From assembly GCF_036588685.1 (NCBI RefSeq), contig NC_086382.1, positions 44,729,552-44,793,551 of the forward strand: a stretch of DNA of 64,000 bases, read 5' to 3'. The position numbers were made by a program, and so were the translations under genes. Positions 1 through 64,000 of the stretch are shown here, one piece after another (position 1 is the first letter of the stretch; the number at the start of each line of letters is the position of its first letter). Source of the stretch: Mytilus trossulus (Eukaryota). The notes below the pieces were generated by a model. It saw only the letters and a program-made list of their open reading frames with translations. It was not told where the DNA came from and ran no database searches.

Positions 1-547
1 AACTTCTTCTTCTTCTTTCCTCTATAACTTCCTCCAATAGTTGGAGTACACCAACCTTACTAAATTAAGGTTGGTTAAACCCTTATAATTAATTATTCAG
101 TGAAAACATAACTATTTAAAAATAACATTATAAAAAAAAAAATACAGTTAAATCCCTGAAAAATAATAATAATAACTTCTATGTACATTAAAAATGTGTC
201 ACAATTAAAAAGGTTATTAATATAGTTTTAAGAAAGTTTTGAATATTATTTACAGGACATACATTATAGTAAAAAATCTTTACATTTACTAAAACAGTGT
301 TACTAAAAGGTAAAAAGAAAATATAAAAATAAATAGTTTTCAGATTTCTGCCTGCTACAGCTACTACATATGTCTATGTGTACTGCTAGGCGATATATAA
401 ATCAATAAAATCATGCATATAAGCTTATATGTCCTAAGCGATCTGATTATGCATAGCCATTATAACATGTATAACTATCTGTTATATATATATATGTGTG
501 TAGCTACTGGGTATTAAAGCTAAACATGCATATTTATTCCCTTTAAA

Positions 548-948
548 GGTATAGCGCGGCACAACCACACTGACCAGTTATTCTACTATTTCATGGATTT
601 TCTCAGCATTTAATTTTACATACAGGATTGATAGGTTTAGCGCGGAACACCCACACTGACCTAGTTGTTCTGTACAAAAGGCTTGGCGATGACTGTACAT
701 TAAAGATAAGCAATGTTTCATACTACGGAGTTTAAGACAGCAAATGAAGGCATAGCGCGGGACAGCCATATTAACCTAATGAAGATTTAAAATTCGGTGT
801 ATAAGATTGATGTAATTAAGGTTTAGCGCGGAACAACCACACTGACCTAGTTGTACTGTCGAAAAATCATTAATGATTATTCCTTAGATTGTCCAGAGAA
901 TAAGCCATATTGATGATTAAGGTATAGCGCGGTACAACCACACTGACC
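548..948. repeat. Five dispersed copies of a 28-bp GC-rich core, GG(T/C)(A/T)TAGCGCGG(A/C/G)ACA(A/C)CCACACTGACC. Copies sit at 548-575, 634-661, 749-776, 820-847 and 921-948, with irregular spacing of 71-115 bp.
   Basis: Direct reading: near-identical 28-mers recur five times inside otherwise AT-rich, non-repetitive spacers. Copies 2, 4 and 5 also share a downstream extension, tagttgt(t/a)ctgt. Confidence 0.7.
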
Positions 949-2012
949 TTATGGGAACTAGATAACACAATGTAAACACCAAAACAAAAACATGCACTAT
1001 AATTGTAAAACAAAAATGTAAGCGTGTGTAAACTGATAAACTTGCAATAATGTATTGACATTTACCTCCGTGTTACGCCAAACACCTCCTTTTATCATAA
1101 TTCTCGGCATCTTGGTCTTTTACTTCTAGATCTCTGTAAAAATTGCCTAAAATGTAATTGTCTAAACAAAATTTCTCCAATAAACGTTTTGGGTATAAAT
1201 AAATTTAGCTAATAACCAAAATTAACAACGGACACGAATGTCTTTTAGATACTCAACTCTATATATGATGATTAACTACATTTCTGTCCAGTTTTATTAT
1301 GCTTGATATGTTTTGTATAGTTTTTATATTTAATATAACCAAAATTAATAATTTTAAGAACAAAATTCGATAAATACATTTTATCTTGGTAACATGGTAA
1401 AAATGAACACTTTATTTTACTGCAGACCAATAGAAAAACCAGAGAGAATCGAACGATATTTCCCCGCCCTTTTGAAAATAGCTGGAAAAGCAGCTGGACT
1501 GTTTACAATTGTTTCCCAAGCATTATCAGATACAAATACAGTATAACAGAAAATCTTTCTAGATGGTCACCTAATATTCCTATTTGATTCATTGCAGATG
1601 TGATGTGCTTCTTTGAAGGAGGTAATTTCTTACACAGATGGCCACAATCATTTTGAACAGTGAAATACATCTATAGCAAATAAATTGTTCTGATCTCAAG
1701 GCATCATATGTGAGCCATTACCACCACTATGCCCTTTTGATTACTTTGCATTTGTTGTTAATCAAAACATTTGAAAAATACCTGCATGATCAACATATTT
1801 GAATGAAATATCTTAATGATAGTCAATTTGCCAACTATCTATTTGATTATGTTATAAATACAGAAATTTATTCTCATTTTCAAATAAAGTCTGGTTCTTT
1901 ATTATAAATTTGGGGTCTGTCCTCAAAACCGAAAAGGCAAAATAAGTTGAACATGAAATATCAGCATTTGAACTAAGGGAGCTACCATTTGATTTTTATG
2001 GGGGGGCTAGGA

Positions 2013-2205
2013 TGAAAATTTTTGTCCTGCATTTTTGTTAGCTGTAATCTCTGTGATCCTGCCTTTTTATTTGTGACTCTGTTCGGTCCTGTCTTTTTTT
2101 TTTAGTTTGTCCTGACTATTTTTTACCTAAATTGTCATGCTGACTTTTTTTTTTTTTTGCAAGTGTCTCATTCAGCCTTTTTAGCTCACCTGACCTTTTT
2201 CATCC
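2013..2205. repeat. Degenerate minisatellite of about 28-32 bp, roughly seven copies, with consensus (t)GTCCTG(N)CTTTTT(n). It ends in a 'tttagctcacctgacc' motif.
   Basis: Repeated gtcctgc/gatcctgcc/ggtcctgtc/gtcctgac/tgctgac units, each followed by a T-run. The terminal tttagctcacctg resembles the hairpin head at 14825 and the sequence at 11996. Confidence 0.5.
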
Positions 2206-4378
2206 AAAAAACCCCTAAAAATGCAATGAAATGGCGATTTTTATATATTATGGCCTTCTTTAAAGTATTCTATAACTAAACATATACTTAAAGATGCAAA
2301 TTTTCATACGAATAAAATTGAGAATGGAAATGGGGAATGTGTCAAAGAGACAACAACCCGACCAAAATAAAAAAACACACAACAGCAGAAGGTCACCAAC
2401 AGGTCTTCAATGTAGCGAGAAATTCCCGCACCCGGAGGCGTCCTTCAGCTGGCCCCTAAACAAATATATACTAGTTCAGTGATAATGAACGCCATACTAA
2501 TTTCCAAATTGTACACAATAAACTAAAATTTAAATAATACAAGACTAACAAAGGCCAGAGGCTCCTGACTTGGGACAGGCGCAAAAATGCGGCGGGGTTA
2601 AACATGTTTGTGAGATCTCAACCCTCCCCCTATACCTCTAACCAGTGTAGAAAAGTAAAAGCATAACAATACGCACATTAAAATTCAGTTCAAGAGAAGT
2701 CCGAGTCTGATGTCAGAAGATGTAACCAAAGAAAATAAACAAAATGACAATAATACATAAATAACAACAGACTACTAGCAGTTAACTGACATGCCAGCTC
2801 CAGACTTCAATTAAACTGACTGAAAGATTATGATTTCATCATATGAACATCAGGCACAATCCTTCCCGTAAGGGGTTTAGTATCATACCATCATAACATA
2901 TATGAGAAGAACATAACCCGTGTCATGCCAACAACTGTTTTTAGAATAAATGTGTTTAGTTCCGACGCAAAGACCTTATCAGTGACTCAATATTAACGCC
3001 AAAATATGCAATCTTTAATGACTTGACAACAGTATCGTAATTATATCCCTTCTTAATAAGTCTATTCAAAGGTTTTGTAAGTTTATGAGGTGAATACTGA
3101 CACCTTTGTGCTTTATAAAGAATATTTCCATAAAAAATTGGATGTGAAATACCTGAACGTATAAAAAGTCTGCATGTTGAGCTATATTTACGAATGATGT
3201 CTTTATACCGATGATAAAATTTAGTAAATGTTTTGACTAGTTTGTGATATCGAAAACCCTGGTATAATAATTTTTCAGTAATACATAAATTTCTCTCTAA
3301 CAATACTTTGTTTTTTAAAACAAACTTTTTATGGTTAAATTGTTAACTATTTCGAACAGATTGAAAAAAATATAACAAATGTTTAATAAACATGAAATCA
3401 CAGGCATTTTTTTTATATGTGAAACAAGTAATTTCTACCAGTTTAGCAGATAAACTTTTTACTCAGCTAGATTAATCAATGAGTGATAGATTTCTCTTAG
3501 AAGAAATTTAAAGGTCCTGGTAAATAAACAACAGAGAACAATACCTGTCGTATTTGTTAGATGGGACAATAGAACTGCCAAAAGTTTAAATGGACAGGTA
3601 ACTTGCAGGTGAATCTATGGAAAGGTTCAATAGGGTGCGCAATAAGGGAATTGACAAATTGTGAGTCTAGTTTATAAATTGATGTTTTGATTTGAGTAAG
3701 ACTAGGTCTATCTCTTTTGTTGCTATGTTGTAGTCAATGTGAACAAGTGTTTCACTAAATGCTAGACCAGGCATAGCGGTCATAAAACTTTCGAGTCAGT
3801 TTTTTTTTGTACTCGTATATTTCAAAAATATTAATCAACCAGTTGCACCTTCCGCATGGCAGCTAAGGGAAGTAACTTGCACTTACTATTGAAATTTAAT
3901 TATGTAAGATTTTAATCAATAACAAACAAAACAGCTGTTTCTCAAAATAGAATAATTGGTTGTAATTTAAAAACTAAAGCAGTAAGAGCAAAAATATTGG
4001 TCATAATTATTAAAAAAAAATTGGTTAATTTTAAGCAGATATTGCTGCTGAAATATGTAGCAAATTAGAATAATACATTTTTGTTATACAAGGATAAAAT
4101 ATTGTTGCTTTTACGACAGTAGCAAATTTTACATACAAATCATAGTTTTATGAGTTATTGCCCTTAAAGGATAATATTATTGTGTACTAGTTTCCCCTAT
4201 CTTGTTAAAAAAATTATATGATACAACAAATAAACAAGATAACACTGTCCATCTTTATTTTAAATGTACATTACACATGTCGTATCTTAATAACCTCATA
4301 TTTTATCTTTCATATTATATCTTCATGTGTAAATAATTTGATTTAAAAGTTTTTTTAATACATAAGGGTTCATCAAAA

Positions 4379-6088
4379 ATGGCTTCCTCTAAGTCTTTAC
4401 AAAGAGAACAAATTCCAGTGGGTTGTGAACTTTGTGATGGTGGGAATAAAATCAAATTTAAATGTTTGGACTGTCAACTTTTAATGTGCGGCCGATGCAA
4501 GGATAAAGTCCACGCTAGATTTAAAAATGCAACTGAACATAAGATTAGAGACATTAAAGAGCTGGTTCAGGAAGAAGAAGTGGACACATTTAACTTTAGT
4601 GATGTAAAATGTGTAGAACATCCAGACCAGGCTTGCTGTGTATATTGTCAAACTTGTAAGAAAGTCATCTGTTTAAAATGTGTAACCAAAATCCACAATG
4701 GACACACCTTTATTGACGAAGAAGAGCTTAATGATAAAAAGACGATAACTAGAAGTGGACAGAAGAAAGCAGATGAAAGTATAAAAATTTTGACCAGTAC
4801 TTTAGACAAAGTACAGGACATAAAAGATCAGGAAGATGCTAAATTTAGAAAAATCAAGCAAGATATCTTTAGTCACAGGGATGCTTTTAAAAGTGAAGTT
4901 GATAAGCATGCTGATAATCTTGTAAAAGATCTGGAGCAGACATGGGAATTAAATAGCCAGGAAATCGGGACAGAGTATAGCCATATTAAAGAGACCTTAG
5001 AAAACTTGCAGAGCAAGAGTAACACTGTAAAAAGATCGACAACTTCAAAAGATTTTGTTAAATTCTTTGATGATTTTGATAAATTTGCTGTTTCATTTTG
5101 TGGAGATGCACCACAAGAAAACCTTGACTTTTCATTATTGGGGAGATTCTTACCAGACAAAATGGTGAATTTTGGATCAATCGAAAATACAAAAAACTTG
5201 GATATTCAACAACCTAAAATTGATTTTAAAATTGTGAAACAATTCACCATACAATTAAGAAATGTTCATCATATTTGCAGATGTTCTGATGGTACTATGT
5301 GGATATATGATGCTTCTCAAGAAAAGTTACACCACATAAGATTTAAAAAAAACAATATTAAGATTATGTCAGAGTTGCACATTTCTATTTGTGACATGGC
5401 AGTCATGAATGCATGCAACCACCTGCTTTTGGCATTTATAGGTAAAACAAGTCTGAACATATTGTTTAGTAAATGGACTGGCAAACAGATCATGAATTCC
5501 AATTATGATGTGAAATCATATACATCACAAAGTGAACCAGAATGCCTTCATATAACCAAAGATAACAGAGTTATAGTAGGTGTTGGAGGGGGAGGCACAA
5601 AGGCTGCTGTGGTAGTAATGGGCCAGGATGGTAGATGCCAGGCAAAATATGAAGAAGACAGCAACAAAGAATCATTATTTACATGGCCTAGATTAATTAC
5701 AAGCACCAACAATGGCAATATCTGTGTTGTGGATGAAAAAGATTTGGATTATAGAGTCTTGGTATTAGGAAAAGAAGGAGAAATCAAACAGGTGTACACT
5801 GGTCAACCCACAATTAACACGGAAGAAAAACCATTTAAACCCTCTCACCTGCTTACAACTCCTGCAGATAATATTGTAGTTACAGATTTATTCATTTCTA
5901 CACTACACATATTGAACTCTGAAGGAAAATTTATTGGACATTACAATCTTCATGACATTGGAATTATATATCCATGTAGACTCACTTTGTCTACAGAAGG
6001 ACATATGTATATAGGATGTTCAAATAAAAAGGACAGCCCAGAAACTTTAAAAGCTAAAATTTATGAGTTGGAATATTCCGGATTCTAG
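4379..6088 (+). CDS. Intronless TRIM-like protein of 569 aa. It has two B-box-type zinc fingers, a coiled-coil region, and a C-terminal NHL-like beta-propeller region.
   Basis: Uninterrupted ORF with a good Kozak context (caaaaATGG). Both B-boxes show the canonical Cys/His spacing, CELCDGGNKIKFKCLDCQLLMCGRCKDKVHARF...H and CVEHPDQACCVYCQTCKKVICLKCVTKIHNGH. The middle section is charged with heptad-like periodicity (DKVQDIKDQEDAKFRKIKQD..., LEQTWELNSQEIGTEYSHIKETLENLQ). The C-terminal blocks are rich in V/I/G/D/N (NGNICVVDEKDLDYRVLVLGKEGE, PADNIVVTDLFISTLHILNSEGKFIGHY), typical of NHL blades. An A-rich poly(A)-signal-like tract lies downstream at about 6163. Confidence 0.8.
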   Translation: MASSKSLQREQIPVGCELCDGGNKIKFKCLDCQLLMCGRCKDKVHARFKNATEHKIRDIKELVQEEEVDTFNFSDVKCVEHPDQACCVYCQTCKKVICLKCVTKIHNGHTFIDEEELNDKKTITRSGQKKADESIKILTSTLDKVQDIKDQEDAKFRKIKQDIFSHRDAFKSEVDKHADNLVKDLEQTWELNSQEIGTEYSHIKETLENLQSKSNTVKRSTTSKDFVKFFDDFDKFAVSFCGDAPQENLDFSLLGRFLPDKMVNFGSIENTKNLDIQQPKIDFKIVKQFTIQLRNVHHICRCSDGTMWIYDASQEKLHHIRFKKNNIKIMSELHISICDMAVMNACNHLLLAFIGKTSLNILFSKWTGKQIMNSNYDVKSYTSQSEPECLHITKDNRVIVGVGGGGTKAAVVVMGQDGRCQAKYEEDSNKESLFTWPRLITSTNNGNICVVDEKDLDYRVLVLGKEGEIKQVYTGQPTINTEEKPFKPSHLLTTPADNIVVTDLFISTLHILNSEGKFIGHYNLHDIGIIYPCRLTLSTEGHMYIGCSNKKDSPETLKAKIYELEYSGF

Positions 6089-6769
6089 TGATCTAAAACA
6101 ATATGAAAAAAATATTTTCAATTTTAATTATTTTCCTGCTATACACATGAAATAACAAAAATATAATAAAAAAAAAAAAAACATGTCGATATATATCATT
6201 AATTTGGAATTAATTTGAATGTTATTTTGACTCCTAAAAACATTTATGAATTTCATATTCTAAAAAGTGTGAATAATTAAAAGGATTGATTATAGATATA
6301 TCCACAAACCTGTATTTCATTTTATAGACAAGTGTGGACACAGACTGGTGTTTTCTGATGTGCAAATTTTTCATAATGACTTGTGCCAGGATTGCTTGTG
6401 CCAGGATTGCTTTGACAGATGTGGAAACTAAGGACAACTTTTAGACGAAACACTTGAAAATTAACATGACTGATATTAGTCTGTAAATATGTTGTTTACT
6501 TGATTTTATCATTTCCAAAGATCAAACTGATTTAAAGGATTGGAAAAAAGAAAAATGATCAAACTTTGAATTATGAATTAATTGCAAGAAAAAAGTGTCA
6601 ATACTGCAGAATGTAAGGGGAAATATTGATATTGATATATTGATATTGCAATGAATAAATATAGCATATTTTATGTTTTAAGACATATACAAATAAGTCA
6701 GATGACCAAAACCGTTTATTGATTTCTTATAGGAGTTATTGTTCATGAAGCACATTTTTAATTAGGGCC

Positions 6770-7520
6770 GATAGTGATCAGTCTGTTCGTATGTCCGTCC
6801 GTCCGTCTGTCCGTAACACACGTTTGCTCCATATCTAGAGAACCATTATGATTTCATATTTAATACTTAACATGATTATTAACCAACACCAGAGGGTGTG
6901 TCATGTTGTATGTACAACTTCCTAGGTCAAAGGTCAAGGTCAAAATTTTTGGTTTCAGTTGACAACCATGTGTCCTGTGGTGAAGATCGTGTCCGCGCCA
7001 TATCTAGATAACCATTATGATTTCAAAGTTTATACTTGACATCCATTTTAACCACCACCAGAGGGCGTGTCATGATGTATGTACAACTTCTTAGGTCAAA
7101 GGTCAACGTCAAAAAAACTTTGGTTTCAGTTGACAACCCTGTGTCCTGTGGTGAAGATTGTGTCCGCTCTATATCTTGAGAACCGTTATGATTTCAAATA
7201 TTATACTTGACATCCATTTTAACCAACACCAGAGGGTGTGTCATGATGTATGTACCACTTCCTAGGTCAAAGGTCTGTCTGTCTGTTGGTCTGTCCATCG
7301 CTAACAAATTTGAGAGGATGTTATTATTTCATACTTTATACCTGACAAACATTTTCAACTTAACATATATATTAACCAACACCAGAGAATGTGTCATAAT
7401 GTATGCATCCTAGGTCTAAGGTCAGTCTGTCGGTCTGTCCATCCGTTCGTTGTTCTTAACAAATTGTGTCCGCTCTACCTCTTGAGAACCGTTAATATTT
7501 CATACTTTATACTTAGTGGG
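6770..7520. repeat. Tandem repeat with a unit of about 173 bp, roughly 4.3 copies, bounded and interrupted by degenerate (GTCY)n tetranucleotide tracts.
   Basis: Units start near 6826, 7000, 7172 and 7340, each reading ...atatct(a/t)gagaacc(a/g)ttatgatttca...ttaaccaacaccagagggtgtgtcatgatgtatgtacaacttcctaggtcaaaggtcaa...tttggtttcagttgacaacc.tgtgtcctgtggtgaagat... The (GTCY)n tracts sit at 6781-6820, 7277-7300 and 7425-7450. Confidence 0.8.
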
Positions 7521-8250
7521 TCATAATATATTGAAGGCATAATTCTAAAAATATGTGACAAATATCAATTGGGCAGCACCTTTAAACATGTTGTTCAAAC
7601 ATCAATCCATATATCCAGAAGTCACCTTAGAGTAGTCAACAATGAGTTCACATCATGCAGTCATATCACTATTATACTATGAAAGTAAGATGAGAATATT
7701 TATCAGTTTTAACTTAAAATCTTAGATCAAAATCACACATGAGACTATGTAATAACTTCAAATAATGCTTCATATCAGATTATCCATACAACTTATTTAC
7801 CCCACGTTATTGACAGCGGGGCCCACTGAGATGGATCCCATCTCAATGATATCTAGTTAATTTAAATTTTCAAATTTTTTGCAAAGAGTATGATCGAAAA
7901 AATTTATAGTGGCACTACTGTTCAACAAAGTTAAAGCTGCAAATAAGCTATCATGATTTATGACCAATTGTCAACTGATCCTTTATTGGAGTTATTGCCC
8001 TTGAACCAAAAGTATTTGATTTAGCAGAAATTATGTTATGTACTCATAAATGTCAAATATGTAAACCAAAGTTAGACCTACAAATAAGTCTACATGACTG
8101 AAATTGTCATTCAAGCTCTTATAGGAGTTATTGCCCTTGAAAGATAATTTTTGCCAATATTTTTTTTGTATGTTTGCAGAAAATATGATAGATGGCCTCA
8201 GACAGAAACGTTGAATGGCAAAAATGGATATCTACAAATAAGTTAATATT

Positions 8251-8705
8251 AAGATATAGAATCATATTCAAAACAGTGTGGTCCTGGCCATTGATTGACG
8301 ACCTAAATTATCCCTTTGACTGGGACAGATTAGGTGAACGTTTGTCGGTAACAATCACTGCTCACTATGTACTTGTTAAAGACTCTGAGTCTGTGGGGTC
8401 ACCAAAGGTTCTCAACACTTAAAAAAAGCAATTCGAAAAACGAATCCGGAATAATATGATGTGTTGATTTATATCAATAATATAAATCAAAACATATAGG
8501 TTATTCCTGAATAATTTTTAGAATTATTTTATTATTAAAGGCGTTAAGAACCTTTGGTGACCCCACAGTTTAAATTCTATAATAAGTAAGAAGTGAGCAA
8601 TGGTCGTTACAGACAAACGTTCACCTAATCTGTCCCAGTCAATGGGATAATTTAGGTCCTCAATCAATGGCCAGGACCACACTGTTTTGAATATGATTCT
8701 ATATC
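8251..8705. mobile_element. Long inverted repeat (foldback or MITE-like hairpin). The arms are about 170 bp each (8251-8420 and 8535-8705), separated by a loop of about 115 bp.
   Basis: The left arm is the reverse complement of the right arm, from agatatagaatcatattcaaaacagtgtggtcctggccattgattgac...ctgtggggtcaccaaaggttc to gaacctttggtgaccccacag...gtcaatcaatggccaggaccacactgttttgaatatgattctatatct. The two six-frame ORFs 8192..8422(+) and 8524..8739(-) translate to the same peptide (RYRIIFKTVWSWPLI.DLNYP.DWDRLGERLSV), which is the signature of an inverted repeat rather than of genes. Confidence 0.8.
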
Positions 8706-10020
8706 TCAGGTACAATAATTTCGGCAAAAAATTAAACATTTGTTTTTTTCATTACAAACTTTATTTATTACACTGTTATATTTTCCTCTATAATTTGGTA
8801 CATAAATTAACCAAAAAAATAGATTTGGTATGCTCCAGATGACTTTTAAAATGTTTTTATCCTTGAAAAAGCTCCAAATTATCTCCCTTTGGTGCAAAAA
8901 TGCCATTTTTGGCTTTAAAATTAAAATATCTTCTATAACTCATCGGTGACCTATAGTTTTTATTATTGTTTTCAAATAAGCTTTACATAAACTTAATAAT
9001 TAAAAAATTTAGGGATTTCTATAATTTAGTTCTTTTTTTTATTTAGATATTACCTTTATTTCTCCTATTAGTTCAACAGAATAAAAGGACAATAACAAAA
9101 ATGTATGCTTCTTTGGGAGGCAGATTGTGTGCTTAAATGAACGGTGACCCCATTTTTTTATTTCATTTTTCTATTAAGTATATGTTAAAATTCATTTATA
9201 AAAAAATATAGAGAAATCCTATACAGGTATTAGGAAAAAAAATATATTTAGACCTGCTACATACAATGACATATATAGTAAATTCACATACTTTTCAGAC
9301 AACCCACTCCCAAAATTTTAGTGCTAGTTGCTAGTTGGTACCAACCCCTTTTTTCAAAATCCTGGATCTGCTCCATGACTACAACAAGAGACTGCATGTA
9401 TTAGACTTTTAGTAAAGTAAAGTGTTCTTCATTTCACTTGCTATTGCTCCTTACGCCATTGCTAAGCTAATTACCTGAAGCAATTACCAAATATAAAACC
9501 AAAGACCTTAAAGCGGTATTTGCTGCTTCTTTATATAAACTAAACATACAGTATAAGAGCAAAGAATGGTTGTATCAGAGTCAGAATAATATGTCTGCAT
9601 AGGGTGATAAGTCTATCTGCTGACTGTTATCTTGTAAACAAGCACTTTAAAAATCTGCCTCAGCAGGTTGGTCTAGATCAAACAGTGTAGGATAAAAAGT
9701 CACATTGGATACATGTGTTTTTGTCCTGTATATGCCTGCTGTTGCTATCCAAGTTGCTGCTGAACATTAAAACCATTACATTGTCTTCATGCCATCATAT
9801 CCTGGCCTATTTTACCAATGTTCCAACCTGATAAATCTGTTAAAAGCAATACTATTCACCATTTCAATATTTCTTAACATATACTTTTTAAATTGTTTTG
9901 AAATCCCTGTTTGTTTTTGTGTGCATCAAGTTGCTCTAATTTTGAATGTACCACAGAAGTGCTTTGTGGACTTGTTTGTCTTTTTTCTATTTTTTTGCCA
10001 TGTCAGTTTCTCTTCAACAT

Positions 10021-10239
10021 ACCGTATAGCGGGTTATTTTCGCGAGTGTAAAATATCGCTATTTTCATTGAATAAGGTATACGAAATATTTTGGCGGTTA
10101 TTATTTTGGCGGATTCAACATTTTTAACATTACCTTTGCATGTACACTTTTAAATTGGTCGAATTTATTTTGGCGATTTTGTTCTATCCGCGAAAATAAG
10201 CGAAAATTTACACCCCGCGAAAATATCCTGCTATACGGT
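10021..10239. mobile_element. MITE-like element of about 220 bp with terminal inverted repeats of about 23 bp.
   Basis: The left end is ccgtatagcgggttattttcgcg and the right end is cgcgaaaatatcctgctatacgg, a reverse-complement match of about 20/23. The interior is AT-rich with repeated ttattttggcgg motifs. ORFs 9789..10127(+) and 10208..10462(-) share the mirrored peptide RIAGYFR. Confidence 0.55.
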
Positions 10240-10268
10240 ATTGAATTTTGTTGTGGTATCTTTTGTCT

Positions 10269-10491
10269 CTCTTTTTGTTTTTATCCTTTTCTTTAATAAG
10301 ATTGGTCAATGTGGGATTATGATTATAGTAAAAGTTTCTTACCCAAACCAACAGATCATAGACAAGATTTTGGTGGCATCTCTTTTTGTTTTTATCCTTT
10401 TCTTTAATAAGATTGGTCAATGTGGGATTATGATTATAGTAAAAGTTTCTTACCCAAACCAACAGATCATAGACAAGATTTTGGTGGCATC
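10269..10491. repeat. Tandem duplication, two copies of a 112-bp unit.
   Basis: 10269-10380 and 10381-10491 are near-identical (tctttttgtttttatccttttctttaataagattggtcaatgtgggattatgattatagtaaaagtttcttacccaaaccaacagatcatagacaagattttggtggcatc). This explains the duplicated peptides in ORFs 10241..10495(+) and 10208..10462(-). Confidence 0.9.
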
Positions 10492-13400
10492 ATAAATGAT
10501 ATCTACCTCTTCTCTCGGTTGAGTTTTCAAAACCTTCCAATTTTTAGCTTGTTTTCCTGGTTAATTGACTTTAACCAATTATCTTGTGGCATTGTATATA
10601 TATGTCGATAAGATGTTGTATGATTTCTATTGATGTAATATTTGCAGCTTGTTCAAATGATGTGGATGTGGCTCAGTACAAGTTTCCTGTCATCAACTAT
10701 GACTTTGCAACTGCATATGTTCTAATCTTGATGAATATGCATGAAATATTTGCCACTGGACATGTAATCAACCAAATTTTGATAAATCAATCAAAGACAT
10801 GGTTGTTCAATGAAACAAAACAGAAGATTGTAAATGAAACAGCTTTTTAAACATTTGATTCATGCTGTATTAAAAAATATAAAAAGAAACAAATTTTCTT
10901 CAAAAGATTTATTTGATATAAAGTTTAGAGCTATTAATTATATATATAAGAACTTGCATAACATCTGATACTGCAATGAGGAGGAGTAGATTTTTTGTAA
11001 AGATTTAAATCAATTTATAAATCAAAAAAACTATTAAACTTGTGAAAATAGCAAAATAAATTGAATACAGATTTGTTTTACAGTTTTGCACATGTGTATA
11101 GTGAAAGCTGGAATGAGTTTTAGTGAAGAGCATCTCAAATGATCTTTACTGTCAGTTGTTAAAGAGATGACTCATCTAAATCTGTACATTAGAAAAACGA
11201 TGCCAGTGGTTTTTTGAATGGCAAGATCTGCTGCAGAATGGAATTTGAAATCCTGCAACTAATTAGCATAAGGTATGTGTGTATGAATTATAGAAAATGC
11301 ATGTATTATGAATTGATGTAGTGATTTAATTGGATTAATAGTTCTTTAATACTATATTGCAGCATAGCTAATGCTTTTTACACATTCTGACAGTGCATGC
11401 ATGGTGATTTTTATTGCATAAACAGGAACATGTTTTTTTAAATTGACCTATATATATACATGTATAGGGAATATTGTTTACACATTAAGACAAAGCATTA
11501 AATAAATTCATAAACATTGACATTGAAGTTTTAAGATTTATATTTCCTGCCACAGGATAATAAGCTATTCTTCCACAGCTATTTTAAAACTAAATTCAAC
11601 ATGTTTTTATTACTGAGTATTATTTATTGCAGTTTGTATATACTACTGACTTTTCATAAAATACATATGAACTTTCTTTTCATATTGTATGCACATTTTC
11701 TAAGACCATGATTCTACTTGCAGCTTCAAGATCTTAAAACAAGAAATGTAGTGATATCCATTTATTACTGATAGGAGCATTTATATAGTGGGTTTTTTTC
11801 TCAGTATTCTCACAAAGTTTAAAATAAATAATCTATTCTAGCATTTATAGATCGCTGTTAAACATATAAGCTGTTCATATTAGATACTTGCTATTCTGTT
11901 CTGATATTAATATACTGTACAGTAAAAGAGAAAAGATCAAGCTCACCTAGATCAAGGTGTTACCTTTTTACCTGTAACTTTTTTCAAATTTCTATTTTTT
12001 AGCTCACTGGTCTAAAAGGCAATGTGAACTTTAGCAATAGCTTGGCTTCTGATGCTGTTTTCCGTCCATCTTTGTGAAGGTAAAGTACTTTAAAGCATTA
12101 TAGTTTGTAAAAATAAAGAGATGATTTGTGATTGCCAATGACACATCTTCCCATCAAATTAAATGGAAGTAAGCAACTAATTTTAGGTCACCATACAGCC
12201 TGCTAATTGAGCACAACTCATACTGTAAAAGCTACAAAAGGCACTAACATGACAAAATATGAAACAATTCAATTAAGAAAACTGGGTCAGATTTATGACA
12301 AAATAATAATCGAAGTTATAGTAGACGGCAACCTGAATGAACAGGCTACTGACTTAGGACAGGTTCATGAAGAAATATGGGGTGTTAACACAGGTTTGTG
12401 AAGGTTCCCGTTCCGCAACCTTTTGAAGACTGCCAATTATTTTGAAGCTTTGATTTAAATGAAAAAAAAATGCAAATTAATGAGTGTCCATAATCAAAAT
12501 CAAATGTTGAATCCCCTTATATCACTTAAAGTAGGAATGAATTGTAAATCTGAAAAGTATTGGGTAAACTCTACATGTTTAGATTTAGATTTATTTCAAA
12601 GATGACCTTCATCAGACATTGTACCGTGAAATTTATGACACTAGAGATATGCCTTTTTATTCAATGACCATAAAAGTTGATAATTTTACTTTAAACAAAA
12701 TTCACTGAAGCTGAAACTAAACTATCTTCATGTAATTTGACGAACAGTAAACATTTAAGGTATCAATACATTGTAAGTTTATCGTAATATGACCCTGACT
12801 TTACTGAATAACTAAAATATTTGTCTTAGTATCATATTTCACATTGATAATCTACACGGATAACACTTTAGATGTCTCTTTATCAAATTTTGTGAACAAT
12901 GTATATTTTTCGGCCCAATTAAATTTGAATACGATGATACTTGATAGTGTCGTTTGGTCGGCTGGGTAGATGGCTGATAAGGATCAAGAGGAGCTTCATT
13001 GAAAAGAATGCTCTCAAAATTATTGATAATTGTCTCAATGCGTATGACATTTAACATTGTTGATATCCGGTTTTATATATCAATATCTTTAAGGTTACAT
13101 TTTATTGTAATTACAAAGGTTTGTAAGTTCTTTTGGAGTTTTACAGGAGTTGACATTTATAGAAGTAATAGGGATAGTCATAAATTCTAAAAAAGTATGT
13201 CTATATATTATTAATATGGTACAATAGATAAATGCCTTCCTACTTTGTTTATCGTTGTTAAGACAGAGGGTTACAATGGTTATTATGTCTGTTCATTCAT
13301 TCTGTCTTCCATCCAGATTTTTTTATTCATAATCCATCCTTTTCCTCGCATGAAAAGAACATCCAATGTCTGCCATTATTAATTGGATTAAGCTTCTCTG

Positions 13401-14279
13401 ATAAATTTGATAAAAATGTTCATTTAGCTATTGATTAATGAAAGTATACAAAGACTTTGTAAATATCAACTATGAGCATTGACAAAAATTGTTGCCTTGT
13501 ATAAATTTAAACCTTTTTTTGGTTATCAAAATCCCAAACCCTGAAAAAAAGTGAAACTAGCTAATTAAGAGTCAGTTATCCTATAATTACCATAGGCCAT
13601 TTTATTTGCTTTGTAATTAAAGAAGGAACCATACATGTATAAGAATGTTAATATTATTCTTATGCCCAATTAATGGGCAATAGGTTTTTTTCTGTCTGTG
13701 CGTCTGTTTGTGTGTCCGTTCGTCCATATGTCCAATCTTTCGTCCATCCGTCTGTTCATCCATTGGTTTGTCCATCTATCTGTCCTGCTTCAGGTTAAAG
13801 TTTTTAGTCAAGGTAGTTTTTGATGAAGTTAAAGTCCAATCAACTTGAAACATGTTCCCTTTAATATGATCCTTCTAATTTTAATGTCAAATTAGAGTTT
13901 TTAATCCAATTTTACAGTCTACTGAAAACAGAAAATGATAGTGTGAGTGGGGAATCAGTGTACTATGGACACATTCTTGTTTTTGCCTAAGAAAGCGATG
14001 CATATTGCCTATGTATATGGTTGATATGGAGAAAAAATAATAACTAAAGTTTCAATGAGTATTTTAATGTTGATATTATTGAAATTATAATGTGATATTA
14101 AAGATATACACAATAGAATAACAAAAGAGTAATGCATTAAGCATGTTAAAAAAACAACCCCTAAAAAAAACCTGTATAATATTACACGAAAAGGTGATGA
14201 CCTTAAAAACATTCCTTTTAAGTTTTCACAACTTGAAAGAGATTTTAATAGATATACTCATGCATTAATTATTATAATT

Positions 14280-14830
14280 CATGGTTGAAAGATTTTCCCT
14301 ACAGTATGATCTTTGATTTAAATGTCCTTGGTACATTTAAAAGTAAATATAAAATTGAATATTTAATGTTTACAGCTTTCTTTACACTTTTAGGGTAGGT
14401 CTTCTTCTATTTAATATATATAGAATTTAAAACTTTGAAATGGATTCTACTATTTTTAGCTTTCATGATACTTTGACAGTAGCTAAATGATTTCTCTTTA
14501 AAGACACTATATTCTGTGAACAGCTGTGATAGATCTTCTCATGTTCAGCTTTCATTAAATTTTGTGAAGTCCTCTTATATTTATAGTCTTCACAGTACTT
14601 AATTCTGTTGACAGCTTTTACTGTATTTGTAAGTCTTCATCTTTTTGAAGATTTCACTGTATTATGATATGTGTTCTTTTATTTTTTAGCTGTACTTGGG
14701 TGTAGGTCCTCATGTTTTCAGCATTTACTTTACCTTGGTAGGTCTTCTGCATGGTTTCTAGCTTTTACTATACTATGGTAGATCTTCCAGTTTTAGCTTT
14801 CACTTTAGTTGGGTAAAGGTCCTTCTTTTT
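14280..14830. repeat. Degenerate repeats of 50-60 bp (...ttagctttcactttacttggtaggtcttc...), about 8-9 copies, leading into the composite satellite block.
   Basis: Recurring 'agctttcac/tttactttggtaggtcttc' cores near 14390, 14455, 14540, 14590, 14640, 14700, 14745 and 14790. The same core reappears at 16590-16640 just before the 61-bp array. Confidence 0.6.
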
Positions 14831-16480
14831 TAGCTCACCTGGCCCGAAGGGCCAAGTGAGCTTTTCCCATCACTTTGCGTCCGGCGTCCGGCGTTGTCCG
14901 TCGTCGTTGTTAACTTTTACAAAAATCTTCTCCTCTGAAACTACTGGGCCAAATCAAACCAAACTTGGCCACACTCATCATTGGGGTATCTAGTTTAAAA
15001 AATGTGTGGCATGACCCGGTCAACCAACCAAGATGGCCGCCACAGCTAAAAATAGAACATAGGGGTAAAATGCAGTTTTTGGCTTATAAATAAAAAAACA
15101 AAGCATTTAGAGCAAATCTGACATGGGGTAAATATGTTTATCAGGTCAAGATCTATCTGCCCTGAAATTTTCAGATGAATCAGTCAATAGGTTGTTGGGT
15201 TGCTGCCCCTGAATTGGTAATTTTGATGAAATTTTGCTGTTTTTTGTTATTATCTTGAATAGTATTATAGATAGAGATAAACTGTAAAAAGCAATAATGT
15301 TCAGCAAAGTAAGATCTACAAATAAGTCAACATGACCAAAATGGTCAATTGACCCGTTTAGGAGTTATTGCCCTTTATAGTAAATTATTAACCATTTTTC
15401 GTAAATTAAAGTAATCTTTTACAAAAATCTTCTCCTCTGAAACTACTGAGCCAAATTAATCCAAACTTGGCAACAATCATCTTTGGGGTATCTAGTTTAA
15501 AAAATGTGTGGCGTGACCAGGTCAACCAAATAAGATGGCCACAAAGGCTAAAAATAGAACATAGGGGTAAAATGCAGTTTTTGGCTTATAACTCAAAAAC
15601 CAAAGCATTTAGAGCAATCTGACTTGGGGTGCAATTGCTTATCAAATCAATATCTATCTGCCCTGTAATTGTCAGATGAATCTGACAAACTGTTGTTGGG
15701 TTGCTGCCCGTGAATCGAAAATTTTAAGGAAATTTTGCTGTTTTTGGTTATTATCTTGAATATTATTATAGATAAAGATAAACTGTAAACAGCAATAATG
15801 TTCAGCAAAGTAGGATCTATAAATAAGTCAACATGACAGAAATAGTCAGTTGACCCGTTTTGGAGTTATTGCCCTTTATAGTCAATTTTTAACCATTTTT
15901 TCGTAAATCTTAGTTATCTTTACAAAAATCTTCTCCTCTGAAACTACTGGGCCAAATTAATCCAAACTTGGCAACAATCATCTTTGGGGTATCTAGTTTA
16001 AAAAATGTGTGGCGTGACCAGGTCAACCAACCAAGATGGCCTCAAAGGCTAAAAATAGAACATAGGGGTAAAATGCAGTTTTTGGCTTATAACTCAAAAA
16101 CCAAAGCATTTAGAGCAATCTGACTTGGGGTGCAATTGCTTATCAAATCAATATCTATCTGCCCTGTAATTGTCAGATGAATCTGACAAACTGTTGTTGG
16201 GTTGCTGCCCGTGAATCGGAAAATTTAAGGAAATTTTGCTGTTTTTGGTTATTATCTTGAATATTATTATAGATAAAGATAAACTGTAAACAGCAATAAT
16301 GTTCAGCAAAGTAGGATCTATGAATAAGTCAACATGACCGAAATGGTAGATTGACCCCCCTTAGGAGTTATTGTCCTTTATAGTCAATTTTTAATTAACA
16401 TTTCCACTGATACTTCTGGGCCAAGTTCATTATAGATAGAGATAATTGTAAGCAGCAAGACTGTTTAGTAAAGTAAGATT
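14825..16480. repeat. Composite element: a perfect palindromic hairpin head (14829-14859), a GC-rich leader, three tandem copies of a 500-bp unit (starts near 14921, 15423 and 15924), and a partial fourth copy.
   Basis: The hairpin agctcacttggcccttcgggccaggtgagct reads the same on both strands. The 500-bp units are more than 90% identical (ttacaaaaatcttctcctctgaaactactgggccaaat...ggagttattgccctttatag). Each unit carries the dispersed 'caaataagtcaacatgac...ggagttattgccctt' module that also occurs at 7975, 8120, 4160, 6730 and 55745. Confidence 0.8.
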
Positions 16481-16642
16481 TAAAAACACATCACCATCAA
16501 CAAAACACAATTTTGTCATGAATTCATCTGCTTCCTTTGTTTAATATTCACATATACAAAGGTGAGCGACACAGGCTCTTTAGAGCCTCTAGTTAAGCTT
16601 TCACTTTACTTGGGGATAGTCCCTTCTGAGCATTTACTTTAC

Positions 16643-17565
16643 TTTGGTAGGTCTTACTGTTGCTAGCTTATATGCCACTCTGGTAAATTCTCCTGTTAGT
16701 TAATTTGGTAGGTCTTACTGTTGCTAGCTTATATGCCACTCTGGTAAATTCTCCTGTTAGTTACTTTGGTAGGTCTTACTGTTGCTAGCTTATATGCCAC
16801 TCTGGTAAATTCTCCTGTTAGTTACTTTGGTAGGTCTTACTGTTGCTAGCTTATATGCCACTCTGGTTAATTCTCCTGTTAGTTACTTTGGTAGGTCTTA
16901 CTGTTGCTAGCTTATATGCCACTCTGGTAAATTCTCCTGTTAATTACTTTGGTAGGTCTTACTATTGCTAGCTTATATGCCACTCTGGTAAATTCTCCTG
17001 TTAGTTACTTTGGTAGGTCTTACTGATGCTAGCTTATATGCCACTCTGGTAAATTCTCCTGTTAGTTACTTTGGTAGGTCTTACTGATGCTAGCTTATAT
17101 GCCACTCTGGTAAATTCTCCTGTTAGTTACTTTGGTAGGTCTTACTGTTGCTAGCTTATATGCCACTCTGGTAAATTCTCCTGTTGGTTACTTTGGAAGG
17201 TCTTACTGTTGCTAGCTTATATGCCACTCTGGTAAATTCTCCTGTTGGTTACTTTGGTAGGTCTTACTGTTGCTAGCTTATATGCCACTCTGGTAAATTC
17301 TCCTGTTAGTTACTTTGGTAGGTCTTACTGATGCTAGCTTATATGCCACTCTGGTAAATTCTCCTGTTAGTTACTTTGGTAGGTCTTACTGTTGCTATCT
17401 TATATGCCACTCTGGTAAATTCTCCTGTTAGTTACTTTGGTAGGTCTTACTGTTGCTAGCTTATATGCCACTCTGTTAAATTCTCCTGTTAGTTACTTTG
17501 GTAGGTCTTACTGTTGCTAGCTTATATGCCACTCTGGTAAATTCTCCTGTTGGTTACTTTGGTAG
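16643..17565. repeat. Satellite array of a 61-bp unit (ttggtaggtcttactgttgctagcttatatgccactctggtaaattctcctgttagttact), about 15 copies with very high identity.
   Basis: Direct reading: units repeat every 61 bp with only scattered single-base variants (ctgttgc/ctgatgc, gttagtt/gttggtt). It is a homogeneous tandem array, not spacer-containing. Confidence 0.95.
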
Positions 17566-20500
17566 GTATTATATTGCTTTAACAGTTCTAAAGAAGAGTT
17601 TCTTCTATATAAATTCTATGTGATATTCATGGTTAAGCTTTCACAACAATTGAAGTATATCTATGTATATAGTGAACAAATACATGTACTTCTATAACAG
17701 CTTAAGTCTCTAAATGACTTATTATATAGGGACTTTTATTAAAAGGGAGATAACTCTTACTTAACTTGGAGAAACTTCCAAACAAGGACCGAAGCTCAAA
17801 AACTCGGCAATCAACGCAGGACTTCAGAAATGTCAGGAGAGCTGACAACCTTGCTTCGGAAGTTGAACTTGGAGGTACAAACAGAAGATAACATTGGAAT
17901 ATGTTTAAAATGAAAAGTTATGATGAAGTAGCATATGGGACCATTTAAACATCTGAAAGACTTTATATTGCTCAAACTATAAAAACCTTAAAAGATTTTG
18001 AGCTAGAAATCCAAAGCCTTATTCTACCGCAATAATCAAGCAATCTTCTAAAGGGCAATATTAAAATCAAAGATTTATTTAGGGAAGCTATAGTTACCAG
18101 AACCAGTTTCAATATAGCATTATTATTTTAACACCTTACAATATATTAATTAGCTCTTGATAAATAATGATTGTGGTTAACACCAGAATACATGCATTCT
18201 GCTTTAATTATACATAATATATTATATATTTTGCAGTTTGTTTTCATCAGCAGTAAAAGTACCAGATGGAACAGAATTGGCAGGATCATATGGTAACTAT
18301 GGCAGAAACGTGTTACAAAAAATGTCTTAAATTAAGTAATGTTCTCAACGTAGCTTGGAAATTAGGTTTATCGACAATTATCTTTAAACTGATGATTTGT
18401 TATGCATAGGATACCTGTATATTAGCCTTCTGTGTGAGTGCAAAGCAGAGCTATAAATTGTTCAGGCAATGTCTTATATAATCTAACTACTAATTGCAGA
18501 AGATGTATTGGCATGATCATGCATTCATATATTGGTTAGGAGAACAATATATCAATTTATGATCTTAATTCATTTTCTCAAGTTAATATGGGTAATGCAC
18601 GAAATCAAGAATAAGTTTTAATATTATAATAGTCAAGTATTTGTATTTCTTTATCAAATTTGTCGTTGTTTACTTTATGATAATGTAAACGACTAGTCAC
18701 TGATAATTTAGATTTTACTGTAGATTTATATACTACAGGCTATTTGTAAATAATAGCTTCTTTAACTTGTGAGTCTATAATACTGTTACATTTACTTACT
18801 ACAGGTAAACCACATTTTATGAATGAAACAAGCACCTGTTGAAAACTTATGTAATTAATGAAATCAACGACTCTTGATGTTCATTTGAATTTAATGGGAT
18901 AATTTGTGGACTGGGGATTATACCATTGAGATATCTATATATTATCAGTCATCTGAGGTTGTTAAGATAGAATCTCTTAAAGGTAAGTGAAGTAATGGGG
19001 TGATTAAAATTTATTCTACATTTTCCCTGCATTCCTCTCCAGATCAAAATATATATTGTTGATATTGTAGATTAGGTTGAACTTTTTAGTCGGAGATTCT
19101 TCTTATGAATGAAACATTTTAAGTAATTTGAGACAACTAAAAGGATACTGACTTTTGAATAAAATATTCATTAACAAATATTTTGTGTTGGATGTACCTG
19201 GTAATGTTTTAAATTTTTGCATGTGTATGTTTAATGTGATTTATGCCCTTAAAAAAGGAAATGGAATGCATGGGTTGGATCTATTTCTTTACTGAAAAAC
19301 ATCTTTAAGGATATTTCTGAATTTTGAAGAATTTTTGTTGTCTATGAGGTAAGATTTGCACTGAACACATAGTTTGATATTTGATTTCTAGTTAGATAAG
19401 TAAGATTAAAAGATGCAACAAAACATATTTGCATTTTCAGTTGATAATTTATTACCACTTATTTTCATCTGAAAAATAAAGGAAGATTAGAAGGTTCCAT
19501 AGTCATAAGTATTCCTAAACAAACTATGTAATATTATTGAAACAATCAGACTATATTCTTATACTGTTATTGAGCAGTCAAACTGCAAGGGTAAAAGACA
19601 TTATAGTATTAGTATGCATTTTATAGAAGACTAGATTAAGAAATTCTTGCTATTAAAGTATAAAGACATACATGACCTTAATTAATTAACTGTGTTTGTG
19701 AACCCCTGCCACAATCAACTTCTCTGCCTCTTTTGGCCACTTTAAACCATTTTTTAAAATAAAATTCACTTGAAACTGGTCAGTCAAGATTGCTATCATA
19801 ACTATAAGTGGAAAATACTTGAAAATAAGTGCATCTCAATATTTATATTTTTATCTTTCTGATTAATTAGTAAATGTTATTTATATGAGTGAAGAAGCAA
19901 CATGATTAAAATAGGTTCTTCAGTGCCTCTGATTTGATAACCCAACAGCACTGATTCTAGAAAGAATTTCAAAATGTTTTGCAAAAATGCCTCTCAGAAA
20001 TTTTTGCATATGTTATTACAAGTAAATGTTAATACACAACAATAGGTCATTTCATATTTTTTTATGATTGCTTTTGTAAATAGTGTACATGATAAAATAA
20101 ATTAAGGTGTTTCCATATACAGCTGGTAAATACTATGGTATTAAACCTCATTTGAATTATTTGACAATCAAAATGTAATAAAATTTTATGTTGCTGTGTA
20201 TTTGAGTAAAGGTTAGATCACATCGCTCTAGCATTTTGTTAACATTTTGAATCTTGTTGTCATATCTCCATTTCATTTTGGGTATGTTTAACGATGTACC
20301 AGGGTAACACATGAACAAGTAAAACTCATTAAATATGATCCATTTCATAATTTGACATCTATGCTGATCTTCATACTTAAAATTGCAAGGAAAATCCACT
20401 TGGAGTTCTCTTTACGATAGTTTATCAGGGATTTTAGGATGAAAAAATTGTCCACCCTTGGAATGTGGGTATGATCGTTTGTCGTAAATTTTGATCGTAG

Positions 20501-22163
20501 TTTATAATCATACTTTCAAATTATTTGTTCATGTCTTCGTAACTGGGTAATAATTTTCTTTAGGTAAATAAATAGGGTAAAGTTAATATCGTTTTAAAAA
20601 GATCCGGTATCCTGAGTATGGCTCAATTATTGTGCTCAAAGCAAATATTTTTTGTGAAGTGTTTGCCAGGGTGAAAAGTTTTAATAATGTGTGTTATGTC
20701 ATCATATTGAGGTTTGTCAATAAAATACCTTGTTTAGGTATAGTGCTTGCTCAGGACAATTCATCTCCGTATAATAGTGATAATTTTGTCGTGTCATTTA
20801 CGTGAATTTGTTAAATACTGAATATGCAACCTGATAAAGGTGTTTTTATCAATTGAAGTGCAGATATTCAATGATATTTATGCATAAAGAGGTATATAGA
20901 ATTTCATATAACATCAGACAAGAGCTTGTAAGTAATTCTTATATTTTTATATTGAAAATCTTGTTTGTTAGTAATATTACATTTATATTGCATTTTTGAT
21001 AAATCTAAGGGAATACATGATATAAAAAAAAATATTGTTTGATGTGTAATGATTTTAATTGGCTTCTCAGCTTTTAGGCTTCATACCTCTGAAGTTTTCT
21101 TGATTTTTCTTCTTCCATATAATACAAGATCAAGAATGATTAATTGCAAAGTTTTCATTTTGTTAGACCAATAAGTGGCACAGACGGTACCAAACAAAGT
21201 GCCATGCCAGTGCATAGTCACTTATCACACCTAAGACATGTAAACACATCTATTGTTTTTTGTGCACTAGATATTTTTAGGTTGATACGTACATTCTGGT
21301 GAGAAAAAAATAATAAATGACTGGGGATTCATTACTTTTGACTACTGCTTCACATAAGTTGTAATAATGAAGATGTCTGGCGTAATTTATCTTTGTTATG
21401 TCACTTTAACTTCATGCTTAACCTGTGTGAAAAATGGGGTTTTCATGCATGCATTAATAGAATATTGTAGAAGATATTTTGTAAAAAAAAAAAAAGATTA
21501 TATATAGCTGAATCAAAACATGTACTATCTTTCTGAAATTGATGGTACATTTGTATTTGTAAAATACTCTATCTTGAAAAAAGGTTGATTTATGTTTTCA
21601 AATATTTTATGGATACAGATTTAACCTTCCATAGCCTACTCATATAATGTATATGGTATGGGATTTGCTCCTGGTTTTATTGTTGAAGGCTAACAATACA
21701 CTGACCTAAACATTTTTATATTGGTTATTTTTGAGTTATTAGTATAATTCATTTATTATTTGCACCATTTATCTAGAATGTGTTTAAAAATGCCCACACT
21801 TGTATATGCATGTGTCTGTTCCAAGTACAACTTAACGCAAATTTTCTCTAGATTTTTTATTGGGTATATGGTTACATTGACACTAATGACCATACCTTTG
21901 GTCATACAATCACTTGTCAGTATCAAGGTGTACACCCCTTGGTCAGATCTGTTAAACCAATGATGTATATTTCTTGTGCATGTTTGAAAGCAATAAGGCT
22001 GGTCATTAGTTTACAAATGTCAATTTCACTGATGATTTACATGATTGTATTACAGCCATTGTAAGCTATGTGTATAGTTATTTATGATGAGGTATGCTTA
22101 GAAGACTGGTAGGTCATTCTGATATGTTGTGGTTTCTAAACACAAGCTTAGGATCGTATTTAC

Positions 22164-22803
22164 ATCTTTAAGGGCATACGATACAGTTACAGGGGAGGTA
22201 ATGACATTGCTTACGTAAAATGTTATTTTTGCGACGTCAAACTGTGACATATCGGGAAAAGATGCATTTTTCGACTGATTTTTATCACTTTGAAAACTGA
22301 TTTAATTTTAAAACGAGTGCATTGACCCCTATTTTTTAAAACCACATTTTGTTTCATTTTGCATTGAAATTATGTGAACAAAATTTAATAAAACTGTAAA
22401 TAGTGCAATTTTTTAAATGTTGATAAATATACAGCAAAAAATGACGTTTTTTTCTCAATTCATGACCATTTGATAAATATGAGTTATTTCTGAATAAAAA
22501 ATGCTTAAATTGTTAGGATACTTATAAGATACAGAAATTACAAATTATTTAACAAAAAGCAATTTGTGTTTATCTTTTAAAACAAAAAAGTTATTACTTT
22601 TTTTTCTAGAGGGTAAATACGGCCACACATCTGAATTCTAAGCAAATATACAAAACTTCTACCTCATTTAACTGAAAAAGTAGCACATGAAGGTATATTT
22701 TTTATTACATATTTGATTTAATCAGACCAAAATTTAGCCTATATGGAAATTTTCAGCAAACTGTAAATACAGGATCAAAACTGTATCGTATGCCCTTAAA
22801 GGT
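22164..22803. mobile_element. MITE-like element of about 640 bp with terminal inverted repeats of about 24 bp (ctttaagggcatacgatacagtt ... aactgtatcgtatgcccttaaag).
   Basis: The left TIR at 22164-22188 and the right TIR at 22779-22803 are reverse-complement identical over at least 23 bp. A further short inverted pair is nested inside (ggatcgtatttaca / tgtaaatacaggatc). The interior is AT-rich and non-coding. Confidence 0.7.
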
Positions 22804-23729
22804 GACTACTAAGGAGGTTTACAAAGTGGTACTGATCCATGTGATAGAATCAAATCAATTTATAATATTAAAAAATTGTCAGTTGATGAACATTTGAAGA
22901 CACAAAATGAAGTTTATAGATGTTGTTTACTATTAATAGAGTTTCTGTCTTCCATGAATGATATTTTGTTTATTATGTTAGTTTAAGTCAGGATGTTGTT
23001 TTCTATGTTGAATTATTTCATATTTTGTCATTATTGAGCATTTTATGGTTACCATTCAATGGATTTTGCTCATTGTTGGTTGATTTTTAGTTATTTGCAT
23101 AATGTTCAGTGGCAAATGTTTCATGCATGTTCAGGATGGCCCTCACTGTTTAAAGCTATGTAGTAACTCCTAGTTCTTCACATGTTTGTCTTTAGCCTTG
23201 AATGGGTAGTTGTCTCACTGACAACCTCATCACATGTCCTTATATTTCAATATATGTTTCTGTTTCTGTTTAAATGTTAATGCAGTGCAAAAAGAAAAAA
23301 AAATATGAAAAGGGGTGGGGGGAGGGGTGAAGTCTTTGATGTTGACTTTTTTCATCTTTTACTCAATTCCGTGAGCTTATTTATTTACTTAAAACCCAAA
23401 TTTGTCAAAAAAAAGAAAGAAAACAAAATTATATGTGTATTGTTTTGATTGATTTAAAATTCTCTTGATGATATATTGAAGGTAACTTAATAATGTGATT
23501 AATCATAATAATGAATATTTGTCTTATCAGGGGAAGTTGAAATTTTATGCAAAAAATTATCTTATGGCTAAAAAATGTGAATGTTAACAAGGTATTTTAT
23601 CAAACCATTAACCTTTGGTGTGGTTCAAATACAAGATATTGATAGACAATTGACCTTTGATGATGTTTAAATAAAACATAAATCTCAGGTCAATAGTTTG
23701 ACACCCTATGCTTTTGGCTATAGCTATCC

Positions 23730-25030
23730 AAACTTGCATTTTTGACCTCAATTGAAGTTTCTAATCAGTGAGTGATGGAATCTTTGTCTATGAAGCACCA
23801 GCTAAAATCCAATTGAATTTTAGGTCAAGTAAATATTGTTAGTATGTTTTTTTTCTTTTGTTTTTTTTGGGGGTGGGGAGGGGGTGCAAACGTGCATAAG
23901 ATACAACTTTAACATCATATATCTTAAATTTTGAAAAAGGCTGTCTTCAATTAATGGATATGGAGCTGCTGTGAAAGTTTAGTAAAATGCAACTTGGTTT
24001 ATAGATGACTTGTATTGGAAATAACATGATGTCCACCAATGTGCAGTGAAGTTTGTAAAGATTATGTGGTGCATCTTGATATTTACGTTACTCACTTAGA
24101 ATGAAATAAATTATGTAACATTGTGCACACCACTAGCAGCACACTAAGGATTATTTGTGAATCAAGTAGACATTCATTGAATTGGTTAAATCTTCAATAC
24201 ACTGTTTACATTAGTAGTGGTATAGTTTTCTGTTTTCTTTAAGATTTGTTCTAGATGTCTGTGAAATTTAATCTGCAATGGGGGAAATTGTGCAATGTAG
24301 CACATTTAACCATTTTAATAAAAGAAACTTATATAACAGAGATTTCCAAACTTACATGTCCATTTTTCATCTCAATTAAGTTACTGATGGAATCTTTGTC
24401 AATGATTGTACCAGCTAAAATCCATGGAATCTTTGTCAATGATTGTACCAGCTAAAATCCATGGAATCTTTGTCAATGATTGTACCAGCTAAAATCCAAT
24501 TGAATTTTAGGTCAAGTAAATATTGTTAGTATGGGGTTTTTTTCTTGGTTTTTTTTTGGTGGGGGAGGGAGGGTGCAAATGTGCATAAGACACAACTTTA
24601 AAATCATATATCTTAAATTTTGAAAAAGGCTGTCTTCAATTAATGAATATGGAGCTGCTGTGTAAGTTTAGTAAAATGTAACTTGGTTTGTAGATGACTT
24701 GTATTGAGAAAAAAAAATGATGTCCACCAATGTGCAGTGAAGTTTGTAAAGATTATGTGGTGCATCTTGATATTTACGTTACTCACTTAGAATGAAATAG
24801 ATTATGTAACATTGTGCACACCACTAGCAGCGCACTAAGGATTATTTGTGAATGAAGTAGACATTCATTGAATTGGTTAAATCCTCAATACACTGTTTAC
24901 AGTTTTCTGTTTTCTTTTAGATTTGTTCTTGATGTCTGTGAAATTTAATCTGCAAGGGAAAAATTGTGCAATGTAGCACATTTAACCATTAAGAAACTTG
25001 TATAACAGAGATTTGTGAAACTTGATTTGT
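23730..25030. repeat. Tandem duplication of a unit of about 660 bp, two copies. Each copy carries a G-rich tract, and the junction carries an internal 37-bp triplication.
   Basis: Copy 1 (about 23730-24380) and copy 2 (about 24381-25030) align over hundreds of bp (ccagctaaaatccaattgaattttaggtcaagtaaatattgttagtatg...gggggtggggagggggtgcaaacgtgcataagatacaacttta...tgtgcacaccactagcagcacactaaggattatttgtgaatcaagtagacattcattgaattggttaaatc...). The G-tracts are ttttttttgggggtggggagggggtgcaaa at 23860-23890 and tttttttggtgggggagggagggtgcaaa at 24550-24580. Confidence 0.85.
24389..24499. repeat. A 37-bp unit (ggaatctttgtcaatgattgtaccagctaaaatccat) in three tandem copies, present only in copy 2 of the 660-bp duplication.
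   Basis: The corresponding site in copy 1 (23775-23812) holds a single related copy, ggaatctttgtctatgaagcaccagctaaaatcca. Confidence 0.9.
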
Positions 25031-27763
25031 TTTATAAGAGCCCTTAAAGATGTATTTGTTGACATGAAGGTTTTTGGTTCCATGATTTAATTGGTAGGTC
25101 AAAAGTCGTCAAAGGGAAATAGAACAGTAGATTAAAAGCCAATTGGTTTCAATTACCATAGGATAAATATGATTCAGAATAGTACATGTATATTCAAACT
25201 TTTGAAGTTTATCCAAATAATAATAGATGTATAATGTTGTATGATAGTTAAAACTATGTTTGCATTCTGATCAACTGAGTATTTTGTAAAAGATATATTG
25301 GTTTGCTGCTTACTTCAGTTTTCATTGGTGATACGGAACATTTGTAAGATTCTTGGTTCTTGTATTCATAATTTCATTACAATTGGGTAAAAGTGTTAAA
25401 TTGGTCTTCATTCCCACCACCACCCCCACCCCCAACCCCCCATATTCAACTTCCATGTAAATTGAGGTTTATAGTAGAAAACAACATACATGCAATTTAT
25501 TAGGAGGACATTTAAACTAAAACCAGTCAAACAATTTAAAAAAAGTTGTAATCAATAGCACTTTAATCTAGGAACCAAATTAAAGTTGACCTCACTTCTG
25601 CAGATGGTACATGCTGTCAAATATCTATGCAAAATAAAGTGTAGTTTTTTGTTGTATAAAGAATAGATACAAGAGTGTTTTGTTTGGGTGTAGGTACGAT
25701 GTAGCAGTAGGGATGATACAGCAGACTATATGTGATTATTTATTTACGCTAATTGATAATATACCTGTCTTGTTTTGTCACCTGGAGCAATCGGATAACA
25801 ATAGGTCACATGTTGTTCTATGATCAAGTCTATTAAATGACGAGACCAAAACAAATTTAGTAAGTTTTATTGAAGTTGTAAATACTGTAAAACCAAATCC
25901 AAAAGACGATGGGTGACAGGCTTTTTTTCAAAGTGAGACGCTATACTGGATAGTTAAGATGTTATCAATAATACACAATTTAATTGATGAATTAAGAATA
26001 GTCTAGTGGGCAGACATCCACTTACAGTTGAGATCGGTAGTTATAGTATCTTTGAGAACAGCAATTAAAAAGTGTCCTTTTAAGGTCTTTTTTTCTGAGA
26101 TCATGAAGCATATAATAGGGGTTGGGTAATTCAATTGGAAAAATCGGACACATAAGATATGAAGAATTAGAGGAAATCCTTGGGAGAAAATCAGTACAAT
26201 GATAATGCATATTAAAAATGAGTATAAAAAGATATCATAGAATAACTTGTTTTTGGTTCAAGTATTTTATTTTTTAACATAATAATGACACTATAAAATT
26301 CAACTTTACTGTGTATGTTTAAAACAGACTGAGAGTGCTTTTCAGATACATCAAATATAAGCACCCTAGCAAGGATGTGTATTTGTTATAAATCCTTGAC
26401 CCTAGTACTTGTTATACATCTAGTCCACATCTCCACATGACAGAGATAAGATACAGACAAAAATATTTCCTATCTAATTGAATCTTATGCTTGATTATGT
26501 TTGACAAATTAGTTATCCATAAAGTATTTATAGTTTACAATGATTGTTGGTAATTAATAATTGATAATTATTGTATAGTTATTTCATTATAGCATGTAGT
26601 TTTTATTGTGGATTACACGTTATTGTCAAGTCATGATAATTAATTTACAGTGAAATCATAGTATGTGAATGTATCAAATATGTGGTCAAGTTTGGACAGT
26701 GATTTTGATTAAAGAAGTTAAATGTTATACAGATGTGCCTCCTTTATGCATTTTAATTCAAGAACTGGTTTATGATTCTTTCTAACTTAAATGGAAATAA
26801 AATGTTCAGTACTGAGAGGTTTCACTGTAATTATTGTCCAGATGGATAAATAAATGACCTTTAAGTTCAGAAAACATGTGGAGTAAAAGATTCTTATGAA
26901 TGAAACATTGGATTGTTAAATTCCTAAAGGTTGTAGGTATGTACGTGCCATTGACTATTTTTAGGCATTGCAAGTTTTTGGATTTTTTCTTTTGGAATTT
27001 GGGACATTTTTTTTTTTTTACAATGTGATGCATATGTATTACATGCAAAAAAATTATAAACAGATTTATTTGAAATCCAATGAGCTGAAAGTGACAGGAG
27101 TTTTATAGTATTTATCATATTTCTTTTCTTTTTTTTGAGAGGATTTGTATAATATTACAACTCTCAGATTTAATGTTGCAAGTATCATTATTGTCATTGC
27201 AAATATAACTCTTTGCATGAGTAATGATAAACGAAATGGTTACGAATATCTGGAATGAACTTTGACATTTGAGCAAATAAGCAGAACAAGAGTTGGCTAT
27301 ATACCAGATTGGTATAAATACAAACATTAATGTTTACTAAGCCTAAAACACAATAAAACTAGAAAAATGCATAAAGGTCAGTTTCCGGTCTTCAATACAA
27401 GATATGTGACCTCACAAAAAAAAGCTTCAAAATTTGTTAATGAATGAAATTAAGCCATCTGTCTTCAACACAAAGTTATTGAAGGACAACAAACATTATG
27501 AATTACTTTATCTCAGAAATTTCCCAATGGTGGGATATTATTTTGGGTGCAAGATATACAAACTCAAGTATTAATAAAGGTAGTAAAATTTACAATTTAG
27601 TAATAAATTTCTGTTAATTTTAAACTTTAAAAAAATCAGAGTTATCCCCCTTTGGCTGCTTTTTAAGATTTACAAATTTTTATGAATGAAACTTATTTTT
27701 CAGATATATGTGTAAATGGATTTAAATAATGTGGATTAATTTTATGGAATAATTTCATGATAA

Positions 27764-27916
27764 ATGGCTGCTAAATACAGTGAAGATGTTGAAATGGAGG
27801 TGGAGGTTAAGGAGGAAGAGGAGGAGGACACGGTCAAACAAAGAATGTTAGAAAATAAAGGTAAAAATGAGGAAAATAAAGGTAAATCTGAGGAAAATCT
27901 CAGAGTTGTCTCATAA
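27764..27916 (+). other. Short acidic ORF of 51 aa (MAAKYSEDVEMEVEVKEEEEEDTVKQRMLENK...). It could be a first coding exon, with a GT donor after 27869.
   Basis: ATG in a good context (taaATGG). The sequence is a strongly acidic glutamate run. Two aag|gtaaa sites follow it, and aataaaggtaaa(a/t)...gaggaaaat is tandemly duplicated. No downstream exon was identified. Confidence 0.15.
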
Positions 27917-28243
27917 AAGATCTAAGCATCAAATTCTTAAACTTCCTAATCACTGCCAATCATTCCATGAGTTAGGAAGTTTCTCATCACCATTGTGGTC
28001 TTGATATGAGCGTCACTGATGAGTCTTGTGTAGACGAAACGCGCGTCTGGCGTAATAAATTATAATCCTGGTACCTTTGATAACTATTGAAACACTAATC
28101 AGTTAGAGAAACTCCGTCACCATCATGAATTGTGCATTGGAAGTAGATGACATTATCTTCTTTGTTTATACATGTTAACCTCAAACAATAATTCTGGGTT
28201 AGAAAAGAAATAATGAGATAACGTAAGGGTACCCAAATTGCAC

Positions 28244-28817
28244 AGAGTACCCAAATTGCACCTATTTAGAAAAAATAGCAACGGAAATTTTACAAGATTT
28301 CCTAGAGACTAAACAATTTGTATTTTTATGATTTGATACTATGCACGTCTTTCAACATAGGTAAACATATACAAAAAACATTCACAGTATTTATCAACAG
28401 ATGGACTGTTTACTGAAAAAGCAAAATCACCATGTGACGTCATCAAAATGTCATCTTTTAAAATTAGCAAATACAATATATTATAAGTATCCATTTCGTA
28501 AAATATGAAGAGTAAGCATGGACTAATATCCAGTTGTTCAAAATATTTGAAGATATTAAACAGAAGCTCGCATTAGACTTTTGACGATGTGAATTTAAGC
28601 ATGGATGCAATTTGGGTACTCCTCATTACAGAATCATGGATAGTTGGAAGTTGATTCAAACCCATTTTTTTATGACTCAATATGGATTAAAAATCAAATC
28701 GGTGTACTTATACATTAAAGAAGGATAGGGCTACAAAATAAACACAGTATGGACATTTTTTTCTTGATCATAAAAAAAACGTATGTGAAAAAACTGTCAA
28801 AATAGGTGCAATTTGGG
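28244..28817. mobile_element. Candidate MITE of about 575 bp bounded by the inverted 17-mers gtacccaaattgcacct and aggtgcaatttgggtac.
   Basis: The left end is doubled (28226 ggtacccaaattgcacagagtacccaaattgcacct). There is an internal partial copy at 28603 (gcaatttgggtactcc) and a right terminus at 28801-28817. Confidence 0.45.
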
Positions 28818-31800
28818 TACCGTCACGTTAGTATAATTACTATAGAAAAAAAAAAAAACTTCCATCACATACCTTGAAAAGAAATATTGGGTACATCTGA
28901 CTTTGAATTTTCAACAAAGACTTTTTTCCAAAAGGTTGATTGTTAATTTGTACCATTTATTAAATTTGTATAGTTTAATAGACGTATTTACACTTGTATG
29001 CAAATTTGTCCGCCATTACGTAAAATCACACAGGTTCCCGTAAACTTTGACATCATAATTTAAAATATTTGACGTCACAAATTAAAAGTGATTGTTGCTT
29101 GACGTTAAAAGGTGATTTGGAGTTGATCTAAGGTCATTCGGAGGCAGGATACAGCTAAATACCAAAAGTGTAAATACGTTTATTATCAAAGGTGCATAAA
29201 AAGATTAACATACAAGTCTCTGGAAATTTTTTAAGTTTACCTTTTTTTTTAATATTGATTTTCCTAGCTAAACATCTATCTTAACATGCTGTTTGACAAA
29301 TGGTTTAATTAAGTGATCATTCAATGTAGACTGAAAGTGTTCACCTATTGTATTAAATGTGTACAGTATAGGATCAAAACAGTCGGTTGTTTGCTGACCA
29401 AATAAAAGTACAAAGCACCGACTGTGGACTTAATCTTCAGGTCATTTTTCACATTATTATGATAAATGTGTCTGTCTAAACACCTGTTGCTTTAATATGT
29501 CTGAAGGTAGGATTATTTTCCACTAAAACAAGAAAAGTGTTTGTTTTTCATATAAAATCTAAATAAAAGGAAGAAAGGAAACTCTGCATTCTCAATTTTA
29601 GATAGAATACATGCCAATCTTGGCTTACCAATTATGGGGAATTATGTTTAGCAAATTCAAAAATCATGCAGCTTACTGACAGTCCCTTAGACAAATTAAT
29701 ACTACAATAGGGTAATTACATGTCAGGAAAAGCCCCTGTCTTGTATTTTGTGATTTAGGAAGATAAATGGCATGCATGACACAATTTACAAATTATTATA
29801 TAGTAAACAGATTTAATCAGACCACTTGGCTAATTACAGGAAAATTGGATGAAAACTAAAATTGAAACACTCATTTCTCCCCACTTTGTCATTGAACAAG
29901 TTTTCTGGCATTTCCAGTAAGTGCGAGGGATCATTATAAACGATGGGTCCATTATCTGTCAAAACTACAGTTTTTACTGTAATGTTATTCTAATCACTTG
30001 AGGAACAGTAGCATTGGTAGAATTATGTGGTTAATTAAACCTGGATTAGGTGTAAACTGTCAGATTAAATTTACCATAAAACACATGAATAGGTGTTAAA
30101 ATACTGGGCTACTGGAGTACTGCTATTGTTATTCAAGATGTATAATTAAAGTTTTCTTCTTTTAAAATGAATTTCAATATTATATTGAAGAAAAATGTAG
30201 AACAGTCAGGTTACTGAAATCTGGAATCGCATTTTTATCTATTTAATTTCAGGGGCAAGCTTTGGTTATCTGTAACATGTTTGAATATAAAATTATCACA
30301 TTTACATTTCATCTGTGTTCCCTAAGGCTAATTCAAGGAAAAAGGGGATGGAGGGTGTTAAACTGCTTTATAATTTTTGGCAGATCTGTACCTTTTTCTG
30401 TAGTTAACAGTTCTATGTTACAAATCACAACCTCATGGAATCTGTAACCAAGTTTTCTAATTTCTCTAACATTAACCCTATTTATCAATCCTAAAACACC
30501 AACCTAGAATTAACCTGAACCATATATGAAGCCTAACATCCTTAAGTAAGAGAAGGGTCAAATTTTTAAATGTCTGCAGATGGGTTGGGGGTTGGAACAC
30601 TCTCCCCACTCCCCTTCTTTTTATTTGTATGTGAAGGTTGGAAACTGCTTTTTCAATATGACTGACATAAAATATTTTTTACATCCTTGTATTATTTTTG
30701 TTTAGCTAATTATTTTATTGCAATATTCAGTCGATTCAGTCAAATGTATATAGGTATATATGCAGGGTATACATTTGTAAGCAATAAGCCTTTTGATGAT
30801 ATACATGCCACAATCTGTTTGTTTTTCCCCTATATTGGAATGGAAGGTTTAGAAATTTTAATTGTTTGCGATGAAAGTTTACCCAATAAAATGTACTTTA
30901 TTATAGTATTTGACTTAATTTTCATTCTTTTGTTAAAAACCATGTGAAATCTGTAAGTTAATTTGATTTATATGACCTCATTACACATCATTATGTTTCG
31001 TTGACATTTTATTTTGAAATTTTATGGATTTATTATTTCGAATTTCCAGTTGAAAAAGCAGACTTTAATTTGAAAATATTTTTATTTGTATTTATTTAAG
31101 CTATATTAAATGTAGTTAGATTGACTCGATTTAATTGAGTGATTCTCAAAATGTAAAAAAAATAACAGTGGGACTTGAGAATATAAACTAAAGTGGATAG
31201 AAAATATTAAAGAATTAGTCTAGGACCATTCCTACATAGAATTTGAAGCTTAGAGAAAGTACAGCCATAAGAAATGAGTTATAAAAGAAATTGCTTTCAT
31301 TTTTGTCCTTGTGTTGGCTATATTATAGTTAATTTGTTGTGTCCAAATACTTTTGTGGAACCTTATACAAATTTACAAAGAAAAACGTATTGAGACCTTT
31401 TCTATTTGCCACTAATTTGTCTTCATTGTGTTTTTTGACATGTTTGCTTTGGACATTTTTTTAGAATTCATGCAGTTTTTGATTAAATTTGTCTCATTTA
31501 CTCTTGGGAGCATGTAAAGATTTGTCAACAGAACCCAATTAGCCTCTCTTTGAACTCTTAGTATTGATTCTTCTGGTATTAAAGATAACATCCGTAAAAG
31601 GTTTTATTTAAATGATCAGTCTTCTTCTAATTCCTTGTATAAATAATTAACAACAATCTTTAATTTTGCATCAGATTATGTTTACGTTGGACTTAACATG
31701 GTTTTCTAATTTTGTTGACTGTTTCATGCGAATTGTTACAGTTGCTCTGGGAAATGTACAAAACTAAAAAATTGCATCGTAAATGTTAATGGTGATGAAA

Positions 31801-34800
31801 TTGTCAGAATAGTTTCAGTCCATAGGAACACATTGAAGTATTGTGTTGCCAGAGATAGCATAAACACATAAAGCAGAGCTAAAATATTCATGCACAAAAC
31901 TTTTCATTTTCTATACAATGCTATAGAAGATAGTTTATTCCCTTCACATGTCTATTTGTCACAATTATTTATGAACACAAAGTCTTTATATCCTACTTTC
32001 TACAAAAAAACTGAAAATGGAATGGGGAATGTATCAAAGAGCATAAAACACAGTGGCCGATCCAGGGGGGGGTCCGGGGTTGGACCCCCCTTTTTATTGG
32101 CCGATCAATGCATTTGAATGGGAACATATAGTTGGAACCAACCCTTTACTCTGGGTTGGGAACCCTCCTTTTTAAAAATGGCTGGATCTGCCCCTGAAAC
32201 AACAGAAGGCTTCCAATTGGTCTTCAACACATGCCTTATGACCCAAAGTAAGCTCCCTCAGAAACATTTCGTAGTATGCCTATCCTGATCATATATCTTG
32301 TATCAAATATAACTTTTAATGATTATAAATGGATACCAATCTATAAAAAAAATTGCTAAGCAAGCAATGAAATATACTGGTATATCACTGTATATAAGAT
32401 TTCAGGAGATTAAAATCTGAATATTTCACAAATAAATAATTTGAAAGAAATCCTGGAATTACTAGTAATAGATCCATAAAAAATTGGAGAAAAACCTTTA
32501 AGAATAGTTTGTTTAACTTTTTTAGATAAACGTCAATGGCACCAATTTAACTGCTCAAGATGCACATTTCAACAATAAATGTTTAAGACTATCAACAACT
32601 GAAAAACAAAGTGTGCCCTGATCGAAATTAACCTCAAGAACGAAACAAACTATTGGTTCTATTCACTTTAATCATACACATTTATGAGAACACTGGCTAG
32701 CTAAATTCATGTATATGAACGTTGTTGTCTAGTGGCAAACAAGTCTCCTATCTTAACTTGTAAATGTTGAGTGTTTGTGTATGTGTCCATATAAAACTTG
32801 TTATAGGTATGATGGCCAATACGTAAACAGTGGTTTGTTTGACCTTTCCAAACTAGGTTATATCATTTCTGTTAAGTTATAATCTGAGATAGTGTCATGT
32901 CATATTGGTCATATACCATACTTGTCTCAGATTTTTAGATAAAGGAGATTTTATAAAGATACCCTGATTTGTTATCTTAGATGTGAAAATGACAGAATGT
33001 TGTCCTGAATATGGAATTATGATATATAAATGTAGAACAAACAGTGAATAGGTGTCAATTTAAAGAATAAAATATAGGAAAATATATGCCGTTACTACTA
33101 GACAATAGCGCCTAATGATAATAAGCATGACCGGTTTCGGTCCTTTAAGGACCTTCTTCAGAGGCTGTCAATTTAAAGAATACTTTTTAGTTTCCATTGA
33201 AAGAAATGTTTTTTTCTGAGAATTAAAGACAGATTCTGATAATTTTATCAGAGTCTTATTTATTATAATATGGGTAGGAAAAGGATTTTAAGAAGCCATC
33301 TATCATCCAATCTATTAATCAGTCAATAAATATTGAAGGTGCCTGTAAATTAAGATAAAAAAAAATTATGCAGATTTTGTAAATAAACTTTGATAAATTG
33401 AATAATAATAGTATTTGAAGTTTTTATTTTTAGATATTCGTTCCATCTACTCACAAAATAAATTTAACATATTCATTATGCTCTTTGGTGGGTTGTTTTC
33501 TCTTTGACATATTCCCCTTTTCCATCTCAATTTTATTTTATTTTTTTGGTGAAAAAGTGCAATATCATAATGATGCATGAATCAAAGAGATTAGGTTTTA
33601 ATTGCTTTAAATTGACACCAATTTAACTGAAATCTTTTGTTAAAATTTTACATCTAAATTTCTGATAAAAATCTCAATTGTACAAAAGTACTTTTAACAG
33701 GCTTTCATTTTCTAAACACAATTACTTTAAACATGCATTTTTCAAATTAGAGTCTTTTGTGTCAACATTTTTCCAGGTGAAAAATCCACATTAGGGAACA
33801 AGTTAATTTTTGATTGATAGTATATTTGTTCAAAAGCCACAAATATTATATAACTGGGTATTAAAGTCCCACCAGAGTTGATCTCATTATTTACACTGGG
33901 TATCTTATTGTTAGAAAATTATTTTATCAGCCTTTTCATGTTTAATTCTGAATATTTAGAGATAACACTAATACGAGGTCTAAAATCAATAAAAATCTAA
34001 TGGTTATTAATTAAGTTGAAGGGAGCATAAAGTCAGATTGTCAATATTTTGGTCTCTTTTTTCATTTTGAGATTGTCCCCAAACAAAAGATAGCGGGAGT
34101 ATGAATGGCTTGTATTCAACAACAAAGCAAGACTAGGACACATGTCATGTGTGTGAATCAATAGCCTCTACCATACTTCATCAAAATCTTGGATGTAGTA
34201 AACTATACATGTAACATTGGATAACACTGGCAAAATTTTATGGGATGTTGTAAATTTTAAAATTGTTTGAACGTCAGCGGTTATTCGGTGACGGGAACCA
34301 ATTGAAAGTTCACTGCTACGTAAATTTACTTAAGCAAATGTCAATAGAGTTTATGAATTTAAACGTTTAATTTAATGCAAAGGAAATGTAAACAGAGAAC
34401 TCATGTGATATTAAAGACAAGAACCTTTGAAACAAGTTGAGTGGGTTCAAATTGCTCAGTGACACCCATGGTACGCAAGAGCTATTTGCAGCATTGTTCA
34501 TTTTTGCCAGTTTGTTATTAAGTCACATATAATCGATCAGTGTTTTGACCAGAAGGAAGGCTTTAAGTGAGGAATAATAACATCTCTAGAAGTGATTGTT
34601 GCACCATTAATACTGTTGGATGTTTATTAATGCTATTTTGTGTGTCATATTATATGGATTTTTTATTGTGGATTATTGTAACATGAGCATATAAAGATGG
34701 CAAGGAATGATATTACTTCTAAATATCTTAAATTTAAAGGTAAGGTCTACTTTTTATTTATAAAAATGGGATATGAATAAAGGAAAGAACACAAACAGAT

Positions 34801-37223
34801 ATTGCAAGCAGAATTGGTTTCATAAGCTTTATTTGAAAAGATAAATTTTGTTTTCCAGTTAAGATTTTGTTGCTAGCAATTTAAGCAAAATTCAATAAAC
34901 CCAAACCTTGAATGCCGCTAATAACAGATAGAAGCCCATACACTTAAATTAAAATAGCTGTCCTAACCCTACTTAGGTTGTATGAGAACCAAAATGCTGA
35001 GGTACATCTGTGAGGAAAAGTGTTGTTTTTTTTTAAATAATTGCCCTATGTTTTCAAATAATTCAATCAATATACAACTTGGCAGACAAAAATTACAATG
35101 TCATCATATAAACCCTGATATGATAGTTATTTCAGTTTGTATGATCCAGTATACTTTACTTTTGACTAATGGGTGTTTTGTTCATTTTAAACATGTATTT
35201 AATTTAATTGAAATATAGCAGGACATGGTATATATAATTTTGTGAGACCTAAATTCAAGTTTCTTTTATTATTAGTTTATTATTATGCATGTGAACTGCA
35301 TTTAAATACTTTTTCATCCTTATATTATATATATAGAATCATAAATGCAGATTACTGAAATTGGATTTATGCAATATTTCCTTTTTATTATCAAAACATT
35401 TTTTATGACTGATAAAGTGACGAAATCTTTTGTAACTTTATACACCTGGCTTGTACGACAGACAATTTTATTGGCTGATATATATATTTATTATTGTGAA
35501 TTTATGAAAAAATGACTAAAATTGGATATTCAATGTTAGAACATCTGCTACTGTGTCTAACAGATTTAAGTAAGAATAGGAAATTATCTCATTAGAAAAT
35601 GCGGACACCATATGTTGGATGATAAACACTCAGGAACTTAACAAATTAAAGCTGACACTTCTGTCTCCTGAATCCTGATTATTACACATCAGTACTGTAA
35701 TAATAATAGAAACAGTTATTGACTCAATCTGAATTATAGTAATTGATCAGAAATAGTGAGAGATGGTGTTAATGTCATTTTGTATGGACAGTAAGATTTC
35801 AGCTCAGGAGAATTTGCCCCTTTAAATGTTATTTTGCCTTGAAAATAAAGTCTTTTATGATAGTATTCACAGAAAAAACTAAATGAATGCAATACAAACT
35901 TATTACACATGAATAAATTAATATACTTTTTTTTTATTTCTGTTGAAAAATTCTCACTTCTATTTCTTCCAATACTCTTAAGGTCCTCAGTGAGAAAATA
36001 TTTAAGTGCATTGAGGGAAAAATTATTAGGCATTAATCCCCTGGGAAAGCATTTTCTACAAACATAAAGTTGAGTTATCCTGCTAATTGACATATTGGCC
36101 TTACACTATTCTGTCTTGTCAGTGTATATTATTTGGAACCAATCTCCCGTAATGGCTTATATTTTTTACAGTCCATGCATTTTAATTGGTAATAACACAT
36201 CAAAAGGAATTGTTCTCCAAGTTTCAGTCTAAGACTATATATATAAGTCTACATTTCGTATTTTGTTTCCATCATTGAATTGCTTACTGCCTATGCCATT
36301 TACTTAACTTATAGATTGTGTGGATGTTTTTTTTTTCTCTTTCCAATAAAATTTAAAACTTCTTTGAGAATCTGTTTCAAAATTAGTTATCAGGTCTAAA
36401 ATTTTGATAATCAATTTCTAAATTAGCATATTAACATCAAAGGTGACTTTATCAGGTATCAAGTTCCTTATCTAAAGGCATTGCTTGGTAGTTTAGATTG
36501 TGAAATCCCTCAATTTACATTTTAATTATAAATATGAATCTATTGCTTTCAAAAACCATATTGATAACCAAAAAGTGTTATCAGATGAATAAATTTTGCT
36601 AATAAGGATAGAACTAGTAGTTTCAACATTTTTAATTTCCCTTACTGAACCCCATTTGTATCGGTAAATCAAGGTACTCTTCTCACCTGTTGTGAACAGG
36701 TCGGTTTGTAATTGCTCGGTTAGATCCATCCAAACAATACTATCGCTAACACATTACTTACACATGGATTAACCAGAATTATACCGCTGTCGTTAAACGT
36801 TACCGATCATCAAGACAACATGCCCCTTATTATTATCAGACTAACAGTTAACGTTGGTCTTTAATCTATTAGATATTACTCAGAATGGAAACAAAGTTAC
36901 AAAGGAGGAGAACATAATAGTAGAATGTTTATGAGTGACGTAACAATGTAAAGTGAATACCCTTTGACAACTTCCTTTCCTTTCAGGTTTTTCTAAACAT
37001 TTTGTATTGTGATAGTTCTGAGTAATACATTCTTTCTTTAGGAATAAGATAAACAGACAGGGACTGATTTTTTTGGACTGCTAGCTTCCTTGGACACTTT
37101 CTTTGATACAACTTTCTTATCAAAATAAACATTAGATGATAACAAGTCCTTATTAAATTCAGAAGTTTTGGGTGCATTCATTTTTGCAATTGTTGATTAA
37201 TGGGCACAGATGCTTGATTAATG

Positions 37224-37256
37224 CTTGATTAATGCTTGATTAATCATTGCAATTTC
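37224..37256. repeat. An 11-bp microsatellite (tgcttgattaa) in about 3.5 copies.
   Basis: gatgcttgattaatgcttgattaatgcttgattaatcattg, read directly. Confidence 0.9.
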
Positions 37257-40200
37257 TGAATATGCTGCAAACAAATAATATATATCGCTTCAAAAATGCA
37301 AGTTTAAAACTGCAAAACCTATCATGCAGTAGTCAAAACATTCTGTATAACTAGACAGATTTTTCTTTCTATACTGAAGACCTGTTGGTTGCCTAGAGCT
37401 TTATCTGCTTTTTGGTCAGGTTGTTGTCTCTAAGAAACTCTCCCTTTTGCCGTTTTCTATACTATTTAACATCTTTTTGTACATTACTGCAAAAAAAAAA
37501 TTAAGTTTGCCTTGGGTATCGCTATCCAATCATAAGGATTAGTATATTGGCTTTCTATGTGCATATTGCTTTTGGAACCTGACTCAACTATCAACTATCT
37601 ATTGTCTATTTTTTGGCCAATGGAAAATCTTTAGTCATACCTTCTTACATTTTAATGGTTTGTACTTTTAGGTTGCTTTATTTGTGTAATAACGTTGCTT
37701 GTAGGAAAAATCTTATTTCCAAGCCTTCAGATTGAAATCTAAGACTTAATATATGTCATCCACAAATAAAACTTTCAAGTGAATTAAGAACGAAGTTGGA
37801 AGCTGTTTGATGTCTAAATAAGGTTACAGAACTGATTAAACTAGCTAGTAGCTTTTTGATATCTAGATAAACACCAAAGTACTTACTACTAAGTGGTTTT
37901 TGAGGACTTCAATTTGTTCAAATTAAAAATTTAAATGAATATCGACCTTCCAGTTAATTGATTTGTATGTTGTTGGTTTTTTTTATTTGTTTATCATTAT
38001 AAGGATATTTTGTCAGATTTCAACCTTTGGATTTTTATAAAAAAAAAAAAAAAAATGGTTAATTGTCGATTGTTCCATCTATGAAAAGCTTTTACAGAAA
38101 TATTTAAATGGTTGCAGTTTACTTTCATACATTGGTAGTCACATCACTGAATAACTTTCGTAAAATAACTATATAAAAGAAGATGTGGTATGATTGCCAA
38201 TGAGACAACTAGCCACAAAAGACCAAAATGACACACATTAACAACTATAGGTAACCATATGGCTTTCAACAATGGGCAAAGCCCATACCCCATAGTCAGC
38301 TATAAAAGGCCTCGATCATAAACTGTATGCTTTAAAACTAGTTACTTACAAAGCTCAGGATATTTAACTTCAACTTATTATGTAAGAAAGTGTTTACTAG
38401 AGCAAGATGCATTACCTTGTGCTTTCATCAGTATAAGGTGAACTGAACTTTTTATACATTCGCATATTTTTTTTAATTTCATATAGCAAATGCAAATATT
38501 TATGCTGTAAGATAAGTCAGAGGTCACAAGCAATCACAGGAAACCTTATGCTTCCTTAAATTTTTGTAGTCTGTCTGTCTGAAACAAATGATTTCCATCA
38601 AGCAAATAGTTTGATAAATTGAATTTATTTAGGATTCGTAGGATTTGTCTGCAGGAAATGTTTCAAAAGAAATTAATTTTATGATATTAATTGAGTTATA
38701 GTTTGTCAAATATTTTACCTACATAAACACTTATCAGTATACCTTATTAAGTACCAGTAGTTACTGGTATTGATCAGTTCATGTAACTAGTCATATTAAC
38801 TTTATTTTTATCAAAGTAAATCAATATTTATAGAACTTACAAAACTTGTAGAACTATTATATACAAACACTGTGTTTATTCAGATTAAGGCATTAAAGAC
38901 TCTTTGACAAGTAATAGAAAATCATTGATACGAATGTGCGTCAGTCACAAATTAAACACTAGATGTCAGGACAGTTCAGAACATAGTCCATTCATTTATT
39001 TTAAGGGAAACCAATTTTTTTGTAATGAGGGAAAATTGGTATTTGAAGGGTAATTTGTTTTTTGGTTTTACTAAAGTCTACATGCTAACCTTTAGAAATT
39101 TATACTTAATTGAACATCTAAATTTGTGGTGTATGTATACATATGAAATCTATGAAAATTTATATGCCACAAAAAATCCCACAAATAATATGAATCTAGA
39201 GTAACAAAATGTATGAGCAGAGGAAAAATGCCAGAAATTGTCCCAATTAGTAGCAGATTGTCAAATCATTCAGATGGATCTTGAAGATCTGGGTTTCTGA
39301 CAGTTTCGTTTTTCATTAAGTTATTGATATGAAATTTTCAGTCAGACATTTTGACAGTTAACTTTTAAAACTGTTAAACACTTTCTCCTGACAACATATA
39401 TCTACATCATACTTTCTCATGTACTATTGAACAAAATGACTTCATGTTTAGTCAGCATCTTGGGGGTGACGAGTTGTTTACTTGTGAACCTTATAAGGAC
39501 AGGTCAGATACTTTCTATTAACCAAAAATTTGGTATACTTAACATGACAACTACCTCACTAATTGACCAAAATCACCAAAAACAGAAAACTTTTAATTAG
39601 GTCAATGAGACGTCAATTTGTATTTGTATTTATAATATGACAATATAATAATAGTTTTATAAGGATGTCTGCAACTCACATCTACTTCAGTTGTAAGTTA
39701 AGTCAGCTATTTTGAAATTCTACATACATCTCACTTCAGAAGAAAACGTTTAAGTTTAAATTGCATTATTATCTTAAAGTTGTCACATAACACATTTTTC
39801 ATGACACTTTTATTCATTTTTGTGACACCATTATTCAAGCAAACTTTTATGTACAATTAAGCATTAAGATCTTGCAACTTAATATGTTTATTTTCTTATT
39901 AAACATTGTTAAAAATGTAAAATTATGCAGTTTGATTAAAAAAACGTCTACCTATATTTGAATTTCTGCGCCTTGAAGAAACTAAGTAACATATTATTCA
40001 AGCAACATTATTGTAACCTGAAATTTTATCACTTAAAAAGTCATCAAAGGCTAGCTTGAATTGTTTGTATGTTAAAAGTGTACAGGTTGAGTTGGTATAA
40101 CCCTCAGGCAGTTCACATATTTTTTTTTATCTGATTTATAAAAAAATAGTGTCTTATATTGAAAAAGATTACTCATCCATAAAGCTGTATTTATTTATTT

Positions 40201-40448
40201 TCACAGGATGAATTATCTGTTTTAAATTAGGTCTCCTTCCTGGGGAGAGTGTCAAAGGTCCTTTGCCAAAAAAATTATAAACAAACATAAAAAAAAAATG
40301 GTGGTAGAAACATTTCTTTACTTTACATTGCATTTTCCTTATGAATTACATACAAATCAGAGCCTCCTAAAATCATTTGAAAATTATGCAAAAAAGCATT
40401 ACATTCATGAACGTGTCTAATTGTGGAAGCAACAGAGTAGATGAGGGG

Positions 40449-40503
40449 ATGTTGTGGGATGTAGATTTGGGAAAACTTATTGGACTGCCAATGGAAAATG
40501 AGG
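40449..40503 (+). CDS. Candidate exon 1 of the dystrophin-like gene, encoding MLWDVDLGKLIGLPMENE plus one extra nucleotide (phase-1 donor G|GTATAT).
   Basis: This ORF segment starts MLW, as vertebrate dystrophin Dp427m does (MLWWEEVEDCY). The only GT in this reading frame that gives the phase 1 required by exon 2 is at 40504. Joined to exon 2 it reads ...MENE-D-EREDVQKK. In-frame upstream ATGs at 40386 and 40407 (with a stop at 40368) leave the true start ambiguous. The donor is weak. Confidence 0.3.
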
Positions 40504-41706
40504 GTATATTGGATAAATAAAAATAATAAAATGCTGCAACAGTAAGAACATATTTTTGTATTAAATATTAAACAAACGGCTGCAGAATTTTATTTTATCT
40601 GTCTGCTTTTACTATCTTGCTGAGAATACAGCTCTTCAAGATGTGAAGACATGACATAAATTCAGGCTCAAAATGGATTCATTTAGTTTGACTCATGAAT
40701 CAACAATCATATTCGTCCATAGAATTAATTGTTACTGCTGAGTTAATTGATAACCAACAGAAGTTATAAGTATACCCATAAGAGAAAACTATTAAAAAAA
40801 ATAGCCTTGAACTGTTGGACAAGGGAATTGTAAATATATCATGAGAAAAACCATAAATACTTTTAAATTTTAATGTAGTTTTAAATCCTATAAATCATAC
40901 TTTTTAAGGAGGGTTTTTAAGTCATAATTTATGAAAGAATTAAAGCAATGAAAGTAACAATTCTTTAATTTGAAATGATTACTTTGCTTTTTGTTAGATA
41001 TGAATATTTTTAAATCATACTATAAGTAAAAGATATGGTACATTATCCTTATTAAAGAATCATGACTTTAATGGGAAAACTTGATTTTGGAAAACACTAA
41101 CAGAAAACAAGGACAAGTTTGTTTTTAGGATCTTGACTATCCATCAGAGTCTTGCACTGTCCGTATTTAAACAGGAAACAAGGAAAGACTGCAACAACCT
41201 TTACATAAAGATTTTTCTGAATGGTTCAATTTAAAACATGTTAAAATTCGATGTCTTTGATAATTACTTGAAAAATACACTTTCAAAGATACTTCTATTC
41301 CAGTTTACTAAATATTCTGACCTGAAACTCAATGGTAAAACAAGATCCTGAACTATCTCTTTTTTTCGGACAAGTGCATGTTAATATTGTAAAATACAAA
41401 AAAAATGAATGCAGAAATGATATTGATATTAATAATTTAACAGACAACAAATTATCTTAGTCATCTCAGAAAAACTTGCTGCCATCCTTGTCAAAAATTA
41501 TAGATGGGAGTTCAATAATGATAAATCTTGTAAAGTCCTACAGGGACAGTGGGGATATGTTTGCAGTGATGTGTTGCAGCGTGGAGTAAAAAACGTGGGA
41601 TTTCAGACATAATATTGGTCTCACTACTTCCCCAATCCATTTCCCTTATCTTATTATCACTTCCAAATCATCGTATAATTCATTTAGAATCTCTTGTGTG
41701 TTTCAG

Positions 41707-41768
41707 ATGAACGTGAAGATGTCCAAAAGAAGACATTTACCAAATGGATCAATTCACAGTTGTCAAAG
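41707..41768 (+). CDS. DMD-like: Dystrophin-like exon 2, the start of the CH1 domain: (D)EREDVQKKTFTKWINSQLSK.
   Basis: Acceptor tttcag at 41701-41706 and donor AAG|GTACAT. The peptide is near-identical to human dystrophin EREDVQKKTFTKWVNAQFSK. Confidence 0.85.
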
Positions 41769-42336
41769 GTACATTTAAGAATTATAAGTCATTCTTTGAA
41801 AAATTCGCTGTAAGTGGAAATTGGTGAAACATGACATATTACACAAGTACTAATGGGACAAGTCAAAATAATGATGTAATGTAACACATACTTTGTGTGG
41901 TCTAAAAGAGTCCAAATACAAAGACATTTATCATAAATGTTTTTTAACTATGAAAGAAAACAAGGTCATAACTAGGGGAAAACTAGTTTTTTTCATAATA
42001 GTTTTTGATAAATAATTTAGCCTAAAAATTGGTTGAATTATCAGATTTTTTTTTCTGAAGTTATTAATTGAATGGTATCATTATCAAAATCATCAAAATT
42101 CATTGCAATATCCAATGACAATAGTCCAAAGATTTACCTACTGTTGCCTGTAGGCCAAACACCAAACAAAAATGTTTGTCTTGGAAACAGCACATTTCAT
42201 CTATCTATACAATTCCAAATTCAAATGACCATATCATAGCTAATAGTATTTAAAAAAAAATGTATATTCATGTTATAAGAGTAAAAGAAATAAATGTAGC
42301 AGCAAGTAATAGGTTCATGCGTTTTACTTTTTGCAG

Positions 42337-42429
42337 GCCAGCAGACCAACCTTAAACAACTTGTTCACAGATCTCAAAGATGGCACCCACCTACTATCAT
42401 TGTTGGAGGTTCTCAGTGGATTGTCATTG
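42337..42429 (+). CDS. DMD-like: Dystrophin-like exon 3: ASRPTLNNLFTDLKDGTHLLSLLEVLSGLSL.
   Basis: Acceptor ttgcag, donor TTG|GTTAGT, phase 0/0, 93 nt. It aligns to dystrophin [31 protein letters not shown]. Confidence 0.85.
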
Positions 42430-42516
42430 GTTAGTTCATACATGTTTTCTGTTACAATATAAACAAGATGGCTAATTATGAAAAATACTCTGTTTAAAAT
42501 TTACCAGGGTTGAGTT

Positions 42517-42644
42517 CAATATCGTAGCAGCTACGTAGCGGCTACGTAGCTGCTATCAATATCTATGTAGCAGCTAGTCTGTAGCTACACTTTCAATAGC
42601 CAAAATCTACGTAGCACTACGTAGCAGCTACAATATTGAACGCA
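42517..42644. repeat. Palindromic element of about 128 bp built from self-complementary GCTACGTAGC cores, with the outer inverted ends gttcaatat...atattgaac.
   Basis: ttgagttcaatatcgtagcagctacgtagcggctacgtagctgct...ctacgtagcactacgtagcagctacaatattgaacgcag. It has strong hairpin or cruciform potential. It lies in the intron about 90 bp downstream of dystrophin-like exon 3. Confidence 0.7.
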
Positions 42645-43235
42645 GCCCAGTATATGATCTAGTTTGCTTGAATCAAATTACTACACACTTTTCAATTTTG
42701 TTTGGATTGGTAAATGCTCAATTGTATCATACCATTCAATGGAAAGTAGCATCAGTTTTGATGTCGAGTATTGAGTGTACTTAAGTTTTACATTTCCAAT
42801 CCAAAGTTCAAATCTCTGTACAGAGAATACCATATCCTTTCTTTCCTTTGATTATAATCTATGGAGGTGTGAAGTAGAAGATAAATGTGATTTATCATAT
42901 GCAAATTAATATTACAACATAAAATATAAAATTCAGACAATTTTTGTTTGTTTTGGGATATTTTATGTTTATCCCATACTTAAATAGAATTAACATTTGT
43001 GGATTTTTTAGCAAATTTATTTGAATCCAGGCATTCAAATTTCAACACTAAATATAAATTATGTACTTTGAAATCTAACATTTAAGCTCCTTCACATTAA
43101 GTGTGGGAGGTATGGAGGATTCACTTTGTTGGTCTGTCTCTCTGTCCATCTGTCTATCTTTTTCATTTTAATCTCACTGTATAAGATTATAGAGTATGCA
43201 GTCATTTCAATTGAAATTTTATAGTGCTTCTTTCA

Positions 43236-43385
43236 TTTTTGAGGCCCTTTATAGCTTGCTGTTTGGTGTAAGGCTCTGTGTTTCAGACCATACTTTGACC
43301 TATAATTGTTTACTTTTACAAATTGTGACTTAGATGGAGAGTTGTCTCATTTGCACTCATCCCACGTCTTCTTATATTTATATAT
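43236..43385. mobile_element. One copy of a dispersed SINE-like family of about 150 bp (...ggccctttatagcttgctgtt...ggagagttgtctcattggcactcat.ccaca.cttctt). Related copies lie at 23130-23265, 46125-46240 (partial, with an internal duplication), 52940-53085 and 62860-63010.
   Basis: The head motif (ctttatagcttgctgtt / ttttatagctgactatg) and tail motif (ggagagttgtctcattggca[ac]tc[ac]t.ccacatcttctt) are shared among five loci in the same orientation. Confidence 0.7.
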
Positions 43386-43822
43386 ACAATATTAAGAAGA
43401 TTTGCAGGCATTTTACAAGTAAAATTACAAAAATACCAAGCTTTCAGGAAAATTAAACATGGAAAGTCCCAGATCAAATGGGAAAATCAAAATCATGAGA
43501 TTTTGCCACACATCAAACAAATGGAAAACAACTGTAATATTCCTGACTAGGTATATAAGGATTGGCTTATGTAGGAGATGTTGGAAATACCTGGTTTTAA
43601 AGCTAGCTAAACCTCTCACTTGTGAATTGGATTATTATTGTTATTTTTAAGATTCATAATGTCAACTGACTTGAATTCACTCAATAATAACCAATGTTGA
43701 AAGAATTAAGTGAACTTTTTTTATCAAGTTCAATTTCTTTATTCTGTTTGTTGTTTTGGACTAAATTTTAGAAGTTATAAAAAAATTACCAATTCTAATG
43801 TCATATACAGTAAGAACATTTC

Positions 43823-44560
43823 ATGCATTGTTGTTTGAAATTCTTGGTTGGTTTTTGGAATAATCATATTTTATCAGGTATATTGTGGTGCATTGTTGTT
43901 TGAAATTCTTGATTTGTTTTTGGAATAATCATATTTCATTAGGTAAGTTGTGGTGCATTGCTGTTTGAAATTCTTAGTTGGTTTTTGAAATAATCATATT
44001 TCATCAGGTAAGTTGGTCCGAGACCACCATTGCCGTCCCTTGATTTTCATTGTTCACAAATATAGTCCCTAGTGTTGACAGTGGGTTACTTGCCATTAAT
44101 TTTTATACCCCTTCCAAATTTTTTTCTCCATGTTTAATTTCTCAAATTGCAAGTAGGGGGTGAAATTACACTGTAAAAAAAATTGGGTCCAGAATTTTAA
44201 AGGAAAGTAGTGATTTGGTCCAGCTGAAAAAGGTTTAAAATAGCACATCGGATGCTGTCAAAAGATTTAAAAGACGCCCTAAACATAAAATTGTCCATAT
44301 TTTGAGTTAGAGGCCATGAAGTTTTCTATAATTTTGATATAATTTGTCCCAAAAGTAGTACAACACACTAAATGTTTCGTTGAGAAAGGGCAGGTGGGAT
44401 TTTTTTAATTTTCATTTATGTTCTAAAAGAAATGCACTATGAAATAATTGTGGTCTCGGACCAGTTGTGGTGCATTGTTGTTTGAAATTCTTGGTTGATT
44501 TTTGAAATAATTATATATCATTAGGTATATTGTGGTGCATTGTTGTTTGGATATGTTGTT
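43823..44560. repeat. Minisatellite of about 64 bp (cattgttgtttgaaattcttggttggtttttggaataatcatatttcatcaggtaagttgtggtg). Three copies lie at 43823-44014, the array is interrupted by an insertion, and it resumes at 44463 with about 1.5 more copies.
   Basis: Direct reading of successive units. The array continues cleanly on the far side of the insertion, agttgtggtgcattgttgtttgaaattcttggttgatttttgaaataattatat... Confidence 0.85.
44015..44462. mobile_element. MITE of about 448 bp with perfect 13-bp TIRs (ggtccgagaccac / gtggtctcggacc), inserted into the 64-bp minisatellite with a putative 4-bp target-site duplication, AGTT.
   Basis: The left TIR at 44015-44027 and the right TIR at 44450-44462 are exact reverse complements. 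'agtt' sits immediately outside both ends (44011-44014 and 44463-44466). The uninterrupted repeat unit reads ...ggtaagttgtggtg..., so the insertion point lies between agtt and gtgg. The interior is non-coding. Confidence 0.75.
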
Positions 44561-45095
44561 GGTCTTTATAGTCATATTTACATTGAGGGATGGCAGTATT
44601 TGGCTTATAATAGATTAGATGGTTGCTTTCCAAAAGTTTTTTTCAGATCGTCCAAACTTAAAAATGAGAGTTAATGAAAATATGGAGCTGTGGTATGATT
44701 TCTGATGAGAAAGCTTTCAACAGAGTTTAACTGATGAAGATATAAGCAACTATATATAGGTTACAATACAGCCTTAAACAACTAGAAAAACCCTTTCAGT
44801 ATAACCAGCTATAAAAGGCCATGACATGAAAAATGTGAACTCAAAAGAGAAAACTGACAGCCTAATTTTTCACAACAATATTCTAAAAACAAAAATGACA
44901 GACATAAACCAACTGCAACCATTGAATTACTACAGGCTCCTGACTTTCTTACACTCCATTAAGCTTCAGGGCAGTCATATTGATTAGTTACTTGGTTGTT
45001 ACAGAAGAGACAACAACACAACGGATTTCCTCATTTAGTAATTATAGATGTATTCTAAAGAAATAAATAGTACTTTGAGGTCTTTTGTTTGTTTT

Positions 45096-45185
45096 GATAG
45101 TGGCCGAGTGGTCTGAGAAGTTAAACTACTGTAGCATAGCTTGTCAACACTGAGGTTTTGAGCATGAATCCTGCCTGTAGCAGGT
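45096..45185 (+). ncRNA. tRNA-like sequence, most likely the tRNA-derived head of a SINE or a tRNA pseudogene. It carries Pol III A-box-like (TGGCCGAGTGG) and B-box-like (GCATGAATCCTGCC) motifs.
   Basis: gatagtGGCCGAGTGGTCTGAGaag...gagCATGAATCCTGCCtgtagcagg. The D-loop-like GAGTGGTCT motif and T-loop-like GAATCC motif are about 60 nt apart. It does not fold into a canonical cloverleaf by eye, since the T-stem is not complementary, so a functional tRNA is unlikely. Confidence 0.3.
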
Positions 45186-45966
45186 GCACTCAATTCAAAT
45201 CTTAATTGACTTAGGATTGTCAGTTTTCCTACTGAAGGTCTATAGTTATCTCCAGGCACTTCCTCCACTGATTAAAACTGACTACCACTAAAAAGCATAA
45301 TAGTATTGAAAGTGGTGTTAAATACCAATAACCAAATCAAATCATAATGAGTAGATGATTGCTTTATAATTTTGCTAGATTTGCAGACCCTTACCTTTAA
45401 AAACCTGCAAAAGGGTTGTTTTTTCCAAGAAAATGTGGCCCCAAACTTGTAGTGATAGTTTTGATACATAGCTTTTACCATTTCAGTTTGAGTATTAAAT
45501 ACATAGTTCATTCCTTTCAATTTCATACTAATTCAGCCACAAATATGGTTCTTTCTTCTAATGGTTATCCTGTTGGTCACTGCATCGGGCAGGCTTCTGA
45601 TTGTGTTTTACTTGTACAACATATGGCCTAGATAAGCTAAGGATAGGTTTGTCTTCATGTAAACTGGTTTAGACCCATCACTTTTTGTGGCTGTACCAAC
45701 TCTGGTTACAAGTGCTGTTCCTTGTTCTTCGTTTGAATGAAATTGATAAGGGAGATAATAAAAAAAAATTACGCCTCCCAGTTTCTGGTGTTGATGGTTG
45801 ATTTAGTGTTTTATAACTTCCTATGTTTCTGGTCCTATATCCTGTATATGTGTTATCATCTTCACAATTATGAATATTATGGCATTATTATAGAATTGAA
45901 ATAAAATATAGAATTTCTTAGTTAATTATAGCAAGAAGAAAATTATTGCATTTTTTATATTTTCAG

Positions 45967-46047
45967 AAAAGAGAGAAGGGAAGATTAAGAGTTCATCATA
46001 TAAACAATGTAAACCAGTCTATTGCTGTCCTCAGTAACAATTATAAT
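45967..46047 (+). CDS. DMD-like: Dystrophin-like exon 4: KREKGRLRVHHINNVNQSIAVLSNNYN.
   Basis: Acceptor tttcag, donor AAT|GTAAGT, 81 nt. It aligns to dystrophin PKEKGSTRVHALNNVNKALRVLQNNN. Confidence 0.85.
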
Positions 46048-48022
46048 GTAAGTAGTAAATGTAGAAAGTTCATAACATAAATAAATATGTTTAAACTAAA
46101 TGTAGAAAGTTTTACAGGGACCTATAGCAGATAATTTCTGTGCCACTTGGTTTCTTCTGGAGAGCTGTTAATTTCTGTGTCACTTTGTTTCTTCTGGAGA
46201 GTTGTCTCATTGGCAATCCTACCACATCTTCTTTTGGGTACTTAAAGTCAAATTATAGAGCAATCCATTTAAAACACCTGAAATACAAAACATTTGACTG
46301 TTTAATAGTGAACCATTAGAATACCTATGGTTTATTGGTGGGATACTAATTTTTTATAGGACTTCTTACAGAGGTATAGAATGATCTCTGAATTAAGTAA
46401 TCATTTAAAAACTTATTATCAGTTTATTTGATAAAAGTAATGATTGAAAGTGTGGAGTAGGATAAGATATATAATAACAATTGTATTTTAAAGTGTATGA
46501 AAAATTTGTTCCAGAATTGATCTCTTGTGTTTTAGCTACTGTTGATTCATTTATTTTTAGAGGGTACCAACTTTTGTGGTTTCAGGAAAACTTGCTTATT
46601 CGTGGATACTTAGTTTTGTGGTTTTGGCAAAATCTGCATACATTCTTTAAGAAAATTTGTAATTCCTTGAATATCTAAAGATTTTTGATTCCCCTTTACC
46701 CAAATAATCCATGTAATATTAGTATCAAATGAGTATTGATGAATCCACATTTATGCCAATAAACAAAATGGTTGAATTGGAAACAGTTCTTCCAGATTTT
46801 GAAATTTAAAACTGCAAAGAAACCATATTTGAATGATATATTGCAATTTTAATTTTAAAAAAGTCAGTTAACACAAAGTAAATGAGGAAACAAATATATC
46901 AGGGAAAAACGTATTTGCCGAAACTCAATTTAGTAAGGAAAACCAGCTTCATTAGTAGCAAATAAGGTCATTCACAACACAGAACGACATCCTGTTGTTG
47001 TATCCGAGACAATTAAAGATGATTCACCAGGCTACAAAATTGTCTGAAATTGTGCATTTCCTTTCTATGGCATATTAAATAGGAGAAAAGAGTTGTAATT
47101 TATATCCAATTGTCATTGTAACATTATGTCAGTGGTTATAGAACTATTGTAATTGATCAATTATTTTTCAGCTGTAGTGATAAATTTTCGAATTAAAAGT
47201 AATCCTGATGATTTCGTTCTGGTTTTTATCCCAACAAATGACAGCTATATCAGAATTTATGGCAGCTGTTTTTTGTTGATTTTACTAGTAAATGATCATA
47301 CATGCATAATAAGTATAAATTTGATTTTTGTATGGCCATACATGCATATTATGAGTTAATCTAAAAAATGTTGAACTCCTTCTTTTATTTTCAATAATGT
47401 AAATCATAAATCTATGAGTATGTTGCTTAAAAAAAAATATTCCGCAATATGGAAGATCTCATTCTGCATTTGTCTCCATAAGATGGTGAAAGGCCTGTAA
47501 GTTGATCATTAAGACATTATGTATTAGATTCTAATTAGATACAAATCAGTGCTATACAAACATCTGAAGGACCTGGATATTTTATACAGATCTAGAATAA
47601 GATATAAGTACAGGATAATGAGAAATCAATCACCCAGGGAATTAATCACTAATTAAAAAGCTGCTATAACTAATGATAATTGATTGACTGGAATGCACCA
47701 GGCTTCTGCCAGGAGAGATTTGGTTAAGTATCCTCGTAATAGGTTAATTTATGGTTCTCAATGCTCTTCATCTTTGTACCTTATTTGGCCTGTTTCATTG
47801 TTTTTATTGATATTTTGCAGACAAAACCACCATCCGGCATACAACATTTTTAACATGGTTTCTATGATGATTTTATTGCCATTTATGTAACAATCCAGAA
47901 AATCTCTTTGGATGATAAATTTGTTTAGTGTTGTTTTAATTTTTGAACAGTGTACAGGATGTTATAAGCAGAAATATTTTGTAGAATTCCCTAAATTTGA
48001 TAATTTTCTGTTGATTTTAATT

Positions 48023-48045
48023 GGGGGGGGGGGGGGGGGGTATTT
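48023..48045. repeat. Poly-G homopolymer run of about 23 bp.
   Basis: aattgggggggggggggggggggggtattt, read directly. Confidence 0.95.
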
Positions 48046-50783
48046 ATCAAACCATATAGATTTTTTTTTCTTCACAAGACCGAGGACAATTGATGTTTAC
48101 AAATTAATACATGTAATGAATAGCAGATATCTCTTTAAAAATTCTCTCAGTTCCACAGACAACACATACATACAAGCTTCTACTAACGAAATCTCCATTT
48201 GAAGCTAATGTGTTTAGAAATCTCTTATGTCATTACACCTTTCCTATATTGCCACAAACATACAAGTACTTTTAAGGCAACTTATAAATATGGCATAGGT
48301 AGAATCATATGTCAGTACACCTTTCCTATATTGCCACAAACATACAAGTAATTTTAAGGCAACTTATGAATATTGCATAGGCAAAATCATAGATGTAATA
48401 CCCACATCTATGGTTAAATGAAACTCTACATTTAAAAGAGCAGGCAAACCTATATAGATTTTTAAGCAGCAGCCCAACTTTTAAAAATTCAAGCTGGAAT
48501 CTTGTCAGAATGATAAATAGAACACTTATTGAAGAGAAGTACTTTGGGATGATTTTTTACGGGAAATCTTGTATTATTTTCTGTCTACACAAGATCAGAT
48601 ATATCAACAATGAGAATTGTATTTGTTATGAAATTGAAAATTCATTATCTCTCTCGGTAGGGGTTCTTACTTCTATCATTTGTTTTAGATTTATTGATTT
48701 ACAATACAGATACAGATAAATCGAGAGTAAATAATTAAATGTGCCTTTTAGATATTTTTGGACTTAAGATAAAATATTATGTTATAAAACTGTACACTTT
48801 ATTCGATACTATCTCCTTTCAAGAAATGTTTAGGTTTTAATTTTAATCTTTTTGGATGATAGTGCAATTTTGGTTGACACAATTCACTTTTGATAGTTTT
48901 ACCGACAGATGATCTTTCCCGTATCTTTAAGGCCTAGGTTTGAAAGTGGACATCTGCTTTTTAATGTGGGAAAAATGATTGAGAATTTAGTCTTAGGATT
49001 ATGTAAAGTAGGCTGAAGTTCTTGCAGTTCACTTGCACAGGGTCTTCCCTTGAATCTAAACATTTTTTTTTAAAATTTGATAAGCATTTACAGTGTATGC
49101 TCTTCTTGGATATTTCCAAACTGTATGAGTTTTTAACGCGAAGTAAAAGTTAACGTAAGCACAGCATTTGGCTTTTAATTTAAAGTAACATTCAATAATG
49201 TAATGACAGCACTAATTATTTCAAACTTTAAACAACAGACAAAAAATGTGAGTTTTGTACATTTTGTAGCAGAATTTTACAACCAAATAAAACAGCATTA
49301 TTTTTTTTATTTATAATTATTTTGAGCCTGATGCATTGTTGGCCACACAACATAACAAATACATTTTCAGTCATATTGTCTCTTGTTTACAAATGCATAA
49401 AAAGAGATATTGGGTATATACTTTATCAACATATAATATATATAGATAAAACACCAGATAATTGAATCTTAAATATTTAACAGGTCATTTTATGTTTAAC
49501 TGATTTAATTTAAGTAAATGACATGAAATTTTGACAATACTTATTGTAACCACACAGAAAGGTAAATGTCCTGCAAGTACTTATCGTAGGAGCCGTAAGA
49601 TTGAAATTTTGTCACTGATGTTTGCATGTCAAACTTCTCAGGTGTCATGGCTTATCCTTGTAAACATGCAAATGAAGCGACCTAGTTTGCTGACCAAATT
49701 TCAGTGATATATATGTATATATTTATATGCATGCATGCAGTGTTTTTTAACTTAACAAGTTCATTGAGGTGAATATAAAGTTTACTGGATAGGTATTTGG
49801 TGTCAGTTTGTAAATTTAGGCTAATTGACTCAAGCAACACTTATGATACTTTGTCATTAGTATTAGATGGAAAAAAAAGGATCAAATTAAATCTCGTATA
49901 TGCACCAATTATGAATGAAGAGTAACCATTATAACTTAGTTTTTATAAATAACTTCTTTTCGAGAACAAATTAAATGAAAGACAAATAAAACATTAAACA
50001 AGGGAACATTGAAATTTTAGTATCTGTCCATCCATCAAACTTGTAAGTACTTTAAAGTCAACATGTCTTGGACAAATTTTAATAACTTTTTAATGAGAGG
50101 TTTATATTTGCAATATACAAATAAAGTCTTAAGTGGTGCCAATAGAATATTGTTACTGGAGTCAGGCATCTTGAAATATAAATTGTGTGAAAACTTGTCT
50201 TGTTAATTGTCTCAGGACTACATTTCTTGATGGATTGTTAGATAAACCAAACATGCAGGTCCCCCCAAAAATGAAACATTTGTTTGTCTTCTTTGTTTAA
50301 TATAGATTTGCATCTTTTGTGTTCTATTTAACACCTCACTAAGTTACCTCTTTAGGAAGCAGTTATGTATTACTTTTTAATACAAAAATTGCAACATTGT
50401 AAAAATCATCCCCTAATCAGTAAAATCAGTAAAATGAGTTTATAAGTGTATTTCTTATAGGTGAAGATAGTTTAGTCAAAGTCAAAGAAGGTATAATACA
50501 TACAAACACATACTGTTCTTTTCTGTATTGTTATTGGTGTGAATGAAAGATCTGAAGCCTTCCTCTGGGTGCAGGATTTTATCTCTGTGTTGAAAACCCA
50601 TTGGCAGTTTTTCTGATGTTTTTGGCTTTTTGGTTGTGTTTTTGTCACTTTGATACATTCCCCATTTCCGTCCTCCACTTTGTTAAAAAAATAGATTTCC
50701 AACAGCAAGTAATGAATTAACTTTTTGCAGTATTGAATGAAAATTTGAGCATACAAATTTTTTTCATTTTTCTTTCATTTTAG

Positions 50784-50876
50784 ATCAAGTTAGTAAACAT
50801 CAGTAGTAATGATATAGTTGATGGGAATCAGAAATTGACTCTTGGTTTGGTATGGAGCATCATCTTACATTGGCAG
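50784..50876 (+). CDS. DMD-like: Dystrophin-like exon 5: [31 protein letters not shown].
   Basis: Acceptor ttttag, donor CAG|GTTAGT, 93 nt. It aligns to dystrophin [31 protein letters not shown], the conserved CH1 core. Confidence 0.9.
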
Positions 50877-51231
50877 GTTAGTATAGTTGGATCGATGGAA
50901 ACGAGGAGGAATACAATTTATCCATATTATAACAGAATATGGAGATAAGGACATCATGCAGTGAAGAGTATTAACTAATGCAATATAGTGACACATAGAT
51001 GTTCTTTTGAGATTGCATTCACTATTATATTAGTATTTTTTAATCTAACCTTAATATATTTTTATACTCGTCTAGCCAATATTGCTATAAAGACCAATAA
51101 AAAGGTGGTAGTAAAGAATTAGCAAATAGTATTGAAAGTGGTGTTAAACACAACAAACAAAAACATCAATCTTTTTAATTATTTATTTTTGTTTTTCCAA
51201 GAATCTCAAACTATCATACTTTATATTTTAG

Positions 51232-51323
51232 GTGAAAGATGTTATGAAAGATTTAATGGAGGACTTACGACAGACAAATCTGGAGAGAACCTTACTAAAC
51301 TGGTGTCGACAGACTACAGAGAG
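51232..51323 (+). CDS. DMD-like: Dystrophin-like exon 6a: [30 protein letters not shown](R).
   Basis: Acceptor ttttag, donor GAG|GTAGTG, 92 nt, ends in phase 2. It aligns to dystrophin [31 protein letters not shown]. Confidence 0.85.
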
Positions 51324-51847
51324 GTAGTGTGTTTATTTTAATTTTTATTTATTTAAACAGCCTGAGGCTACGCTTGGTTTTCCTCAACATATATATTTAT
51401 ACAGATTCACAATTAACAAAGATTTTGTTTTTGTTTACAAACATGTTTACACAAGACAAGACAATATGTATAGGACAAGACATACGAATGTAATTGGACT
51501 ACACACCCATACATTGTTTATGTATTGAAGAAATCAGCTTTTTCATTGTCTGTTCTTATTTTATTCCTATTTTTTCTGTAGAATCAGATACAGTATTTAA
51601 CCATGTGTGGAACACTGATATTTTTTTACTCTAGAATCTCAAGATTTTTTAGTTAAAGAAAAATAATTGAGTTATCTCCCCTAGGATACAAATGTTCCAA
51701 AACTTTTTTTTTTTCAAATTCAGATATCAAACCTGTCGATATATAATATACTGAACATTTTAAACTCAAAAATACTAAGATTTTTAAATTCAAGAAAAAG
51801 ATATTTAGTTATCTTGTCTAGAAGTGTTTTAATTTTTTTAATTTCAG

Positions 51848-51928
51848 GTACCATGATGTAGATATTAGAAACTTTACAAATAGTTGGAGAGATGGACTTG
51901 GATTTAATGCCCTCTTGCATCACTTTAG
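51848..51928 (+). CDS. DMD-like: Dystrophin-like exon 6b, the start of CH2: (R)[26 protein letters not shown](R).
   Basis: Acceptor atttcag, donor TAG|GTAAGA, 81 nt, phase 2 to 2. It aligns to dystrophin [27 protein letters not shown]. In vertebrates this segment and the previous one form a single exon. Confidence 0.85.
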
Positions 51929-53142
51929 GTAAGAATACACGTTTTTAAGAGTTCAACTATACATTTATATATTTGCAAGGTAAAATTTAAATCTCTATAT
52001 GTTGTGTAAAGAAGATGTTGGTCTAAACTTTCAAAAACAAAGAATTTTTTAACACTATGGAAAATTGAAGTTTATATCATAATATTTAGAAAAATATTTG
52101 TTTAAGTATGTATTATCGAGCTTTGTTTCTAGCTACGGGGTGTCAAATTTTATAATAGTTATACATGGAAAAGATATTTTCGTGAAAATAGAAAGAAAAC
52201 TAAATGATACAAAAGCTCTTATAATGTCTTGCAGAATTACAATAAAATTAGAATCACTGTAATTATTTTCTTGCTCTCAAATAAAATAGGAAGACTTACT
52301 TTTTATTCCTTATGAAATTAAATTATTTGATTTCTCTTCCCTAATATGGCCTAATTAATAAATAACAAGCTACAAAACATGATTTTTTTGGCATTTAGAG
52401 GGATAAAAAGGTTAAAAAGGTTAAAAAGCTAATTTTATTATGGACTCAAAATTTTTATAATCAAGTCTAGACTAGTTGTTTTTCTGCTGTTTTACAATCT
52501 TACATGGTAGAAGACCCTTGTTCAACCTTAAATTTAAGTTGTGAATACCTGTAGTAAAACTTAGATCCTCTCCATAAAATTCAGTCATAATCAATAAAGC
52601 TGGCTAGACATTTCAGCTTTTGCACTTGTGTGTGTCAAAACTATTTAATAATGGTATTTTGGGATATGCAAGTACTAGTTAGATAATTTTAAACTGTGAA
52701 GTAATTGAACAAATATTTACAGATTATGTTGACTAAATAATTACAGAATGACAAATTTACCTGTTGCAACAAAATGCTTTTCTTGAAAAGCCTTCATCTG
52801 AAATTTTAGCATTCAGAACTTTGGAAAACCAAAAATAGAAAACTTGAGAGTACAAAAGTGAAAAGTAAAAATATAAATAATATATTTCTTGTTTTATATT
52901 TTGACCTAGTTGATTTTAGGAATATTTGAAACACAAGACCTTAAGTTATTTTTTGGGGGTCTTTATAGCTTGCTGTTCAGTGTGGGCCAAGGCTCCATGT
53001 TGAAGACCGTACTTTGAACTGTAATGGTTCACTTTGGATGGAGAGTTGTCATTGGCACTCATTCCACATATTTTTTTATCTTTTTAGTTGAAAGAATATA
53101 TACATATAGTATTCAATTTAATGTATTAATGAACTTTTTCAG

Positions 53143-53258
53143 ACCCGACTTATTTATATATGAAGATGTGTTGAACATGGACAATGAGACAAGACTTAAC
53201 CACGCTTTCAATGTGGCTGAGAAATCACTGGAAATTGACAGATTATTGGATGCCGAAG
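53143..53258 (+). CDS. DMD-like: Dystrophin-like exon 7: (R)PDLFIYEDVLNMDNETRLNHAFNVAEKSLEIDRLLDAE.
   Basis: Acceptor ttttcag, donor GAAG|GTAAAA, 116 nt. It aligns to dystrophin [41 protein letters not shown]. Confidence 0.85.
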
Positions 53259-56142
53259 GTAAAATTTGGAATGTTTTGTCCTTTCTGGCAAATGATTTTA
53301 TATTCATGCAAAAAGAAAAACATTTTGAATGTTTCTTGTTTTTTTTCAGAATTAAAGCCTATAGAAATATTTATAAAGGTTATATTTAGATAAAGTAGTT
53401 ACATGTCTAGTTCTGTATTTCTTTTGAATGTATTCTTGTTCAGCTCAAGATAATTTAGCATTCAAAGATGTGTCATGAACTTGTTCCTTTATTTGACCTT
53501 CAGACATCTATAAATAACTATTATTTGCATTTTTTCCAATCAGCATAAAATACATGTAAAATATCTAGAATAAATTTCTGGAATTGAAATACACCTTGTT
53601 TTTTTATGTTTTTAATGGAAATCACACATGAAATAGTAATTACACAGGGATAGGAATTCCATTATTTATTTTGAAGAGACAGCTTTTCATTAAAAAGTTA
53701 TCTCTATGTGGAAAGAATTGCCGAATCGCCAGAAATAAAAGAAAATGCTTCCAACAAATAAAAGATATTTTATTGCTATCAGACATGTATTTGATGCTTG
53801 AATTTGTAACCACATTTCTAAGAAATATTACGATAAATACATGCAATTAATTACACTGAAGCTATGTAAATTCTTTGGAAAGTCATCATCCTTGATGTTG
53901 GCAAAAAGCAAGATCAATTTTTTTGTATATATCCATAATTCCAGAGGAAGATAATTATGCTTATTCCAACAACTTTGAAAATTACTATAAGACAATAATA
54001 AAGAGCACCAAAAACAAGGTAAAGCTAGGTAGATAAAGCAAGCAGTCCTCATGGCCATTCTACTGGAAGGAATTTTTAACCGTTTTTCTCTTCAAAATTC
54101 ATCAAAAAACGATGAAAATGAAATTGAAATTATAATAATGTATCATGTAAAATATGCAAGGATCAAACATTAAAAAATAACATAGAGAAGATTTATAGAC
54201 AAAAGAACTAAATTTTTTCCTCAAAACATGATCTAGTTAAAGAAAGTACATGGGTATATTAAAGAAGTTGGGCTAAAGTCTGAACATATACATACTATAA
54301 ATTAACCATAAACCCAGAACAGTGAAGAAGCACTTCGAAAATCAGTTAAATAAGTTGTTTGATAAAGCCATTATAGTCATTATACAAAGTAAGAGTAATT
54401 TTCATTCCATTTCACCATGGTTATAGACAATATCTGTTGATTGACAGATTCATCTTCAGGAATAGATGTTGATTTTCTGGGTCTGTTTTATAGGTTAATG
54501 GCAGAAAACACAGTTTTCATAACATATTAATTACAAAATGACAATCATAATTATTTGTTTGAAATAACTATGTTAATTATATCATGAGTATAAGACATTA
54601 ACCTGAATTTAGAGGTAAAAAGCCGATATATTTAAAGGTTAATTGACGGAAAAATAAATTTGACCTAATTTATAACAATATGATAATAGATTAATATTTG
54701 TTTGAAATGCCCCTGGTGGGTTAATATAGTTATCAATATATTGAATTGTTTGTAAAAGTGAACATTTGACATATCAATCCTTTTAGGAAAATAGAATCAA
54801 CAGTTTTGGGTTTTAGATCAATGCCAGTTATGTTGCCCTCATGATGGGCTTTTCATGTTTTAAAATTGTAAGATATAGATTAATAGTCTTAAAATGTTTG
54901 TTTTAAAGTCATTGTATTTAACTAATGAAATAACACTCTACTTATCTATTAAAAAGGTGAATCTCCTATCCTTTTAAAAAATGACACACTTTCGTGTTGC
55001 CCATTTGTTTTGTAGATTTTTGAAATTTTGATTGATTGTTGTAAATTTATAGGTTTGGCATTTATAAAACTTGGCTTAACCTGGCTAAACCTACCATATA
55101 ATTGTACAAAGTGCCTGTACCAAAGTCAAGGACCTGTTATATGACCTTGACCTCATTTTAAGTCAGGTGGTCAAGGTGAAGATTTCAGGATAAAGGATGT
55201 TACTCAGTAATCATACATGATATGACAATAATATATGAAATGGTTGCATAAGAGCATGTGTTCACCTCATATTTTTCAATGACATTGGTCTAAAATTAAT
55301 ACACCAGTGGTCAGTACAAGTTATCGAGTTGAGGTCTTTCCTCCCTAGCTTAATATGATAGTTCATCTATATTTTGCATTTTTGTGTCCATATACGAAGT
55401 CAATCTGACATAGCTCATGAAATTTTGACCTAAATTTTTGTGTGTTCCATTGATTAGGTTAATTTATTTGGATAAGGTCTATTCCTCTTTCTTTTTGCAC
55501 ATTAAGTCAACTGTATTTGGTTTGTGGATTAGTTGAGAGGAAAATAAGTAGTCTGTCTGTTTCATAAAGCCTTGACCTCATTTTATGTACCTAACCCTTT
55601 ATGTTTGTTATTTTAAAATGTGAAGCTCAAAAATCTTTTATTACAAGATGAAAAAAATACTGTTTGCATATAAATTATATGAACATTAAAATGTGAAACT
55701 GGCAAATTACATTTGACCTGTAAGTGTAAAGTTTGCTTGAGAGTTATTGCCCTTAAAAATGTTCCAAATTCAGCAGGTAAGTTTAGTATTTCAGTGTTCT
55801 CTTCTTTATACCATACTCTTCAAAGAAAATATTTCTTTACCAAAATGTACAAATTTAGACATTCTAAAGCATAATGCTAACATAACTGTTTAGATGCTCT
55901 GATTAAAAGCATAAAATATGTACAATGGCATATTTGCTCTGGCTGAAGTTTCGATTGTTCTAATGATTTTTTTTCTCTCAGGAATAGGTATATTAGATTA
56001 TGATGTAATAAAATTCTGCAGATATAATGTAGCAAATTACAAATTGCATGTTTTTAAAAGGAAAAAGGAGATGAAGACATTTTTTTCACAAATAAAAGTA
56101 CAAAATAATGAATTATGTTTTTAATTATTTTATTTTTTTCAG

Positions 56143-56330
56143 ATGTGAATGTAGATAACCCAGATAAAAAGTCAGTGATGATGTACTTGATGTGTTTCTT
56201 CCAAGTTTTACCACATTCAAACATATCAGAAACATGTGACATAGAATTACCTCCCCCTACACCACAATCTGCCTTAATACCAACACCAACTGAAAAATTC
56301 CATTTTGCTGAACATGTCAAGAAATCAGAG
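56143..56330 (+). CDS. DMD-like: Dystrophin-like exon 8, the end of CH2 and start of the linker: DVNVDNPDKKSVMMYLMCFFQVLPHSNISETCDIELPPPTPQSALIPTPTEKFHFAEHVKKSE.
   Basis: Acceptor tttttcag, donor GAG|GTAAAC, 188 nt, ends in phase 0. It aligns to dystrophin [36 protein letters not shown]... Downstream exons were not identified before the window ends. Confidence 0.85.
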
Positions 56331-56679
56331 GTAAACTTATGCATTTTATTTATATGCTATCACCTTTGTTGTGATATAAGCATACTTGAACTAAAAAAGG
56401 TTTTAGTATTGTTGAATGCAATGGATATGGTGAAAAAAGTTTTGACAGGGCATTACAATAGAAAGCAATTTGCAATAGGAGGTGAACACATCTATATTTA
56501 TTCAAAAGATTCTCAATGGAATGATATAGGCTTTATGGACTGATTGACAGCATAATAGGAGTAAAAAGCTTGTTTTAATGTACAAAGAGGGAAACCATAA
56601 AATAATATAACAATCAAACAACAGATTTTGAATTGCAATGCCCTTTTCAACATTGTCTTAGTATTTCATTAATGTGCTA

Positions 56680-56880
56680 GCATAGGTTGAATCAGGGGGG
56701 GGGGGCCTGGGGGGCCCAGGCCCCCCCCCCCCTTTCAGGGGAAAAATTTGTTTGATTATATAGGGAATCATTGAAGCATGACTGAAGCGGGCCCCCTCTT
56801 ATGTCAGTCAGAGGGCCCCCCTTATGAAAAGTTCTGGATCCGCCACTGGCTAGGGACCAGATTACCCAAAGTTATGTCAT
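56680..56880. mobile_element. One copy of a dispersed repeat family with long internal G-run/C-run palindromes and GGATCC/GGTTGGAAC motifs. Other copies or fragments lie at 30560-30640, 32045-32185, 57810-57970 and, in opposite orientation, 60480-60850.
   Basis: 56692-56745 reads atcagggggggggggcctggggggcccaggcccccccccccctttcagggg. 56800-56870 (...gagggccccccttatgaaaagttctggatccgccactggc) is the reverse complement of 60490-60545 (ggatccagaacttttcctaagggggggccaactgactgacctaaggggggcc). 32060-32180 parallels 60720-60840 (ggggggttcctggggttggaaccctcc...ggttggaacaccctc...aaatggctg). 57926-57950 is a C25 run. Confidence 0.7.
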
Positions 56881-59800
56881 GACTATTATCAAATGTCACC
56901 TAGTAGTTAGTTTAAAGCTTTAATAATAGAGAATTTCAATGGCAAAGAAATTTAATTTTGGGCTCCATTTAGCTTCAGTGGGAGCGGTTATTATTTTTCT
57001 TGTTCAGGGGATGGTCTTAGTTTTGTGAATTAAAAATGTTGTTTGTTAGAAAATGTGCAATTTGGATTTCTTTGTACTTTGAGAGAATAAAGAACAATGA
57101 ACCAGTCTATCTGTTCTCATGTAGACATCCAAACATCTTTTTAAGTAAACCCATCCAAACTAAACATTATTTATGTTCTATTGTAAAAACATTATAACAA
57201 ATTGAGTTTTAAATATAGACAAACTAAAATAAAATCTGATATCAATTCACCAAATGAAAACAATGAAAAATGTATTTATCTCATTATTGTGATGATATGC
57301 AAAAACTAATAGGTAATAAAGGTGTAATAAAGACATACATGATTATTTAAATATTCATGATATATTTATGTACAGGACAATTATTATTATTGTTATTAAT
57401 GAAAATATTATGTCTGGTTGCCAACATGTCGATATTGAAACCTTGATACATAAGAGAAAGAAAACAAATCTGTATTTGATGTTTATGATTTTTGGCAATA
57501 ACCATCATAAACACAACTCATCTATAGAATAAAACTCGCTTAGATTAGGTTTATTATTCTCTTAAGTTTTTAGTTCAAATTTACTCCTCAAAAACTTGCT
57601 TCGCTTTGAAGGTGAAGACTATGAATCTGTGAACATTGCTTATATCATATGCTCTGATGTCTCATTTGCTTTATTTACATGGTACTGATTTCTCTTGTAT
57701 TCTATGAGGTTTTCTTGTAATATACAGTTTTGTTGTCTCATGCTTTGTTGAATATTCTGCATTTATTCTTCTTTTCTATGAAATAAGATTAAATTATTGA
57801 AGATGCATACCCATAGCCAGGGGGGTTCGGACGAACCCCCCTTGAAATCAAATAAGCACTGTTAAAGTCAATGTTCTGTTCGAATTTTGACTGTTAAAGT
57901 CGAGTTTGTGAGTCTAACAAACCCCCCCCCCCCCCCCCCCCCCCCTGGAAATTCCTGGCTAGGGGCCTGATATCTATCATTGATTACTAAAAGCTATCTG
58001 TTTGCATTAACAACGGTGTCATTGTGTAAGTTAGATACACCTGATAATACTTATGCTCATCATTAACGTGTGTGACACATTTGCCACTGGACGTTTAAGC
58101 AAACAACAATCAATCAATCTAATATCCTCATGGGTGTATATCTAACATGTAGTATTACTTGTCCTGGATTTCTATGTTCTGTAGGAGACGGTTGTCAGTC
58201 TTTCATTCAAAGCAACATTGTAGATCTGTCCTAGTTGTTTTATAGTTCACTTTCTCATCTGCAACAGAAATCCTCAATGAATAAAGCAACTTATATATTA
58301 CCTAACTAAAATATTTACTAAAGAACAAAATGGAAAAATTTAAGGGTTTTATCATTGAAAATTTAAATTTTATAATTGGACAAGCTTTAATATACCCTTT
58401 ACAGTGAGATGTGTTTTGAAAGCATATTTTTTTAAATGAATTCTAAAAAAAACAACATTTTAACTTTATAATCAGTGGACATACAAGGATAGGCTATTAG
58501 TTTGAAGGAAGTTTTTTTAGGATCAATTACATAATACAATGTATTGAAGTGGCTATTTTTGTATCATGAATTATCAGTTTTACAAAATTAGCTTTATTTC
58601 CAGTGGGTCTATCACCACATGGTATACATTGATTATATTTGAACAATAACATTCTTTGACTTGGTCCTTGTTGCTCTTTTATAAGTTATATCTTATCTAT
58701 ATTCAAGTGTAGGACCTTGAATGGGTATGAAGAAAAGAAACAATGTTTACATAAATAGCCCCATTGTTCCTGATCATACCTTGGTGTTAGGCGTGGGAGA
58801 AAAGGGTAGTCCAGGGATCACCTGTAGTACGTTTATAGATCAGACCTATAGTATAGGTGCGTTATCAGCGATCAAACTGTTAATGTAAACAATACCCATG
58901 ATTAAAATCAATGATTCCCAACATTTTTACATGTTTTATTTACTGAAGATTTAAAAATAGAAAAAGTTTAAAAAAAATTGCAATTAAAATGAATTAAAAA
59001 AATTAAGCAAAAAATTATTGCAAAAAAATTTTAAATCGGTTATTGAAAATAATAAATAATTTTTTATCAGATATATGTAACGAGATAATTGTTATCTGTC
59101 CTCATTTAGATAGTAAAGAAAAGACGGAAATGCTTGAATGAATGATATTACTATAATAAGTATTGTGTGAAAAAAAGACTCTAATATGTTATGTCAACAC
59201 AATGTAATAATCTACCTATGATTGAATAATTGTGTCGCCTAATTTTTGGTAATAGCGGTAATAGTCGTCACACTGTTACCTGTCTCACCTGTATAACTTC
59301 TGATATGTAAACATCTACCATTCATGTGTCTATCAGCTGGGCACTTAATCGTACCTTCGTTTCTCAGGAATGGTGGATAGCCATTATTTATAAATACATA
59401 TACTAGATAGCAATATTGAATATTTTTGGAGTTAACAATAACTTTGCTAAGTTCTTCATGTTGCTATGCCTCATTTAGATTGGGGCAAGATGAAATTGGA
59501 TTTCCTACTTGTGCCAATTGTTGTTCATTTGTAAATAACAATGTGTAAAACAAATGTGTGAGGTGATATTAATTAACCTAAATCCTTAAACTTGAAGGAT
59601 TTACCGATATTTCTACATTTTTCGGGAGAAATAGGGAGTTGAATATTTATATACAATTACAGGTAGGTCTAGAGATAATTAAGTTTACCAATGTTATCTG
59701 GAGATATTTAGCTTCATTTAATGTACTGCTGCAACTAAGCAACCAAATCTTAGAAATAAATGCACAGAGAAAAGTGAAAAAATATGAAAATAGAAATTTA

Positions 59801-62800
59801 TGATAATGCAGCACTAATAAAAACAAAAAATCCCCTCAAAATTCTTCAAATATCAAATTGAAGCTTCCATGTCTTAAGAGGAACAATGTGCAAATAATTC
59901 TGTCAAAGTTGTGATTAATGAAATATTAAATTTAATCTTTTCAAAATTTATTTATTATTAAACATTAATCGGAATCCTGTTTTTGCCATATTTAGAAAAA
60001 TATTTTAAGTAAGGTAGCTGACTGTTTGGAAACTGTTGATTGTTAGCTCACAGTTGGATGTTTAAACTTTATATTTCTTATATTTGTTCAACACTCTGTT
60101 TAACTGCCAATTCAATACTTTAATAAAAATTTTGCCAAAAGACTTTCTATTCTTAGGTGCTTGTCATCTTTGAAAATGTATATAGACATTCAACAGAAGT
60201 GATTAGGTCAAGTAGCACAAAATTATCTAGGACACGAAAGAATGTAATGGGCTCTTTAGTTAGAAAAATTTATGCAGAGGCATTGGCATGTGATTATATT
60301 TTACTATGCAGAATAATGAAACCTTACATCCTAATTATTGACCTTCTATCTGTGATATCACATAGATTTAATTGATAGGTATATATACCAATCAACAGCT
60401 AAGGCAATACAAGTTATAGGATCAGAACTAGTAAGATACAATGAGATAACCGAAAAGTGTTTTATTGGAATAAAGGATAGACTAATTAGATCAGTGATGG
60501 ATCCAGAACTTTTCCTAAGGGGGGGCCAACTGACTGACCTAAGGGGGGCCGCTCCAGTCATGCTTCATTGATTCCCTATATAATCAACCAAATGTTTCCC
60601 ACGAAAGGGGGGCCTCAGGATCCGCCTATGTAGATGGCCATTGAAAACATTAAAACTGAAGATTCTGAGGTTTAGCCCATAACAAGACTTGTTGTCCAGG
60701 CTGACAAATGCAATGGTGAATCCAAGAGGGGGGTTCCTGGGGTTGGAACCCTCCCCATTTTTTCATTATTGATGTTTTTGAATGGGGACAGAGGGTTGGA
60801 ACACCCTCTTTTATAAATGGCTGAATTCACCCTTGAAATGAGCAAAGTGCTAGAATGTGACACTGTCCCAACATTTGCTTTCAGAATTAGTTACTGTCCC
60901 AGATCTAGTTTCCAATTTTGGATTGTATTCCAAAGATTTTTTTTCTAAATCTCTTCTTTTCTTTCTTTCTTACAAAGCCTAACATACAATGCTGCACATC
61001 AAAGCTTTAAAACCATCAGTAGATATTTCAGTTGTTTAATGTCATATTAAATGACAAGATAGGTTGATATATTACCCTAATTTAGACCTAACTTGACAAT
61101 GCATGAGTGTAAGGTTGCATATAAATGCAACATTTATTGAAATCAAATATTCACTCTATCCTGTTGGGAAAATTACACATTGTTAGTGGGTTTTTATAAA
61201 GCAGTTTTATACACTTTCATATGGTGCAATGCTTTTAAAATTTGGAATAAGAGATAGCTAAATATTTCAATTGGAGCATATGATTGGAATAACAAAACTG
61301 TTTGCAACTAATTCTTCCATTAAAAAGATAAGCTTATAAGCATTTTGAACATGTTAATTGTGGAGTCATTTAGTTAGCATGTAATTATTACAGTAAAAAG
61401 GATTTGAATTTTTTAAGTATCTGAACATGAAACCACATGTATTAAGTCAGTCCAACATATTACAAATTTTCATTTTTGATTGTCTGACAATGGAATTCAT
61501 GGACCTCCATTTCATAAAAACATGATCAAAACAATTTCAGTGCTACCTTTTCACATTTATAGATCTTTGATTTATTACCTTTTACGCATACTTAAATGTC
61601 AAGTCATCAAATTATACTACCAAATTTGATACATGTACTTTAAAAAATAAGTTTTAAAAAACTGCATTGCATTACAATAACTCAGTAAATGCCATAGAAA
61701 TTATCAAATGAGTGTTTGATCATCTTCTTCAGCATGTTCAGTTCTCATTTTGCTGCGTTTTTTTTTTTTTTTTGTGATTGTGACCTTTCTGGAAAATTCA
61801 CTCTGGCGTCGTGTTATGTAGTTTTCTCTCTAGCAAAATATCTTTAATTTAAATTCTTCTAAAGGAGTAGGTCTCGTAAGGCCCGATTTTGGCCTGTAAT
61901 TTCAAGTTCATATAAGGAAAGATTTTAGACACTTTTTAAACACTTAAGTGTCTATTCAATTGATATTAATTAGTTTATGTGAAAGATTTTAACTTAAATA
62001 GTCATTAAAAACGCTCCAATTCGAGCTTAAATATGAAAATCTATCAAATATGTCAAAAAACATAACTTTGTAGATAGTTTTTTTGTCAAAAGTGAAAGTG
62101 GCCGCATCTGTGTCCATCCTCAACCTTTATATATATTATGTATTATCATCAAATACAACTTACATTTCAAAATTATAAAAGAACACGAATAGCCACTTTC
62201 ATTTAAGACAGAAACCGTCTAAAATTTAACTAAAATGCTAAAATTGTGAAGATTTCAGTAATTTAGCACGACTTAATGATGCTAGTACTCGATATATATG
62301 TGCATTGTATTGCCATAAACAGCCCATATTTATGTAGCAGAAGCCTGTTATTTCCAATAAAAAGCTTAAAGATTACTTTTTCACAATTTTGCAAAATTGC
62401 TTTATTTTGGGGCGAAAAAGAGGATTTACTGAACCTACTCCTTTGCTTATACACTGTAAAGTCATTATTTGAAATGACAATTATTACACAGATCATAGTG
62501 TTCTCTGTTTAAAAGATATTCCTTGGATCTGAAAAGAAATTGGACATAATGTACTGATGTTTTTGTTTATTAAGGTATAATAATAAATATTAGCCTGAAT
62601 TAGTATAAATATTGTTACAAGCTTGTTAATCCTGTGGAGTAATGCCAGATAAATAGATATTGTGTTTAAGATCAGATTTGTTCTGACCAAGGCTTTGTTA
62701 TATTACTTTAAGGTTTAATATTTGTTGCATAATGAATATTTAAATTGAACATGTTATGATTTAATTTAGTTTCAGCCAAATATTATAAAAAGTCATTGTC

Positions 62801-64000
62801 TTTTGTGTTGATATTTTTGTTAGATGTCAGTTTTGTTCCTAGTAAGGTTAAACATTTGACATTTCAGGGCCTTTTATAGCTGACTATGCGGTATGAGCTT
62901 TGCTCGTTGTTGAAGGCTGTATGGTGACCTATAGTTGTTAATTTCTTTGTTATTAGGTCTCTTGTGGAGAGTTTCTCATTCAGGTTATCATACCACATCG
63001 TCTTTTTTTACATAAAACAAACTTCTGATTTTTCGAAATTGTGCATTCTTCTGCATCTTCTATTTGCTTAAACATTTTTTTTCCAGAAATTAAAGCAATG
63101 TGCAAAAGTTAACCTAGACAAAATCTAAACTGTCACTGAGCATTAATGTTGTTACTAATTGCACTCTTAAGAAGAGAAATGAACTTCAGATCTGAAACCT
63201 TTATATTATTATGGTGGCATATTTGCTGTTCATTAATCTGATTAACCCTGCAATATGACTTTGTAATAACAATAAACAAACACAATCGGATACATCTATC
63301 TTGTAATAAACAGACTAGTGAGGGTTCAGAATTAGCATCAAATCTCTAACACATCTTTAAGACTTGTGATTACTGGGTCTTTTCAGGTTCTGGCAAGTCA
63401 GCTAGGGTTATTTCTTAAATAGTCTCCAAAATAGATAAATGTTGGCAAGTGTCAGTGAGACAACAAGGCAACACAAAGCAACAAAATAATGACATTTAAA
63501 TAAAAAAAAAAAAAATACAGAAAATTATGGAAAAGCAAGTCATTTCATGTGTGAGGATTTTGCTTGCTTTATAAAGATGATGGATCCGAATCCATAAATA
63601 CTGTGACATCAAAACTTAAAATTCATGAGTGACAAAAAACAATGATTCTGACAACTTACTTTTTAAGGTTTTTGATTTGGGACGGGAACAAAAACATTTG
63701 GCAGGAAAAACAATTTTGAAAATACTTCACACTCTCCCTGTGCATGCATTTATTAATATAGAAAACCTATTGGTAAACTATTTTTTTTTCTCGTCAGCTG
63801 GAAATTGAATTCTGAAAATATTTGTTGCTAAAATTTCAAAAATCAGTGTCTCATTTTCTCTCAAGTTTTCAATTCTATTTTGATCTTATTAAAAGTTACA
63901 TAACAGTCTGTCAAACAAAGCATTAATTGCAAAAAGCAGCTGAGATTGAACCCCATTCTCTAAAATCTTAGAGCATTGGTACCAAATAATATCATATCAT

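Follow-up and report, generated by a model that had tools for sequence, protein, structure and literature searches.

Does a stretch of the Mytilus trossulus genome contain the beginning of a dystrophin gene, and if so, where does its coding sequence start and how do its exons compare with those of vertebrates? We addressed this question in 64,000 nucleotides of contig NC_086382.1 (positions 44,729,552 to 44,793,551 of the forward strand; hereafter the window). An earlier note, made from the sequence alone, had described a dystrophin-like 5' end with a CH1-CH2 actin-binding domain in small exons, a split of vertebrate exon 6 and a candidate first exon beginning with MLW. Our analysis indicates that 41707-56330 and its flanks, on the plus strand, very probably belong to the single dystrophin/utrophin orthologue of M. 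trossulus and form its 5' part.

Exon model and family assignment

Exons were placed by tblastn with human dystrophin, and their borders were then read from the sequence, which gave the following predicted model:

Exon 2, 41707-41768 (+), 62 nt, phase 1 in and 0 out; peptide (D)EREDVQKKTFTKWINSQLSK; start of CH1
Exon 3, 42337-42429 (+), 93 nt, phase 0 in and 0 out
Exon 4, 45967-46047 (+), 81 nt, phase 0 in and 0 out; exceeds the 78 nt of human and spider by one codon
Exon 5, 50784-50876 (+), 93 nt, phase 0 in and 0 out; aligns to actin-binding site 2
Exon 6a, 51232-51323 (+), 92 nt, phase 0 in and 2 out; first half of vertebrate exon 6
Exon 6b, 51848-51928 (+), 81 nt, phase 2 in and 2 out; CH2 begins here
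Exon 7, 53143-53258 (+), 116 nt, phase 2 in and 1 out
Exon 8, 56143-56330 (+), 188 nt, phase 1 in and 0 out; end of CH2 (PDKKSVMMYLMCFFQVLP) and start of the hinge

All eight exons have a polypyrimidine-AG acceptor and a GT donor, and the predicted outgoing phases are 0,0,0,0,2,2,1,0, exactly as the earlier note had given them. The joined exons form an open reading frame of 268 aa with a tandem CH1-CH2 domain, in which Pfam recognized two CH stretches (E=1.9e-46). Compared with solved structures, this domain scored highest with utrophin (300 and 297 bits) and dystrophin (290 bits), whereas beta-spectrin reached 221 bits, MACF1/plectin approximately 212 and alpha-actinin 204. The description of the locus as a dystrophin-like 5' end stood, which would place it in the dystrophin branch of the dystrophin-dystrobrevin-dystrotelin superfamily, and no spectrin, plakin or alpha-actinin structure outscored those of utrophin and dystrophin. 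The alignment to the solved dystrophin and utrophin domains runs over their full length. Like the human DMD (Dp427m) and UTRN domains (PDB 1DXX, 1QAG, 6M5G), the mussel domain is a tandem CH1-CH2, with approximately 59-60% identity, and three stretches aligning to actin-binding sites, including KTFTKWINSQ, are conserved in it. By the usual site definitions, exon 2 includes the stretch aligned to site 1, and exon 5 aligns to site 2. The mussel gene stands at an equal distance from dystrophin and utrophin, since it is older than the duplication that separated the two, and one dystrophin gene is the general rule in invertebrates (PMC1790709).

The top database relatives of the 268-aa domain are mollusc proteins with 73-77% identity; several are named dystrophin or utrophin by their source, and the nearest ones are named hypothetical or otherwise. 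Among the best matches with a family name, many are dystrophin or utrophin, and those named spectrin or plakin score lower. The nearest full-length relative is the 3273-aa "Dystrophin" of Patella caerulea (KAK6187729.1), which contains CH, spectrin-repeat, WW, EF-hand_2/3 and ZZ domains. It and "utrophin isoform X1" of Patella vulgata share 66% identity with the mussel domain over 242 aa, a comparison that covers the first ~280 mussel codons, those in the window.

Two other readings of these exons deserve consideration. Tandem CH domains are common to beta-spectrin, alpha-actinin and the plakins such as MACF, each of which matches the query at E<1e-55, and one gastropod orthologue has been automatically named "alpha-actinin-4-like". 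The exons almost certainly do not belong to another such spectrin-superfamily gene, however: utrophin and dystrophin lead these families by 70-95 bits, the nearest full-length relative has the complete dystrophin architecture, the seven intron positions and phases of exons 2-8 agree with those of vertebrate DMD/UTRN, and the tail of exon 8 continues like that of the ark clam Tegillarca granosa, whose gene goes on into a first spectrin repeat of dystrophin type. Alternatively, the locus might be a duplicated or truncated, non-functional copy of a dystrophin 5' region, which we regard as extremely unlikely. Such a pseudogene fragment would fit with the visibility of the 5' part alone, exon 9 not having been found in the last 7.7 kb, and with protein database searches that returned no protein with this domain from M. 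trossulus or any other Mytilus. Against it, each of the eight exons keeps an open frame, undamaged GT/AG borders and conserved phases, and their proteins are 59-100% identical to those of the ark clam while the introns are without similarity. Moreover, intron 8 of Tegillarca is ~8 kb long, so exon 9 is expected just past the end of the mussel window. With dystrophins of clam, limpet, horseshoe crab and others as tblastn queries, no exon 9 or later exon was detected in 56331-64000, in agreement with the earlier note.

For the orthologue as we read it, homology suggests that the CH1-CH2 domain would anchor the protein to cortical F-actin. The remainder (spectrin-repeat rod, WW, EF-hand and ZZ), encoded past the window end, would bind the dystroglycan complex. 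A spectrin-repeat rod, WW, two EF-hand regions, ZZ and a coiled-coil C-terminus characterize the family, and the Patella relative has them all.

Intron positions in exons 2-8 and the split of exon 6

The spread of the actin-binding domain over small exons resembles that of vertebrates in detail. Human DMD exons 2-8 measure 62/93/78/93/173/119/182 nt, values with which the tblastn HSP limits are consistent, and the mussel exons measure 62/93/81/93/173 (=92+81)/116/188 nt. All seven vertebrate DMD/UTRN junctions of exons 2-8 are present in the mussel model with equal phases, which bears out the likeness to DMD that had been claimed. The mussel gene differs from its human counterparts by one extra phase-2 intron, within the equivalent of exon 6, and by introns of 0.36-4.7 kb as against tens to hundreds of kb.

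Individual exons agree with other lineages as well. Exon 2 encodes a protein segment 100% identical to that of Tegillarca exon 2, and the corresponding teleost exon is 62 nt long by inspection. The spider orthologue of exon 3 has 93 nt and identical borders. Exon 5 is 97% identical to Tegillarca at the protein level, the junction and phase of exon 7 recur in Batillaria and the teleost, and the tail of exon 8 is alignable to Tegillarca exon 8, including DIELPP.TP.SA. Tegillarca (KUTeg_007545) has the same exon series as the mussel, including the 6a/6b split; the deposited model KUTeg_007545 skips exons 3 and 7. Comparison of the loci shows that the predicted intron positions and phases of exons 2-8 were inherited from the cnidarian-bilaterian common ancestor.

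The intron between exons 6a and 6b (51324-51847, 524 bp, phase 2) is real, as the earlier note had it, but it is not a local peculiarity. It was surveyed in Tegillarca, the gastropod Batillaria, the annelid Lamellibrachia, the spider Stegodyphus, the coral Acropora and one teleost. In all five invertebrate loci, a phase-2 intron lies at the same codon, after ...CRQ(T/S)... The flanking exons have 92 and 81 nt both in Acropora (7275-7366 and 7622-7702 of locus L007) and in Stegodyphus (56376-56467 and 58802-58882 of locus L006), and the same junction was found in Batillaria, Tegillarca and Lamellibrachia. In contrast, the teleost has a single exon of 173 nt, that is 92+81 (15832-16004 of locus L004). 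The intron is common to mollusc, annelid, spider and coral, and the teleost exon is unsplit; therefore, vertebrates fused two exons and the mussel split none. The survey shows that the 6a/6b intron, as predicted in these loci, is ancestral and that the line leading to vertebrate dystrophin/utrophin subsequently lost it. A literature search turned up no specific report on where introns lie in invertebrate dystrophin genes.

The first coding exon

Exon 2 is entered in phase 1, and two of the upstream segments with a matching donor have been proposed as the first coding exon:

Candidate exon 1, coding part, 34697-34739 (+), MARNDITSKYLKFK + G, phase-1 donor AAAG^GTAAGG (the caret marks the splice junction); 5'UTR upstream
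MLW segment, 40449-40503 (+), MLWDVDLGKLIGLPMENE + G, open, phase-1 GT donor; unsupported as an exon

The earlier note had put forward the MLW segment, which would join 41707 in the manner of vertebrate Dp427m. Its open frame and phase-1 GT donor do exist; it has an ATG start, and the junction supplies the Asp codon. In addition, several alternative first exons are known in dystrophin genes (PMC1790709), and MLW could be an unconserved, lineage-specific one. Homology did not sustain this proposal, which we consider very improbable. We scored the 1205 upstream phase-1 donor sites against the first-exon peptides of Tegillarca, Littorina, Aplysia, Patella, spider and tick. The MLW peptide ranked 336th of 1205 with a score of -5.2 and resembles no invertebrate first exon. 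Among the homologues examined, an MLW start is confined to gnathostome dystrophin sequences, and these arose once dystrophin and utrophin had been separated by duplication. Beyond the tripeptide, the segment has only acidic residues before the junction in common with human MLWWEEVEDCY, and its local score of 20 with that peptide is unremarkable among the scanned sites. The chance expectation is high: upstream of exon 2, 288 ATGs open a frame that has a phase-1 GT donor, and MLW turns up twice by chance. The donor itself (GAGG^GTATAT) is weak and without the +4A/+5G consensus. Furthermore, the segment sits in a longer open frame with ATGs at 40386 and 40407, and translation would begin at these earlier codons unless transcription began within a 42-nt gap. 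Taken on these grounds, the MLW first exon at 40449-40503 is probably wrong.

The segment at 34697-34739 ranked first of the 1205 sites, with a score of 17.5 against 10.7 for the runner-up. Nine of 300 shuffles (3%) reached this score, four did so with an ATG too and none with a GTRAG donor as well. Two control sites elsewhere in the window scored 17-20, although both lack an ATG and a strong donor. The candidate has a strong donor and a strong Kozak context (AAAGATGG), and its frame is closed upstream by a stop at 34679. Its peptide agrees with those of the first coding exons in Tegillarca, Patella, Littorina and Aplysia, and BLASTP against the Patella dystrophin reaches into it (SKYLKFKD ~ AKYHKGKD). 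The first coding exon of Tegillarca ends in ...TTLKYLRFR^D, in phase 1 like the mussel candidate, and lies 24 kb from exon 2 compared with 7 kb in the mussel. The candidate peptide is unrelated to human MLWWEEVEDCY. Judged by these matches, translation most likely starts within 34697-34739 (MARNDITSKYLKFK^D) rather than in the MLW segment. The candidate exon would join exon 2 in phase 1 over an intron of 6967 bp, and the actin-binding domain, for which a span of ~16 kb had been given, would then extend over ~21.6 kb.

The candidate rests on a short peptide, and 34697 may not be the sole or main start. Among the first coding exons compared, two types recur. Type A (..LK[FY].K.[KR]^D) occurs in Patella, Littorina, Aplysia, Tegillarca, spider, tick and the mussel candidate, and so far has been seen in protostomes only. 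Type B, which is utrophin-like (F..[RI]IK.R.^D), occurs in Acropora, the crinoid Antedon, vertebrate utrophin, Dreissena, Nucella and scorpion. The "dystrophin-like" gene of Acropora digitifera shares with the mussel a phase-1 junction that precedes (D)E(H/R)E..., and its first coding exon (FTLRIKSRS^D) is of a type not found in the mussel window: no type B exon rose above shuffle level in the 41.7 kb upstream of mussel exon 2, nor in the Tegillarca, Batillaria, Lamellibrachia and Stegodyphus loci. A utrophin-like first exon possibly lies further upstream, and therefore 34697 might not be the only or main start. It is conceivable, although we hold it doubtful, that invertebrate dystrophin genes possess two first coding exons, both ancient and each conserved on its own; the existence of two promoters would follow from this.

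Surrounding sequence and implications

The introns appear AT-rich with ordinary mussel repeats, of which the palindrome and the MITE reported earlier were both recovered in intron 3:

Palindromic repeat cluster, 42507-42648, intron 3; 32-nt arms, 88% complementary, with nested palindromes
MITE-like element, 44014-44463, 450 bp, intron 3; 18-nt terminal inverted repeats

The MITE-like element interrupts a 65-bp tandem array (43824-44015 and 44471-44558). When mussel DNA is compared with that of the ark clam, only the exons are conserved, plus a shared interspersed repeat, and no non-coding conservation was detected around candidate exon 1; exon-only conservation is as expected from purifying selection. 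Scanning the window for Rfam families and tRNAs gave no hit. A weak similarity to exon 6a on the minus strand at 26031-26111 recurred at E ~0.06-0.1 and was dismissed as chance, there being no similarity in nucleotides (p=0.26). Elsewhere in the window, a neighboring ORF at 4379-6088 is 100% identical to the M. trossulus RefSeq protein LOC134687934, and a B-box ORF is also present.

The mussel dystrophin locus is an ordinary orthologue of a kind already known; its novelty is low and it represents no new kind of system. Its main value lies in annotation, as it provides the exact exon coordinates of the actin-binding domain and corrects the likely translation start of mussel dystrophin. The 173-nt exon 6 of vertebrate DMD/UTRN is a fusion of ancestral exons of 92 and 81 nt that are still apart from corals to mussels. 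This small, tidy and unsurprising example of a lost intron concerns a gene of medical importance, and it would give a cleanly dated loss on the vertebrate stem. If the two types of first exon were indeed present in one genome, each with its own tissues of use, there would be a far more ancient counterpart to the arrangement of several promoters in vertebrate DMD/UTRN.

Exons and family identity of the dystrophin-like gene

The N-terminus of human dystrophin, used as a probe only, matched a collinear series of short segments on the + strand between 41.7 and 56.3 kb by tblastn. Inspection of the segment borders yielded eight exons, each flanked by an acceptor, AG after a pyrimidine-rich tract, and by a GT donor; they are numbered after vertebrate dystrophin, and 6a and 6b together match vertebrate exon 6.

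Exons encoding the actin-binding domain (window positions)
41707-41768, +, exon 2, 62 nt
42337-42429, +, exon 3, 93 nt
45967-46047, +, exon 4, 81 nt
50784-50876, +, exon 5, 93 nt
51232-51323, +, exon 6a, 92 nt
51848-51928, +, exon 6b, 81 nt
53143-53258, +, exon 7, 116 nt
56143-56330, +, exon 8, 188 nt

The outgoing phases are 0,0,0,0,2,2,1,0 in order, and the intervening introns measure 568, 3537, 4736, 355, 524, 1214 and 2884 bp. Re-reading the borders reproduced exactly the coordinates and phases of the earlier note, including its 524-bp intron at 51324-51847. When spliced, exons 2-8 encode an open 268-aa peptide with two calponin-homology domains (Pfam, E=1.9e-46). In a comparison with all solved structures, utrophin gives the highest scores, 300 and 297 bits, followed by dystrophin at 290; beta-spectrin (221), MACF1/plectin (~212) and alpha-actinin (204) trail far behind. 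The outcome that the earlier note had named as refuting its reading, a best hit to a spectrin, plakin or alpha-actinin, thus did not occur.

Among database proteins, the nearest are incomplete mollusc sequences from Batillaria (73% identity), Littorina (77%), Dreissena (73%) and Aplysia ('utrophin', 69%); the Littorina orthologue carries the automatic name 'alpha-actinin-4-like'. An exhaustive HMMER search added full-length relatives, the nearest being a 3273-aa 'Dystrophin' of Patella caerulea (66% identity across 242 aa), which contains CH, WW, EF-hand_2, EF-hand_3 and ZZ domains together with at least 12 spectrin repeats; its orthologue in Patella vulgata goes by the name 'utrophin isoform X1'. 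In most invertebrates dystrophin is a single-copy gene, older than the vertebrate dystrophin/utrophin/DRP2 split (PMC1790709), and the equal similarity of the mussel domain to human dystrophin and utrophin fits such a pre-split gene. Gene structure, domain identity and orthology signal form the established part of the case, and the gene is of an ordinary type that has already been annotated.

Origin of the divided exon 6

Junctions were mapped in the orthologous loci retrieved from an ark clam, a gastropod, an annelid, a spider, a coral, a teleost and a moth.

Exon 6 in the mussel and in orthologous loci (positions within each locus)
Mytilus, window: 92 + 81 nt, phase-2 intron following ...CRQTTE
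Tegillarca granosa (ark clam), L001: phase-2 intron at the mussel codon position
Batillaria (gastropod), L002: split, donor after 10499, acceptor at 11197
Lamellibrachia (annelid), L003: phase-2 intron at the mussel codon position
Stegodyphus (spider), L006: 92 + 81 nt, 56376-56467 / 58802-58882
Acropora digitifera (coral), L007: 92 + 81 nt, 7275-7366 / 7622-7702
Ilyodon (teleost, utrophin-like), L004: one 173-nt exon, 15832-16004
Spodoptera (moth), L005: exons arranged differently (derived), exon 6b-exon 7 boundary missing

The intron interrupts the codon after ...CRQ(T/S)xx in all split loci examined. Because all of these, coral included, are interrupted at the same codon, the exon 6a/6b intron is older than the cnidarian-bilaterian split, and vertebrate exon 6 (173 = 92 + 81 nt) is the outcome of intron loss. 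The earlier note had treated the vertebrate exon as divided in the mussel; the split itself holds, but the direction of change is reversed, with an ancestral split and a vertebrate loss, and the arrangement is not peculiar to the mussel genome. Apart from this point and the choice of first exon, the earlier annotation was correct and careful.

The Tegillarca gene model KUTeg_007545 (L001, GCA_029721355.1 CM056596.1) omits actin-binding-domain exons 3 and 7; both are intact in the locus, at 35.0-35.2 kb and 50963-51082.

Candidate first coding exons

Among the invertebrate homologues, first coding exons recur in two classes, both ending in phase 1 ahead of (D)EREDVQKK. Type A ends in ..LK[FY].K.[KR] (Tegillarca TTLKYLRFR, Littorina TTLKFHKGK, Aplysia LLKFKKGR, Patella FAKYHKGK, spider, tick) and was found only in protostomes among the homologues examined. 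Type B ends in F..[RI]I[KQ]..... (vertebrate utrophin, the crinoid Antedon, the coral Acropora, Dreissena, Nucella, scorpion). A search of the window for a type-B exon found none, type A alone being detectable; a type-B exon may be located beyond the window.

All phase-1 GT donors upstream of exon 2 were scored (n=1205), and the site ending at 34739 ranked first (17.5, against 10.7 for the runner-up).

Type A candidate
34697-34739, +, candidate exon 1: ATG GCA AGG AAT GAT ATT ACT TCT AAA TAT CTT AAA TTT AAA G/GTAAGG

Its ATG at 34697 follows an in-frame TAA at 34679 and has the Kozak context AAAGATGG; the donor GTAAGG is consensus, and the final G completes an Asp codon present in nearly all invertebrate homologues examined. 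The Tegillarca first exon likewise opens with 'MA'. In shuffled upstream sequence, 9 of 300 replicates reached 17.5, of which 4 also had an in-frame ATG and 0 a GTRAG donor as well. Scores of 17-20 were seen at two control sites in other parts of the window, both without an ATG and without a strong donor.

The earlier note had instead proposed a first exon beginning MLW at 40449-40503 (MLWDVDLGKLIGLPMENE, then D). The segment is present as sequence, and nothing distinguishes it: 288 ATGs upstream of exon 2 reach a phase-1 GT donor in an open frame, MLW occurs twice among ATG-initiated frames of the + strand, the frame is already open from ATGs at 40386 and 40407, the donor GAGG/GTATAT is weak, and the site ranked 336th of 1205. 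Moreover, among homologues with readable N-termini, an MLW start is limited to gnathostome dystrophins. This segment is unsupported as a first exon, and 34697-34739 is the better candidate; judged from sequence features, 34697-34739 is a fairly likely first coding exon.

Surroundings and proposed function

The window has a G+C content of ~30%, and the intron repeats of the earlier note were real where checked.

Repeats and neighbouring gene
4379-6088, +, sole long ORF of the window, intronless, 569 aa, two B-box zinc fingers
6826-7275, tandem/satellite array, 171 bp x2.7
10268-10491, array, 111 bp x2, copies 100% identical
14916-16401, array, ~501 bp x3
16517-17670, array, 61 bp x15-19, 97% matches
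23797-24958, ~690 bp duplication
42507-42648, palindromic cluster, intron
44014-44463, element of 450 bp bounded by 18-nt terminal inverted repeats, within a 65-bp tandem array, intron

The five entries from 6826 to 24958 lie upstream of the dystrophin gene. The ORF, its upstream neighbour, matches 'uncharacterized protein LOC134687934 [Mytilus trossulus]' at 100% identity, which makes the window part of an annotated mussel chromosome; the G+C content agrees with this. The protein is a member of a large TRIM-like family that has expanded in Mytilus, and copies in M. edulis and M. galloprovincialis are 81% identical to it.

Between mussel and ark clam, DNA-level conservation is confined to exons, barring one repeat-like segment of ~130 bp. 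This segment (14819-14954), which borders the 501-bp array, is 74-77% identical to two places in the Tegillarca locus, L001 1039-1134 and 48075-48212, which suggests an old interspersed repeat common to pteriomorph bivalves. At 26031-26111 (-), a weak protein-level similarity to exon 6a recurred across queries (E ~0.06-0.1) and was judged to be chance, since nucleotide similarity is absent.

Like the earlier note, we detected no exon 9 or later exon in the last 7.7 kb of the window; because Tegillarca intron 8 spans ~8 kb, exon 9 probably lies just outside.

In the dystrophin family, CH1-CH2 binds F-actin and the WW/EF/ZZ region binds beta-dystroglycan. The three conserved actin-binding stretches are all kept in the mussel domain, and through them CH1-CH2 would bind F-actin. 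The C-terminal WW/EF/ZZ region, encoded beyond the window, would bind beta-dystroglycan, and in muscle and neurons the protein would thereby connect cytoskeleton and extracellular matrix.
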